This document shows positions 1 through 64,000 of a stretch of DNA of 64,000 bases, piece by piece. A model generated the notes under the pieces. That model was not told where the DNA came from. It worked only from the letters and a program-made list of their open reading frames with translations, and made no database searches. Position 1 is the first letter of the stretch; each line of letters begins with the position of its first letter. Location: NCBI GenBank assembly GCA_036785375.1, contig JAWMAR010000309.1:1-64000 (forward strand). Reading direction: 5' to 3'. This DNA is from Leucoraja ocellata (lineage: Eukaryota). The translations under genes were made by a program, and so were the position numbers.

Positions 1-130
1 AACTGCCTAATAATCTGAGAAAACAAGTTACAACAGAGGCATGTCCCATAGATTGTGGCATTTTACAGAGAATACAATCTACTTTCAATATGTTCAAATC
101 ACTTAAAGAAAAACCTTTTCTCTTGAACAG

Positions 131-279
131 TTGGGAATTGTACAATTAGTGTTTGATTTGCTTGTTCAACCCTGCGGTTCAGAAATAAGTTATTGGACGA
201 AGAAGGCCTTTTGAGTTTTTAAAAACATGACACCACAATACATTAACGCAAATAGTGTTGTTCTACTTTCAGCTTCTGG
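131..279 (+). other. Candidate upstream (5'UTR + signal peptide) exon of the IGSF3-like gene
   Basis: Acceptor CCTTTTCTCTTGAACAG ends at 130 and a strong donor TGG|GTAAGT starts at 280, in non-repetitive sequence. The phase-1 frame reads HHNTLTQIVLFYFQLL-G, which joins exon 34672 as a signal-peptide-like LLG|LCRA-QRQV. However, the ATG at 227 is one base out of that frame. Confidence 0.4.
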
Positions 280-1785
280 GTAAGTGGAGTTTAAGTCAAT
301 ATAAAATGATTTTAAAGAAGGAAAGACAGCTCATTTTTGTCAATGGAAGATAAATTGACCTTTAGGTTATTTGTTTTAAGATGATGAGCAAAATTGCTTA
401 TGTCTTGTTAATATCTATTGATTGTAAAGGCGTCAATAATGATCGTTCCTTAAATAGAACATTTATTTGACAGATTCAGAATAGGAAATCCGTATCTCAG
501 GTACTGAAGGGTTTTGGTCGAATTGAATTATTAAAATTGATTCAACCTCCATCTCAATATATTATCCATTATATCCATTCTTTGTGTTTAAACATGTGTG
601 CTCAATCTGTCCATCTAATAGATTCAACTATTCCAGCAGTTGGAAAGAGCTTGTGGGCTTGAGTTATAGGGAGCGGTTGGATAGGCTGCGACTTTATGCT
701 TTGGAGCATAAGAGGCCGAGAGGTGACCTTATTGAGGTGTACAGGGCGGGAGGCACAGTGGTGCAGCAGTAGAGATGCTGCCTTGCAGCATTGGAGACCC
801 GGGTTGGTTTGATCCTGACTGTATCTAACTGGTGCTGTCTGTATCTAACTATGACTATTCAATGAATACTTCAATAACATTATTTCCAAATCAATATCAT
901 AAAATTGATCATCTGATTGTGAACTCAATGTGGTCTAAGACAGTACTTCTTAAACTGGTGAATGGTTCTACTAAGTTTGAATGAAATTATTTTGGGGTGA
1001 ACGAGTTAATTTATGTTTTTTACTCGTGTGACAAAATAAATTATATACAAGGGAGAATAAGACGAAAATTACCAAAAAAAACATAAGAAAGTTTACTCGA
1101 GGGTGAATGAAATTTTTGTGATAAAGACTCAAGTGAATGACACTGAAATTATTTAAGAAGCACTGGTCTAAGAGACTGGGTCTTGCATGAGTCAGTTGCT
1201 GTAGGTCCCTGCGTTCAATAGCATTCATGTTCATAATGCATTCATTCTGCAGCTTGTAAATCTGGGACTGTCCACAGATCTATTATCCTTTAACCAGAAT
1301 GCTGCTGGATTGGGAGTTATTAGCTACATGGAGAGGTTGGGCAAACTTGGATTTTTTTCTCTAGAATGTTGGAGGTTTAGAGGAGACCTGGTAAAGTATT
1401 AGATGCGTAGATATGGAGAGTCAGAACCTTTTTTCCAGGGTGGAAATGCCAAAACCTAGTTATAGATTTAACGTGAGAGAGGGAAAGTTTAATGGATTTT
1501 TTTGTTACATTGAGTGGTGGGTGCCTGTAACATGCAGCTAGAGGTGGTGGTGGAGGCAGATATTTAAGAGGCTTTTAGATAGGCACTTAGATATGCAATC
1601 CGCAAGGTTTTTCTCTGGGTGCTCCAGTTTCCTCCTACATGCCAAAGACGTGCTGGTCTGTAGGTTAATTGGCTTCTGTAAATTGTCCCTAGTGTGTAGG
1701 ATAAAACTAGTGTATGGATGATCTCTGGTCAGTGTGGACTCGGTGGGCCGGTGCCAATTTCCAAGCAGTATCTTTTAACTTAAGT

Positions 1786-2080
1786 CGGCACAGTGCCCTA
1801 GCATTTGAGCTACTGCCTTGCAGCGCCAGAGATCCTGTTTTGATCCTGACTACAGGTATTGTCTGTATGGATTTTGTACGTTCTCCCCGTGACCTGCGTG
1901 GGTTTTCACCGAGATCTTCGGTTTCCTCCCTCACGCCAAAGATGTACAGGTTTGTAAGTTAATTGAGTGGTGTAAATGTAAAATTGTCCCTCGTGTAGTG
2001 TTATTGTGCAGGGATCGCTGGTCGGTGTGGACTCGGTGGGCCGAAAGGCCTATTTCGCGCTGTATCTCCAAATTAAACTA
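1786..2080 (+). mobile_element. HE1-like V-SINE (tRNA head, V-domain, CR1-type tail)
   Basis: ggcacagtg... head, V-domain gtacgttctccccgtgacctgcgtgggtttt, tail gggccgaaaggcctatttcgcgctgtatct. Confidence 0.85.
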
Positions 2081-2926
2081 AAGTAAAAACTAAACACTCT
2101 GTGCTTTGCTCAGAGTCCGCCATCTACAAAAGCTAAAGGTTTAGGTAATGGTGTCAGCAACACTCGAGCTTGTGAAATGCTAGTGAACATGTTACTCATT
2201 GAGTCCTGATTTTCCACATACAGCCCCTTGTACCAACACCTACAGTCTTGAGGGCACGAACTTGTTAATCAAAAAATATTGTATTAGGCGTAGCCCAGCA
2301 AGATTAGACATTTTGGAATAGTGTCAAGTTCATTGCCCATATATATGGGTTAGGGTTATTATTGTGTAAGAAAGAACTGCAGATGCTGGTTTAAATCAAA
2401 GATAGACACCGAATGCTGGAGTAACTCAGCGGGTGAGGCCGCATCTCTGGAGAGAAGGAATGGGTGACGTATCGGGTCGAGACAATTCTTCAGACTATCG
2501 TCACGTGTACTTAGATATAGTGAAAAGCTTTTGTTTGCCTTCTATCCAAACAAATCGGATCACGCCATATACATGAGTACAATCAAGCCAAATGTAAATA
2601 TAACCAGCAGAGCAGAGAGAAAAATACCACAGTGCAGAATACAGTTTACAGCATTGTAACATTACTGTTACAGAGATAAATTGAGTAGCGATGAATCGGG
2701 CAGTTTCCTAGCTTATGGAAGGACCGCTCAGAAGCCTGATAATGGTGGGAAAGAAGCTGTTCCTGAGTCTGGCGGTGCTCGCTTTCAAGCTTCTGTATTT
2801 TCTGCCAGACAGGAGCAGGAGAAGGAATGACCAGGGTGGGACAAGGACAAGTCTTGGATTATGTTGGCTGCTTTCCCAAGGCAGCATGAAGAGTAAATAG
2901 TAGTGTAAATAGCTCCTTCTAAGCTT

Positions 2927-2952
2927 CCCCCCCCCCCCCCCCCCCCCCCCCC
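2927..2952. repeat. Poly-C tract
   Basis: About 26 consecutive C. Confidence 0.9.
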
Positions 2953-3484
2953 AGTCTAGTTTCAGTCAACCCACTGAGTCAAGTACTTGCGCATCTAAAC
3001 TTTATTTTGGAAAAACACAATAACAGTTCCCCACTACTATACCTAACCAACGTGGGTTCAATCCTTGTATCTGCCTGGCCAAGCCCTCTTAGCCTCGTTC
3101 ACGCAGAGACACTCCAGAAGGTCATGCAGTCCTAAGCGCTCTCCCAGAAGATCGACACAGGACATCGTGGGAGGGTCCTTTTATAGGTCCCCGAACCTTG
3201 AGGAGCCGAACCACATGGGGATGGTCTCTATACAGTCTAATAACTGATATCGATTAACACAGTAAATGATAGACATTTCCCTAACCCAATAATATAGTGA
3301 TTAATACAATGTATCTGACAAAGTTTCTAGATGCAGTTTAACAGAGATGAATTATGCAACCTATGCTTTGATATTCAAGAAACCCAGACAAGGTTCAATA
3401 CTTAACCCAATCAACATCGAGCAAAGCTTTACAACAGTATTTACAATGTGTATGCCTGGTTTGCATTCATCCAATCCGTTTCAT

Positions 3485-3879
3485 AGAAACATAGAAATTA
3501 GGTGCAGGAGTAGGCCATTCGGCCCTTCGAGCCTGCACCACCATTCAATATGATCATGGCTGATCATCCAACTCAGTATCCCGTACCTGCCTTCTCTCCA
3601 TACCCCCTGATCCCCTTAGCCACAAGGGCCACATCTAACTCCCTCTTAAATATAGCCAATGAACTGGCCTCAACTACCCTCTGTGGCAGAGAGTTCCAGA
3701 GATTCACCACTCTCTGTGTGAAAAAAGTTCTCCTCATCTCGGTTTTAAAGGATTTCCCCTTATCCTTAAGCTGTGATTCCTTGTCCTGGACTTCCCTAAC
3801 ATCGGGAACAATCTTCCTGCACCTAGCCTGTCCAACCCCTTAAGAATTTGTAAGTTTCAATAAGATCCCCTCTCAATCT
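3485..3879 (-). mobile_element. Young CR1-type LINE 3' fragment with (CTATGTTT)n tail
   Basis: Near-identical to copies at 15604, 18781, 36018, 38252 and 44825. Flanked by a 13-bp TSD caatc(c/a)gtttcat (3472-3484 and 3880-3892). Confidence 0.9.
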
Positions 3880-4658
3880 CAATCAGTTTCATGCAATTTA
3901 CACCTAATTGTCAAATCAGGTAGTGCCGCTGCCTCACAGCGCCAGACACCTGGGTTCCACCCTGACCACAATGTTGTATGTGCAGGCAGTTTGCACATCC
4001 TCTCTGTGATCACATGGGTTTTCTTCCACATCCCAAAGACGTGCGGGGTTGAAGGTTAATTGCTCTTCTGTAAATCTATCTTGTATCTTGGCAATTAAAT
4101 CTATCTTGTATCTTGTAATCACCCCCTAGTGTGCAGGGATTGGACAAGAGAGGGTGATAACATAGAACCAGCATCTGTGGAGAGAATGGGCAGGGAACGT
4201 TTTGGGTTGGGACCCTTCTTCAGACTTTATTGCAGTGATGGAGGAGAGCTGGAAAGAGAGATGGGGGTGGTACAAAACCTTCCAAGTGATAGGAAGGCAG
4301 ATGCTAATTTACAAAGAAAAGACATAAAATTGCTGGAGTAATTCAGCAGGTGTGGCAGCATCTCTGGACAACATGGATACGTCATGTTTTAGATTGAAGA
4401 AGGGTCCCGACCTGAAACATCACCTATCTATGTTCTCCAGCGACGCTGTCTGACCCGCTGAATTACTCCAGTATTTTGTGCCTTTCCTTGGTAAACCAGC
4501 ATCTGCGGTTCTTTGTTTCTACAAGTGACGAGGTGTTTGATTGGCAGATGGGTGGAGTAAGTGTCAATGGTTAGAGATGAAAAGAGGGCAAAGGGTAGAC
4601 ACAAAAAGCTGGAGTAACTCAGCGGGTCAGGCAGCATCTCTGGAGAAAGGGAATAGGT

Positions 4659-4686
4659 GACGTTTCGGGTCGAGACCCTTCTTCAG
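4659..4686 (-). ncRNA. Minimal hammerhead-ribozyme-like core in PLE-derived repeat (consensus copy)
   Basis: Reverse complement is CTGAAGA A GGGT CTCG ACCC GAAAC GTC. This gives CUGANGA, stem II, GAAA and a GUC triplet with palindromic ACGT in place of helix III. Confidence 0.55.
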
Positions 4687-5252
4687 GGGAGAGGAAGATT
4701 AGAGGTACAAAAAGGTACAGAACAAATCAGAGCCGGCACCGATGACCCAGGAAAGGTGGACACAAACAGATCAATTCAAATTGACTGAGGAAAACGTAGC
4801 AATGCCAAACGGTGTTAAATAACATTGCTAAGGTGCTGTAAGTCTGGAAACTTTTACGTGGTGTGTACAATAGATGAATAATTCCCAACAGCTAACATTA
4901 TTCGGGGTCAAGGACTCCATAAAGTTGTTTGATTCTTGGCACAGAAATTATTTAAAGTCATCACGATAATATGTAACATTTGGCAGTTTTGATAAAACCG
5001 CATGATTTATAGGTGGGCTGCTTCATGTTCAAGGATTATCTCACAGTTCTACTTGGGAGCGGCACAGTTCAAGGTTGAGGCTTGATCATTGAATATAGAA
5101 CAATGCAGGCACAGGAACCGGCCCTTCCACCCACAATGTCCCTGCTGAACATGATGCCAAATTAAACTCATCTCCTCCACCTGCATATGATCCACATCCC
5201 TCCATTCCCTCTGTCTCTCCAAAAGCCTTTTAAACACCACTATCATATCATA

Positions 5253-5737
5253 TCAAGTCAAGTCAAGTTTATTTGTCACATACACATACGAGATGTGCAG
5301 TGAAATGAAAGTGGCAATGCTCGTGGACTTTTGTGCAAAAGACAAACAACAAAACAACCAAACAAATTATAAACACAATCATAACACACATATTCTTTTA
5401 CATAATAAATAATGGAAGGAAAAACGTTCTGTAGAGTTAGTCCCTGGTGAGATAGGCGTTTACAGTCCGAATTGCCTCTGGGAAGAAACTCCTTCTCAAC
5501 CTCTCCGTTCTCACCGCATGGCAACGGAGGCGTTTGCCTGACCATAGCAGCTGGAACAGTCCGTTGCAGGGGTGGAAGGGGTCTCCCATGATTTTATTTG
5601 CTCTGGAGTTGCACCTTCTGTTGTATAGTTCCTGCAGGGAGGTGAGTGAAGTTCCCATAGTGCGTTCGGCCGAACGCGCTACTCTCTGCAGAGCCTTCTT
5701 GTCCTTGGCAGAGCAATTCCCAAACCAGATGGTAATG
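5253..5737 (-). mobile_element. Rex1/Babar-type non-LTR retrotransposon 3' end
   Basis: ORF end ITIWFGNCSAKDKKALQRVARSAER...HPCNGLFQLLWSGKRLR...RLRRSFFPEAIR, followed by an AATAAA+(CTTGA)n tail. Inserted in a CR1 remnant. Confidence 0.85.
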
Positions 5738-6638
5738 TCTGCTCCCACACCACCCCTGGCAGTGCGTTCCAAGCACCCCCTACTTTCAGATTGATGAAGA
5801 GTCTCGATCCGAAATATCACCTATTTTTTCAGGAGGGATGCTGCCTGACTTGCTGAGTTACTCCAGCACTTTGTGTCTATCTTTGATTTAAACCAGCATC
5901 TGCTGCTCTTTGTTTCTACCCACCACCTTCTGTGTGTAAAAATAAAAAAATACTTGCCTTGCAGTCTTCCTTTAAACTTTGCCCCTCTCACCTTAAAGCT
6001 ATGTGCTCTAGTCTGCAACATTTCCATCCTGAGAAAAAGGTTCTGACTGTCTACCCTATCTAAACCTCTCATAATTTTAAAGACTTCTGTTGGGTCTCCC
6101 ATCAAACTCTGCTTCGGAGAAACCAATCCTATAGAACATTTTAGCTTTCATTGGTGGTTGTCATAGTATGTAGCAAGTGTCATGGGATTTCTACTGATAA
6201 GTAATATTGTCTAAAGAAGGGTTTTGACCCGAAATGTCACCTATTCCTCTTCTCCAGAAAAGCTGCCTGACCCGCTGAGTTAGTCCAGCACTTTGTGTAT
6301 ATATTCAGTAAAAGTACTAAATCTGGAAATACTCAGCAGATCAGGCAGCATCTATGGAGAGAATGAAGCAGGGTTACTTTCCGAGTCGATGGTCTTTTAT
6401 CAGAACTGGGAATGATTCCAGATGGAGACACAAGGACCTGGAGATGGTGGAATCTTTAAACCGGGAACTCTGGTTTCCTCCCACATCCCAAAGATGTACA
6501 GGTTTGTAAGTTAATTGGCCTGGATTTAAAATAAAATGTAAATTGTCCCTAGTGTGTAGGATAGTGTTAGTGTACAGGGCGATCATTGGTTGTCGTGGAA
6601 TTGGTGGGACTCTGGCTCCAAAACAAGGAACAGGAGAT

Positions 6639-6817
6639 ACACAACAATGCTGGAGAAACTCAGCGGGTGCAGCAGCATCTATGGAGCGAAGGAAATAGGC
6701 AACGTTTCGGCCCGAAACGTTGCCTATTTCCTTCGCTCCATAGATGCTGCTGCACCCGCTGAGTTTCTCCAGCATTTTTGTGTACCTTCGATTTTCCAGC
6801 ATCTGCAGTTCCTTCTT
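6639..6817. mobile_element. Palindromic PLE-derived mini-element with 18-bp TSD
   Basis: Near-perfect fold-back centred on aacgtttcgg|cccgaaacgtt. AAACAAGGAACAGGAGAT is repeated at 6621-6638 and 6818-6835. Confidence 0.85.
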
Positions 6818-6865
6818 AAACAAGGAACAGGAGATGATGGTTTGCAACAGGGGGATGAATTGGCA

Positions 6866-7582
6866 AGCAGCTCAACATCTTCAGATAATCAGCATTTCAA
6901 TTCCACATTTTCAGTTCACGCTCCATGTTTCTATAGTAATACCAGATAATCATTCCACACCTACACCTCCTCCAGATTACACTCTATTCCCATTACCACC
7001 ACTTTTTACTTTGCACGTCAGTTTTCACTCATCATTTAAATCTCCGACCTTCCGCCCAGTCCCGTAAATTAATTTAACCTGGGAATTATGCCATCAAGTG
7101 TCGGCCAATGCCATTGGTCCCGGCGCTAAACTCAGCCTGCCCATGCAGCCCGAATTGGTGGAGTAACTCTGCAGCTCAGGCTGCATCTGTGGAGGGGATG
7201 GACAGGTGTTTGTTTCGGGACGGGACCAATGGCATTGGCCAACAATTTCCGGAAGTGGGCGGAAGGTCGGAAATTTAAACGACGAGAGTAAAATGACGTG
7301 CAAAGTGAAAGGTGATGGTAATGGGATTAGAGTGTAGTCTGGAGGAGGTGTAGGTGTGGAGTGATTATCTCGTATTACTATAGAAACATGGAGCGTCAAC
7401 TGAAAATGTGGAATTGAAATACTGATTATCTGAAGAAAGGTCTCGACCCGAAACGTCACCTATTCCTTCGCTCCATAGATGCTGCCTCACCCGCTGAGTT
7501 TCTCCAGCATTTTTGTCTACCTTCGATTTTTCCAGCATCTGCAGTTCTTTCTTGACCGATTATCTGAAAATGTTGAGCTGCT
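6866..7582. repeat. Long imperfect inverted-repeat (fold-back/MITE-like) element
   Basis: 6866-7064 is the diverged reverse complement of ~7250-7435 plus 7558-7582. Inner arms are at 7102-7122 and 7221-7240. The right arm is interrupted by a PLE mini-repeat with duplicated GATTATCTGAA. Confidence 0.8.
7430..7457 (+). ncRNA. Hammerhead-like core (sense to IGSF3)
   Basis: CTGAAGA AA GGT CTCG ACC C GAAAC GTC. Confidence 0.45.
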
Positions 7583-8149
7583 AGTCGAATCCTGGAGAGT
7601 GAGGTGTCCAGTTGGAACTTGAGATGAAGGGTCCCGACCCGTAACATCGCCGGTCCATGTTCTCCAGAGATGCTGCCTGACCTGCTGAGTTAGTTTAGTT
7701 TATTGTACAGAGAACAGTGAAAAGCCTTTGTGTTGCATGCTATGCAGGCAGCAGAAATTCTACATAATCACGCCATCCACAGTGGCGGATGGGGTGGCAC
7801 AGTGGCGCAACTGGTAGAGCTGCTGCCTCGTGGTGCGGGAGACCCAGGTTCGATTCTGACCTCGGGTGCTGTCCCCACAGCCATCAGGCTATTAAACTTA
7901 ATGCATTTCGTTGTCTCTGTACTGTACACTGACAATGACAATTAAAATTGAATCTGAATCTGAATCACAGTGTACAGATAAAGGGTATGGCGTTCTGTTC
8001 AGCAAAGTTACTCGAGCACTTTGTCTTTTTGGTAATACAGCATTTGCAAGGTTTCAAGGTCAGTTTATTGTCACATGTACCAATTAAGGTACAGTGAAAT
8101 TCAAATTACCTTTGCAGTTCCTTGTGTCTACATTTTGCTGTTAGACTTG

Positions 8150-8428
8150 AGACTTTAGAGATACTGTGTGGAACGGCCCTTTGGCCCAACAAGTCCATGC
8201 TGACCAGCGATCACCCGTAGACTAACCCTATCCTACATACGAGGGACAATTTACAACTTAATGAAACCAATTAACCTACAAATCTGTACTTTGAGTGTGG
8301 GAGGAAATTGGAGCACCCGGAGAAAACTTACGCTGGCAAAGGGAAAACATGCAAACTCTGTACAGACAGCACCCGAGGATTGAACCTGGGTCTGTGGTGC
8401 TGCAAGGCTGCATCTCTACCACTGTGCC
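8150..8428 (-). mobile_element. HE1-like V-SINE
   Basis: Reverse-complement V-domain (gtgggaggaaattggagcacccggagaaaac) and CR1-type tail. Confidence 0.8.
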
Positions 8429-8699
8429 CTTCCTCAAGCTTCATTTGGGATGCTGAGTATAAAAAAACATAGAACACAGAACAGGAACAGGCCCTTGGGC
8501 CACAATATATGTGCTAAATATGATGCCAAGAGCTGCCTGCACTTGCTCCATGTCTCTCCACTCCCTGCATAGCCATGTGCCCATCCAAAGGTGTATTAAA
8601 TGCCGCTATCATATGCATTTATTTTATTTATTTTTTTTGCTAACTGTCACTTAAAATTCTGACTGTCTACCCTACCTGTATGTCTTATATTTTATAAAC

Positions 8700-9225
8700 C
8701 TTTGCAGAGAGTTGTAGATGTAGCCCAGTCCATCACATTGAGCAAACTCCCCACCATTGACTCTATGACTCCATCCACACAACACTGCTTTGGAAAAACA
8801 GCCAACATAATCCAAGACTTATCCCACCCCTGGTCATTCTTTCTCCCCACAAGCGTCAGGCAGAAGGTGTAGATGCTTGAAAGCGTGCACCACCAGACTA
8901 AGGAACAGCTTCTTCCCCTCAGCTATCAGGCTTCTGAACAATCCTTCCATAAGCTCGGGTACTGTTCTTTTCAACTCCACCCCATTGCGGACATTGGACT
9001 CTGTCTCTGGAACTGATGCGCTACAATGCTGAGAACTACATTCTGCACTCTGTACCTTCCCCTTTGCTCTACTTATTGTGCTTGAGCTTGACCTGATTGT
9101 GTATGGTATTATCTGTCTTTTTGGATAGCATGCAAAACAAAATGTTGTATTGTCTTTCCGCTGACTGGTTAGCATGCAACAAAAGCTTTTCACCGTACCT
9201 CGGTACATGTGACAATAATAAATCT
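8700..9225 (+). mobile_element. Rex1/Babar-type 3' remnant with 3'UTR
   Basis: Decayed RLRNSFFPSAIRLLN motif (aggaacagcttcttcccctcagctatcaggcttctgaac) followed by a tail gtacctcggtacatgtgacaataataaa. Confidence 0.7.
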
Positions 9226-9280
9226 AATCCTAAATATATCTCCATCAGGCAACAGAATTTCATGCTGAGACATATGACAA

Positions 9281-9422
9281 CTGATGTGTAGGAAGAAACC
9301 ACAGATGCTGGTATCGACAAAAAATGCTGGAGTAACTCAGCTCTCGACCCAAAACATCACCTATTCCTTTTCTCCAGAGATGCTGCCTGACCCATTGAGT
9401 TACTCCAGCTTTTTGTGTCTAT
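9281..9422. mobile_element. PLE-derived fold-back mini-element with 10-bp TSD
   Basis: gctggagtaactca / tgagttactccagc inverted arms. CATATGACAA is at 9271-9280 and 9423-9432. Confidence 0.75.
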
Positions 9423-12400
9423 CATATGACAATTAAGCTCTCTTGATGAAGAAATGAGCATGAATTCAATTGTGAATAATGTGGGTTTGGCCCACTGTTT
9501 AAAACATGAGATGTGTTAAATATTCACACGTGGAGGGGGCAGGGGGGGCTATGCGAGATCCTAATAAATATTTTGATTGCTGCCCATTTGTTTCCACCTT
9601 AGTGTGTGCTTGGAACTTGCACAAGTCACGATTCTGCTCCTTATTAGTTATATCCATTACTATGTGGAATTGTGAATTTGGTCTCTGGAGACGTGCATGT
9701 CATTTGGGTTGGCTGCTTGCTTTAATCGATCTTCCATTTCTCACTAATGAGAAGGTCTAATTATACATTTTGATGCTACGCGCCTGCCAGCTCCATTTTG
9801 CTGTGCAGTGCGGTGGAAGGGAGATTCGGGACCACTTTTAGGTAACAGCTGTCACACAGCTGTCGAAGTAATATTAAAGGCTCTTTTATCTGCTTTACTT
9901 GGAAGTCTTGCTCTTCATCAACTAAGACAAACCACCATCAAACTGCCTCCTTTAGTTACAGCATGCAAACGACCTACCACACGTGACATTGTTGGCTCAT
10001 AGAACACAGTGCAGTATAGGAACGGGCCCTTCGGCCCACAGTGTTTGTGCTGAACGTGATGCCAAGTTAGACTGATCTCATCTGCCAGTGCATGATTCAT
10101 ATTCCTCTATTCCCTTCATTTCCATGTAATCTATTAATAAACCTCTTAAATACCACTATGGTATCTGTCTCCACCACCACCCCAGGCCCCCTCCACTCTC
10201 AATGCAAAAACAAACTTACACATTTCCATTAAACGTTCCCCCTCTTCCCAACAATGAACAGGCTCTTGAACACTACACAACACTAACATCAGTTAAACTA
10301 CCGATTGTCTTTGGTTGTAATAAGAACTTTGGGCTTTTTAGCATTAATATTGTGATTATTACCTTATTGAAGTTTTGTTTTTTATACATTACCTACATGT
10401 ATTGTGTTTACAGGCCTGTTGTGTTGCTGCAAATAAGTACTGTCAGTAAATATAACAATTAAACACAGCCATCAATGGACCATTGTGGGCTCCTTGGCCA
10501 TCGGTGCAGGCTCTGATTTGTTCTGCACCTTTCCATTCCTCTAGTTTCCCTCTCCGTTGTCTCTGTCTGAAGAAGGGTCTCGACCTGAAACGTCACCAGT
10601 TCCTTTCTCCAGAGACGCTGTTTGACTCACTGAGTTACTCCAGCATTTTGTGTCTATTTTTAGTGTAAACCATCATCTGCATCATCCTTCCTACCAAGTT
10701 GGAATATCACCAAAACCTTTGGCATTTGATTCAGTAATCAACCATCTGTATGTGAGCTAGAGAGTGCGTTAACTTAGATTCAAGGAGCTGCAGATGCTGG
10801 TTTACAAAAAAAGACATGGTTTCAAGGTCAATCTATTGTTACATGTACCAATCAAGGTACATTGACTTTCCAATGACCATACAGCCATACTTAAAAAAAG
10901 ACACACAACTACATAAAAATTAACTTAAACATCGACCAAAGCAGATTCCTGGCTGTGATGGAAGGCAGAAAAGTTCATCTTCTTCCTCTTTTATTCTCCC
11001 GTGGATGGGCCAGTCGAACCATCCGCAGTCGGGGCGATCGAAGGACCTGCGACTTGGGAGCTCCCAAAAGTTGGTCTCTAACTAGATACCGCGAGCTCGG
11101 TGATGTTCAAGTCCGCAGGCACCCACAGTTGCATCCTGTGCTACACTGTTCTATGTTCTACATACCAGGTTGTCAGTAAAGCAAGTACTGATGTACATTG
11201 GAGGTGCGATTTTTGTGCTGAAGGTAATTAGTTTAGAGATACAGCGTGGATGCAGGTCCTTCGGCCCATTGAGTCCACACCGACCATCGATCACCCACTC
11301 GCACTAGTTCAATGCTATCTCACTTCATTGGAGGGGCATCTGTGAAGACAATCACGAGCTGGAAACATATCCTGTGGTGCTCTTTTACAAGGGTGACACA
11401 GTGCTGCAGCGGTAGAGAACCCAGAGACCCGGGTTTGATCCTAACTACGGGTTCTGACCTATACGGAGTTTTACCTTCTCCCTGTGACCGCCTGGGTTTT
11501 CCCTGGGTGCTCCGATCCCCCCCCCCCCCCCCCCCCCCACATTAAACAGGCCTACAGATTTGTAGATTAAATGGCTTTTGGTAAAGATTTACAAATTGTC
11601 CCTTGTGTGTAGGATAGTGCTGTGTACGGGGTGATCCCTGGTCAGCGTGGGCCGAAGGGCCTATTTCCGTGATGTATCTGTAAACTAATCTAGTGTATGG
11701 GGCGACGGATGGTGGGTGTGGAATCAGTGGGTTGAAAGGCCTATCCCTGCAATGTATCTGTGAACTAGACCAAACAGGCCCATGAAGTATATGGAGGATG
11801 GGTCGGCAAACTATCCCGACGGAGAAAAGCAACTAGTTAATTGTAGTAACAGTCACAATGCAGTCACTGCAACGATCGAGAAACAAGATGAAAGAGAAGC
11901 GGGGAAGGATGTTCTGCAGCAAGGTCATCTCGTGTCAGTCAGATGATGCTGTTGTACTGTGCAAAATAAGTCGTGGGAAAGAATCTGATGACTACAGAGC
12001 TTCGGCTGTTTCCTGCACTGAATGGGGTGAATTGAGGTCGGGCTGGAATGTAGAGACAACTCAAGGAGCTCAGACGTCCCATGAGTGATGGTTTGTTAGA
12101 TCTGGACGTGTAGACGTCAGCTCCCTGCGTGTGACCAAAGGGAAGGACAGAGAGAAGGCAAAGCCTGTCTAGCTTCAGCTTGAATGTTTACCAGGAGTTT
12201 ATTCCTTGGAGTGCAGGAGGATCAGGGTTGATCCTATAGCATTGTATAAGATCATGAGGGGAATAGATAAGGTAACTGCACATGGCTATGTAGGGAACGG
12301 AGGGATATGGATCACGTGTAGGCAGAGGAGATTAGTTTATCAGCATCATGTTCAGCATGGACATTGTGGGTCAAAGGGCCTGTGCTGTGCTGTTCTATGT

Positions 12401-12494
12401 AGGTCTGAGGCAAAGAAAAAGACAATAAGCTAAGGAATAAAACCGAAGCAGAAACTATGGGAAAGGAAAAAAAACTTGTGACTTTTTTTAGATT

Positions 12495-12930
12495 TCAGAG
12501 TAGATTTACAAGGATGTTGCCAGGACTTGAAGGCCTGAGCTCCAAGAAGAGGTTGGGCAGGATAGGAATTTATTCCTTGGGGTGTGGGAAGCTGAGGAGT
12601 GATCTTATAAAATCACAAGGAGAATATATAAGAGAATGTACTGAGTGTTTTACCAAGAGCAAGGAAATTGAGAACCAGAGGATATAGGTTTAAGGTGAGG
12701 GGGAAAAGATTTAATAGGAACCAAAGGGGCAACATTTTCCACACAAAAGGTGGTAGCTATATGTGGAACGAGCTGCCAGAGGAGGTAGTTGAGGCAGGTA
12801 ATATAACAGTATTTAAAAGGTATTTGAATAGGTACATGGGTTTGTATATGTTTAGAGGGATATGGGCCAAACACAAGCAGGTGGGACTAGTGTAGATAGG
12901 GCATCTTGGTTGGCATGTTGCAAGTTGGGC
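12495..12930 (+). mobile_element. CR1-type LINE 3' fragment (older subfamily)
   Basis: Decayed FTRMLPGLEGLS..RLGRIGIYSL / RTRGYRFKVRGKRF..WNELPEEVVEAG motifs. Confidence 0.85.
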
Positions 12931-13334
12931 CTTATGCCCTGGATTGCTATGTCAGGGTCCATGATGGTGAAAGAACAGAGACACGAGGATGAGGAGCCTC
13001 ACGAAGGAATTAAAGAAGAAAAATATTTTAGATTTATGGTGTTTAGTAACTTAAAGTGTGACTGGAAGTGCTGTTGTAGTTAATAAGTATTATTAGCCTC
13101 ATATGATGTCCAGACTGCAGTCGATCTTCAGATGATATGTTATACAACATATTTATGGTTACACATAAACCAACAATTGTGCTCCAGGAAGCAAGATGAG
13201 AAGGAAAGTGGACTTGGGGGAAGTAAGGTATTGGAATTATCTCTATTTGCAATGGGTACTTAGAGATTTGAAGTTTAGCTAGTAGGTTAGAATATGGAGA
13301 TATCTGAAGATGGTTCAGGCCTAGTTAATAACTA

Positions 13335-13900
13335 GGGACAGAGTCCCCTGAATCCTCACCTCACACCCTATCGCCTGTTGCATACAGCACATGATCTCTG
13401 CCATTTTCGCCACCTCCAATGGGATCCCACCACGAGCCACATCCTTCCATCTCCACCCCATTCCACTTTCTGCAGACACCGTTCCCTCCGCAGCTCCCTG
13501 GTTAACTCGTCCCTTCCCTTCCAAACCACCCCCTCCCCAGGTACTTTCCCCTGCAACCGCAGGAGATGCCTCGCCTATCCCTATACCTCCACCCTCGCCT
13601 CCATCCAGGGACCCCGACAGTCCTTTCAGGTGAGGCATAGGTTCACTTGCCCCTCCTCCAACCTCATCTACTGTATCCATTGTGGGCTCCCGCTCTCCTG
13701 GGCATCGGTGCCGACTCTGATTTGTTCTGAACCTTTTCATACCTCTAGTTTCCCTCCCCCCTGACTCTGTCTGAAGAAGGGTCTTCACCCAAAACATCAC
13801 CAATTCCTTTTCTCCAGAGATTCTGTCTGACCCGCTCAGTTACTCAAGCGCTTTGTGTTTACCTTTGGTATAAACCAGCATCTGTAGTTCCTTCCTACGC
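13335..13900 (+). mobile_element. Penelope-like element fragment (RT-to-GIY-YIG linker) followed by PLE terminal repeat
   Basis: FRHLQWDPTTSHILPSPP...GTFPCNRRRC...FTCPSSNLIYCIHC is typical of the PLE linker and the start of the GIY-YIG domain. The repeat with a degenerate core ctgaagaagggtcttcacccaaaacatc follows at ~13771. Confidence 0.85.
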
Positions 13901-14134
13901 AACCACAAATATGTTTGGTCTCCGGGCCCTAAACAGGAGAATGCTAGAACCATGTGATATATGGATATCTGCAGCAACTTTCCCTTGCATGTGTTTCCCT
14001 TTCATCGTTATGTTCCCTGCAGATTTCAATATCTGTGGGCTTCATGAAATCTATCAAAGTCTTCTTAATCATCTTCAGATTGCACCATCTTTATCATAAA
14101 GTTGAGGCTACAACAACTGAACAATTCCACTGTC

Positions 14135-14440
14135 GCCAGGTGTACGGTGCAGACCATGTGGACTGGTTGCATCGTGGCCAGGTCCGGTAACTCAAATGCC
14201 CAGGAATAACAGTGGTGGACACTGCCTGGTCCATCAGGGGTACAGACATCCCCACCTCTGAAGGGATCTACCGGAGGTGCTGCCTCAAAGGTAGCCAGCA
14301 TCATCAGAGACCCGTACCACCCTGGCCACACTCTCCTTTCACTCCTACCAATGGGAAGAAGGCACAAGAGTCTGAAAACCGTGTCCACCAGGTTCAAGAA
14401 CAGCTTCTTCCCAGCAACCGCGAGGCTCTTGAACATTATC
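14135..14440 (+). mobile_element. Rex1/Babar-type 3' remnant
   Basis: GIYRRCCLK...HP..LLPMGRR..LKT..TRFKNSFFP motifs across frames. Confidence 0.75.
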
Positions 14441-15603
14441 AGCATAGGAAAGGTTTAGAGGTGATATTGGGCAAATGGGACTAGCTTGGATGGGGCATCG
14501 TGGTCAGCAAGTGTCTTTGGTTACACAGTGGACTTCAATTTTGCTCTATTCAGTTCTGCTTCCACTTTTCCTACACACCAGGGGCAAATTCCCATAAACC
14601 AATTAACCTACAAACCCGCACGTCTTTGCTATGTGGGAGGAAACCGGAGCATCCTGAGGCAGTGGCTCTACTAGCTGCGCCACTGTGCCGCCCCACTTGA
14701 TACTGGGTTGACTCCCATTACAAATCGCATCCAAATATTCTCATTTAATTTGACCGAACTGTACCAGTTCTCAGCTGATGAACTTGGCAGCCACACAGCA
14801 CGATTCAACCTTCTCTCTCTCACAACAACAGGAAAGCATGAAAGAATCTCTAAATGCCGCCCACTTCATGGAAACCATGTCTCCTCCGCACTACCCAGTG
14901 CAGAGGCCTCATGTTCAAAGTATGATGGGCACTTCAGTTAGCCGTCAACGCAGATAACTGGCAAGAGGTTTAGTACCAACGACTATTTCCTTCATTGAAA
15001 TTTGGGCGACTAATCCACTTTCCCACAATCTAGTTTCTCACAAATCCAACAAACCCGTGTCTACAAAGCAACCAAATGGATTAACATGTGACAACGTTGT
15101 TCATAAGCAGACAGACGTTTAGTGGGTGTCAAGCGGTAGATTAATTTTAGCTTCAATCCAAAGCAAAAGCAATCAAATAAAACCAAAAAGTCAAATATAT
15201 GCACAATTTAGCGTCTCCTCATTAAATGTGGGTTTGCGTTTGTTTTTGAGCATAGCTGAGATTGATTCAGCGAACTTTAGCTTTGTATCACTCTCTTCTT
15301 TTGGAAGTGACCCATTTCTAGTAATCAGATCACAGATAATAGTTTTGTTTAGAGAAACAGTGTAGAAACAGGCCCTTCAGCCCACCGAGTCCATACCGGC
15401 AATCAATCACCCAGTCACACTAGCTCTGTTATCTCTCTTTCTCATCCGCTCCTTACTCACTGGGGGCAATTTACAGAGGGCCGTTTAATCTACAAACCCG
15501 CACTTCTTTGGGATGTGGGTGGAAGCTGGAGCACCTGGAGAAACCCACTTGACCACAGGGATAACATGTAACCTCCACACACTGACAGCACCCGAGGGCA
15601 CGA

Positions 15604-16100
15604 ACATAGAAACATAGAAAAAAGGCGCAGGAGTAGGCCATTCGGTCCTTTGAGCCTGCACCGCCATTCAATACGATCATGACTGATCATCCAACTCAGT
15701 ATCCTGTACCTGTCTTCTCTCCATACCCCTTGATTCCTTTGCCACAAGGGCCACATCTAACTCCTTCTTAAATATACCCAATGAACAGGCCTCAACTACC
15801 TTCTGTGGCAAAGAATTCCACAGATTCACCACTCTCTGTGTGAAAAATGTTTTTCTCATCTTGGTCCTAATTCCCCCTTGTCCTTAAACTGTGACCCCTT
15901 GTTCTGAACTTCCCCAACATTGGGAACAATCTTCCTGCATCTAGCCTGTCCAACCCCTTAAGAATTTTGTAAGTTTCAATAAGATCCCCCCTCAATCTTC
16001 TAAATTCCATCGAGTACAAGCCGAGTCGATCCAGTCTTTCTTCATATGAAAGTCCTGCCATCCAGGAGTCAGTCTGGTGAACCTTCTCTGTACTCCCTCT
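15604..16100 (-). mobile_element. Young CR1-type LINE 3' fragment
   Basis: MAGLSYEERLDRLGLYSMEFRRLRGDLIETYKILKGLD...FFTQRVVNLWNSLPQKVVEA, with (CTATGTTT)n tail. Interrupts a V-SINE. Confidence 0.9.
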
Positions 16101-17444
16101 ATGGGGAACCCTCTCTGTACTCCCTCCATGATCGAATCCTGCATGGTGGTGCAGTTGCTGCCTCTCAGTGCCAGATACCCACGTTCGATCCTGACGATGG
16201 GGGCTGTCTCTGCGGAGTTGTACGTTCTCCCCATGAGCACATGGGTTTACTCCGGGTGCTCCAGTTCCCTTAATGGTCCAAAGACGTGCAGGTTTGTAGG
16301 TGAATTAACTTTGGTTAAAATAGTGAATTGTCCCTAGTGTGTAGAATAGCATGTGTACGGGGATCGCTGGTCAGCAAGGACTCAATGGGCTGAAGTTCCT
16401 GTTTCTATGCTGAACTAAACCCGAGGCTCTGGCACTGTGAGGCAGCAGATCTAGCAGTTGTGTCACTGTGCCTCTCACTTAGTGGGATTAAAACGTGAAA
16501 TAAATAATGGGCACCTTGTATTTATGCCTACAATATTCTGTTGTGCTGCAGCAATCAAGAATTTCATTGTCCTATCTGGGACACATGACAATAAACTCAC
16601 TTGACTTGACTTGAGATCAATAATGTGCATGTTACCTAAATATACTATTACATTTTAGTTTTTTTAGTTTAGAGATACTGCCCCGAAACAGGCCCTTCGG
16701 CTCACATAGTCCGTGCTGATTGGTGATCCTAGCACTAGCATACACACTAGGGACAATTTGCGATTCTTACTGAAGACAATTAACCTACAAACCTGCATGT
16801 CTTTGGTGTGGGAGGAAACCGAAGCACACGGAGAAAAATCACACAGTCACGGGGGGAACGTACAAACTCCGTACAGACAGTACCCATGGTCAGGATCGAA
16901 CCCGGGTCTCTGGCCCTGTAAAGCAGCAACTCTATCATTGCGGCACCATGCCGCCTGTAATTGCAGTTATTGCTGAGGGACTTTCTGCAGTCCAGCTGTT
17001 AACATTCCTGACTGATAGCATTCCCACCAAGCAGCTACTTGGGAGCATGAATTAATGAATCGCAGAGACTTTCTCCAGACTGATATCTCATCGGATCATT
17101 TCCTTCTGATTCATCATCCCACAATGAGTCAGACATCAATGTCAATGAGCCCACAGGCACAAACGTCATGTCTTTAAATAAACAGGCCATTGCTGATACA
17201 CAATAGCTAGGCTTGTGATAGGATTAATTCCCCCTCTTATCCAATTACCTCTGTTACTCCAACCATTGGGAAGAAGATACAACAGTCTGAAAATTGTGAC
17301 TACCTGGCTTTAGAACATAAAACACTAAAGCACAGAAACGGGCCCCTTTGTCCCACAATTTTTCTGCTGAATATGATCCAAATGATCATCTGGTCAAAAA
17401 GGGTTTTGGCACATTGATCTTCATCAGTCAGAGTATTGAGTATA

Positions 17445-17659
17445 GAATGTGTAGAAAGGAACTGCAGGTGCTGGTATACACCAAAGATAGACATAAAATG
17501 CTGGAGTAACCCGGCAGGTCAGGCAGCATCTCTGGAGAAAAAGGATAGGTGACGTTTTGGGCCAGTGTCTGAAGAATGATCCTGACCCAAAATGTCATCC
17601 GTCCTTTTTCTCCGAAGATGCTGCTGGACCCGCTGAATTACTCCAGCACTGTGTGTTTA
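17445..17659. mobile_element. PLE-derived fold-back mini-element with 11-bp TSD
   Basis: Two inverted copies of the PLE repeat. TATTGAGTATA is at 17434-17444 and 17660-17670. Confidence 0.75.
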
Positions 17660-17670
17660 TATTGAGTATA

Positions 17671-18245
17671 AGTTCGGATGTCACGCTGCGGTTATGTAAG
17701 GCGTGGTGAGGCCACATTTAGAGCGTTGTGTTCAATTTTGTTCACCATGTTATAGGAAAGATGGTGTCAAGCTGGAAAGGGCGCAGAGAAGATTTGCGAG
17801 AATGTTGCCAAGCCCCAAGGGCGTGAGGTATAGGGAGAGATTGAGCAAGCAAGGACTATTCCTTGGAGCGCAGGACAATGAGGGGCGATCTAATAAAGGT
17901 GTATACAATTATGAGAGGAATAGATCAGATAGGCGCACAGAGTCTCGTGCCCAGAGTAAGGGAAATCAAGAAGCAAAGGACATGGGTTTAAAGTGAGGGG
18001 GGAGAGATTAAATAGGAACATGAGGGTTAACTGTTTTTACACAAAGGTGTATGGAACTGCCGGAGGAGGTAGTTGAGGCAGGTACTATTGCAATGTTTAA
18101 GAAACATTTGGATTAAAAAGGATAGGACAGATTTAGAGGGGTATATGGGCCAGACGCAGGCAGGTGTGATTAATGTAGAAGGGGCATGTTGGTTGGTGTG
18201 GGCAAGTTGGGCCAAATGGCTTGTTTCCGCGCTGTATGACTACGA
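17671..18245 (+). mobile_element. CR1-type LINE 3' fragment
   Basis: VRPHLERCVQFCSPCYRKDGVKLERAQRRFARML followed by CR1 3'UTR. Confidence 0.85.
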
Positions 18246-18780
18246 CTCATCTGCCAGTACATGATCCATATCCCTCTATGACTTGCACTGTCTGAAAACC
18301 TCTAACACATCGTATCTGCCTCCTCCACCACCCCCGGCAGCACGTTCCAGGTCCCCACGGCTCTGTTAAAAAAAAAAAAAACTTGCCCCATATATCTTCA
18401 TGAAACTTTCCACTCTCGCCTTATAGCTATGTCCTCTAGCGTTGGATATTACTACCTTAGAAAAAAGCTTTTGACGGTCTACCCTATTGATGTCTCTCAT
18501 CATTTTGCATACTTCTATCGTCTCCCCTCAACCTCTGATGTTCCAGAGGAACCAACCCAAGTTAGTCCAACCTCTCCGTTCAGCTGCAACATTCTGGTAA
18601 ACCTCCTCTGCACCCTCTCCAAAGCCTCGACATCATTTCTTGTGATGGTGTGGGGGGGGGGGGGGGCTTTCTCCCCCCTCCCCCACTATAATCGCGGTGG
18701 GGGGGAAAGGTCCAGACCTGAAACGTTGTCTGTCCTTCAACAGATGCTGCCAGACCTGCTGAGTTCTTCCAACACTTCCA

Positions 18781-19112
18781 TTGTTCCCGATGTTGGGGAA
18801 GTCCAGGACAAGGGGTCACAGCTTAAGGATAAGGGGGAAATCCTTTAAAACCGAGATGAGAAGAACTTTTTTCACACAGAGAGTGGTGAATCTCTGGAAC
18901 TCTCTGCCACAGAGGGTAGTTGAGGCCAGTTCATTGGCTATATTTAAGAGGGAGTTAGATGTGGCCCTTGTGGCTAAGGGGATCAGGGGGCATGGAGAGA
19001 AGGCAGGTACGGGATACTGAGTTGGATGATCAGCCATGATCATATTGAATGGCGGTGCAGGCTCGAAGGGCCTAATGGCCTACTCCTGCACCTAATTTCT
19101 ATGTTTCTATGT
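18781..19112 (+). mobile_element. Young CR1-type LINE 3' fragment
   Basis: FPMLGKSRTRGHSLRIRGKSFKTEMRRTFFTQRVVNLWNSLP, with tail ttctatgtttctatgt. Confidence 0.9.
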
Positions 19113-19529
19113 AACACATTATGTTTTATCATGATTCCAGCACCTGCAGTTCCTTGTGGCTAAATCAAAGTGGTTTTCTCCTGCCAACTTTTCGAACTTG
19201 TTCAGAAAGTGCCCCAGCATGTAACAATAGCTGTTGCAGATCAAAGTTTAATAATTAAACTCTAATCATGTTATGCATACAGTGGAAGATCTGACTTCAT
19301 TAAAGCAAATAGTTTTCATCTGTAAGCCAAGCTGGCCTCTAAGTTAAGCTGTCATGAACAGCTTTGACAGTGCTAGAGTCACTAGTCTTTGAAATGAATA
19401 TAAGGAAGCAAATCAAAGAGTGATTTGGCTGGGAATCAGGGATAAGAGGCTCATCATCCAAGAAGTTTCACAGACTAATGCTGGGTTGGTTTGTATACCC
19501 AGCATTGACAAAAGGATGAGATGCATATG

Positions 19530-19826
19530 GGTGGCACAGTGGCGCAGCGCTATAGTTGCCGCCTTACAGCGCCAGAGACCCAGGTTTAATCCTAACTACG
19601 GGTGCTGTCTATACAGAGTTTGTATGTTTCCCCCAGTGACTGCGTGGGTTTTCCCCAGGTGTTCCGGTTTCCTTCCACACTCCAAAGATGTACAGGTTTG
19701 TAAGTTAATTGGCTTCGGTAAAAATTGTACATTGTCCCTGGTGTGTAGGATAGTGCTAGTGTACAGGGATCACTGGTCGGCATGGACTCGGTGGGTCGAA
19801 GGGCCTGTTTCTGGGCTGTATCTCTA
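19530..19826 (+). mobile_element. HE1-like V-SINE, near full length
   Basis: ggcacagtggcgcagc head, V-domain, tail gggtcgaagggcctgtttctgggctgtatct. Confidence 0.85.
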
Positions 19827-21629
19827 GACCATAGACAAAGTAGGCAGTCAGTGCCTTTCTCTAGGATGGAGATGTCCAACACTAGAGGGCGTAGCTTTGA
19901 GGTGTGAGGGGCAAAGTTGAAAGGCGATATGCGGGGCAAGTTTTTTTTTACACAGAGGGTGGGGGGGTGCCTGGAACACACTGCCATGGGTGATGGTGGA
20001 GGCTGATATGAAAGTGGTATTGTAGAGACTCTTAGATAGGCACACAGATATGCATGGAATGGATGGATATGGATCACATGCAGGCAGAGGAGATTTGTTC
20101 TATCGGGAAAATGAAACTAAGCTTAGATGAGGCATTTTGGTCGGCATGGGCAAGGCGGGCTGAAGGGCTCATTTCCATGCCGTCTGGCTCTTTGAATTTG
20201 GTGTTCATGCCAGCATGTTGAAGGCAACCCAAGCGGAAGATGAGGTACGGTTCTTTCAGTAGACAGAGCAATGTGTGAAGTAATCACTATTAATAGAAAA
20301 CTGCTCAAAATCTTTCAACAATTTAATGGGAGAATCTATTGAAGTAGGCCACCAATCACATGAAGACGGCTTTATCTCAAGATCTAATTCAATAAGTCAA
20401 TGGAAAAAATAGTTTTAATATAGAATTCCGGATGCCTCAAGCACTTTACAGTCAATGAAGAACTTTTAGAAGTATAGTCCCTGTTGCAATTTAGGAAATT
20501 AGCTTTATTTGTCCTTTTTAACCTCATAACGTTTAATTCAATGCATTGATCATATGTAGCAACACTTTATGATTGGATCGCACATTGGCTTTGAGATGTC
20601 CCAAGTGTTTCATAGAACAGTAGAGCATAGGAAGAGGCCCTTCGGCCCACAATGTCTGCTTAACATGATGCCAAGTTAATCTTCTGAGGCTGTACCCTCT
20701 GGTCCTCGACTCTCCTACTATTCGAAACATCTGCTCCACATCCACTCTGTCCAGACCTTTCAGTATCCGATAGGTTTCAATGAGTTGCCTCCTCATCCTC
20801 CTAATTTCCAGTGAGTACAGGCCCAGAGCCATTGAATGCTCATCATATGTTAACCCAATCTTGCGATCATTCTTGTAAACCACCTCTGGACCTTATCAGC
20901 CAACACATCCTTCCACAGACATGGGGCTGAAAACTGCTCACTGCACCTACAGTATCTAAAAGCCATTATCATATCTGCCTCTACCATCACCTTGGAATTA
21001 TGTTCCAAACACACACCACCCTCGGTGTAAAAAAAAGACATGTGCTGCACATTCCTTTAAACTTTGCCTTATCAACCTTAAAGCAATGTCCTCTAGTCTT
21101 TGATATTTCCGTCCTGGGGAAAATGGTTTTGACTGTCTGTCCTATCTGTGCCTCTGATAATTTTGTTTATCTATCTATGCCTCCCAATTTATAAACTTCT
21201 ATCAGGTCTCTGATGCTCTGGGGAAAGCAATCCGAGTCTCTGCTCATAACCCCTAATCCAGGCATCCTTGTAAATCTTTTCTGTGCCATTTGCAAACCCT
21301 CCACATCCTTTCTGTCAAGAGGTCACCAGAACTGTTTAATTGGCTCATGAGTCAAGAGTGTATAATTATCATATGTATTGAAAAACAGAAGAATGATATC
21401 CTTACTTGCAGAAGCATAACAGATCTATAAACACATTACACAATGAACAAAAAAGTTCAATCTTTTTTAAAAAAGCGATATTAGTGTAAAAATGCCCAAA
21501 GTCTCTTGTGCGAACAAGACAATTCATGGTGAGTCACCCGTCCTTTTTCTCCAGTCATGCTGTCCCACCTGCTGAGATACTGCAGCACGTTGTGCCTATC
21601 ATGGTTCATACTTTAGTTGGTGTTTGTAT

Positions 21630-21900
21630 TGTTCAAGAGCCTGATGGTTTTTGGGAAGAAGCTGTTCGTGAACCTGGAGGTCATGGTTTTCAGGCTCCTG
21701 TACCTTCTTCCCAAGTGAAAAGATAGGAATACAATGAAAGTGTTCCCAGGGTGGTGTGTGTCTTTGATGATGCTGGCTGCCTTTTTGAGGCAGCGCCTCC
21801 TGTAGATCCCTTTCGTGGTGGGGAAGTCAGTAACCATGATGGACCGTGCAGTGTTCACCACTCTCTGTAATCTCCCTCGTTCCTGTGCGTTCGAGTTGTC
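21630..21900 (-). mobile_element. Rex1/Babar-type 3' remnant
   Basis: VNTARSIMVTDFPTTKGIYRRRCLKKAASIIKDTHHPG...RRYRSLKTMTSRFTNSFFPKTIRLLN. Confidence 0.8.
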
Positions 21901-21969
21901 CTTGCTGGAATGGAAGGTGCTCCCAACTAAATACTGTTTGCCAGTAACTTCCTGTTCAGCTAAATGTCT

Positions 21970-22465
21970 TCAAAAGGATGTCACAAGTGGGAAAGGGCAC
22001 GGAGAAGATTTACGAGGACGTTGCCACGACTTGAGGGCTTGAGCTATGGGGAGAGGTTGAGCAGACTTGGACTTTACTCCTAGGAGTGCATGAAAAGACA
22101 GATGATCTTATATAGGTGTACAAAACCACGAGAGGGTAGATAAGGTAGATGCACAGATTCTCCTGTCCAGAGTAGGGGAATCAAGAACCAAAGGACAGGT
22201 TTAAGGTGAGGGGGGAAAGATTTAATAGGAACCTGAGGGGTACCTTTTTCACGTAAAGGGTGGTAGGTGCATGGAACGAGTTGCTGGAGGGGATAGTTGA
22301 GGCAGATACTATTGCAACGTTTAAGAAACATTTAGACAGGGAGATTGATAGGACAGGTTTATAGGGATATGGACCAAACGCAGGCAGGTGGGACTAGTGT
22401 AGATGGGGCATGTTGGCTGGTGTGGGCAGGTTAGTCTGAAGAGCCTGTTTCTTTGCTGTATGACT
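21970..22465 (+). mobile_element. CR1-type LINE 3' fragment
   Basis: Same older CR1 subfamily as 12495-12930 and 57425-57850. Confidence 0.8.
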
Positions 22466-25400
22466 CAATTACTCTAAAGCAAATAATCCTCTTTTATCTT
22501 ATGTCGAAAATACCATAGAGATACTCAGTTCATCTTATCTTCATAGGCTGTGTTTATTTTTAATTATTAAAAGAATGTTTTATGGAATGTCTTAGGCTGC
22601 TGAATTAATGTGCATTAGGTAATGCAAAAACTGTGTTGCAATTAATGTGCAGTTGACTTACACAGCGATCCATCATGATGGTAATTTTAAGTTTATGTAA
22701 CATAACTGGCAAATATTCTCCCTGGCCCTGGATGTGTTTTTTTTTAAAAGATGAGGAATTTCTTTAGTCAGAGGCTGGTGAATCTGTGGAATTCATGCTG
22801 TGGAGGCCAAGTCAATGGATGTTTTTAAGATGGAGATTGACAGATTCTGGATTAGTAAGGGTGCCGGGGGGTTATGGGGAGAAGGCAGGAGAATGGGGTT
22901 GAGCGGAAAAGGAGGATCTGCCAAGTAGACTTGATGTGTAAGCAGGAACAGCAGATGCTGGTTTAAACTAAAGATAGACACAAAAAGCTGGAGTAACTCA
23001 GCGGGACAGGCAGCATCTCTGGAGGAAGGAATGGGTGACGTTTCGGATCGAGACCCTTCTTCAGATGGACCGAATGATGTAATTCTGCCCCTAGAATTTA
23101 TGAACTTGTCAGCCATGCCAAAGATAGCATTAAGATGGAACGAGTGAAGAGAAGACTTACGAGGGTGTTGCCAGGACTTGAGGGAAAGGCTGTACAGGCT
23201 CGGACTTTATTCCTTGGAGGGCAGAATAAAATCATGATGGGAATTGATAGGGCAAATGTAGAGTCTTCTTACCCAGGGTAGAGGAATCAAAAACCAGAGG
23301 ACACAGTGACACAGCCTGTAGAGCCGTAACCTCACAGCGCCAGAAACTGGTTCAATCCTAATCTCGGGTGTTGTCTGTGTGGAATTTGCTCATTGTCCCT
23401 GTGACTCTGTGGGTTTCCTTACGGTGCCTGAAGACACAAAGACGTGCAGGCTGGTATGTTAATTGGCCGTCTGTACGTTGCCTTCTAGAGTGCAGGGAGT
23501 GGATGAGAAAATCAGATAATGTAGAACTGGTGTGAACGGGTGATTGATGGTCGGCGTGGACTCGGTGGGCCGAAGGGCCTGTTTCCATCTATCTTGAAAC
23601 TAGATGGCATAGGTTTAATGTAAGAGGGACAAATTTTAATAGGTAGTTGAGGGGCAACGTTTTTACACAGAGGGTTGTGGGTATGTGGAAGGAGCAGCCA
23701 GAGGAGGTAGTTGAGGCAGGTACTATAATAACATTTAAAAGACTCCGATGCATGGATAGTAATGGTTTAGAGGGATATGGGCCAAATGAGGACTAACTTA
23801 GATTGTGTTAGAAACATAGAAAATAGGTGCAGGAATAGGCCATTCGGCCCTTCAAGCCTGCACCGCCATTCAATATGATCATGGCTGATCATCCAACTCA
23901 GTATCCCGTACCTGCCTTCTCTCCATACCCCCTGATTCCTTTAGCCACAAGGGCCACATCTAGCTCCCTCTTAAATATAGCAAGAGGGAGTTAGATGTTC
24001 TTGAATGAGTTGGGCAGAAGGGCTTGTTTCCCAGCTCTATGTCTCAATATTCTTGCTTTATGCTCATAAATCTTAAATCTATTCCCAACCATATGGTTAG
24101 ACAATCCACTCACCAGGCAGCAACTATCAATATAGTGAACCTATGAGGGAGTGGCAAGGTTGAGAGGGAGATCCTAGTAACATCATGCACAGAAACAGGC
24201 CCTTCAGGCCCTTCAATGCCTCTGCCGAGCATGATGCCAAGTTAAACTAATCTTCTTTGACTGTAACAAATCCAAATCCCTGCATATCCATGTGCCTATC
24301 TAAAAGTCTCTTAAACATCACTATCATATCTGCCTCCACCACCACCCCGGCATCATGTTCCAAACACCCACCAGCCTCTGTACAAAAATAAACTTGCCCG
24401 GTACTTCTCCTTTAAACCTTGCCTCTCTCACCTTAAAGCTATGCCTGCTAGACTTTGGTATTTCTACCCAGAGGAAGACGGTTCTGATTGTCCACCCTAT
24501 CTAAGTCTCGCATAATTTTATATACTCATGGGCAAAGTGTTAAAAATCAATTGAAGGAATTGTATTGCTTAATTTTTGTTTTAAATAACATTTTTGCATC
24601 TTTTTCGCTGAAAGCAAATGATCTTGTGTGATATTTTAAAATGAAGAACTTTTACTTTGGCTACTAAAAGAAATCTGTGGGATTCGGATTGGTTTGGGGA
24701 GAGCTTTATCTGAATCTGAATGATTCCAATAACGCCCATCTTGTAAATTGTGGACACAAATGATTGCAATGAAGAAAGATGTTGTCTTCCCATCTGGTGA
24801 AAACAAGACAAGAGACTGCCCCTTGAGAATTAGTGGCTATTTTGGTGTAGGTATGCAATTATCGTGTGTACCTAGATACAGTGAAAAGCTTTTGTTTGCG
24901 TGCAAGGGTGGCACAATGGCACAGCTGGTAGAGCTGCCACCTCACAGCGCCAATGACCCGGGTTCGATCTTGACCTCCGACGCTACTGGTGTGGAGTTTG
25001 CACGTTGTCCCTGTCACCATGTGAGTTTCCTCCGGGGGCTCCAGTTTCCACCCACATCCCAAAGACGTGCGGGTTTTTAGGTTAATTGGCCGTCTATAAA
25101 TTGCTGCTAACTTTGTGTCTTTTTTTTGATAACCAGCATCTGCAGTTCCTTGCTTCTACTTTTCACTGTACCTTGGTACATGTGCCTATAATAAACCTAA
25201 CATATCGAGTGTGGAGAGTGGACAGGAAAGTGGGATAACATAGAACTAGTGCGAACATGTGATTGACGGTCAACATGGAATCGGTGGGCCGAAGGGCCTG
25301 TTTCCATGCTGTGTCATTCACTCATTAATTTATTAATTTTGAATTATTGATAAAAAATTTTTTATTGTATGTTATGTATGTGTATCATGTTTACAGCCCT

Positions 25401-27336
25401 GTTAAGCTGCAGCAAGTAAGAATTTCATTGTTCTGTTGTCGGTACATATGACGATTAAAACATTCTTGACTTGACTTCAAATCAAATTGTACTATGCATG
25501 AGTACAATCAAGCTACGTACAAATACAACAGGCAAAGCAAAGAGAAAAATACCAGAGTGCAGAATATAGTGTTACAGTGATGTAGCGTTACTGTTATAGA
25601 GGAAAAGTCCAAGGTCCGCAAAGGGATAAGTTGGTATTGATTTATTATTGTCACGTATGCTGAGATACACTGAAAAGCTTTGTTTGCATGCTGACCGATT
25701 AAATCTACATGGGTACAATCAAACCATACACAAGTACACAGAGAACGCAAGGAGCAAAGTACCAAAATATAGAGCAAAACACAAAATGTCGGAGGAACTC
25801 CAAGGTCACGTCATAGGAGCAGAATTAGGTAATTCAGCCCATCGAGTTTGAATCTAGTCCACAGATCATCTGTGGAGGGAATGGGTAGGCAACATTTTAG
25901 GGCTAGTTTACTTTAGTTTGGAGATAAAGCACGGAAACAGGCTCGTTGGCCCACCAAGGCTGCGCCAACCAGCGATCCCCGCACACTTACACTATCCTAC
26001 ACACACTAAAGGACAATTTACAATTATACCAAGCCAATTAGCCTACAAACATGTAAGTTGTTAGAGTGTGGGAGGATACTGGAAAAAACCCACACAGTTC
26101 ACGGGGAGAATGTACAAACTCGGTACAGACAGCACCCATAATCAGGATCTAACCCGTCTTTGGCGCTTCTGCTGCACCACTGTGCCACCCTTCTTCCATG
26201 CAGAGTATAGTTTTGCAGGATGGAAGATTTGCAGAATTAATTTGGCCCCTCGCCTCCACATCCCCCCCCCCCCCCACCACCATTTAGTACGATCATGGCT
26301 AATCAATTTGCAACCTAATTTCCACATTCCCATCTACCCTTGTAATCTCACTGCCCTTTGCTTATCTCAAATCTATCACTGCCTTAAAAATAGTCAAAGG
26401 CACTAAGGTAGAACGGTGTGGATGGGAAAGGCTCACAGGGATATGTTTAGTTTAGTTTATTGTCGCATGAGGAATATGGATTCAGTCATGCTCGACCAGC
26501 TCAATTGTAATGTATTGTCTTTCCACTGACTGGTTAGCACGCAACAAAAGCTTTTCACTGTACCTCGGTACACGTGACAATAAACTAAACTAAACAAAAC
26601 ATTGTGGCTGAAGGGCCTGTTCTTGTGCTGTATTGTTTCGTGTTCTATTAACAGTGAATATTAAAAGAGTATTTACTGTTAAACATGTTTGCAGACTTAT
26701 GTTTGTGCTGATCTATGTTTAGGAAAACCTTAAAGGGAAATGGGTCGAATGTGGGCAAATGGGATTCGCTTAGATGGGGCATCTTGGTCGGCGTGGACAA
26801 GTTGGGCCTGTTTCCGTGCTGTATCTCTAAACAATACTAAGTTAAAATAACACAAATAAAGATTGCTAGAGTAACTCTGTGGGGTCAGGAAGCATCCCTG
26901 GAGAAAATGATGGGCGACGCTTCGGGTCTGGACCCTTCTTCAGACTACAAAAGGAATACTTGTGGGCTCACCAGTGTTCGATATAACTGAAGCATTGCCT
27001 TCGTACTTTTGTATTCACCTCCTCAAGCCATAAACATAACATGTTGCCTTTCCTAATTAGTGCTGTAATGGCTTTTCTAATTACCTGCAAACGAGCCTTT
27101 TGCAAATCGTGTACTATGAAACACAGATCTCGCAAATCTCAGCCGTTTCTCATCATTTAGCTCATCATGCTTCTCACCCAGAGTAGGGAAATCACGAAAC
27201 AGAGGTCACATGTTTAAGGTGAGAGGGGCAAAATATAAAAGGAAAGTGAGACGCAACCTCTTCACTCAGAGGATGGCAGGTAAATGGAATGAGCTGCCAG
27301 AGGAGGTAGTTGAGGGAAGTACTATAATTATATCTA

Positions 27337-27760
27337 TCTATATCTTATAACTATTAAATGTCTGATCTTGGATGTGTGTGTGTGTGTGTGTGATCATACT
27401 GCTCGAAAAAAGCGATGCTCTGACGGTAACATTTTTACTAATTCATGTAGCGTTTTATCCCGTGAAGTCAAAAATTGGCTTGGCTGAAAATTTTGAGCTT
27501 TATTTCTTTAGTTATTTATGAAAATGTTAAAAAATGTCAAATATCTTGAGCTGATGATGTCACCATGGGTCTGCTCACGCCGCCTGCTGCGCACTGTTTT
27601 ACACGCGCTGTGAGTTGCGTTCCCCCCCCCCCCCCCGACTCGCAGCGATTTAGTTGCCGCTCGACGTCGACTCCCACTCGGCCGCCCCGCCCTGCCCGCA
27701 GCCCAGCCGCCAAGTCGGGCCCTGCCCTAGGTATCTCTCTCTCTCTCTCTCACACACAAT
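27337..27760 (+). mobile_element. Truncated non-autonomous repeat with Helitron-like 5' end
   Basis: Start TCTTATA...CTGATCTTGGATGTGTGT is shared with the reverse copy ending at 49262, and both pass into a GC-rich tract with microsatellites. The class assignment is tentative. Confidence 0.4.
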
Positions 27761-28109
27761 GTCTGTTCCGAACATGAAGCAAAGACTATCACGTATCTAC
27801 CTGCACATAACCAATATCCCTCCATTCCCTGCATATCCATGTGCCTCTCTAAAGCCCTCGTAAACACCACTATCCTATTTACCTCCACTGCCACCCCTGG
27901 CAGCGGGTTCCAGGCACTCGCAACGTCCTGTGTAAAAGAGAAATGTCCCTGCACATCTGCTTTCAACTTTGTCCTTCTCACATGAAAGCAATGTCCTCTA
28001 GTAAATATGGTTTGCAAGATAAAACTCAGGTTTACACGTGACTGTAATAATTTAAATATAAAATTGATATTATTTGACGGATCATCTCTAATAAATTATT
28101 ACAGATTTA

Positions 28110-28410
28110 GGGCAGCACAGTGGCGCAGCAGCTAGAACCACTGCCTCACAGCGCCAGAGATCCAGGTGAAGATCCTGACCTTGAGTGCTGTCTGTGTGGA
28201 GTTTGTATGTTCTCCCTGTGACCACGTGGGTCTCCTCCAGGTGCTCCAGTTTCCTCCCACACCACAAAGATGTGTGGATTTGTGGGTTAATTGGCTGTCT
28301 GGAAATTGCCCCTCGTGTGTAGGGAGTGAATGAGATAATGGGATAACATAGAACTAGTGTGAATGATGGTTTGTGTGGATTCAGTGGGCATGTATCTCTG
28401 AAACTAAAAA
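28110..28410 (+). mobile_element. HE1-like V-SINE
   Basis: ggcagcacagtggcgcagc head and V-domain. Confidence 0.85.
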
Positions 28411-29060
28411 ACACATTTTACAAAAATTTGAGCTTGAAAAATGTTTACAGTGTAACATCAAAAATATTCACCTCGGCCTCGTTGTTTTGCTTGTTATAGT
28501 GTTAAAAACCAGAGTGCAAACCCAACACTTGTACAAATTCCAGTGGGCAGCTTCACGTTGATGTAATACAGAGGTTCATTGGAGCAAGATGGCTCATTTG
28601 CATCTTTTATTTTTAAGCAGACCATCTGTTCGAAGTTGGCATGAATTAAGTCAAAGCACTGGCATATCCAAATGTAACACTGTGAACCCAGTCAAAGCTT
28701 GAAGCTGAATAGCCAGGCCTTGGGGATAAGGACTATCACTGCTCAAAACCTGAGCTGGGAGCCAAAAGCCAATTAAAAAATCCTGCTGCCACCTTCCCTC
28801 AGCGGTACGCAGAGGTGGGGAGCTTGGGTGTCGGGAATATTTGTGGGGTGGGTGAATTCAATAAGAGATGCTGCCTGACCTGCTGAGTTACTCCAGCACT
28901 TTATGTTTATCTTTGGTTGAAACCATCGTCTGCAGTTCCTTTGTTTCTACATATAGGTTGGTGTAATGTAAAGGTTAAAACAGGCTTGCCAGCGAAAATT
29001 GAGTTGTCTTCTAACAGTCCTTATGTGAACAGGTACATGAATAGGATAGGTTTAGATGGA

Positions 29061-29515
29061 AGGTTACACAAAAAAGCTGGAGAAACTCAGCGGGTGCAGC
29101 AGCATCTATGGAGCGAAGGAAATAGGCAACGTTTCGGGCCGAAACCCTTCTTCAGACTGATCGGGGGCGGGGGTGGGTGGGGACAAGAAAGGGAAAAGGA
29201 GGAGTAGCCAGAAGGCTGGGGGATGGGAGGAGACAGCAGGGGGGCTGAGGAAGGGGAGGAGACAGCAAGGACTAACAAAATTGGGAGAATTCGATGTTCA
29301 TGCCCCCGGGGTGCAGACTCCCCAAACGGAATATGAGGTGCTGTTCCTCCAATTTCCGGTGCTGCTCGCTGTGGCCATGGAGGAGACCCAGGACAGAGAG
29401 GTCGGAGGCGGAGTGGGAGGGGGAGTTGAAGTGCTGAGCCACCGGGAGGTCAGCTTGGTTATTGCGGACCGAGCGGAGGTGTTCGGCGAAACGATCGCCC
29501 AACCTCCGCTTGGTC
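29061..29515 (-). mobile_element. Penelope-like element 3' end (GIY-YIG C-terminus + terminal repeat) with 14-bp TSD
   Basis: LGDRFAEHLRSVRNNQADLPVAQHFNSPSHS...RKLEEQHLIFRLGSLHPGGMNIEFS. TAGGTTTAGATGGA is duplicated at 29047-29060 and 29516-29529. Confidence 0.9.
29128..29155 (-). ncRNA. Hammerhead-like core in PLE terminal repeat
   Basis: Reverse complement is CTGAAGA A GGGT TTCG GCCC GAAAC GTT: stem II with a UUCG loop and palindromic AACGTT. Confidence 0.55.
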
Positions 29516-31429
29516 TAGGTTTAGATGGATATGGGCCAAATACACACAGGTGGGTCTAGTGTAGGTTGACTAATGATATGGGACAAAATCGGGCAAATGG
29601 GAGTAACTTTGATGGAGCATGTTGGTCAGCATGTGCAAGTTGGGATGAAGGGCCTGTTGCCATGCTGTACGACTCGATAAACGGTACACTCTACATTAAA
29701 CTTAATTTTAAACGATGTTCAACATTTGTAACCTTGCATAAATTAGCCAGCGTTGAAGATCTGCCAATTGCCTGCAGGCTGTGAGCAAATTATGAAAAGG
29801 ATTCTTCTTTGAATAACATTCAATGGCAAGCTCGCTGCTCGTTTGTACAGATATCCCTAGAAGAATGGGAAAGCCCAGACCATCACACAAACCAATCTCC
29901 CTTCCATTGACACCATCTACACCTCACGCTGCCTCGGCAAGGCCAGCAGCATAACCAAGGACGAACCACAATCCAGTCACTCCCTCTTCTCTGAAAGAGA
30001 ATGCTACTTCTTCTTCTGCTGTGAAAACTCACACCTTTGCATTCAGCGACAGTTTCTTCCCAGCTGCTATCAGGCAACTGAACCATCTTATCAACAATTT
30101 AGAGTGGTGCTGAGCTACTATCCACCTCACTGGAGACCCTCAGGCTATCTTTGATCGGACTTTACTAGATTCTATCGCACTAAACATTATTTGTGTTATC
30201 CCCTTTATTCATGTATCTGTACACTGTGGATGGCTCGATTGTAATTGTGTACCTCTGTATTGTCACCTCACAATAAATTAAACTCTACAATAGTCAAAAG
30301 CCCCGAGCAATATCACCAAGCTGATTGTCACTTGTGCTGACAGGCGGAGTAGTGACTGTGCTCTTTGTTGGTCTGTTCCCCGACCTACAAGCATTGCATC
30401 TACAGCGTCACCACTGTATGTAATGGGCACGTGCCTGACACACCTGGTCTCCCTCGAGGGTGAGAAGTTCCATTCTCCAAGCAAGTAATTCCAGTCCGTC
30501 AAATTTCCAGAGCAAATCCTGAATGCTTCCAGCACGTTAAAGGCCCATTTATTTTAATGCCCAATTGCTGCTAAAACGTCTCCACTTCTGTTTTTGATGA
30601 AGGGCCCTGACCTGAAACATCGCCTATCAGGCGGCACAGTGATGCCGTGATAGAATTGCTGCCTCATAACCAAAGACACTAGGCTCATACCACCACAGAC
30701 CCGGGTTCGTCCACAGACTACGCATGCTGTCTGCACGGAGTTGTTACATTCTCCCTGTGACCGCGTGGGTTTTCTCCGCGTGCTCCGGTTTCCTCCCACA
30801 TCTCAAAGACCTGTGGGTTTACAGGTTAATTGGCTTCTGTAAATTGCCCCTAGTATTTAGGGAGTGAATGTGAAAACGGGATAATGTAGAACTAGTGTGA
30901 GTGGGCGATCGATGGTCAGCACAGACTCGGTGAGCCGAAGAGCCAGTTTCCAGACGGCATCTCTAAAGCTAATCCTAATATTATCCATGTTCTCCAGGGA
31001 TGCTGCCTGACCCCCTGAGTTACTCCAGCACTTTGTGTCTTTTTTGGTATAAACCAGCTTCTGGGGTTTCTTGTGACTCCACTTTGGTTTATATCCATCT
31101 ACATCTTCCACCAATATTCCTTCCTCTGTCTATGCAATTCACTCCTTCTTCTCTCGTTTGCCCTTTTATCTCCTTTTCACCTCCAGCCTTTGTCACTCGC
31201 TCCACCCATCTGCCAATCAACCCCCCCCTCCCCCTCCCCAGTAACCATTTATCACTTGCCAGGGTTTGTCCCACCCCCACTGTGATTACTCTTCCAGCTT
31301 TGTTTTCCAATCCCCCTCATCCACCCTACGATCAGTCTGAAGAAGGGCTGACCTGAACCGTCACCTATCCATGTTATCCAGAGGTGTTACCAGGCCCGAT
31401 GAGTCAAAGGCTTTGGTGGACCGAGCCAA

Positions 31430-31620
31430 AAGGTCACCAAGTCTACGTTTGGTCTTGCCAATGTACAGGAAGCCATATCGGGATCACCGCTCAGTCTGCC
31501 ACGTCGCACTCGGTCCACCAAGATTTGCTAGATCTCCCGGTTGCCAACCCTTTCAACTCCCCTTCATATTCACACACTGAACTTCCTGTCCCGAGCCTCC
31601 TCCATTGCCTCGGGCTGAAA
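31430..31620 (+). mobile_element. Decayed Penelope GIY-YIG remnant
   Basis: HSVHQDLLDLPVANPFNSPSYSHTELPVPSLLHC resembles the 29272-29502 peptide. Confidence 0.6.
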
Positions 31621-32864
31621 GGTCAGTGAGGGAGTGGGAAGAGGAGTCAGTCAGCAACCGGGAGATCCAGCAGGCCTCGGCAAACCACGGCTCGTGACAC
31701 TATTGAATGTAAAGACACTGAGAACGTGTGAAGGGTTTTTGCACAGTTTTTGTCTTGTATATATTTTTTATTCTGCACAAAGTACATTTTTGGAAGATAT
31801 ACCAGTCCGACAGAAAACAACTAGGCCACAGATATAGAGATACAAGCAACTATAGAAACACCAGGACAGGCAGCATCTCTGGAGAAAATGGATGGGTGAC
31901 TTTCCAGGTCAAGACCCTTCTTCAGACTGATTCAAAAATACTCTGCCTCACCATTATGCCCACATATACCATCAAACTGGTAGTAGGTTGCAATTTCCAC
32001 CCAGTATTTAAATTCTAGAGTTTATAATCTATTTTTCAATTTTTTTCCCCTTTTTACTGCTATTATGGATCTTAATGAAACTTTCCAAAGAAAGGGAGCA
32101 GCATGGTGGCAGAGCGGTAGTGTTGCTGCCTTACAGCACCAGAAACCCTGGGTTCAATCCTGACGGCGGGTGCTGGCTTTATGGAGTTTGTATGTTCTCT
32201 CTGTTTTCTTTCCTTCCACACTCCAAAGCCGTGCAGGTTTGTAGATGAATTGTAATTGTCCCTAGTGTGTAGGATAATGCTGGTGTACGGGGTGACCGAT
32301 GGATGGTGTGGCTTGGTGGGCCCGTTTTTACACTGTATCTATAAAGTATAAAGAAAGAAACAGATTTAATAGAGAATCTGAGTTGGAAACAGAAAATACA
32401 GCAAAGTAGGAGATCTGGGGGAGAGGAATGAAGATGATTTGCTAATGTATTGAGACCGAGATCCTTTCAATGTCGGGCTGAGAGTAATCAAGCAAGCTGC
32501 TACATTAAGCAAAGCAGACGGGAAAGAGAGAGAGCCAACAGATGCTGCACAATATGTGGGTGGAAGCAAGCATAAACTGATTAATCGGGAGCTGGGAGTT
32601 GATTAAAAATATTGTTTTTGTGCTAGCAGATGAGTAGAACAGTACAGCACAGGAACAGGCCCTTCGACCCACAATGTCCATGCTGAACATGATGCCAAAT
32701 AAAATTAATCTCCCCTATCTGAGGGGTCCCAACCTGAAACATTACCTATGCATGTTTTTCAGTCTAAAGACGGGTTCAAACATAAAATGTCACCCATCTT
32801 TTTCTCCAGAGATGATGCCTGACCTGCTGAGTTACTCCAGCACTTGTGTCTTTTTTTTTTGGTG

Positions 32865-33179
32865 GTGAGGCTGGTGAAGCTGCTGCCTCACAGCGCCAGA
32901 GGCCCAGGTTCGATCGTGACCTCGGGTGCTGTCTGTGTGTGGAGTTTGCACGTTCTCCCTGTGACCGTGTGGGTTTGCTCCGGGTGCTACGGTTTCCTCC
33001 CACATCACGAAGATGCGCGGGTTTGTTGGTTAATTGACCTTCTGTAAATTGCCCCCTAGTGTGCAGGGTGCGGATGAGGAAGTGGGATAACTTAGTACTA
33101 ATGTGAACGGGTGATTTATGGTCGACGTGGATTTGGTGGGTTGTAGGGCCTGTTGCCATGTTGTATCTCTAAACAAAAC
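32865..33179 (+). mobile_element. HE1-like V-SINE
   Basis: B-box ggttcgatc, V-domain and tail. Confidence 0.85.
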
Positions 33180-33181
33180 TA

Positions 33182-33829
33182 CTGTATATATATCCCAGCA
33201 ATAAATACGCAATTTTTTACCCTAAAATAAGGCTAAAAAATGTACCTGCAGGGGAGGGGTAAGAGTTCCTTCCACAGCGTGTGGGGAGTCTGGCCCGGGT
33301 CAGCACGGCTAGGCCACCAGGGATAAAGTTGCAGGGAGGGCAGGAGCGTTGAGAAAGAGGGGGTCGGGGATCATGCCAGCAACTCACTCAGTAGCTCGGG
33401 TGGCTGCGAGCAGCCGCCGGGACCGGACAGCGGAACCGGTCGCCACCTCAGCGCCTTTTGCCAGCCGGCAGCCAGCAACGGTGTCCTTCGACACAGGCGC
33501 AACTGGTGGAGGTGGTGGTGGTTGGCAGGTAGCTACTAGGCGGAAGTCTGGCTTCCTCGTCCCTGGCTCTTTCTCTCTCTCTCCCCGTTATGTGATCTCC
33601 CTGAGCCAGGAAGTCCCCGTCCCTCAGACGTGAACCGCACAGTGCATTGTGGGGCAGGCGAAGATGGAGGCTCCCCGGTTATTGCCTCCATGAAGGCGTC
33701 TCACATCTTCCTTTCTACTGACTAAACCAAACCTTTGATCCTAGCCCGCCAGCCTTTTATAAAAATTTATTAACTCAAAATGGGGGTGCGTCTTCAACGC
33801 AGGTGCGTCTTCATTGCTGGGAGATACGG
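33182..33829. mobile_element. Non-autonomous Tc1/mariner (Tc2/pogo-like) element
   Basis: Imperfect TIRs CTGTAT..TCCCAGCAATAAATACGCA / TGCGTCTTCATTGCTGGGAGATACGG, with TA on both flanks (33180-33181 and 33830-33831). Confidence 0.7.
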
Positions 33830-33949
33830 TATATTAGATAGACACAGTGTGTAGAAAGGAACTGCAGATGCTGGTTTATGTGGTGTAGATAGACACAAAG
33901 TGCTGGAATAACTCACTGGAATAACTCACTTTTTACAGTTACAGAGAAA

Positions 33950-34385
33950 GGTTGATCAAGTTAGGGCTTTATTCTTTGGAGCGCAGAAGGTTAAGGGGGG
34001 ACTTGATAGAGGTTTTTTAAATGATGAGAGGGATAGACAGAGTTGACGTGGAAAAGCTTTTCCCACTGAGAGTAGGGAAGATTCAAACAAGGGGACATGA
34101 CATGAGAATTAAGGGACTGAAGTTTAGGGGTAACATGAGGGGGAACTTCTTTACTCAGAGAGTGGTAGCTGTGTGGAATGAGCTTCCAGTGAAGGTGGTG
34201 GAGGCAGGTTTGTTTTTATCATTTAAAAATAAATTGGATAGTTATATGGATGGGAAGGGAATGGAGGGTTATGGTCTGAGCGCAGGTATATGGGACTAGG
34301 GGAGATTATGTGTTCGGCACAGACTAGAAGGGTCGAGATGGCCTGTTTCCGTGCTGTAATTGTTATATGGTTATATGGTTATAAC
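33950..34385 (+). mobile_element. CR1-type LINE 3' fragment, (ATATGGTT)n tail subfamily
   Basis: MMRGIDRVDVEKLFPL..TRGH..FFTQRVVAVWNELPVKVVEAG, with tail ttatatggttatatggtt. Confidence 0.9.
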
Positions 34386-34671
34386 TCAGTGGGTCAGGCA
34401 CCATCTCTGGAGAAAAATATGGGTGACGTTTTGTGTTTGAACTCTTTGGACTGAAAGTAGAGGGGAGAGAAAAGGCCAGAACAAGTCCTTAATTTGCCTT
34501 TGTAAATCACCCCTAGGGTGTAGGAGTGGATGAGAAAGTGGGATGACATAGAACTAATGTTAACGGGTAATTGCTGGTCGGCTTGGAGCCGATGGGCTGA
34601 AGAGCCTGTTTCCATGCTGTATCTCCAAACAAAACTAAACTAATGTCTTTATCTAACTTCATATTTAACAG

Positions 34672-35049
34672 GTTTGTGCAGAGCTCAAAGGCAGGTGCAG
34701 ATGCAGGAAGGACCCCTGATCAGATCGGAAGGATACCACACAACCATTTGGTGCAACGTATCTGGGTATTCCGGAACTACGGAGCAGAACTTTGAGTGGT
34801 CGATCTACCTGCCTTCTGCCCCGACCCGACAAATCCAGATCATCAGCACCAACGACCCTGGCTATCCCTACACGATGTACGGGGACAGGGTGCAGAATAA
34901 GGAGGTGTACGTGGAGAGGATTGACCGTGACTCGGCCCAGTTGCACATTACCAACCTCAAGCTGGGAGATGCCGGGGAATATGAATGCCACACTCCCAAC
35001 ACCGAATCCACCTACTGGGGATCGTACAATGCCAAGGGGAATCTGACAG
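34672..35049 (+). CDS. IGSF3: Internal exon encoding Ig V-type domain 1 of immunoglobulin superfamily member 3 (EWI family)
   Basis: Translation (G)LCRAQRQVQMQEGPLIRSEGYHTTIWCNVSGYSG...WSIYLPSAP...DAGEYECHTPNT...GSYNAKGNLT closely resembles my recollection of IGSF3 domain 1 (QRQVTVQEGPLYRTEG..IWCNVSGY..WSIYLP..DAGEYECHTP). Acceptor TTTAACAG|G, donor CAG|GTACGT, length 378 nt, phase 1-1. Paralogs CD101/IGSF8/PTGFRN fit less well but need phylogeny to exclude. Confidence 0.92.
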
Positions 35050-35355
35050 GTACGTGACTCTTGACTTCACATTGCTAGCTATTGTTAATGCCACACAAAC
35101 TTGTCTGGATTGGCACAGCGGCAGAGCAGGTGGAGCTGCTGCCTCCAAGCTCCAGGCCACATCACTTTAGACACAAGGTGCTGGTGTAATTCAAGGGGTT
35201 CGGCAGCATCTCTGGAGAACATGGATTAGTGATGTTTTGGGTCGGGACCTATATCTTTTCTCCAGGGCTGCTGCCTGACCCGCTAAGTTACTCCAGCACT
35301 TTGTGTCTATCTTCAGTGTGAACCAGCATCTGCAGTTCCTTCTTCCATGGACTTT

Positions 35356-38217
35356 TATTTTTATTTTTTTATTTTATTTATTAGAAGTAAGTACAATACA
35401 ATGGTACCTTTTTTCAGGTGCCAAATATATGTTGACATGATACATTCTCTGTACATTGAAACATAGAAAATAGGTGCAGGAGTAGGCCATTCGGGCCTGC
35501 ACCGCCATTCGATATGATCATGGCTGATCATCCAACTCAGTATCCCATCTCCATACCCCATGATCCCTTCTCTCCATACCCCCTGATCCCTTTAGCCACA
35601 AGGGCCACATCTAACTCCCTCTTAAATATAGCCAATGAACTGGCCTCAACTACCTTCTGTGGCAGAGAATTCCACAGATTCACCACTCTTCATTTTTTAT
35701 TTTTTTTCAAAGAAAGAAATGAAAAAGATAATAGAGAGTAGAAGAACGTGTAGTGTGTATAAAAAAGAAAGAGATAGTGAGAAAGAAAAGTAAGAAAGAA
35801 TAAGGAGCAAGAGAGAGATTAGCAAATAGGAGATAGAGATGAGTTTCTATATTGTTGACCATTTTTCACCCAGACCTGAAACAGTTGTTTTTTACGATTC
35901 TGTTGCACCACATGAATTCAAGAAGTCAATAAATAGAGACCAACTCGTTAAGAATTGGTCTGGTTTATCTATTAGGAGGAATCGCATTTCTTCAAGATGT
36001 GCTGTGTCCAACATATTTTTCACACAGAGAGTGGTGAATCTCTGGAACTCTCTGCCACAGAGGGTAGTTGAGGCCAGTTCATTGGCTATATTTAAGAGGG
36101 AGTTAGATGTGGCCAAGGGGATCAGGGGGTATGGAGAGAAGGCAGGTACGGGATACTGAGTTGGATGATCAGCCATGATCATATTGAATGGCGGTGCAGG
36201 CTCGAAGGGCCGAATGGCCTACTCCTGCACCTAATTTCTATGTTTCTATATTCATAATCCACATTTTGAGCGTTGACATGGTTGTATTTTTCCAAAATTT
36301 AAGTATAAGTTTTTTTGCTATTATTAACCCATAATTAAATGAATTTTGGCATGTGTTTAATTTGTTCCCGTCTCCGGATACTCCAAATAAAATCAATTCA
36401 GTATTAGGTTCTATTTTTGTCTTGAATAGATTTGTGAATATATCAAAAATATCACACCAAAATTTATGAAGTTGTATACAGGAAACAAAAGAGTGTGTAA
36501 TATTGGCATTTTGAGATAGACATTTATCACAAATGGGAGAAATATTTGGATAAAAGTTATTCAGCCTAGTTTTTGGGTAATATAGTCTATGTAGTATTTT
36601 GAATTGAATTAAGTTGTGTCTTACATTAATCAAACATTTATGTATATATATCAAATACTTTTCCCATGTTTCTTTCGAGATTTTTATCATTAATTCTCGT
36701 TCCCAGTGCCTCTGTTGATGGTAATTCTCTATTTAAAATACTATTATATAGATATGATATTAATTTTTGTGAGTCAGCCCTAATATTCATTGATTCTTCC
36801 AGTGGGTCTAAAATTATAATTTGAAATCTTTGTATATATTTCTTCATAAAATCACAGATCTGTAAATGTTTAAAGTATTGGTTGTCATTCAGCCTTAATT
36901 TTAATTGTTGGAATGATAACAGATTTCCCATTTCATACATGTCGCCTACCCTTTTAATTCCCATTCTTTCCCATTGTTTGTATGTTTTATCACTATTGGC
37001 GTTAGCACTGATGGGTTTCTTAATTTTAAAGTTAATTTTATTTGTTTCCAAATTCATATTGTATTATGGATAATTGGATTCTTCTTATATATTGTGTTGT
37101 TCAGTTTTATCGGGGAGAAGAGGATCGCTCCTATATCACAAGGAGAACAATCCTCTTTCTCCATCCTTATCCATTTCGTCTGTTGGGGAGAGCTGTCCAA
37201 CCAATAAATTATATTCTTGATATGCACTGCCCAATAATAATAATACAAAAAATTAGGAAGTGAGAGTCCCCCAACATCTTTGGGTTTACACAGATGTTTT
37301 TTTTAATTCTATGTGATCAATAGTCCCAAATAAAGTTGGTAATATTAGAATCTAGTTTTTTTTTAATGTTTTGGTGTGTATATATATATATACACACAAT
37401 CTATATATATATATATAGATTGAAATATGTATAGCATTTGTGGTAAAAAAAATCATTTTTATAGCATTTATTCTGCCTATTAATAACAACGGGAGAGTTT
37501 TCCAGAATTTAATCAAGAGTTTCAATTTATTTAATAATGGCATAAAATTAGCGTTAAATAATGATTTGTGTCTTCTAGTAATTTGAATACCCAAATACTT
37601 AAATTTTTCTGTTGCAATTTTAAAGGGAAATTTTAATAAATGAGTTGCTTCATGAGGCTTTAATGACATAATTTCACTTTTATTCCAGTTTACTCTATAT
37701 CCTGAAAAATACCCGAATTCCTCTATTAAATTTAATAAGGTCGGAATACTCATTTGTGAATTTGTAATATATAAAAGTATATAATCTGCATATAATGAGA
37801 TTTTATTATTTGAGTCTTTAGTATTATATCCCTGAATATTCGGATGAGTTCTTATCCTTTCAGCCAAAGGCTCTATCATAAGGGCAAATAGCAGGGGTGA
37901 TAATACACATTCCTGCTTATTGCCCCTCGTTAATTGGAATTTTGGTGATAACATATTATTAATTAATATTCTTGCCGTCAGTTTATCATATAGTAATTTT
38001 ACCCATATAATGAAATTCTCTCCCATATTTTTGGAGTCTACCTGATCAAATGCTTTCTCTGCATCCAGAGAGACAACTGATATATCTTCTTTTCCCGTTT
38101 TAAGTGAGTACATTATATTAAATAGGCGTCTCAAATTATTAAATGATCATCTTTTAGGTATAAACCCCGTTTGGTCTGGATTTATCAATTTATTAATATA
38201 TTTACTCAATCTTCTTG
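35356..38217 (-). mobile_element. 5'-truncated L1-clade LINE (decayed ORF2) with 14-bp TSD and two nested CR1 tails
   Basis: RT motifs SLDAEKAFDQV, LSPLLFAL and ISLYADY (37352-38134). C-terminal CDKC..HSFVSC knuckle (36238-36690), ORF end at 35892, A-rich tail at 35356. CTTCCATGGACTTT is at 35342-35355 and 38218-38231. Confidence 0.9.
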
Positions 38218-38251
38218 CTTCCATGGACTTTAAACTTTACTTTATCCAGAA

Positions 38252-38557
38252 TCCAGAACAAGGGGTCACAGTTTAAGGATAAAGGGGAAATCTTTTAGGA
38301 CCGAGATGAGGAAAACCTTTTTCACACAGAGAGTGGTGAATCTCTGGAATTCTCTGCCACAGAAGGTAGTTGAGGCCAGTTCATTGGCTGTATTTAAGAG
38401 TTAGATATGGCCCTTGTGGCTAAAGGGATCAGGGGGTATGGAGAGAAGGCAGGAACAGGATACTGAGTTGGATGATCAGCCATGATCATATTGAATGGTG
38501 GTGCAGGCTCGAAGGGCCGAATGGCCTACTCCTGCACCTATTTTCTATGTTTCTATG
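38252..38557 (+). mobile_element. Young CR1-type LINE 3' fragment
   Basis: Near-identical to 18781-19112. Confidence 0.9.
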
Positions 38558-38672
38558 AATGGCCTAATTCTGCTCTTATGAAATATTATAGTATTTTAAA
38601 ATGTCAGTATGCGCACTCTGTGTATGTTGAAATCATGAGGGGAATAAATAGGACAGATGAACAGAGTCTTTC

Positions 38673-39689
38673 GCCTATAAATCCATGCTGACTTTGTCCA
38701 ATGATTTCACCACTTTCCAAATGTGCTGCTATCCCATCTTTAATAACTGACTCTAGCAGTTTCCCCACTACCGATGTTAGACTAACTGGTCTGTAATTCC
38801 CCATTTTCTCTCTCCCTCCCTTCTTAAAAAGTGGGGTTATGTTTGCTACCCGCCAATCCTCAGGAACTACTCCAGAATCTAAAGAGTTTTGAAAGATTAT
38901 TACTAATGCATCCACTATTTCTGGAGCTACTTCCTTAAGTACTCTGGGATGCAGCCTATCTGGCCCTGGGGATTTATCGGCCTTTAATCCATTCGATTTA
39001 CCCAACACCACTTCCCGGCTAACCTGGATTTCACTCAATTCCTCCAACTCCTTTGACCCGTGGTCCCCTGCTATTTCCGGCAAATTATTTATGTCTTCCT
39101 TAGTGAAGACGGAACCAAAGTAGTTATTCAATTGGTCCGCCATATCCTTGTTCCCCATGATCAACTCACCCGTTTCTGACTGCAAGGGACCTACATTTGT
39201 TTTAACTAATCTCTTTCTTTTCACATATCTATAAAAACTTTTGCAGTCAGATTTTATGTTCCCTGCCAGTTTTCTTTCATAATCTATTTTTCCTTTCCTA
39301 ATTAAGCCCTTTGTCCTCCTGCTGGTCTCTGAATTTCTCCCAGTCCTCCGGTATGCTGCTTTTTCTGGCTAATTTGTACGCATCATCCTTCGCTTTGATA
39401 CTATCCCTGATTTCCCTTGTTATCCACGGATGTACTACCTTCCCTGATTTATTCTTTTGCCAAACTGGGATGAACAATTTTTGTAGTTCATCCATGCAGT
39501 CTTTAAATGTCTTCCATTGCATATCCACCGTCAACCCTTTTATAATTAATTGCCAGTCAATCTTGGCCAATTCACGTCTCATACCCTCAAAGTTACCTTT
39601 CTTTAAGTTCAGAACCATTGTTTCTGAATTAACAATGTCACTCTCCATCCTAATGAAGAACTCAACCATATTATGGTCACTCTTGCCCA
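38673..39689 (-). mobile_element. CR1-type LINE internal ORF2 fragment (endonuclease end to RT start), frameshifted
   Basis: GKSDHNMVEF..., LNNYFGSVFTKED, KSPGPDRLHPRVLKE, PEDWRVANITPLFKKG, NYRPVSLTSVVGKLLE, SQHGF. Confidence 0.92.
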
Positions 39690-42600
39690 TGGCTGATCAT
39701 TATTTGTTGTTGGATAGATACAGCGTGAAAACAGATCCTTCAGCCCACCGAGTCCACGCCAATCATCGATCACCCCATCACACTAGATCAATGTTATCCC
39801 AGTTGCTCATCCACTCCCGACATGCTAGGGGCAATTTACAGAGGGTTAATTAACCTACAAACCCGCACGTCTTTGGGATGTGGAAGGAAACTGGACCACC
39901 CGGAGGAAACCCTGGCGGTCACAGAGAGAACAACACAGATACGTAGACAGGATCGAACCAGGTATAGTTTAGTTGAGTTTAGAGATACAACACGGAACAG
40001 GCGCTTCGGCCCACCGGGTCTGTGCCGACCAGTGATCCCAGTACACTAGCATTATCCAACACATTATGGACAATTTACAATTTTTATCGGCTAATTAACC
40101 TACAAACTTGCAAGTTTTTGGAGTGTGGGAGGAAACCAGAGCACCCGGAGAAAACCCACACAGTCATGGGGAGAATGTACAAACTTCGTACAGACGACAC
40201 TTGTAGTGAGGATCGGACCCGGGTCTCTGTCGTTTTGAGGCAGCAGCTCTACCCGCTGCGTCCAGTGTAGCTGGTTCTGTCTATGTTATTGACTGTATCT
40301 GTTGTCAAACTACAATGAAATAGATATGGAGTTAGGGCTTTATAATGAATCTCAGACATGATACATAATTCAAGCAGTCGGTGGCAATGGTATTGTGCAT
40401 GGTTGGAGTCTGTAAGATGTGTTTGATGTTGTGTCAGTATTACCACAAAGCCATCTCTAATGTGAAAAGCATGTGAAGATTAAAAACAAAATCCTGTTTC
40501 ATTTTCCTGACTGCAAAGAGTGATGGACAGATGTACATGAGTACTCCACAGCTTTGTTCTTGAGCAGTCGATATTTGTACACTCACAGCTACATGTTTAC
40601 AGTGGGACAAATAATGTAAGACTCTTCCAGATGGGATGGATTGCCGTTTCCATTCTACAGTACAAGCTTCATGTTTTGAGATAATTCTCTCCAGCTTAGC
40701 CTTTGGTGCCTTTAAATTTCAGTCCAAGATGATATAGTCATAGAGCTCTACAGTACAGGAACAGGCCCTTCGGCCCATAATGTCCATGCCCAGCATGATG
40801 CCAAGTTCAATTTTTTTATATAGAGATCCAGTGCTGAAACAGACCCCTCGGCCCCACTGGAACCGTGGTGACCAGCGATCCCCGCACACTGACATTATCC
40901 CACACACACTTTGGACAATTTACAATTTTACCGAAGCAAATGAATCTACAAACCTGCATGTCTTTGGATTGTGGGAGGAAACCAGGGCACCCGGAGAAAA
41001 CTCACATGGTCATGGGGAGAACATAAAACTCCGTACAGACAGCAGCTGTAGTCAGGATCGAACCCGGGTCTCTTACTCAGTAAGGTAGCACCTCTACCGC
41101 TGTGTTGCATCTCTGAAATCTAAAGTAAAGTCTAAAGATTACATGTCCTACATTACTCTTTTTCTACATAAACTCTTTGTATCTCTATCTCTGTCTAATT
41201 GTCTTTTAAAAGTTGCCATTATGTCCACTTCTATAGCTTCCTCTGGCAGCTCATTCCAGATACAGACTACCATCTGAATGAAAAGTTGCCCCTTTGGTCC
41301 CACCTAAATATTTTTCCATTTTGTTGAATTGGAACAAAATTAAACCATAAACCAAAATTCTTGTTTCCAAGCTGTAACTCTAAACGTTCACCTTAAGCCT
41401 CTACCCTCTAGTTTTAGAGTCTTCTACCATGATGGGGGGGGGAAGGCATTCACTTTATTCATGCCCCTCATGATCTTGTACACTTCACTCCTCAGCCTCC
41501 TATGCTCTAAAGTAAAATATCCCAGCCTGTCTAACCTTTCTCTATAATTCAAGCTCACAATCCAGATTTGGTTTAATTTAGTTTAGATACAACATGGAAA
41601 CAGGCCCTTCGACCCACCAAGTCTATGGCAATCATCGATCACCCGTTCACACTAACTAGCTCTACATTATCCCATCATTTTCTCATCAATCCCTACACAT
41701 TAGGGGCAATTTACAGGGGTCAATTAAACTATACATTGCACATGAACCTGGTGGTCATGGTTTTCAGGCTTTCTGCACCCTTTTCCCAATGATGGGAGAG
41801 AAAAGAGAGCACGGCCAGGGTGGTCAAGGTCTTTGATGATGCCTTCTGTTGACCCCTTTGATGATGGACCCCATGATAGGACAGTTCACCACTCTCCATA
41901 ATCATTCCTGGGTGTTCAAGTTGCCGAACCAGGCCGTGATGCAGTCTGTGTAGGAAGGAACTGCAGATGCTGGTTTACACCGAAGATAGACAAAAAGCTG
42001 GAGTAACTCAGCCGGTTAGACAGCATCTCTGGAGAAAAGAAATGGGTGACGTTTTGAATCGAGACCGTTCTTCTGAATGAGACCCGGGGGAGAGGGAATC
42101 CAGAGATATGAAAAGGTACATAGAACAAATTAATGAAAGATAATACAAAAAGACAGATCAAAGCCAGCAATGATTATCAATGAAAGGTGGAGCCCTCAAT
42201 GGTCTATTGTTGGCTATGGGGAAGGTGACAATGAGTAATACAAACAGTGTAAATGGAGTCTATTGTAAATCCTCCTCCCAATCTGTTTCTGACCAATATT
42301 TATGAGCCAACCTACTGACTGGGTCTCCTCGCACAAGGTGTAGATGCAGATTGCCTTCAGTCGGCATGCAGCATTTATGCGTGTGGCACTCCAGGCTTAT
42401 CCAAATCCATCCACAAATTCATTCTCAATTCAGAATTTTAGCTTTCCACTAATACTTAGGGCTTCAATTGTACAGAGAAGCCTCTTATTTAATACCTCAG
42501 CAAAAGCCTTCTGAAAGCTGCATTTGTATATGTGATAACTGCACAAAATTCGAAAGTCGGTTGCTATATTTATGTTAGTGCCGTATTCATAAATGGAATT

Positions 42601-42730
42601 TCCATTTCTGCATTTTTCTACTATTGTTAGTTTATATGCCCGCTATGCTTGTCATTTATTTGATCATCTTTCACACTGTATGTAGCAATCAATATAATAT
42701 TGCCATGATATAGCAACTTTCAATATAATG

Positions 42731-43036
42731 TTTAGTTTAGAGATACAGCGCAGAAACAGGCCCTTTGGCCCACCGAGTCTGTGCCAACCAGTAATCCCCG
42801 CACATTAACACTAGCCTACACACACTCGGGACAATGTACTTATAACAAGCCAATTTACCTACAAACCTGTACGTCTTTGGTGTGTGGGAGGAAACCAAAG
42901 ATCTCGGAGCAAACCCACGCGGACACGGGGAGAACGTACACTCCGTACAGACAGCATCCGTAGTCCGGATCGAACCCGGGTCTCGTGCGCCGCAAGCGCT
43001 GTAAGGCAGCAATGCTACATCTGCGCCACCGCGCCG
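42731..43036 (-). mobile_element. HE1-like V-SINE, full length
   Basis: Head gcggcgcggtggcgcag, B-box, V-domain and (CTAAA)n tail on the minus strand. Similar minus copies lie at 39715-40265, 40820-41105, 43290-43530 and 48065-48378. Confidence 0.85.
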
Positions 43037-44824
43037 CACTACTTATCATTTTTAAAGCTTCCTTTTTCTAAAGAAAACAGTGAGAATATTTCCCAATCAA
43101 GATGTTTTTAACTGATATACATCGTTGTTATCTTTAAACTCGTCATGTCATAGAGCCATACAGTGAGGAAACAGGCCCTTCGGCCCAACCTGCCCACACC
43201 GACCAACATGTCCCATCTACACTAGTCCCACCTGCCTGCATTTGGTCCATATACCTCTAAACCTGTCCTATCCATGTACATGTCTAAATGTTTAGTTTAG
43301 TTTAGACATACAGCGCGGAAACAGGCCCTTCGGCCCACCGGGTCCGTGCCGACCTGCCATCCACACACATTAACACCATCCTACACACACCAGGGACAAT
43401 TTACCTTTATACCAAGCCAATTAACCTACAAACCTGCACGTCTTTGGAGTGTGGGAGGAAACCGAAGATCTCGGAGAAAACCCACGCAGGTCATGGGGAC
43501 AAAGTGCAAACTCCGTACAGACAGCACTAGTAGTCGGGTGCTTCCAACTTTCAGGTGCAATGTTTCTTAAACGTTGCGATAGTACCTGCCTCAACTATAT
43601 TCTGCACTCTGTATCTTCCCCTTTGCTCTACCTATTATACTAAGTTTGACTTTGTTTATGAGTTTTGGTCTATTATCTGATCTGATTGGATAGCATGCAA
43701 ATCAAAGCTGTACCTTGGTACACATGACAATAATAAACAAGAACCTAAACAAATTTGTACGAAGGAACAGCAGATATTCTTTTTTTCATACGTATAGTTT
43801 TCAATGGGCCCGGTATTCACACCGCCTTTGTGCTGCTCGCTCTCTCCGCTCCTGCAACCGGAAGCTCCCGCCACGTTGGGTGCAACGGGAGCCTTGGTCT
43901 GCTATAACCGAAATCCGATATATAGGTTATATCCGATGTATAGGTTATATCCGTTTGAGGGTTTACAGAATCTGAAGAAGGGTCTCAACCTGAAACGTCA
44001 CCTATTCTTTTTTTCCAGCGATGCTGCCTTACCCGCTGAGTTGCTCCAGCGTTTTGTGTCTATCAGTTATAGAGCGGTCCGTTATTGCAAGGATTTACTG
44101 TATTGGATGAACCACTTTGGTGACGTACACCTAGAGAGAGATTGAAGAGCGTTAATGTTTTTTTTATTAGCTGACATCCGCATAAGGCAGGACTGACTAG
44201 TTCCTGTAAATTGCCCTCCGTCTGAGACGGCTGTCTGGTCCCACTGTCTATCCAATTCCGTATGCTGGAGTAATGTCTTCTTTTGATGAATAGATTGTCA
44301 TAATGACAGTAAATTGCTGCTCCAGCAATGACTTTTTTTCCCCAGACCTTCTTGCAAAGACAACACTACAATTAATGCTGTTACACAAAATTCTTTCTCG
44401 TTCTGGTAAACATAGCTGGAGGCTGGGTAAATTCCACACAATACTACGTATCAAGTGTTGGTTTTAGATTGTGCTCTTTGCGTAAGGAGTATTGGCATCT
44501 GTTACCAGAGTAGATGGGTGTACAGTAGCAACACAATGGAGCAGCGGGTAGAGCCACTGCCTTACCACACCAGAGACCTAGGTTCGTTCCTGTCGGTGTG
44601 TGTGGAGTTTGCATGCTCTCCCAGTGACCACATAGGTTTACTCCTGATGCTCTGGTTTCCTCCCACCTCCCAAAGACGTGCAGGTTTGCTTTTCACAATG
44701 CAAATAGAACTGCAAGTAAAAATGTATTTGTTCTGTTTTGGTGCATATTGACTCTTGAACTAGTGCGAACAGGTGATCGCTGGCCAGTGTGGGGCCCGTT
44801 TCCTTGCTGTATCTCCAAACTAAA

Positions 44825-45197
44825 TAGATACATAGATACGTAGAAAATAGGTGCAGGAGTAGGCCATTCGGCCCTTCGAGCCTGCACCGCCATTCAATAT
44901 GATCATTGCTGATCATCCAACTCGGTATCCCGTACCTGCCTTCTCTCCATACCCCCTGATCCCTTTAGCCACAAGGGCCACATCTAACTAACTACCTCTT
45001 AAATATAGCCAATGAACTGGCCTCAACTACCCTCTGTGGCAGAGTTCCAGAGATTCACCACTCTCTGTGTGAAAAATGTTTTTCTCATCTCGGTCTTAAA
45101 GGATTTCCCCATTATCCTTAAGCTGTGACCCCTTGTCCTGGACTTCCCCAACATCGGGAACAATCTTCCTGCATCTAGCCTGTCCAACCCCTTAAGA
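44825..45197 (-). mobile_element. Young CR1-type LINE 3' fragment
   Basis: Near-identical to 3485-3879. Confidence 0.9.
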
Positions 45198-45639
45198 TTA
45201 AAATGTAAATATCACTCTCTGAATCAGAAGTATTAAAGGAAAGTCCAAAAGCTCAAGAAAATTCCACGCCCTTTGTTTGAAGGTGAGGAGGGCAAGATTT
45301 AACAGGAAACTGAGGGGCAACTTTGATTAGTACAGGTGACAGGAATTATGGGGAGAAGACTGTCAAGTGTCATGCTCGGTATTGGAAAGCAGCCAACAGC
45401 TTAGTCACTGTGTAGTAAGGAACTGCAGATGCTGGTTTACACTGAAGATAGACACAAAATGCTGGAGTAACTCAGCGGGTCAGGCAGCGTCTCTGGAGAA
45501 AAGGAATAGGTGATTTTGGGTCGAGATCCTTCCTCAGACTGAGAGTTAGGGGAGAGGGGAACTAGAAATATGAAGAGGTACAACCGTTTCGGCTCAATAA
45601 CCTTCCTCGGGCTTAGAGAACTTTAGGCCGAAGGACTTG

Positions 45640-46268
45640 TTTCTGTTATTTTTAGTGCGTCTTAATGTATGTTTTAATGTTTTTCGGTATGTCTGATGTG
45701 GGGTGTTGCGGGACGGTGGGGGGGGATATAGGGGGAACCCGTTTTCAGTCACTTACCTCGACGAGTTGCGACTTTTCTTTTTGTCGCATCTTCGCCCCCC
45801 TCACGGCCTAACAGCTGGTTTGGTGCGGCCTCTCCAGACCAGAGACTGGTCCAGAACTTCGGCAGCAGGTGCAGTGCGGACTTACCATCGCAGAGCCTGG
45901 GATCCCTTGCCGGGGATCGCCAGAAGAAGTGCTCCGACCACTGGCGATCTTTAACATCATGAAGCCGCAGTCTCCGGTAAGAAGCGGCCGATTCAAGAAC
46001 TCCAAGCCGCGGAGTGTGTTCTAATCCATCCCGATGTCGGAGTTTCGATCATCCCGACAAGAGGGCTTGTACATCGGGCCGTCCGTAACGGCGACTGCGG
46101 AGGGTCAAGGCTCCGACCACAGGTGAACAAAGGAGGAAGATTGACTGAATTTATCGCCTTCCATCACAGTGAGGAGTGCTGATTCCACTGTATGTCTGTA
46201 TGTTAACTGAAATATCACTGTACCTTAATTTATGCATGTGACAATAAATGTCAACTTGAACTTGAACT
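45640..46268 (+). mobile_element. GC-rich non-coding retroelement-like repeat with Rex/Babar-type tail
   Basis: Homologous in reverse to 50690-52355. Ends gtaccttaatt..atgtgacaataaa..(CTTGAA)n. Confidence 0.65.
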
Positions 46269-46739
46269 CTGTCTCTAAACTAAACTAACTGCTGTGAATT
46301 TGGTGTTTGAACCGATTTGGGTGGAAGTTAAATCGTGTTCTTCAAAGTGAAAGTTGAGTCGCTGCAGAAATGTAATCCTCCTGACTGAAACTTGATCCCA
46401 GGCTCAGTTTAATTCAAACCCATCTGTCCTTAAAGGCAGAAAGAGCCGAGATATTTCAGTCAGCATTATTCTAATCCCAGCTGTGATGCATAATGCTGTA
46501 AGACATTGCTGATGAAGCAAATGAACCTTAACCATTAACCTGTTTCATTTGCAGATGCTGATTGAGTATTATTTGACTTACATGATTTTCTGCTTCTGTT
46601 TCAAGCTTACAATTTTTACTTTTGTTTAATGAAGATAATGGAGAATAGATAGGGTGAATCAGTGAGCCAAAGGACCTGTTTCCACATTGCATCTCTAAAC
46701 TAAACTAAGAACTAAACAACAAGGTGGTGACCCTCATAA

Positions 46740-47495
46740 ATTCAAGGAGCAGAACTACGCCATTGACCCATCAAATCTACTCCACCATTCAATCATGGCT
46801 GATCTATCTTTCCCTCTCAACCCCATTCCCCTGCCTTCTCCTCATAACCTCTGACACACGTACTAATCAAGAAATGTATCAATCGCCACCTTAAAAATAT
46901 GCATCGACTTGGTCTACACAGCCATCTGTGGCAATTAATTCAACCAGATTCACCACCCTTTGATTAAAGAAAATGCTCCTTGTCTCCTTTCTAAAGGTAC
47001 GTCCTTTTATTGTGAGACCATGGCCTATGTTCCTTGACTCTCCCACTAGTGGAAACATCCACTCCACATCCACTCTATCCAGGCCCTTCACGATTTGGTA
47101 AGTTTCAATGAGGTGTCCCCTCATCCTTCTAAACTCCAGCGAGTACAGGCCCAATGCCTTTCAAATGCTTCTCGTACATGAATCCAATCATTCCTGGGAT
47201 CATTCTCGTAAACCCCCTCTTGTCCCTCTCCATCGCCAGCACATACTTCCTCAGATACGGGGCCCAAAACTGCTCACAAATGTGGTCTGGCCAGTACTTT
47301 TTAAAGCCTCGGCGTTACAATCCTGTTTTTTTTTTGTATTCTAGCCCTCTTAAAATAAATGCTAATGTTGCATTTGCCTTCCATAATTCAACTTGCAAGT
47401 TCATTTTTTGGGAATCCTGCATCCCTAGGTTCCTATGCACCTCAGATTCCTGAATTCTTTCCCCATTTAGAAAATAGTCTATGCCTTTATTCCTT
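46740..47495 (-). mobile_element. CR1-type LINE 3' fragment
   Basis: GLYSLEFRRMRGHLIETYQIVKGLDRVDVEWMFPLVGESR. Confidence 0.85.
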
Positions 47496-48689
47496 GGGGA
47501 TGGGGCAAGGGGTGAGGAATGTACAGGTAGAAAAAATAAAATAAAGAATTGAGACCATTGAAGTGAAAATATTTATGGATATTTATTACCATCTCCTTTG
47601 CACCGAGGCAGATGCATCGCACATTTCACTGGTTTATGAAACGGCGATTTATCTCCATTCTAAATTGATTTGAAAATCCATTGAAACCTGGAACCGGCTG
47701 TAATGTAATGTATGTAACAGAATGATGCTTTTGTACAGACTCCAATTATTTGAAAGCCCAGATTTCCTAAGCTCATTAAAGATTGTGTTTCCTACACAAA
47801 GAAATAAACAATCAGTTCTATATTGTTTTATAGAATAATTTGAAATCCTTTTAAATGTATTTGTCATACATTAATAGGTAAATAAATAAATGCCATTGTC
47901 AGTGTATGTGGAGATTAAGTAATTTATTCAATGCCATCCCCTTAATTTGCACCGTTTGCCATTGGTGATTTGTGTGCACTGTGCCAACTGGTATAACGGC
48001 GCATCATGCAAAAATGAAAACGGTATCCAGGGTTGGAACTTTCACCAGTCAGTGAAGAGTCATGTTTAGTGTAGAGATACATCATGGAAACAGGCCCTTT
48101 GGCCCATTGAGTCCACGCCGACCATTGATCACCCCTTCACACTAGTTCTGTTATCCCACTTTCTCACCCACTCCCTACACACTTAGGGTAATTTACAGAG
48201 CGCAAATTAACCGACAAACCTCACGCGCCTTTGGGATGTGGGAGGAAATTGGAGCACCACAGAGCGGGCAAAGGGAGAACATGCAAACTGTACTCGCAGA
48301 CAGCAACCAAGGTCAGGATCGAACCCGGGTCTCTCACGCTGTGAGGCAATGGCTCTACCCGGTGCGCCACTGTGCCACTGTTGTCCCGTGTAACTGGAGG
48401 AACGAAACCCATTATTAGAAACAAAGAAGCATAGAAAATAGGTGCATCAGGCCATTTGGCCCTTCAAGCCAGCACTGCCATTCAATGTGATCATGGCTGA
48501 TCATCCACAATCAGTAACCGGTACCTGCCTTCTCCCCATATCCCTTGATTCTGCTAGCCCCTTGAGCTCTATCTAACTCTCTTTCAAATCCATTAAAGGC
48601 CTCCACTGCATTCGGTGACAGAGAATTCCACAAGTGCACAATTCTCTGGGTGAAAAATATATATTTTTTCTCATCTCAGTTTTAAATGG

Positions 48690-48721
<32 letters not shown>

Positions 48722-49262
48722 CTCGCAGGCTCAGCTAGAGAGGGGGCAGGAGCAGAGGGAGGGCGGGGGCGGCAGAGTGGGAGGGGGTAGAGTTTGAGGG
48801 GTGGGAAGGGGACATGCAGCGTCACAGGGGAGGGCTGGTTCTCGAACGCAATATTCCCTCATTCCTGCTCCAGGCGCCAGAGCGAGGCCAGGGAGTGGAG
48901 AGATTGTTCAGCTTTGGTCTTCAGTCCACAGCCTGACTTGCTCGTTCTTTGTGTGTCTCTTTTGAGTAACGAGGTGGGGGGGACTTCACTCGCTGCACTT
49001 GGAAGAAGGGCAGGCACGGAGATCCATTGTGACGTCATCAGCGAGAGACAGACGTTTTTTTCAGATTTTTGTACATTTTCATTAATAACTGGAGAAATAA
49101 AGGATGAATTTTTCAGATAAGGCGATTTTGGACTCCAGGGGGAATATCTCCACTGGAACATGCAAAAGTGTAATCATTAGCGCGTCATTTTTTCAAGAAG
49201 ATGTGATTATACACAAACAAATAAACACACATCCAAGATCAGAGGTTTAAGCATATAAGATA
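48690..49262 (-). mobile_element. Second copy of the Helitron-like non-autonomous repeat, ending in (CA)n
   Basis: Reverse start TCTTATATGCTTAAACCTCTGATCTTGGATGTGTGT. (CA)n is at 48690-48720. Confidence 0.4.
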
Positions 49263-49309
49263 TGTTTCTATAAGACCCCCTCTCTGCAAATTTGCTAGTG
49301 TCACTTTTA

Positions 49310-50210
49310 ATTCGATCATCTAAATCATTAATATACTGTAAATAGTTGCGCCCTCAGCACCGAGCCTTGCAGCACTTCACTCGCCACTGCCTGCCATTTT
49401 GATAGGGGCCGGTTTATTCCTACTCTTTGTTTCCTGTCTGCCAACCAATTCTCTATCCATATTAATACCCAACCCCAATACCATGTGCTCTAATTTTGCC
49501 CACTAATCTCCTGTGTTGGTCCTTATCAAGGGCTTTCTGAAAGTCCAAATACATCACATCCACTGGCTTTCCTTCATCCATTTTACTTGTTTCATCCTCA
49601 AAAAATTCAAGAAGAAGTGCTGGCTCGAAGGGCCAAATGGCCTACTCCTGCACCTGTTGTCTATTAGTCAAGCATGATTTCCCGTTCATAAATCCATACT
49701 GACTTGGGCCAATCCTTTTACTGCCATCCAAATGCGCCATTATTACTTCTTTAATAATTGACTCTTCCCCACCACAGATGTCAGGCTAGCTGGTCTATAA
49801 TTCCACGTTTTCTCTCTCGCTCCGTTCTTGAAAAGTGGGATAACATTAGCTACCCTCCAATCCACAGGAACTGATCCTGAATCGAGAGAACATTGTAAAA
49901 TTATCACCAATTAGTCCACAATTTCTAGAGCCACCTCCTTGAGTACCCTGGGATGCAGACCATCAGGCCATGGGGAATTATCAGCCTTCAGTCCCATCAG
50001 TCTACCCAATATTATTTCTTGCCTAATGCAAATTTCTTTCAGTTCCTCTGTCTCCCTAGATCCTCTGTCCTCTAGTACATCTGGGAGATTGTTTGTGTCT
50101 TTCTTGGTGAAGACAGAACCAAAGTACCTGTTCAACTCTTCTGCCATTTCCTTGTTCCCCATAATAATTTCACCTGTTTCTGCCTTCAAGGGACCCACAT
50201 TTACTAATCT
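49310..50210 (-). mobile_element. CR1-type LINE internal RT fragment
   Basis: GPLKAETGEIIMGNKEMAEELNRYFGSVFTK...PDGLHPRVLKEVA, with downstream decayed RT. Confidence 0.88.
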
Positions 50211-50689
50211 TTTCCCCCCAGATATGTAGCATTTACGAAGCTTTTAGGAAGGCACTTTGATATGTAGGGGATGCAGGCATATGGATCAGGTGAAGGCAGA
50301 GGAGTGTAGGAAGACACTGCAGATGCTGGTTTAACCCGAAGATAGATAGACACAAAAAGCTGGAGTAATCCAGTGGGTCAGACAGCATCTCTGGAGAAAA
50401 GGAATAGGTGACGGAATGGGTCAAGACCCTTCTTCAGACTGAGAGTCGGGGAAAGGGAAACGAGGGGATTGGTTTATCTTGGCTTCATGTTGGGCATGGA
50501 TATTGTGGGCTGAAGGGCCTGTTCCTGTGCTGTACTGTTCTATGGACTATCGATCTATCTACGGCGTTCACTTCAACTCGGGATTGAGTGGTGCCATCTG
50601 CTTCATGATGTCCTGGTGCTGTGTTAGCCATTCGTCATGATGCAGTTTCACTCATAAGTAAACTAGGCGGATGAGCAGTCTTCTCCTAG

Positions 50690-52355
50690 CAAGAAAGAAA
50701 GAACACAATACATAACAGAATTCAACATAAAACATAAACATCCACCACAGTTGAACCAGCAACTCCCGCTGTGGTGGAAGACACAAAAGTTCACTCAATC
50801 TTCCTCCTCCATTCACCCGTGGTTGGGGCCTTGAACCCTCCGCAGTCGCCGCTACGGAAGGCCCGGTGTACAGGCCCTGTCGCCGGGGTGATCGAAACTC
50901 CGACGTCGGGCCGGGGACGGATGGGAACACTCCGCGGCGTGGAATTCCTTAATCGGCCGCTTCCTACTGGAGACCGCGGCTTCATGATGTAGCAATGTTA
51001 CAAAATTTGAGATTTTGAGATTTAAAAAATCAAGTCTGCAATTTATCCCATCAGATAAAGCATAACAATAAGTTTAATTTGACACCAAATTCACTTTCAT
51101 ATCTCAAGTATTAAAAAAGTTATGACCATTTTCATACTCGGAAATTAGCATCTTGTTCCCTATTGATTTTCAATGGGCATTACAAAAAAGCTGTGATCTT
51201 AGATAGTCAAAAGCACATTTCTTAAGGAAAGATTAACATTTTTAAATAGCCTAAGTGTCCAAAGATTATTCACAAATAATTCACAATATAACATGATTTT
51301 TATATCTAATTTACATTAATTTATAGGCCAAATGGAAGGAATTTAGTGTTCAATTGCTGTAAATAAATGACCATTTAAATCGGTTTTCTAGTGGGTTCAT
51401 GTGGAACGCGCAGGTTTAGAATGTTGACAGCGCGCTGGATTAGTGCCCTCAAATGCCGAGAAAAATACTGGGGGATATAAAAAGCCCAAAATGAGCTACT
51501 CGCTATAGAAAATTATAATTATAGGGTTATATACATGCCCCATTTAATGCAAAAATAAGGTACATACCTTTAATTGTTTGCTTTATAAAACCCTGGGGCT
51601 GCCAGAGCTTGCGGAATGAACGAGAGCTTTTAAATTTATTATATCTACTCTTCGAGGCCTATAAAACTAATAATAGCTTTTGGGACCGGGTCTTGCAGCG
51701 ATTCTCCGTTAATGATTTACTAGGCTGAACATCTGCGATTGGAACAGCCTAGTAAAAATCGGGTTTTAAACCCGCCCCCTCCAAACAGCTCCAAAATCAC
51801 ACACAAGGGGAGGGGCAGATGCTCAGCCACGATTCAGGTACGTTTTGTAACATACCTACATGATGCCAAGACCACAGGCCCCGCGGTCGGAGCACTTCTT
51901 CTGGTGATCCTTGGCAAAGGATCGCAGGCCGCTCTGTGATGTTACAAGTCCACGCAGGGCCCGCGGCTAGAAGCTCCACAGATCGAGCTCCACGATGGTA
52001 AAGTCAGCAGGCCCCCCGAGGTCGGAGCTCCAACACTGGCGACCCCGGGCAAAGGATCGCAGCTCCGCGATGTCAAAGTCCTGCAGAAGCTCTGGGTTCT
52101 GGGCTGGTCTCCGGTCGGAAAGGCCACACCAATCCAGTCGTTAGGCTGCGAGAGGGGCGAAAATGGGACATGGAGAAAAGTCACATCTCCATCGAGGTAA
52201 TTGACTGGGAACGGTTTCCCCTATTTCCCCCCCCCCCCCCCCTCTCTCAGCACCCCCCACACCGGGAGACATACATTCAGACACGCTGAAAACCACAAAA
52301 AGTCCAAAGAAACACACGAGCTGCTAGCGAGGCTGCCGCGAGTGGCACCATCTTG
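50690..52355 (-). mobile_element. GC-rich non-coding repeat (same family as 45640-46268), split by a DNA transposon
   Basis: The host sequence ggcttcatgatg...ggtcggagcacttcttctgg is contiguous in the 45.9 kb copy but split here at 50989/51859. The 5' end reads CAAGATGGTGCC. Confidence 0.65.
50990..51858. mobile_element. Non-autonomous TIR DNA transposon (hAT-like termini)
   Basis: TIRs TAGCAATGTTACAAAA / TTTTGTAACATACCTA (14/16 match), flanked by CATGATG on both sides (50983-50989 and 51859-51865). The interior is AT-rich. Confidence 0.8.
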
Positions 52356-52620
52356 GGAAATTTGGACCGCTGGTCCTGAAATGCCCAGAAACCAGTTGCT
52401 GCGTCCCTCTGTGTAAGGTACAACTATTTCTGGGTTGTGCATAAGCCTGTCTATCTGGCAACATCAGATATTCTTAGATATGTTTATAACTCTTGATTTT
52501 CATGCTGTGAGTGTCTGGGTTACTTATACATTCACATGTGAATGATTCAGATAGTCAGAGGATGTGATGACATCAGTGTTGGCAGCATTACATGTTTGTG
52601 GATCTTGCAGTTGGAGTAAA

Positions 52621-52915
52621 GGCACAGTGGCGCGGCGGGTAGAGCCACTCCCTCACAAAGCCAGAGACCCGAGTTCGATCCTGACCTCAGGTGCTGTCTG
52701 CGTGTGTGGAGTTTGCACCATCTCCCCGTGACCGCGTGGGTTTCCTCCGGGTGCTCCGGTTTCCTCCTACCTCACAAAGACGTGCAGGTTTGTAGGTAAA
52801 TTGCCTTCTGTAAATTGCCCCTAGTGTGTAGGATAGAACTAGTGTACTGGTGATCGATGGTCAGCACTGACTCAGTGGGCGGAAGGGCCTGTTTCCATGT
52901 TATATCTCTAAACTA
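52621..52915 (+). mobile_element. HE1-like V-SINE, full length
   Basis: Head, B-box gagttcgatcc, V-domain and tail. Confidence 0.88.
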
Positions 52916-53361
52916 ATACGCGATTGTCTTTGTTAAATCCACTACATTGTGAAAACGTATGAAAATAATGTTATAGATTTTGCCTTTTATGAATTTGGAT
53001 CGTATCCCAAGGGAGTATTTTGAGTTGTGCACTGATCTATTGACACAGTAGTAAAATATATTGTGTTCAACATCATTTACATTAGCTATTTGATGGCACA
53101 GTGTATAGTACAAGGAGATGTGTAGAACAACTCGTGCACTGTTGACACAAGGAACTGCAGCTGCTGGTTCACAATCACAGACACAAAGTGCTGGAGTAAC
53201 TTGGCGGGTTAGGCAACGTCTCTGGAGAACATGGGATAGGTGACGTTTCGAGTTAGGATCCATTGTTGGGGCCTGGAAGGTTATGAATGGTGATGTCTTT
53301 AGGGCTTTGGTCTTTGCTACGAGAATTAAAAATAAGCAGTTTGTATATTGTGGTAGAACTG

Positions 53362-53559
53362 TGCAGGAAGGAACTGCAGGCGCTAGTTTAAACCGAAGAT
53401 AGACATAAAATGCTGGAGTGACAGCTGAACAGGCAGCACCTCTGGAGAGAAGGAATGGGTGACGCTTCGGTTAGAGTAGGGTCTCAACCCGAAAAGTCAC
53501 CCATTCCTTCTCTCCAGAGATGCTGCCTGTCCTGCTGAGTTACTCCAGCATTTTGTGTC
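53362..53559. mobile_element. PLE-derived fold-back mini-element with 13-bp TSD, at the head of a V-SINE
   Basis: TGTGGTAGAACTG is at 53349-53361 and 53560-53572, flanking inverted PLE repeat arms. Confidence 0.8.
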
Positions 53560-56500
53560 TGTGGTAGAACTGCTGCCTCTCAGCGCTGGAGACCCAGGTT
53601 CGATCCTGACCTCAGGTGCTAACTGTGTGGAGTTTGCATGTTCTCGCTATGACCTTGTGGGTTTCCTCCGGGTGCTCCAGTTTCCTCCCTATCCCACAGA
53701 CGTGTGAGTTTGTAGATTAATTGGCCTCTGTAAATTGTTCCTAGCATGTAGGGAGTGGATGAGAAAGTGGGATAACAGTTAGTGTGAATGGGTGATCGAT
53801 GGTTAGAGTGGGCTGAAGTGCCTGTTTCCATGCTGTATCTTTCGATCAATCAAACATTCCTCCAACAGTTGTCATTTGTGGCTTGTGAAAGATTTTGGGG
53901 GTATTTAACTAAGTTAAAGACACTATAAATGCAAATTGCTATTATGACACATTAATTTAAATAATCATCATCTTTGCTCAATTGTATAATGGTAAATGAT
54001 TAGGATATGCAAAATTTTGGGGCTAAATTTGCATAACATGCCATTTATGTATAATTACATATCAGATTACTTAACATCTGAATGTGCAAAAGATGTTATG
54101 ATATTTACACTTCATTACCACTTGATCCTGCAAAAATATAAAACTGATCGAAGTAAACCCCTCCTGTGGCTGCTTCCGTTAAAATAAAGATAATTTAATG
54201 ATAACTGATCCACTCAGATAGATTCTGACCATTACGCTGATATTAGGAATTCCTTTATTGCAATACCATAGAACAGTACAACACATGAACAGGCCCTTCG
54301 ACCCACAATGCCTGTACTCAACATGATGTCTCATTAAACTAATCTCTGCCTGCACGTGTTCCATATCTCTCCATTCCCTGCATATCCATGTGCATATCCA
54401 AAAGTCTCCGAAACACCACTATTGTATCTGCCTCCACCACCACCCCTGGAAGCATGTTCCACGCACCCACCACTCTCTGTATATTAAAAAAATGTAATTG
54501 CCACACACGTCTCCTTTAAACTTTGCCCCTCTTATCTTAAAGCTATGCCCTCTCGTCTTTGACATTTCTACCCCGGTAAAAAAGCTTTGACTATCTGCCT
54601 TTATCTATGCCTCTCATCACATTATATACTTCTATCAGGTCTCCCCTCAACCTCCCGCACTCCAGAGAAAGCAATCCAACGTCTCCTTGTAGCTAACCCA
54701 GGCAGCATTCAGGTTAGACTTTACTTCAGACTTTAGAGATACAGCGTGGAAACCGGTCCACCGAGTCCGCGCCAATTAGCAGTCACCCCATACACTAGCC
54801 CTACACACTAGGGACAATTTACAGAAGCCAATTAACCTGCAGACCTGCATGTCTTTGGAGTGTGGGGGGAAACCAGAGTACCCGGAGAAAACACACACAG
54901 TCGAGGAGAACATACAAACTCCGCACAGACAACATCCGTAGTCTGGATTGAACCTGCGTCTCTGGTGCTGTAAGGCAACAACTCGACTACTGTACTACTG
55001 TACCACCTGTTTTGTTAGTCTCTTCTGCACCCTCTCCTACACACTCGGGACAATTTACAGAAGCCAATTAACTTACAACCCAGCACGCCTTCAGGATGTG
55101 TGAGGAACCCCTCAAGGTCACAGGGAGAACGGGCAAACTCCGCACACAGACCACATCCGAGGTCAGGATCGAACCTGGGCCTCTGCTGCTGTAAGGCAGC
55201 AACTCTACTGCTGCGCCATTGTGCCGCACAACAGATATGTAAACATAGGCACAAAATGCTGGAGTAACTCAGTGGGTCAGGCATTATCTTTGGAGAAAAC
55301 GGATAGGATGACTATTCTTTCAAAGGGCCCCAGTCTATCCACATTCTCCAGCGATACTGCCGGACCCACTGAGTTACTCCAGTACTTTGTATCTATCTTT
55401 GGTATAAACCAACATGTGCAGTTCCTTTTTATTACAAGCTGTCCCTGAATCGGGACGTTTCACGTTTCAGGCTCCTCTACCTTCTTCCCAATGGCAGGGG
55501 TGAAATGAGAGTGTGGCCCCCGTAACCCTCTTTATGAGGCAGCAACTCCTCAATTGTGATTTCTGGACTACTTTATATGAACAATATTGACAGTGTGGGG
55601 ATCATATAGTCAAGCTGCTGCTCTTGTTCAGAGCACTGGATGATCTACACTTTCTCACGATCGGGTTAGGAATGATAAATAACACAAATGGCTTTTGCCG
55701 TGGTAATCGGAATTAGTCAAATGCTGGTTGCATGAAATCCAGTCAGCTGGTTGCTATGGTGAGCAACAACTGGCAGCAGCTGGGAAGACGGTCAAGAGAG
55801 CTTATAGTTGTCATATACACCGGCCGGATATGAAGCAGAGCAATGACATCCTTACTTGCTGCAGCTTCACAAGCACATTAGATGTAACAAACAGCAACGA
55901 TAAATGTGCAATAAATGATCAGTTTTTCAAAGTAAACTAGATCATGAAAGTGCAAGGATCAAAGTATATAGAGTAACCATTGTAGTGCAGTAATTTGTGT
56001 TGAGTTTGGATTGTGTAGGGTTGTGTAAGGTTGATGCTGTTCTTGAACCTGATGGTCATGGTTCTCGGACTCCTGTACCTTCTTCCTCTTGGTACCAGCC
56101 AGCAGAGAGGGTAGTCATGGTGGTGTGAGTCCTTGCTATCAGCTGCCATCTTGAGGCAGCATTTGCTGCAGATCCTTTCATAAGTTCACAAGTTATAGGA
56201 GCAGAATTAGGCCATTCGGCCCATCCAGTCTACTCCGCCTTGCAATCATAGCTGATCTATCATTTCCTCTCAAGCCCAATCTCCTGCCTTCTCCCCGTAA
56301 CTCCCGCATTCTAGTCCTTGGAAATAAATGCTAGCATTGCATTTGCCTTCCTTACTACCGATTCGACTTGCAAATTAACTTATTGGGAATCCTGCACCTG
56401 CATTTTCCAAGTCCCTTTGCACCTCCGATTTCTGAATTCTCTCCCCATTTGGAAAATAGTCTTTGATGGTACCTGTGATGGACCGGGCAATGGTGAGCAC

Positions 56501-57424
56501 TTTCTGCAACCTCCTTCGTTGCTGAACTTGGTGATGCAACCAGCCAGTATGCTCCCTGCCCGTACCCTTGCAGAAGTTTGAAAGACATGCCGAATCTCCT
56601 CTAACCTCTGAGGAAGTAGGGGCATTGGTGAGCGTTCTTCATGATCGCATCAACGTGCTTGGCCCAGGACAGATCATTGTAGATGCGTCTCTATAAGGAT
56701 CACTCCTCAGCCTCCTGCGCGCCAAGGAATAAAGTCCTAGCCTGCTCAACATCTCTATATAGCTTCGACCTTCAAATCCTGGTAAATCTCCTCTGCACCC
56801 ATACCACCTGTAACATGATGACCAAAACTGAACACAATACTAAATATACAATTGTACAACTGTAACATGACTTCCCAACTTCTATACTTGAGTCCTGACA
56901 ACACCTTCGTAAACTAGTGATTCATGATTCCATAACTCTTGCTGCAGTGTGGTGTACAAACCCTCTCTTTTTCAGTGAGAATATTGAACGTGTGGTGTGA
57001 AATTTACCCTTCCTACCTTGGGTTGTAGCTTTGTTGATTGTGCCAGTAATTCCTGACTTGCTGTGATCTTTTCCCTCTTGATACTTGAACATCGACTACA
57101 AAAGAACAAGACCCAGTGGCAGCTAAAGGTTAATGTAATATTAAAGCTGTCATTTTGCAGGTTTAATAAAAGTCCACGACTTGTGCTGAAATAACTCATC
57201 CCCAAATTGAAATTTTGCAATCAAAAAATACACCTGCCAACTCCCCAGCCACTTGGTTCGTGTAGGAAATATTGTGGCAATAAGCAGATAATGAAGAACC
57301 ATTGGAAAACCCTTCAGTAGCATTTCTTTTCTTTTGCAATGCAATGACTGTTCTCTCTTAGTTGGTGGTAACAGAAATAGCATCACTGTTCACTCATTCT
57401 GTTGAAGGTGGGTGTATTTCAAAG

Positions 57425-57850
57425 CATGCAGTTAAGCTGGACAGGGCGCAGAGAAGATTTACAATGATGTTGCCAGGACTTGAGGGCCTGAGCTACAAAG
57501 AAAGTTTGGGCAGGCAAGGTCTCTATTCCTTGGAGAGCAAGAGGCTGAGCAGTGAACTTTAGTGGTGTACAAAGTCATGAGGGGAATACATAGATTGAAT
57601 GCACAATCTTTTACCCAGGGTAGAGGAATCAAGAACCAGAGAATAGGTTTAAGGTAAGCGGGGAAAGAGTTAAAAGGAAGCTGAGGGGTAATCTTTCCAC
57701 ACAGAGGGTGATGGATATATGGAACGAGATGCCAGAGGAGGTAGTTGAGGCAGGTACTATAACAATATTTAAAAGTTACGTGGATAGGAACATGGATAGA
57801 ACAGGTTTAGAGGGATTTGGACTAAATGCCAGCAAATGAGACTAGCTTTG
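57425..57850 (+). mobile_element. CR1-type LINE 3' fragment
   Basis: KLDRAQRRFTMMLPGLEGLSYKESLGRQGLYSLE. Confidence 0.85.
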
Positions 57851-59376
57851 ATGCTCTATTCATTGAATTCGAAAGCTTATCATCAATAAAGATCAATGCT
57901 TTTCACTAAACCTTTATCAACAGAAATAATAACTCAATTCCTAGAAAAATAAACTTACATTATGGATTAAGATCATTAAAATCATACATCATATAAAATC
58001 TGAATTGATTCATTAAAAATCTAAGATTTCAAGTTCAATGTGATTTATTTTAATTGCAATCAATAAACACATCTGTATTTTTTGTAGTTTGATTAATAAC
58101 ACTGTTTTCTAAGGAAAATTTTACCAGATGGTGCACATGAATATATGTGAGCATTTGTTTTAGCTACACTCTAGGTACAGTAAGTATTATCTAACTTTCG
58201 GTCCTTGCCTGAAGAAATGTTGTGTCTAAAGAAAATTTGAAATCAAAGGTGGTTAAAGTTCGAATTGTATTCAAAGCATTTATTCAGAGGTCAAATCACA
58301 AAGTGTTGGAGGAAGGAAGCGGGTCAGGCAGCATCTGTGGAAGCAATGGACCATTGACGTTGCGGGTCAGGACCATTCTTCGAATCTGAGTCGTGATTAG
58401 CAACGTTGCCTGTTCATTCCCTCCACAGATGCTGCCTGACCCGCTGAATTGATAAGTTCAGAAATCATAGGAGCAGAGTTAGGCCATTTGGCCCATCGCG
58501 TCTCCGCCATTCAATCATGGCTGATCCATCTTTCCCTCTCAACTCCATTGCCTCGCCTTCTCCCTCTAACTTTTTGCCGCCCTTACTAATCAAGAACCAG
58601 TCAATCTCTGCTTTAAAAATACCCAAGGACTTGGCCTCCACAGCCGTCTGTGGCAAAGATTTCCACAGATTCACACACTCTGGCTAAAGAAATTCCTCCT
58701 CATCTCCTTTCTAAAACTTCCTCCAGCACTTTGAGTTTTGCTCAAGATTTCTAGCATCTGCAGTCCTTCCCATCTCCATTTATTTTGCGGAATGTCTTCT
58801 TGAAAACACGACGCATTGAACTGCAAAATCCATTCCCAAGCTGTGTTAATACTGTGAAGGTATCATAGCAACATCTCATCTCAAAAGTGTGATGGCCAAT
58901 TTTACCACCGCTCTGTGCATTCACTGCATAATTGCGCGGAGCCAAAGCACAATTTATTCAGAGTGCCTGGGCGCTTAATTGCAGTTTATAAATACCAATA
59001 AAGTTGGCAAAGTTTCCAACAATTTCTACTTATTTCTGATTTCCAGCAACTTCAATTTGTTCGAGAAACAAGGAACTACAGATGGTGGATTAGAAAAAAA
59101 TACCCACAAAGTGCTGGAAGAACTTTACAGGTTAGGCAGCATCTCTGGAGAACATGGATAAGTGACGTTTTGGGTCAGGGACCTTCTTCAGACTGAAGGA
59201 GATGGGTCTGAAGCCGGATAGCCAAAACATTGACTATCTGTATTCTCCAGAGATGTTGCCTGTCCTATTGAGTTACTCCCCAACTTGGTGTCTTTACCTT
59301 CAGTTTGTCAGTTTGCTTAACATAGAACTGGCCCTAGGGCCCACTATGTCTGTGCCGAACATGATGCCAAGACTAA

Positions 59377-60080
59377 AGGGGCTGTCCCACTGCGGCGACC
59401 TAATCTGTGAGTTTAGACGAGTTTGCCCTCAACTCAAACTCGCAGCATGGTCGACACGAGGTCCTAGGAGGTCCTATGAGGTCACTGGAACTCTCCTTCA
59501 TGCTCGAGGGAAGTTCCTGAATACTCATGGCCTCAGCTAGGTCGCGGAGAATTTCTCAGCTGGTTGAAATTTTTTCCGCGAGTACAATTTGGTCGGCATG
59601 GTTCTTTTTGACTCGTAGTGCAGTGGAGTGGGGTCACTATTTAGTTACAGGCAGTCGAGGGCAGCCGTAGGCAACCTCCTTCGCTGACTGGGCATTTTGA
59701 TTGGCTCATTAGAGTTATCAGGACCAGGGAAAACCGACCAGTAGGTAAAATGCCCGCTAAACTTTATTATACTTCGTAAAAGTGTCTCCATTCCTTCTCC
59801 CCACCCCCCACCCCCCCCCCTCCGCGCTCTCTAACGGACATACCGTACATTGTGGCAGCCGTCTTTAATCTTCCTGTTCATCGCGTGTGTGAATTTCAGA
59901 TAGAGCTCCCCCGCGTTCCCTGGCCCCCGCCTTTGCGATGTGTGTGTGTGTGTGTGCGCTCGCGGTTTCAACGCGGACGGTCGATCCAGCTCGAGGTTTC
60001 CGGGCGAGTGCCCTCGAGCTTGAAGGTCGAAGGCACTCTTCTTAACTCACGGATTAGGTCGCCGCAGTGGGACAGCCCCT
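59377..60080. mobile_element. PIF/Harbinger-type non-autonomous element (MITE)
   Basis: TIR AGGGGCTGTCCCACTGCGGCGACCTAATC(T/C)GTGAGTT at both ends, with TAA duplicated (59374-59376 and 60081-60083). Inserted in a CR1 tail remnant. Confidence 0.88.
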
Positions 60081-60541
60081 TAACTCTTATCTGCCAGCAC
60101 ATGATCCATATCCCTCCACTCCCTGCCTGTGCCTATCTAAAAGCCTCTTAAACACTACGAAACTATCTGCTTCTTCCACCACCACCCCTGGCAGCACATG
60201 CCAGGCACCCATCACCCTCTGCATTAAAAAAAACTTGCATCATTCATCTCCTTCTAGTCTTTGATATTTCCACATTGGGGCAAATGGTTCTGACTGTCTA
60301 CCGTATCTATTCCACTCCTCATATTATAGACTGCTATCAGGTCTCCCCTTAGCCTTTGAAGCTCAGGAGAAAACAATCCAAGTTTGTCCAACCTCTCCCT
60401 GTAGGTAATACACTCTAATCCAGGCAGTATTCTGGTACATCTCTTCTGCATCCTCTCCAAAGCCTCTACATCCTTCCACTATTTGGGCGACCAGAACTGT
60501 ACGCAATACTCCAAATGCAGCCTAACCCAAAGTTCTATAAA

Positions 60542-61211
60542 GCTGCAAGTTTAGGAAGGTCTAAAAAGGTTTGGGTTTTGTTTATTATTGTCTCTCCCTC
60601 CGGCCCTCCGGAGAAAACAATCTAACTTTGCCTGAAGAAGGGTCTCGATCCAAAACGTCACCCATTCCTTCTCTCCAGAGCTGCTGCCTGTCCCGCTGAG
60701 TTACTCCAGCATTTTGTATCTAACTTTGTCTAACCTTAACCCCGGAAGACCCTGTATTTGAATTGGTTTAAAGGATTAGTGTATGATGTGTAGTTGCAGG
60801 TGGAAGTCAAGGACATGAATCGCTGTTCCATAATCTAACTAGAGGGGTACAGGCAACTGCATTGAACATCAGCCTATGAAATAATTCTTTGTTTTTCTCG
60901 TTTTCTTTAGACTTTCTGTTGCACGTTCAGTTGAACCTTCCTAAAAGTAATGGGGATATAGGGGCAGAGTGATTGGGATGGCACAGTGGCGGACTGGTAG
61001 AGTTGCCAGTTCAATTCTGACTACAGGTGCTGTCTGTACAGAGTTTGTACATTCTCCCTGTGACCCCGTGGGTTTTCTCCGGGTGTCCCGGTTTCCTCCC
61101 ACATCCCAAAGACATGCAGGTTTGTAGGTTAATTGGCTTCTCCGGAGGGCCGGAGGGAGAGACAATAATAAACAAAACCCAAACCTTTTTAGACCTTCCT
61201 AAACTTGCAGC
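60542..61211. repeat. Perfect 74-bp inverted repeat (60542-60615 / 61138-61211)
   Basis: Base-by-base comparison shows identity in reverse complement. Confidence 0.95.
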
Positions 61212-62072
61212 CGGTAGGAGGCGCGGCTCTGGCCAGCAGCGGCCTCTGCAGCCTGTCCGCGTTTTTATTATTTTTGTCTGTGTTTTTATGTAGTGTTTGT
61301 TATTTTATGTTGGGGTGTGTGTGTGGGGGGGTGGGGGCGGGGTGGGAGGGGGGGGGGAAACTTTTTGAATCTCTCCCTGCACTGGAGACCCGACCTTTTC
61401 TCGTCGGGTCTCAGTCGTTGTTGAGGCCGCAACGAGGAGCGGCCTCCAACAGGAAGAGACCGGGGACTCAGGTGTCGACTCACCGTTGCCGTCGCGGAGC
61501 TGGCCGAGTCCGGAGCGGTGGAGGAGCGCTGCTGCTGCTGCTGCTGCTGCTGCTGCCGGAGAGTCGGAGGCTCTCTACAGGTCTGTGGATGACGGCGCCG
61601 GGAGCCCACGGCTCCCTGGGGGGAGACCGCTTTTCGGGGCTCCTGCAGCGGCGACTTCTCCCGCCCGAGTTGCGGGGTTGAAGAGCTCCTGGAGCGGGGC
61701 CTACATCACTGCCCCGCGCGGCTGGAATGGCCGCGGACTCTGTGAGCGCACACCGGGGGCTCCAACATCAAGACCCGGTGTGCGACCTCGCATCACCCGG
61801 CGTGGCTTTAATGGCCGCAGGACAACCGCCATCGCCAGCCGGGGGCTATGACTTTGACTCTGACATCGGGGGGGGGGGGGGGGGGAGAGTGCAGTGGAGA
61901 GAGAAGTTTATTTGGCCTTCCATCACAGCTATGTGATGGATGTTTATGTTAAATGTAATTATGTTGTGTCTGGGGTCTATTTGTGTGTAATGTATGGCTG
62001 CAGAAACGGCATTTCGTTTGGACCTCCAGGGGTCCAAATGACAATTAAATTGACTCTTGACTTGACTCTTGA
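61212..62072 (+). mobile_element. GC-rich non-coding retroelement with (CTG)n and (CTTGA)-type tail, inserted in a V-SINE
   Basis: V-SINE 60978-61141 resumes at ~62073 with CTTCT duplicated. Tail is gacaattaaattgactcttgacttgactcttga, and (CTG)n lies at ~61529-61555. Confidence 0.7.
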
Positions 62073-63013
62073 CTTCTGTAAATCGTCAATTGTCCATACT
62101 GTGTAGGGTAGTGCTGGTGCAAGGGATGATCTCTGGTCAGAGTGGACAAGATGGGCCAAAGGGCCTGTTTCTAAGCTGTGCCTCTACACTAAACTAAAAA
62201 TTATGGTGATAGCACAAAATGCTGCAATAACTCAGTGGGTCAAGGTTTCTGGAGAAAAGTGACGTTTTGAGGAGAGACCTTTCTTCAGACTGAGAGTCAG
62301 GGGAGAGGAAAACTAGAGGTGTGAATAGACAGAACAAACAACCATAAAAATGATGGTGGGCAGAATGTGTGGGACGTATCTTTCACTTCCACTTCATCTC
62401 CGAATGTTTCTGTCTCTGAAGTTCCAGTCACATCCTCCATTGTTGACCTTGAGATGATGATCGGCATGAAGGACTTGGGTGTGTGATGTGGGTTGAATGA
62501 CACAATGTTTGTCAGCTCTCTCCTTTGAAATGGGGCCTTATCTCAACGTTATTTCAGACAAAGGTCTGAAGTCACATTGTGCATGATGCACCTCCAGTAA
62601 ATGATTTCGACTTTAGAGATATAGGAAACGGGACATTTGGCCTGCCGAATCCAAGCCGACCAACGATCCCCACACCCGAGCACCATCATATACACTGGGC
62701 ACAATTTACACTTTTACCCAAACCAATTAACCCTCAAACCTGCATGTATTTGTAATGAGAGATGAAACCAGTGCACCCAAAGAAAACCCACACAGTCACA
62801 CGGAGAACGTACAAACTCCGTACAGACAGCACCGATAGTCAGGATCGAACTTGGGCCCCTGACGGTGTGGGGCAGCAACTCTACCGCAGCGCTACTGTGC
62901 TGCCCATTTGTGTGCTGTGCTATCTGTGTTAGGTTTAGGTTTATTATTGCCATGTGTACCGAGGTACAGTGAAAAGCTTTGTTTTGCATGCTATCCAAAT
63001 CAAATCAGATATA

Positions 63014-63360
63014 CAGGTCCACCACCGATTTTCCGGCAACTGGGGATCCGGCAACTCCTTTAATCCGGACAAAATTGTTGGAGAGCACTTGAAATTCTCC
63101 CCAGTAGTCCCCTCGAAAATGTGGCACACTGGCCAGGTGAGGCGGTCGACCTCATCGGGACATCCGCGTGCGATCGGCTGGTTGAATGCTGCGATCGGGG
63201 CTCTGGAACTCCGGCCCGGCTGGAGCCTGCAGATCCAGTCCCATTGCTGATTTCCGGGGTCAACTGAGGCAGAGCATTCCGTCACCGTTGGACTACTCTC
63301 GGTGATCTCTGTTGGTCCGGAAAAATTGATAATCTGGCAAGGCTAGGAACCAAGAGGGCC
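63014..63360. mobile_element. Probable pogo/Tigger-like MITE remnant within a Rex-type tail
   Basis: TA|CAGGTCCCACCACCGATTTTCCGG start with repeated TCCGG sub-terminal motifs. The right end is degraded. Confidence 0.45.
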
Positions 63361-63369
63361 ATAAAATTA

Positions 63370-63830
63370 AGCCAAACTCAAGTACAATAGGTAGAGCAGA
63401 GGGGAAGATACAGAGTGCAGAGTATAGTTCTCAGCATTGTAGCGCGCCACTTCCAGAGACAAAGTCCAATGTTCGCAATATGGTAGAGGTGAATCGGATA
63501 GTACCCTAGCTCATGGAAGGACTGTTCAGATGCCTGATGACAGAAGGGCAGCAGGTGTTCTTGAGTCTGGTGGTGCACGCTTTCAAGCTTCTGTACCATC
63601 TGCTCGATGGGAGCGGGGAGAAGAAGATATGACCAGTGTGGGACAAGCCTTGGATTATGTTGGCTGCTTTTCTGAGGCAGTGTGAAGTGTAGATGGAGTC
63701 AGTGGTGGGGGGAGCCTGGTCTGTGTGATGGACTGGACTAAAATCTCTGCAATTCCTTGCAGTCTTGGACAGTACTGTTCCCAAACCAAGCCGTCATACA
63801 ATCCGACTAAATGCTTTCTACAGTGCATCA
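63370..63830 (-). mobile_element. Rex1/Babar-type 3' remnant
   Basis: DSIYTSHCLRKAANIIQGLSHTGHIFFSPLPSSRWYRSLKACTTRLKNTCCPSVIRHLN. Confidence 0.8.
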
Positions 63831-64000
63831 CTGCTACAAAGACAAATTTCACTCCAGGCACTATTAAGTTGTTCTAATTTGTTATGGTCCAATGCATTGA
63901 ATTGAGATCTGCATCATGTATATTATACAGAGCTTGGACAGGTTTACAGCACTTTGATCTGCAGTGGCATTTCCAACACTCCTTGTTTTCTTTATCCTTC

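Follow-up and report, generated by a model that had tools for sequence, protein, structure and literature searches.

A minimal hammerhead motif in the terminal repeat of a skate Penelope-like element, present as truncated and probably inert insertion copies

Minimal hammerhead ribozymes in the pLTRs of metazoan Penelope-like elements (PLEs) were reported by Cervera and De la Pena in 2014 (PMC4209133). As described there, and as in the skate motif examined here, they combine a CUGANGAH box, an unpaired nucleotide before stem II, a G10.1-C11.1 pair and a GAAAC-GUH palindrome without helix III, at a site 3' of the endonuclease ORF, and occur mostly as single, dispersed, truncated copies or as opposite-strand pairs. 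The extra nucleotide after A9 is treated as a trait of the PLE family, 2-bp helices I are shown for Culex, D. virilis and Oikopleura, and Table S1 and Fig. S3 of that paper are without cartilaginous fish. More recently, the element Poseidon_Ac (PAc) of Anolis carolinensis was characterised (Frangieh et al. 2024, PMC11167929), which, like the skate element, carries its hammerhead within the pLTR, has an optional tail set by two 3' end points further downstream, and shows no RNA-seq ends at the cut site. On the account given there, the PAc hammerhead cleaves only with the PLE protein and is dispensable for insertion in vitro. Cleavage with help from the protein is shown for PAc only. PAc is a member of the Penelope/Poseidon clade with an ORF that begins in stem II, whereas the skate motif has no visible ORF start and homologues of its element carry the CX2-5CxxC linker of Neptune/Nematis (P0005; PMC8557442).

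Two further groups of hammerheads resemble the skate copies in part. Non-LTR retrozymes (PMC7229834, bioRxiv 10.64898/2026.07.22.740005) are likewise short non-coding units with a type I hammerhead and kinship to PLE pLTRs, but are defined there as tandem repeats, whereas the skate copies are dispersed or head-to-head. The conserved intronic hammerheads of amniotes (RECK, CTCL, DTNB; PMC6155905) also lie within host introns; as described, they are conserved single-locus motifs, unlike the skate copies, which belong to a transposon, are decaying and give no indication of having been retained on the host strand. In the literature searched, skate or shark PLE hammerheads were absent, bar the one chondrichthyan sampled for tandem retrozymes in the preprint (bioRxiv 10.64898/2026.07.22.740005), and Lunse et al. 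2017 may list some. Judged by its sequence, the skate motif is a member of the published PLE minimal hammerhead class, present as decaying stubs.

The window analysed is a stretch of 64,000 nt from Leucoraja ocellata (GCA_036785375.1, contig JAWMAR010000309.1, positions 1 to 64,000, forward strand), in which an initial annotation had proposed a minimal hammerhead within the dominant short repeat. The motif was found at all six sites given as clean or near-clean and at all nine given as degenerate. A generic pattern of the published consensus, which the skate motif matches (CUGANGAH/G..C/GAAAN/palindrome/NUH), gave three exact matches (4659-4686, 23037-23064 and 29128-29155, all on the minus strand), compared with none in each of 100 dinucleotide shuffles. 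Position names follow the hammerhead numbering and the NUH rule. The six principal copies are:

29128..29155, minus strand: the one minimal hammerhead in which core, stem II (one U-G), palindrome and a 2-bp helix I (U-G, G-C) are all intact; cleavage predicted after 29128
4659..4686, minus strand: headline copy of the initial annotation, with perfect core and stem II and a native leader; a 10-12 nt deletion takes out the 5' strand of helix I
23037..23064, minus strand: intact core, one G-U in stem II, 1-bp helix I; upstream similarity stops 1 nt before C3
7430..7457, plus strand: G10.1 changed to A; helix I of 1 bp
10567..10594, plus strand: helix I of 2 bp and a native leader; C11.1 replaced by U through a CpG transition
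43972..43999, plus strand: C11.1 changed to U; helix I of 1 bp

Of the sites given as clean or near-clean, the three on the plus strand have all lost the G10.1-C11.1 pair. The reported alternation in stem II (T-A versus T-G) does exist, as a U-A/U-G change in the full copy at 29155 and the inverted pair at 6634-6818, but it is one-sided. Two features that had been entered as caveats, an extra A after the core and a helix I of only about 2 bp, both have precedent, the same unpaired nucleotide being a published family trait and a 2-bp helix I occurring in published cases, as their lower limit (PMC4209133). Compared with those 2-bp G-C cases, the skate helix I is weaker, with U-A or U-G next to the core, and its 4-bp stem II is unlike the set published there. 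None of the 13 matches to Rfam covariance models up to E=5 was to a hammerhead family; MIR1507 and the other miRNA matches fell below the gathering score, arise from inverted pLTR pairs, and were discarded. The longer palindrome, AACGTT, would pair A14 with U17, which the active hammerhead fold leaves unpaired. The longest inverted repeat found in the window (6878-7070 / 7244-7436; 193 nt, 91% complementary) ends at the 7430 copy.

The link to PLEs made in the initial annotation is borne out by coding sequence next to the repeat. The features concerned are:

29272..29514, minus strand: 5'-truncated PLE ORF of which the 3' end remains, coding for the GIY-YIG endonuclease C-terminus up to the stop; identified by tblastn
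29056..29271, minus strand: pLTR of the 29155 insertion, comprising a pyrimidine-rich leader, TCAGTC (29160-29155), the hammerhead and the 3' part; 3' end approximate
13331..13897, plus strand: internally deleted PLE, an RT-endonuclease linker fused to a pLTR that has the tail and a decayed hammerhead (13771)
31373..31608, both strands: decayed PLE endonuclease fragments beside the pLTR copy 31319-31404 (plus strand)
6634..6818, no strand assigned: head-to-head inverted pair with 76-nt arms, 97% complementary; junction in the stem II quasi-palindrome

The endonuclease stop codon lies ~120 nt upstream of the 29155 hammerhead on the same (minus) strand, with pyrimidine-rich bases between. By tblastn, the fragment 29272..29514 is 86% identical to P0002 (Leucoraja erinacea), 67% to P0005 and 51% to P0036, an RT-bearing homologue of 597 residues; in P0036 and P0044, PF00078 is found upstream of the part that matches. 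The GIY-YIG label is based on homologues (one with PF01541) and on motif reading, and the homologues show cysteines inside the YIG region and downstream histidines, an arrangement described for PLE endonucleases (PMC8557442). The linker fragment at 13396-13683 is 59% identical to P0001, and Pfam gave no match for the 13336 fragment or for P0001. The CX2-5CxxC linker is complete in P0005 and has lost its last Cys in the window fragment; on this motif reading, the element may belong to the Neptune or Nematis clade. An RT domain or full-length PLE was not found in the window. Two adjacent broken LINE fragments, AT-rich and with RVT_1 matches and one weak zf-RVT, lie at 36238-38146 and 38604-39696 (both minus strand).

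The repeat itself, modelled by an HMM, measures ~130-170 nt and is represented by 53 fragments, which make up 8.5% of the 64-kb window. Copies are 5'-truncated, nine head-to-head inverted pairs occur among the fragments, and two clusters of 3' ends, ~30 nt apart, lie at model positions 136-141 (11 of 53) and 165-168 (21 of 53), this optional ~30-nt tail being on one arm only in seven of the nine pairs. Truncation at the 5' end, inverted 5' copies and an optional tail of 30-40 nt are described marks of PLE insertion (PMC8557442). Together, the upstream endonuclease, the 5' truncation, the inverted pairs and the two 3' end points identify the repeat as the pLTR of a PLE. Inverted pLTR pairs at 6634-6818, 17456-17671, 35168-35344, 53367-53560, 55241-55431 and 59067-59306 form hairpins of 50-90 bp, which would give double-stranded RNA in either transcript orientation.

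The fold was also compared with related motifs outside the skate. Seven loci, belonging to four families, were obtained from metagenomes with the core pattern, three of them being identical around the motif, while viral contigs and prokaryote genome contigs gave none. In two of these loci, L018 and L019, a homologous endonuclease (42-43% identity, E 5e-18 and 7e-15) precedes the shared core by 86 and 96 nt. A pattern of the 3' flank gave no metagenome loci; 13 viral loci that it returned were dropped, as inspection revealed no sign of the repeat. Helix I was absent from the search pattern and can be compared between loci, whereas stem II of the outside loci was fixed by the pattern and hence provides no test. 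Across 12 rows, made up of seven window copies hand-picked for keeping the two upstream bases and five loci of the four families, the 2.1-1.1 pair was formed in all 12 (U-A 6, A-U 3, U-G 2, G-C 1) and the 2.2-1.2 pair in 11 (G-C 9, C-G 2), with a third pair in four; the covariation score was reached by none of 500 shuffles. Helix I of L017 is limited to 1 bp. One unrelated locus (L016:498-534, minus strand) has the upstream TTCAGT seen in skate and a 3-bp helix I, and no similarity in the 3' flank. Among 45 proteins examined, one (P0006, zebra shark, LMKGLRPKRQ) reads through the motif and implies U at N7, helix I being unreadable from protein.

In ViennaRNA predictions the three intact skate copies prefer another hairpin, in which the 5' strand of stem II pairs with bases after the cut site, leaving stem II probabilities of 0.05, 0.0 and 0.19 under a model that omits tertiary contacts. 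For L014, L016, L018 and L019, the three G-C pairs of stem II have probabilities of ~1.0. Nearest-neighbour energies never favour the double-hammerhead fold, for the outside loci as well, and were used neither for nor against dimer activity.

Within the window, the motif was followed through 27 full-span copies, 13 on the plus and 14 on the minus strand. Their majority sequence has the core boxes CUGANGA, GAAA and NUH at the right spacing, G-C at 10.1-11.1, and ACGU in place of helix III (15.2-16.2), in agreement with the proposed minimal hammerhead with a palindromic helix III; an unpaired A before stem II is present in 26 of 28 copies. Second alleles common to many copies are found in loop II, at H17 (C/U) and at 1.1 (A/G, pairing to U kept). 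Individual copies are far more eroded: the core boxes are intact in six of the 27, the core, G10.1-C11.1 and palindrome in three (4686, 23064 and 29155, all minus strand), and everything including the 2-bp helix I in one (29155), loss of the palindrome being mostly through CpG transitions. Core CpGs are changed as often as the flank CpG (27/77 compared with 27/90 in window copies), so inserted copies decay neutrally.

Conservation of the core was compared with that of its flanks. Changes across the window numbered 30/354 in the core and 373/2416 in the flanks (p=0.036), a contrast that is biased since the copies were seeded on the core. When copies were re-ascertained on the flanks, with 26 of 47 hits kept, the lower rate held for the 3' box (8/104 compared with 29/156 in the flank) and failed for the 5' box (39/182), where the count is inflated by truncated copies. 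The conservation check of the initial annotation belongs on subfamily masters rather than on dead copies.

Numbers for the family as a whole come from sequencing runs of relatives only. Between 58,000 and 102,000 contigs were placed on the repeat per DNA-sized run, and the family is extremely abundant in skates. In contigs of three such runs, the 3' flank holds the common variants (24-49%), core CpG transitions go up to 8-14%, and non-CpG core variants are at or below 2.5% among the variants listed, positions near the stretch end being under-counted. In one relative's poly(A) Illumina RNA run, 10,758 of 7,335,232 records (0.15%) fell on the repeat, at equal depth on both strands. In that run, read ends did not accumulate and the cut site was not marked by a step, a weak test in another organism, and this agrees with the behaviour of the Anolis element.

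Taken together, it is very probable that the motif is a minimal hammerhead in the terminal repeat of a skate PLE and that the copies in the window are truncated insertion products, likely inert. The motif lies ~120 nt behind the PLE endonuclease stop, and related PLEs of other animals have it in the corresponding position. Selection would maintain it in active master elements, with subfamily changes confined to tolerated positions and helix I covarying; by analogy with the Anolis element, cleavage might occur only with the PLE protein, or with a second copy through the ACGU palindrome. Reverse transcription would then start 65-100 nt downstream of the cut site and mostly stop at or near the motif, an early stop that would leave stubs of ~100-130 nt and inverted pairs. 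Once inserted, core CpGs decay at the flank CpG rate.

Where copies begin bears on what else the sequence may do. Their starts tend to fall 2-3 nt ahead of the core, at a TCAGTC that resembles an Initiator, and in ~15 of the 28 copies listed upstream similarity is lost within 7 nt of C3, the sequence upstream of the common start points being heterogeneous. Loose ends at -2 and -3 are in the top six in three of four relatives' runs, with -2 in the fourth, while the cut site is outside the top six in every run. Only one window copy (35247) starts exactly at the cut site, which is explained by a 3-nt microhomology at the inversion junction. A splice acceptor, as in D. virilis, was considered for the pyrimidine tract and CAG before the core; no RNA reads were found at the 15 joints listed, the upstream sequence of the common starts is heterogeneous, and the idea is unsupported. 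The inversion junctions 6704-6718 and 35247-35249 coincide with short stretches of self-complementarity within the hammerhead, which suggests that the cDNA was primed by fold-back. As a tentative and itself somewhat unlikely extension, the stubs may be complete DNA copies of the 5' end of uncut RNA that starts at TCAGTC, three bases before C3, so that promoter and ribozyme overlap and the competing hairpin blocks the ribozyme until PLE protein binds. A start at TCAGTC together with internal initiation of reverse transcription, as in Anolis, would yield stubs of ~100-130 nt and account for their tenfold excess over coding sequence.

A rather unlikely alternative is that the sequence is kept mainly as a PLE core promoter and a fold-back or priming structure, with catalysis weak or vestigial in the skate family. 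The TCAGTC directly before the core fits the Initiator consensus TCAKTY (PMC2670823), an internal Inr/DPE-type promoter is described in the pLTR of D. virilis Penelope (PMC2377424), and the start points and loose ends given above also speak for it; hammerhead mutants of the Anolis PLE insert unimpaired in vitro (PMC11167929), and the junction at 35247/35249 lies at the GGT/ACC arms of the predicted competing hairpin. Against this, TCAKTY occurs 168 times in the window, the DPE consensus RGWYV at +28 to +32 fits at four of five places, and the upstream TCAGT is missing in three of the four outside families, whereas compensatory changes in helix I and freedom at N7, loop II and H17 are predicted by catalysis and unneeded by a DNA promoter. 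A promoter job and catalysis can coexist. Considerably less probable is that the repeat forms an independent non-autonomous element, either a tandem retrozyme or a tRNA-derived SINE, and is no PLE stub. In relatives' runs, depth over the 100 nt with the motif is ~10x that over the endonuclease region, and the 2026 preprint derives retrozymes from PLE pLTRs (bioRxiv 10.64898/2026.07.22.740005), both as such an element would have it; yet the positions and spacings of copies in the window include no head-to-tail array and no tandem repeats with intact hammerheads, several copies continue into PLE coding sequence, and for a tRNA-like head ARAGORN found 0 genes, the copies beginning a few nt before the core.

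The least probable reading concerns the host gene, of which the window holds one exon:

34671..35049, plus strand: IGSF3-like coding exon, first Ig domain; 100% over 121 aa to P0047 (L. erinacea)

Further IGSF3 exons were not found in the 64-kb window, the rest of which would be two introns. The initial annotation had seen here an intron carrying many potentially self-cleaving motifs on either strand, and that picture does not survive the copy-by-copy count. Thirteen full-span copies do lie on the IGSF3 sense strand, three of them with the core boxes kept, and the repeat accounts for 0.15% of records in a relative's poly(A) RNA; however, none of the 13 sense copies keeps the core, G10.1-C11.1 and palindrome, compared with three of the 14 antisense to IGSF3, and a single copy of the 27 is complete to helix I. 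An intact tandem pair for dimer formation was not found among the window copies, the closest same-strand neighbours (202, 425 and 431 nt apart) all involving decayed partners, and the relative's RNA, a weak test, was without an end pile-up or cut-site step. A hammerhead role in the host transcript is unlikely, since there is neither an intact sense-strand copy nor an intact tandem pair, and that dispersed copies act as ribozymes in IGSF3 pre-mRNA and affect its processing is extremely improbable. Selection against intact sense-strand copies was also considered and set aside, the strand difference being non-significant (p=0.22).

As the class is already published, the match itself changes little. 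The abundance of the skate family makes it a good statistical resource on what the PLE hammerhead does, given its in vitro dispensability in Anolis, with start points, inversion junctions and subfamily changes countable over many thousands of copies. If the stubs do represent the 5' end of the RNA, skate genomes would preserve, on a very large scale, a fossil record of where PLE transcription starts and of both points at which reverse transcription begins.

Several smaller observations were made along the way. In run X24, A>G at window position 4629 differs between read strands (2.5% compared with 6.8%) and T>C at 4654 differs in the opposite direction (7.2% compared with 4.6%), a pattern expected from A-to-I editing of repeat hairpins; it amounts to no more than a lead, weakened by a C>T site (4661) that is asymmetric too and by DNA runs that come from other organisms. 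The same run has a read-strand bias of ~2:1 on the endonuclease fragment (29272-29560) and none on the pLTR part; if dUTP stranding was used for the library, the excess is probably antisense to the PLE ORF. Towards the end of the window, 61193-61851 is GC-rich and contains a CAG-type repeat as well as open frames that overlap on the two strands.
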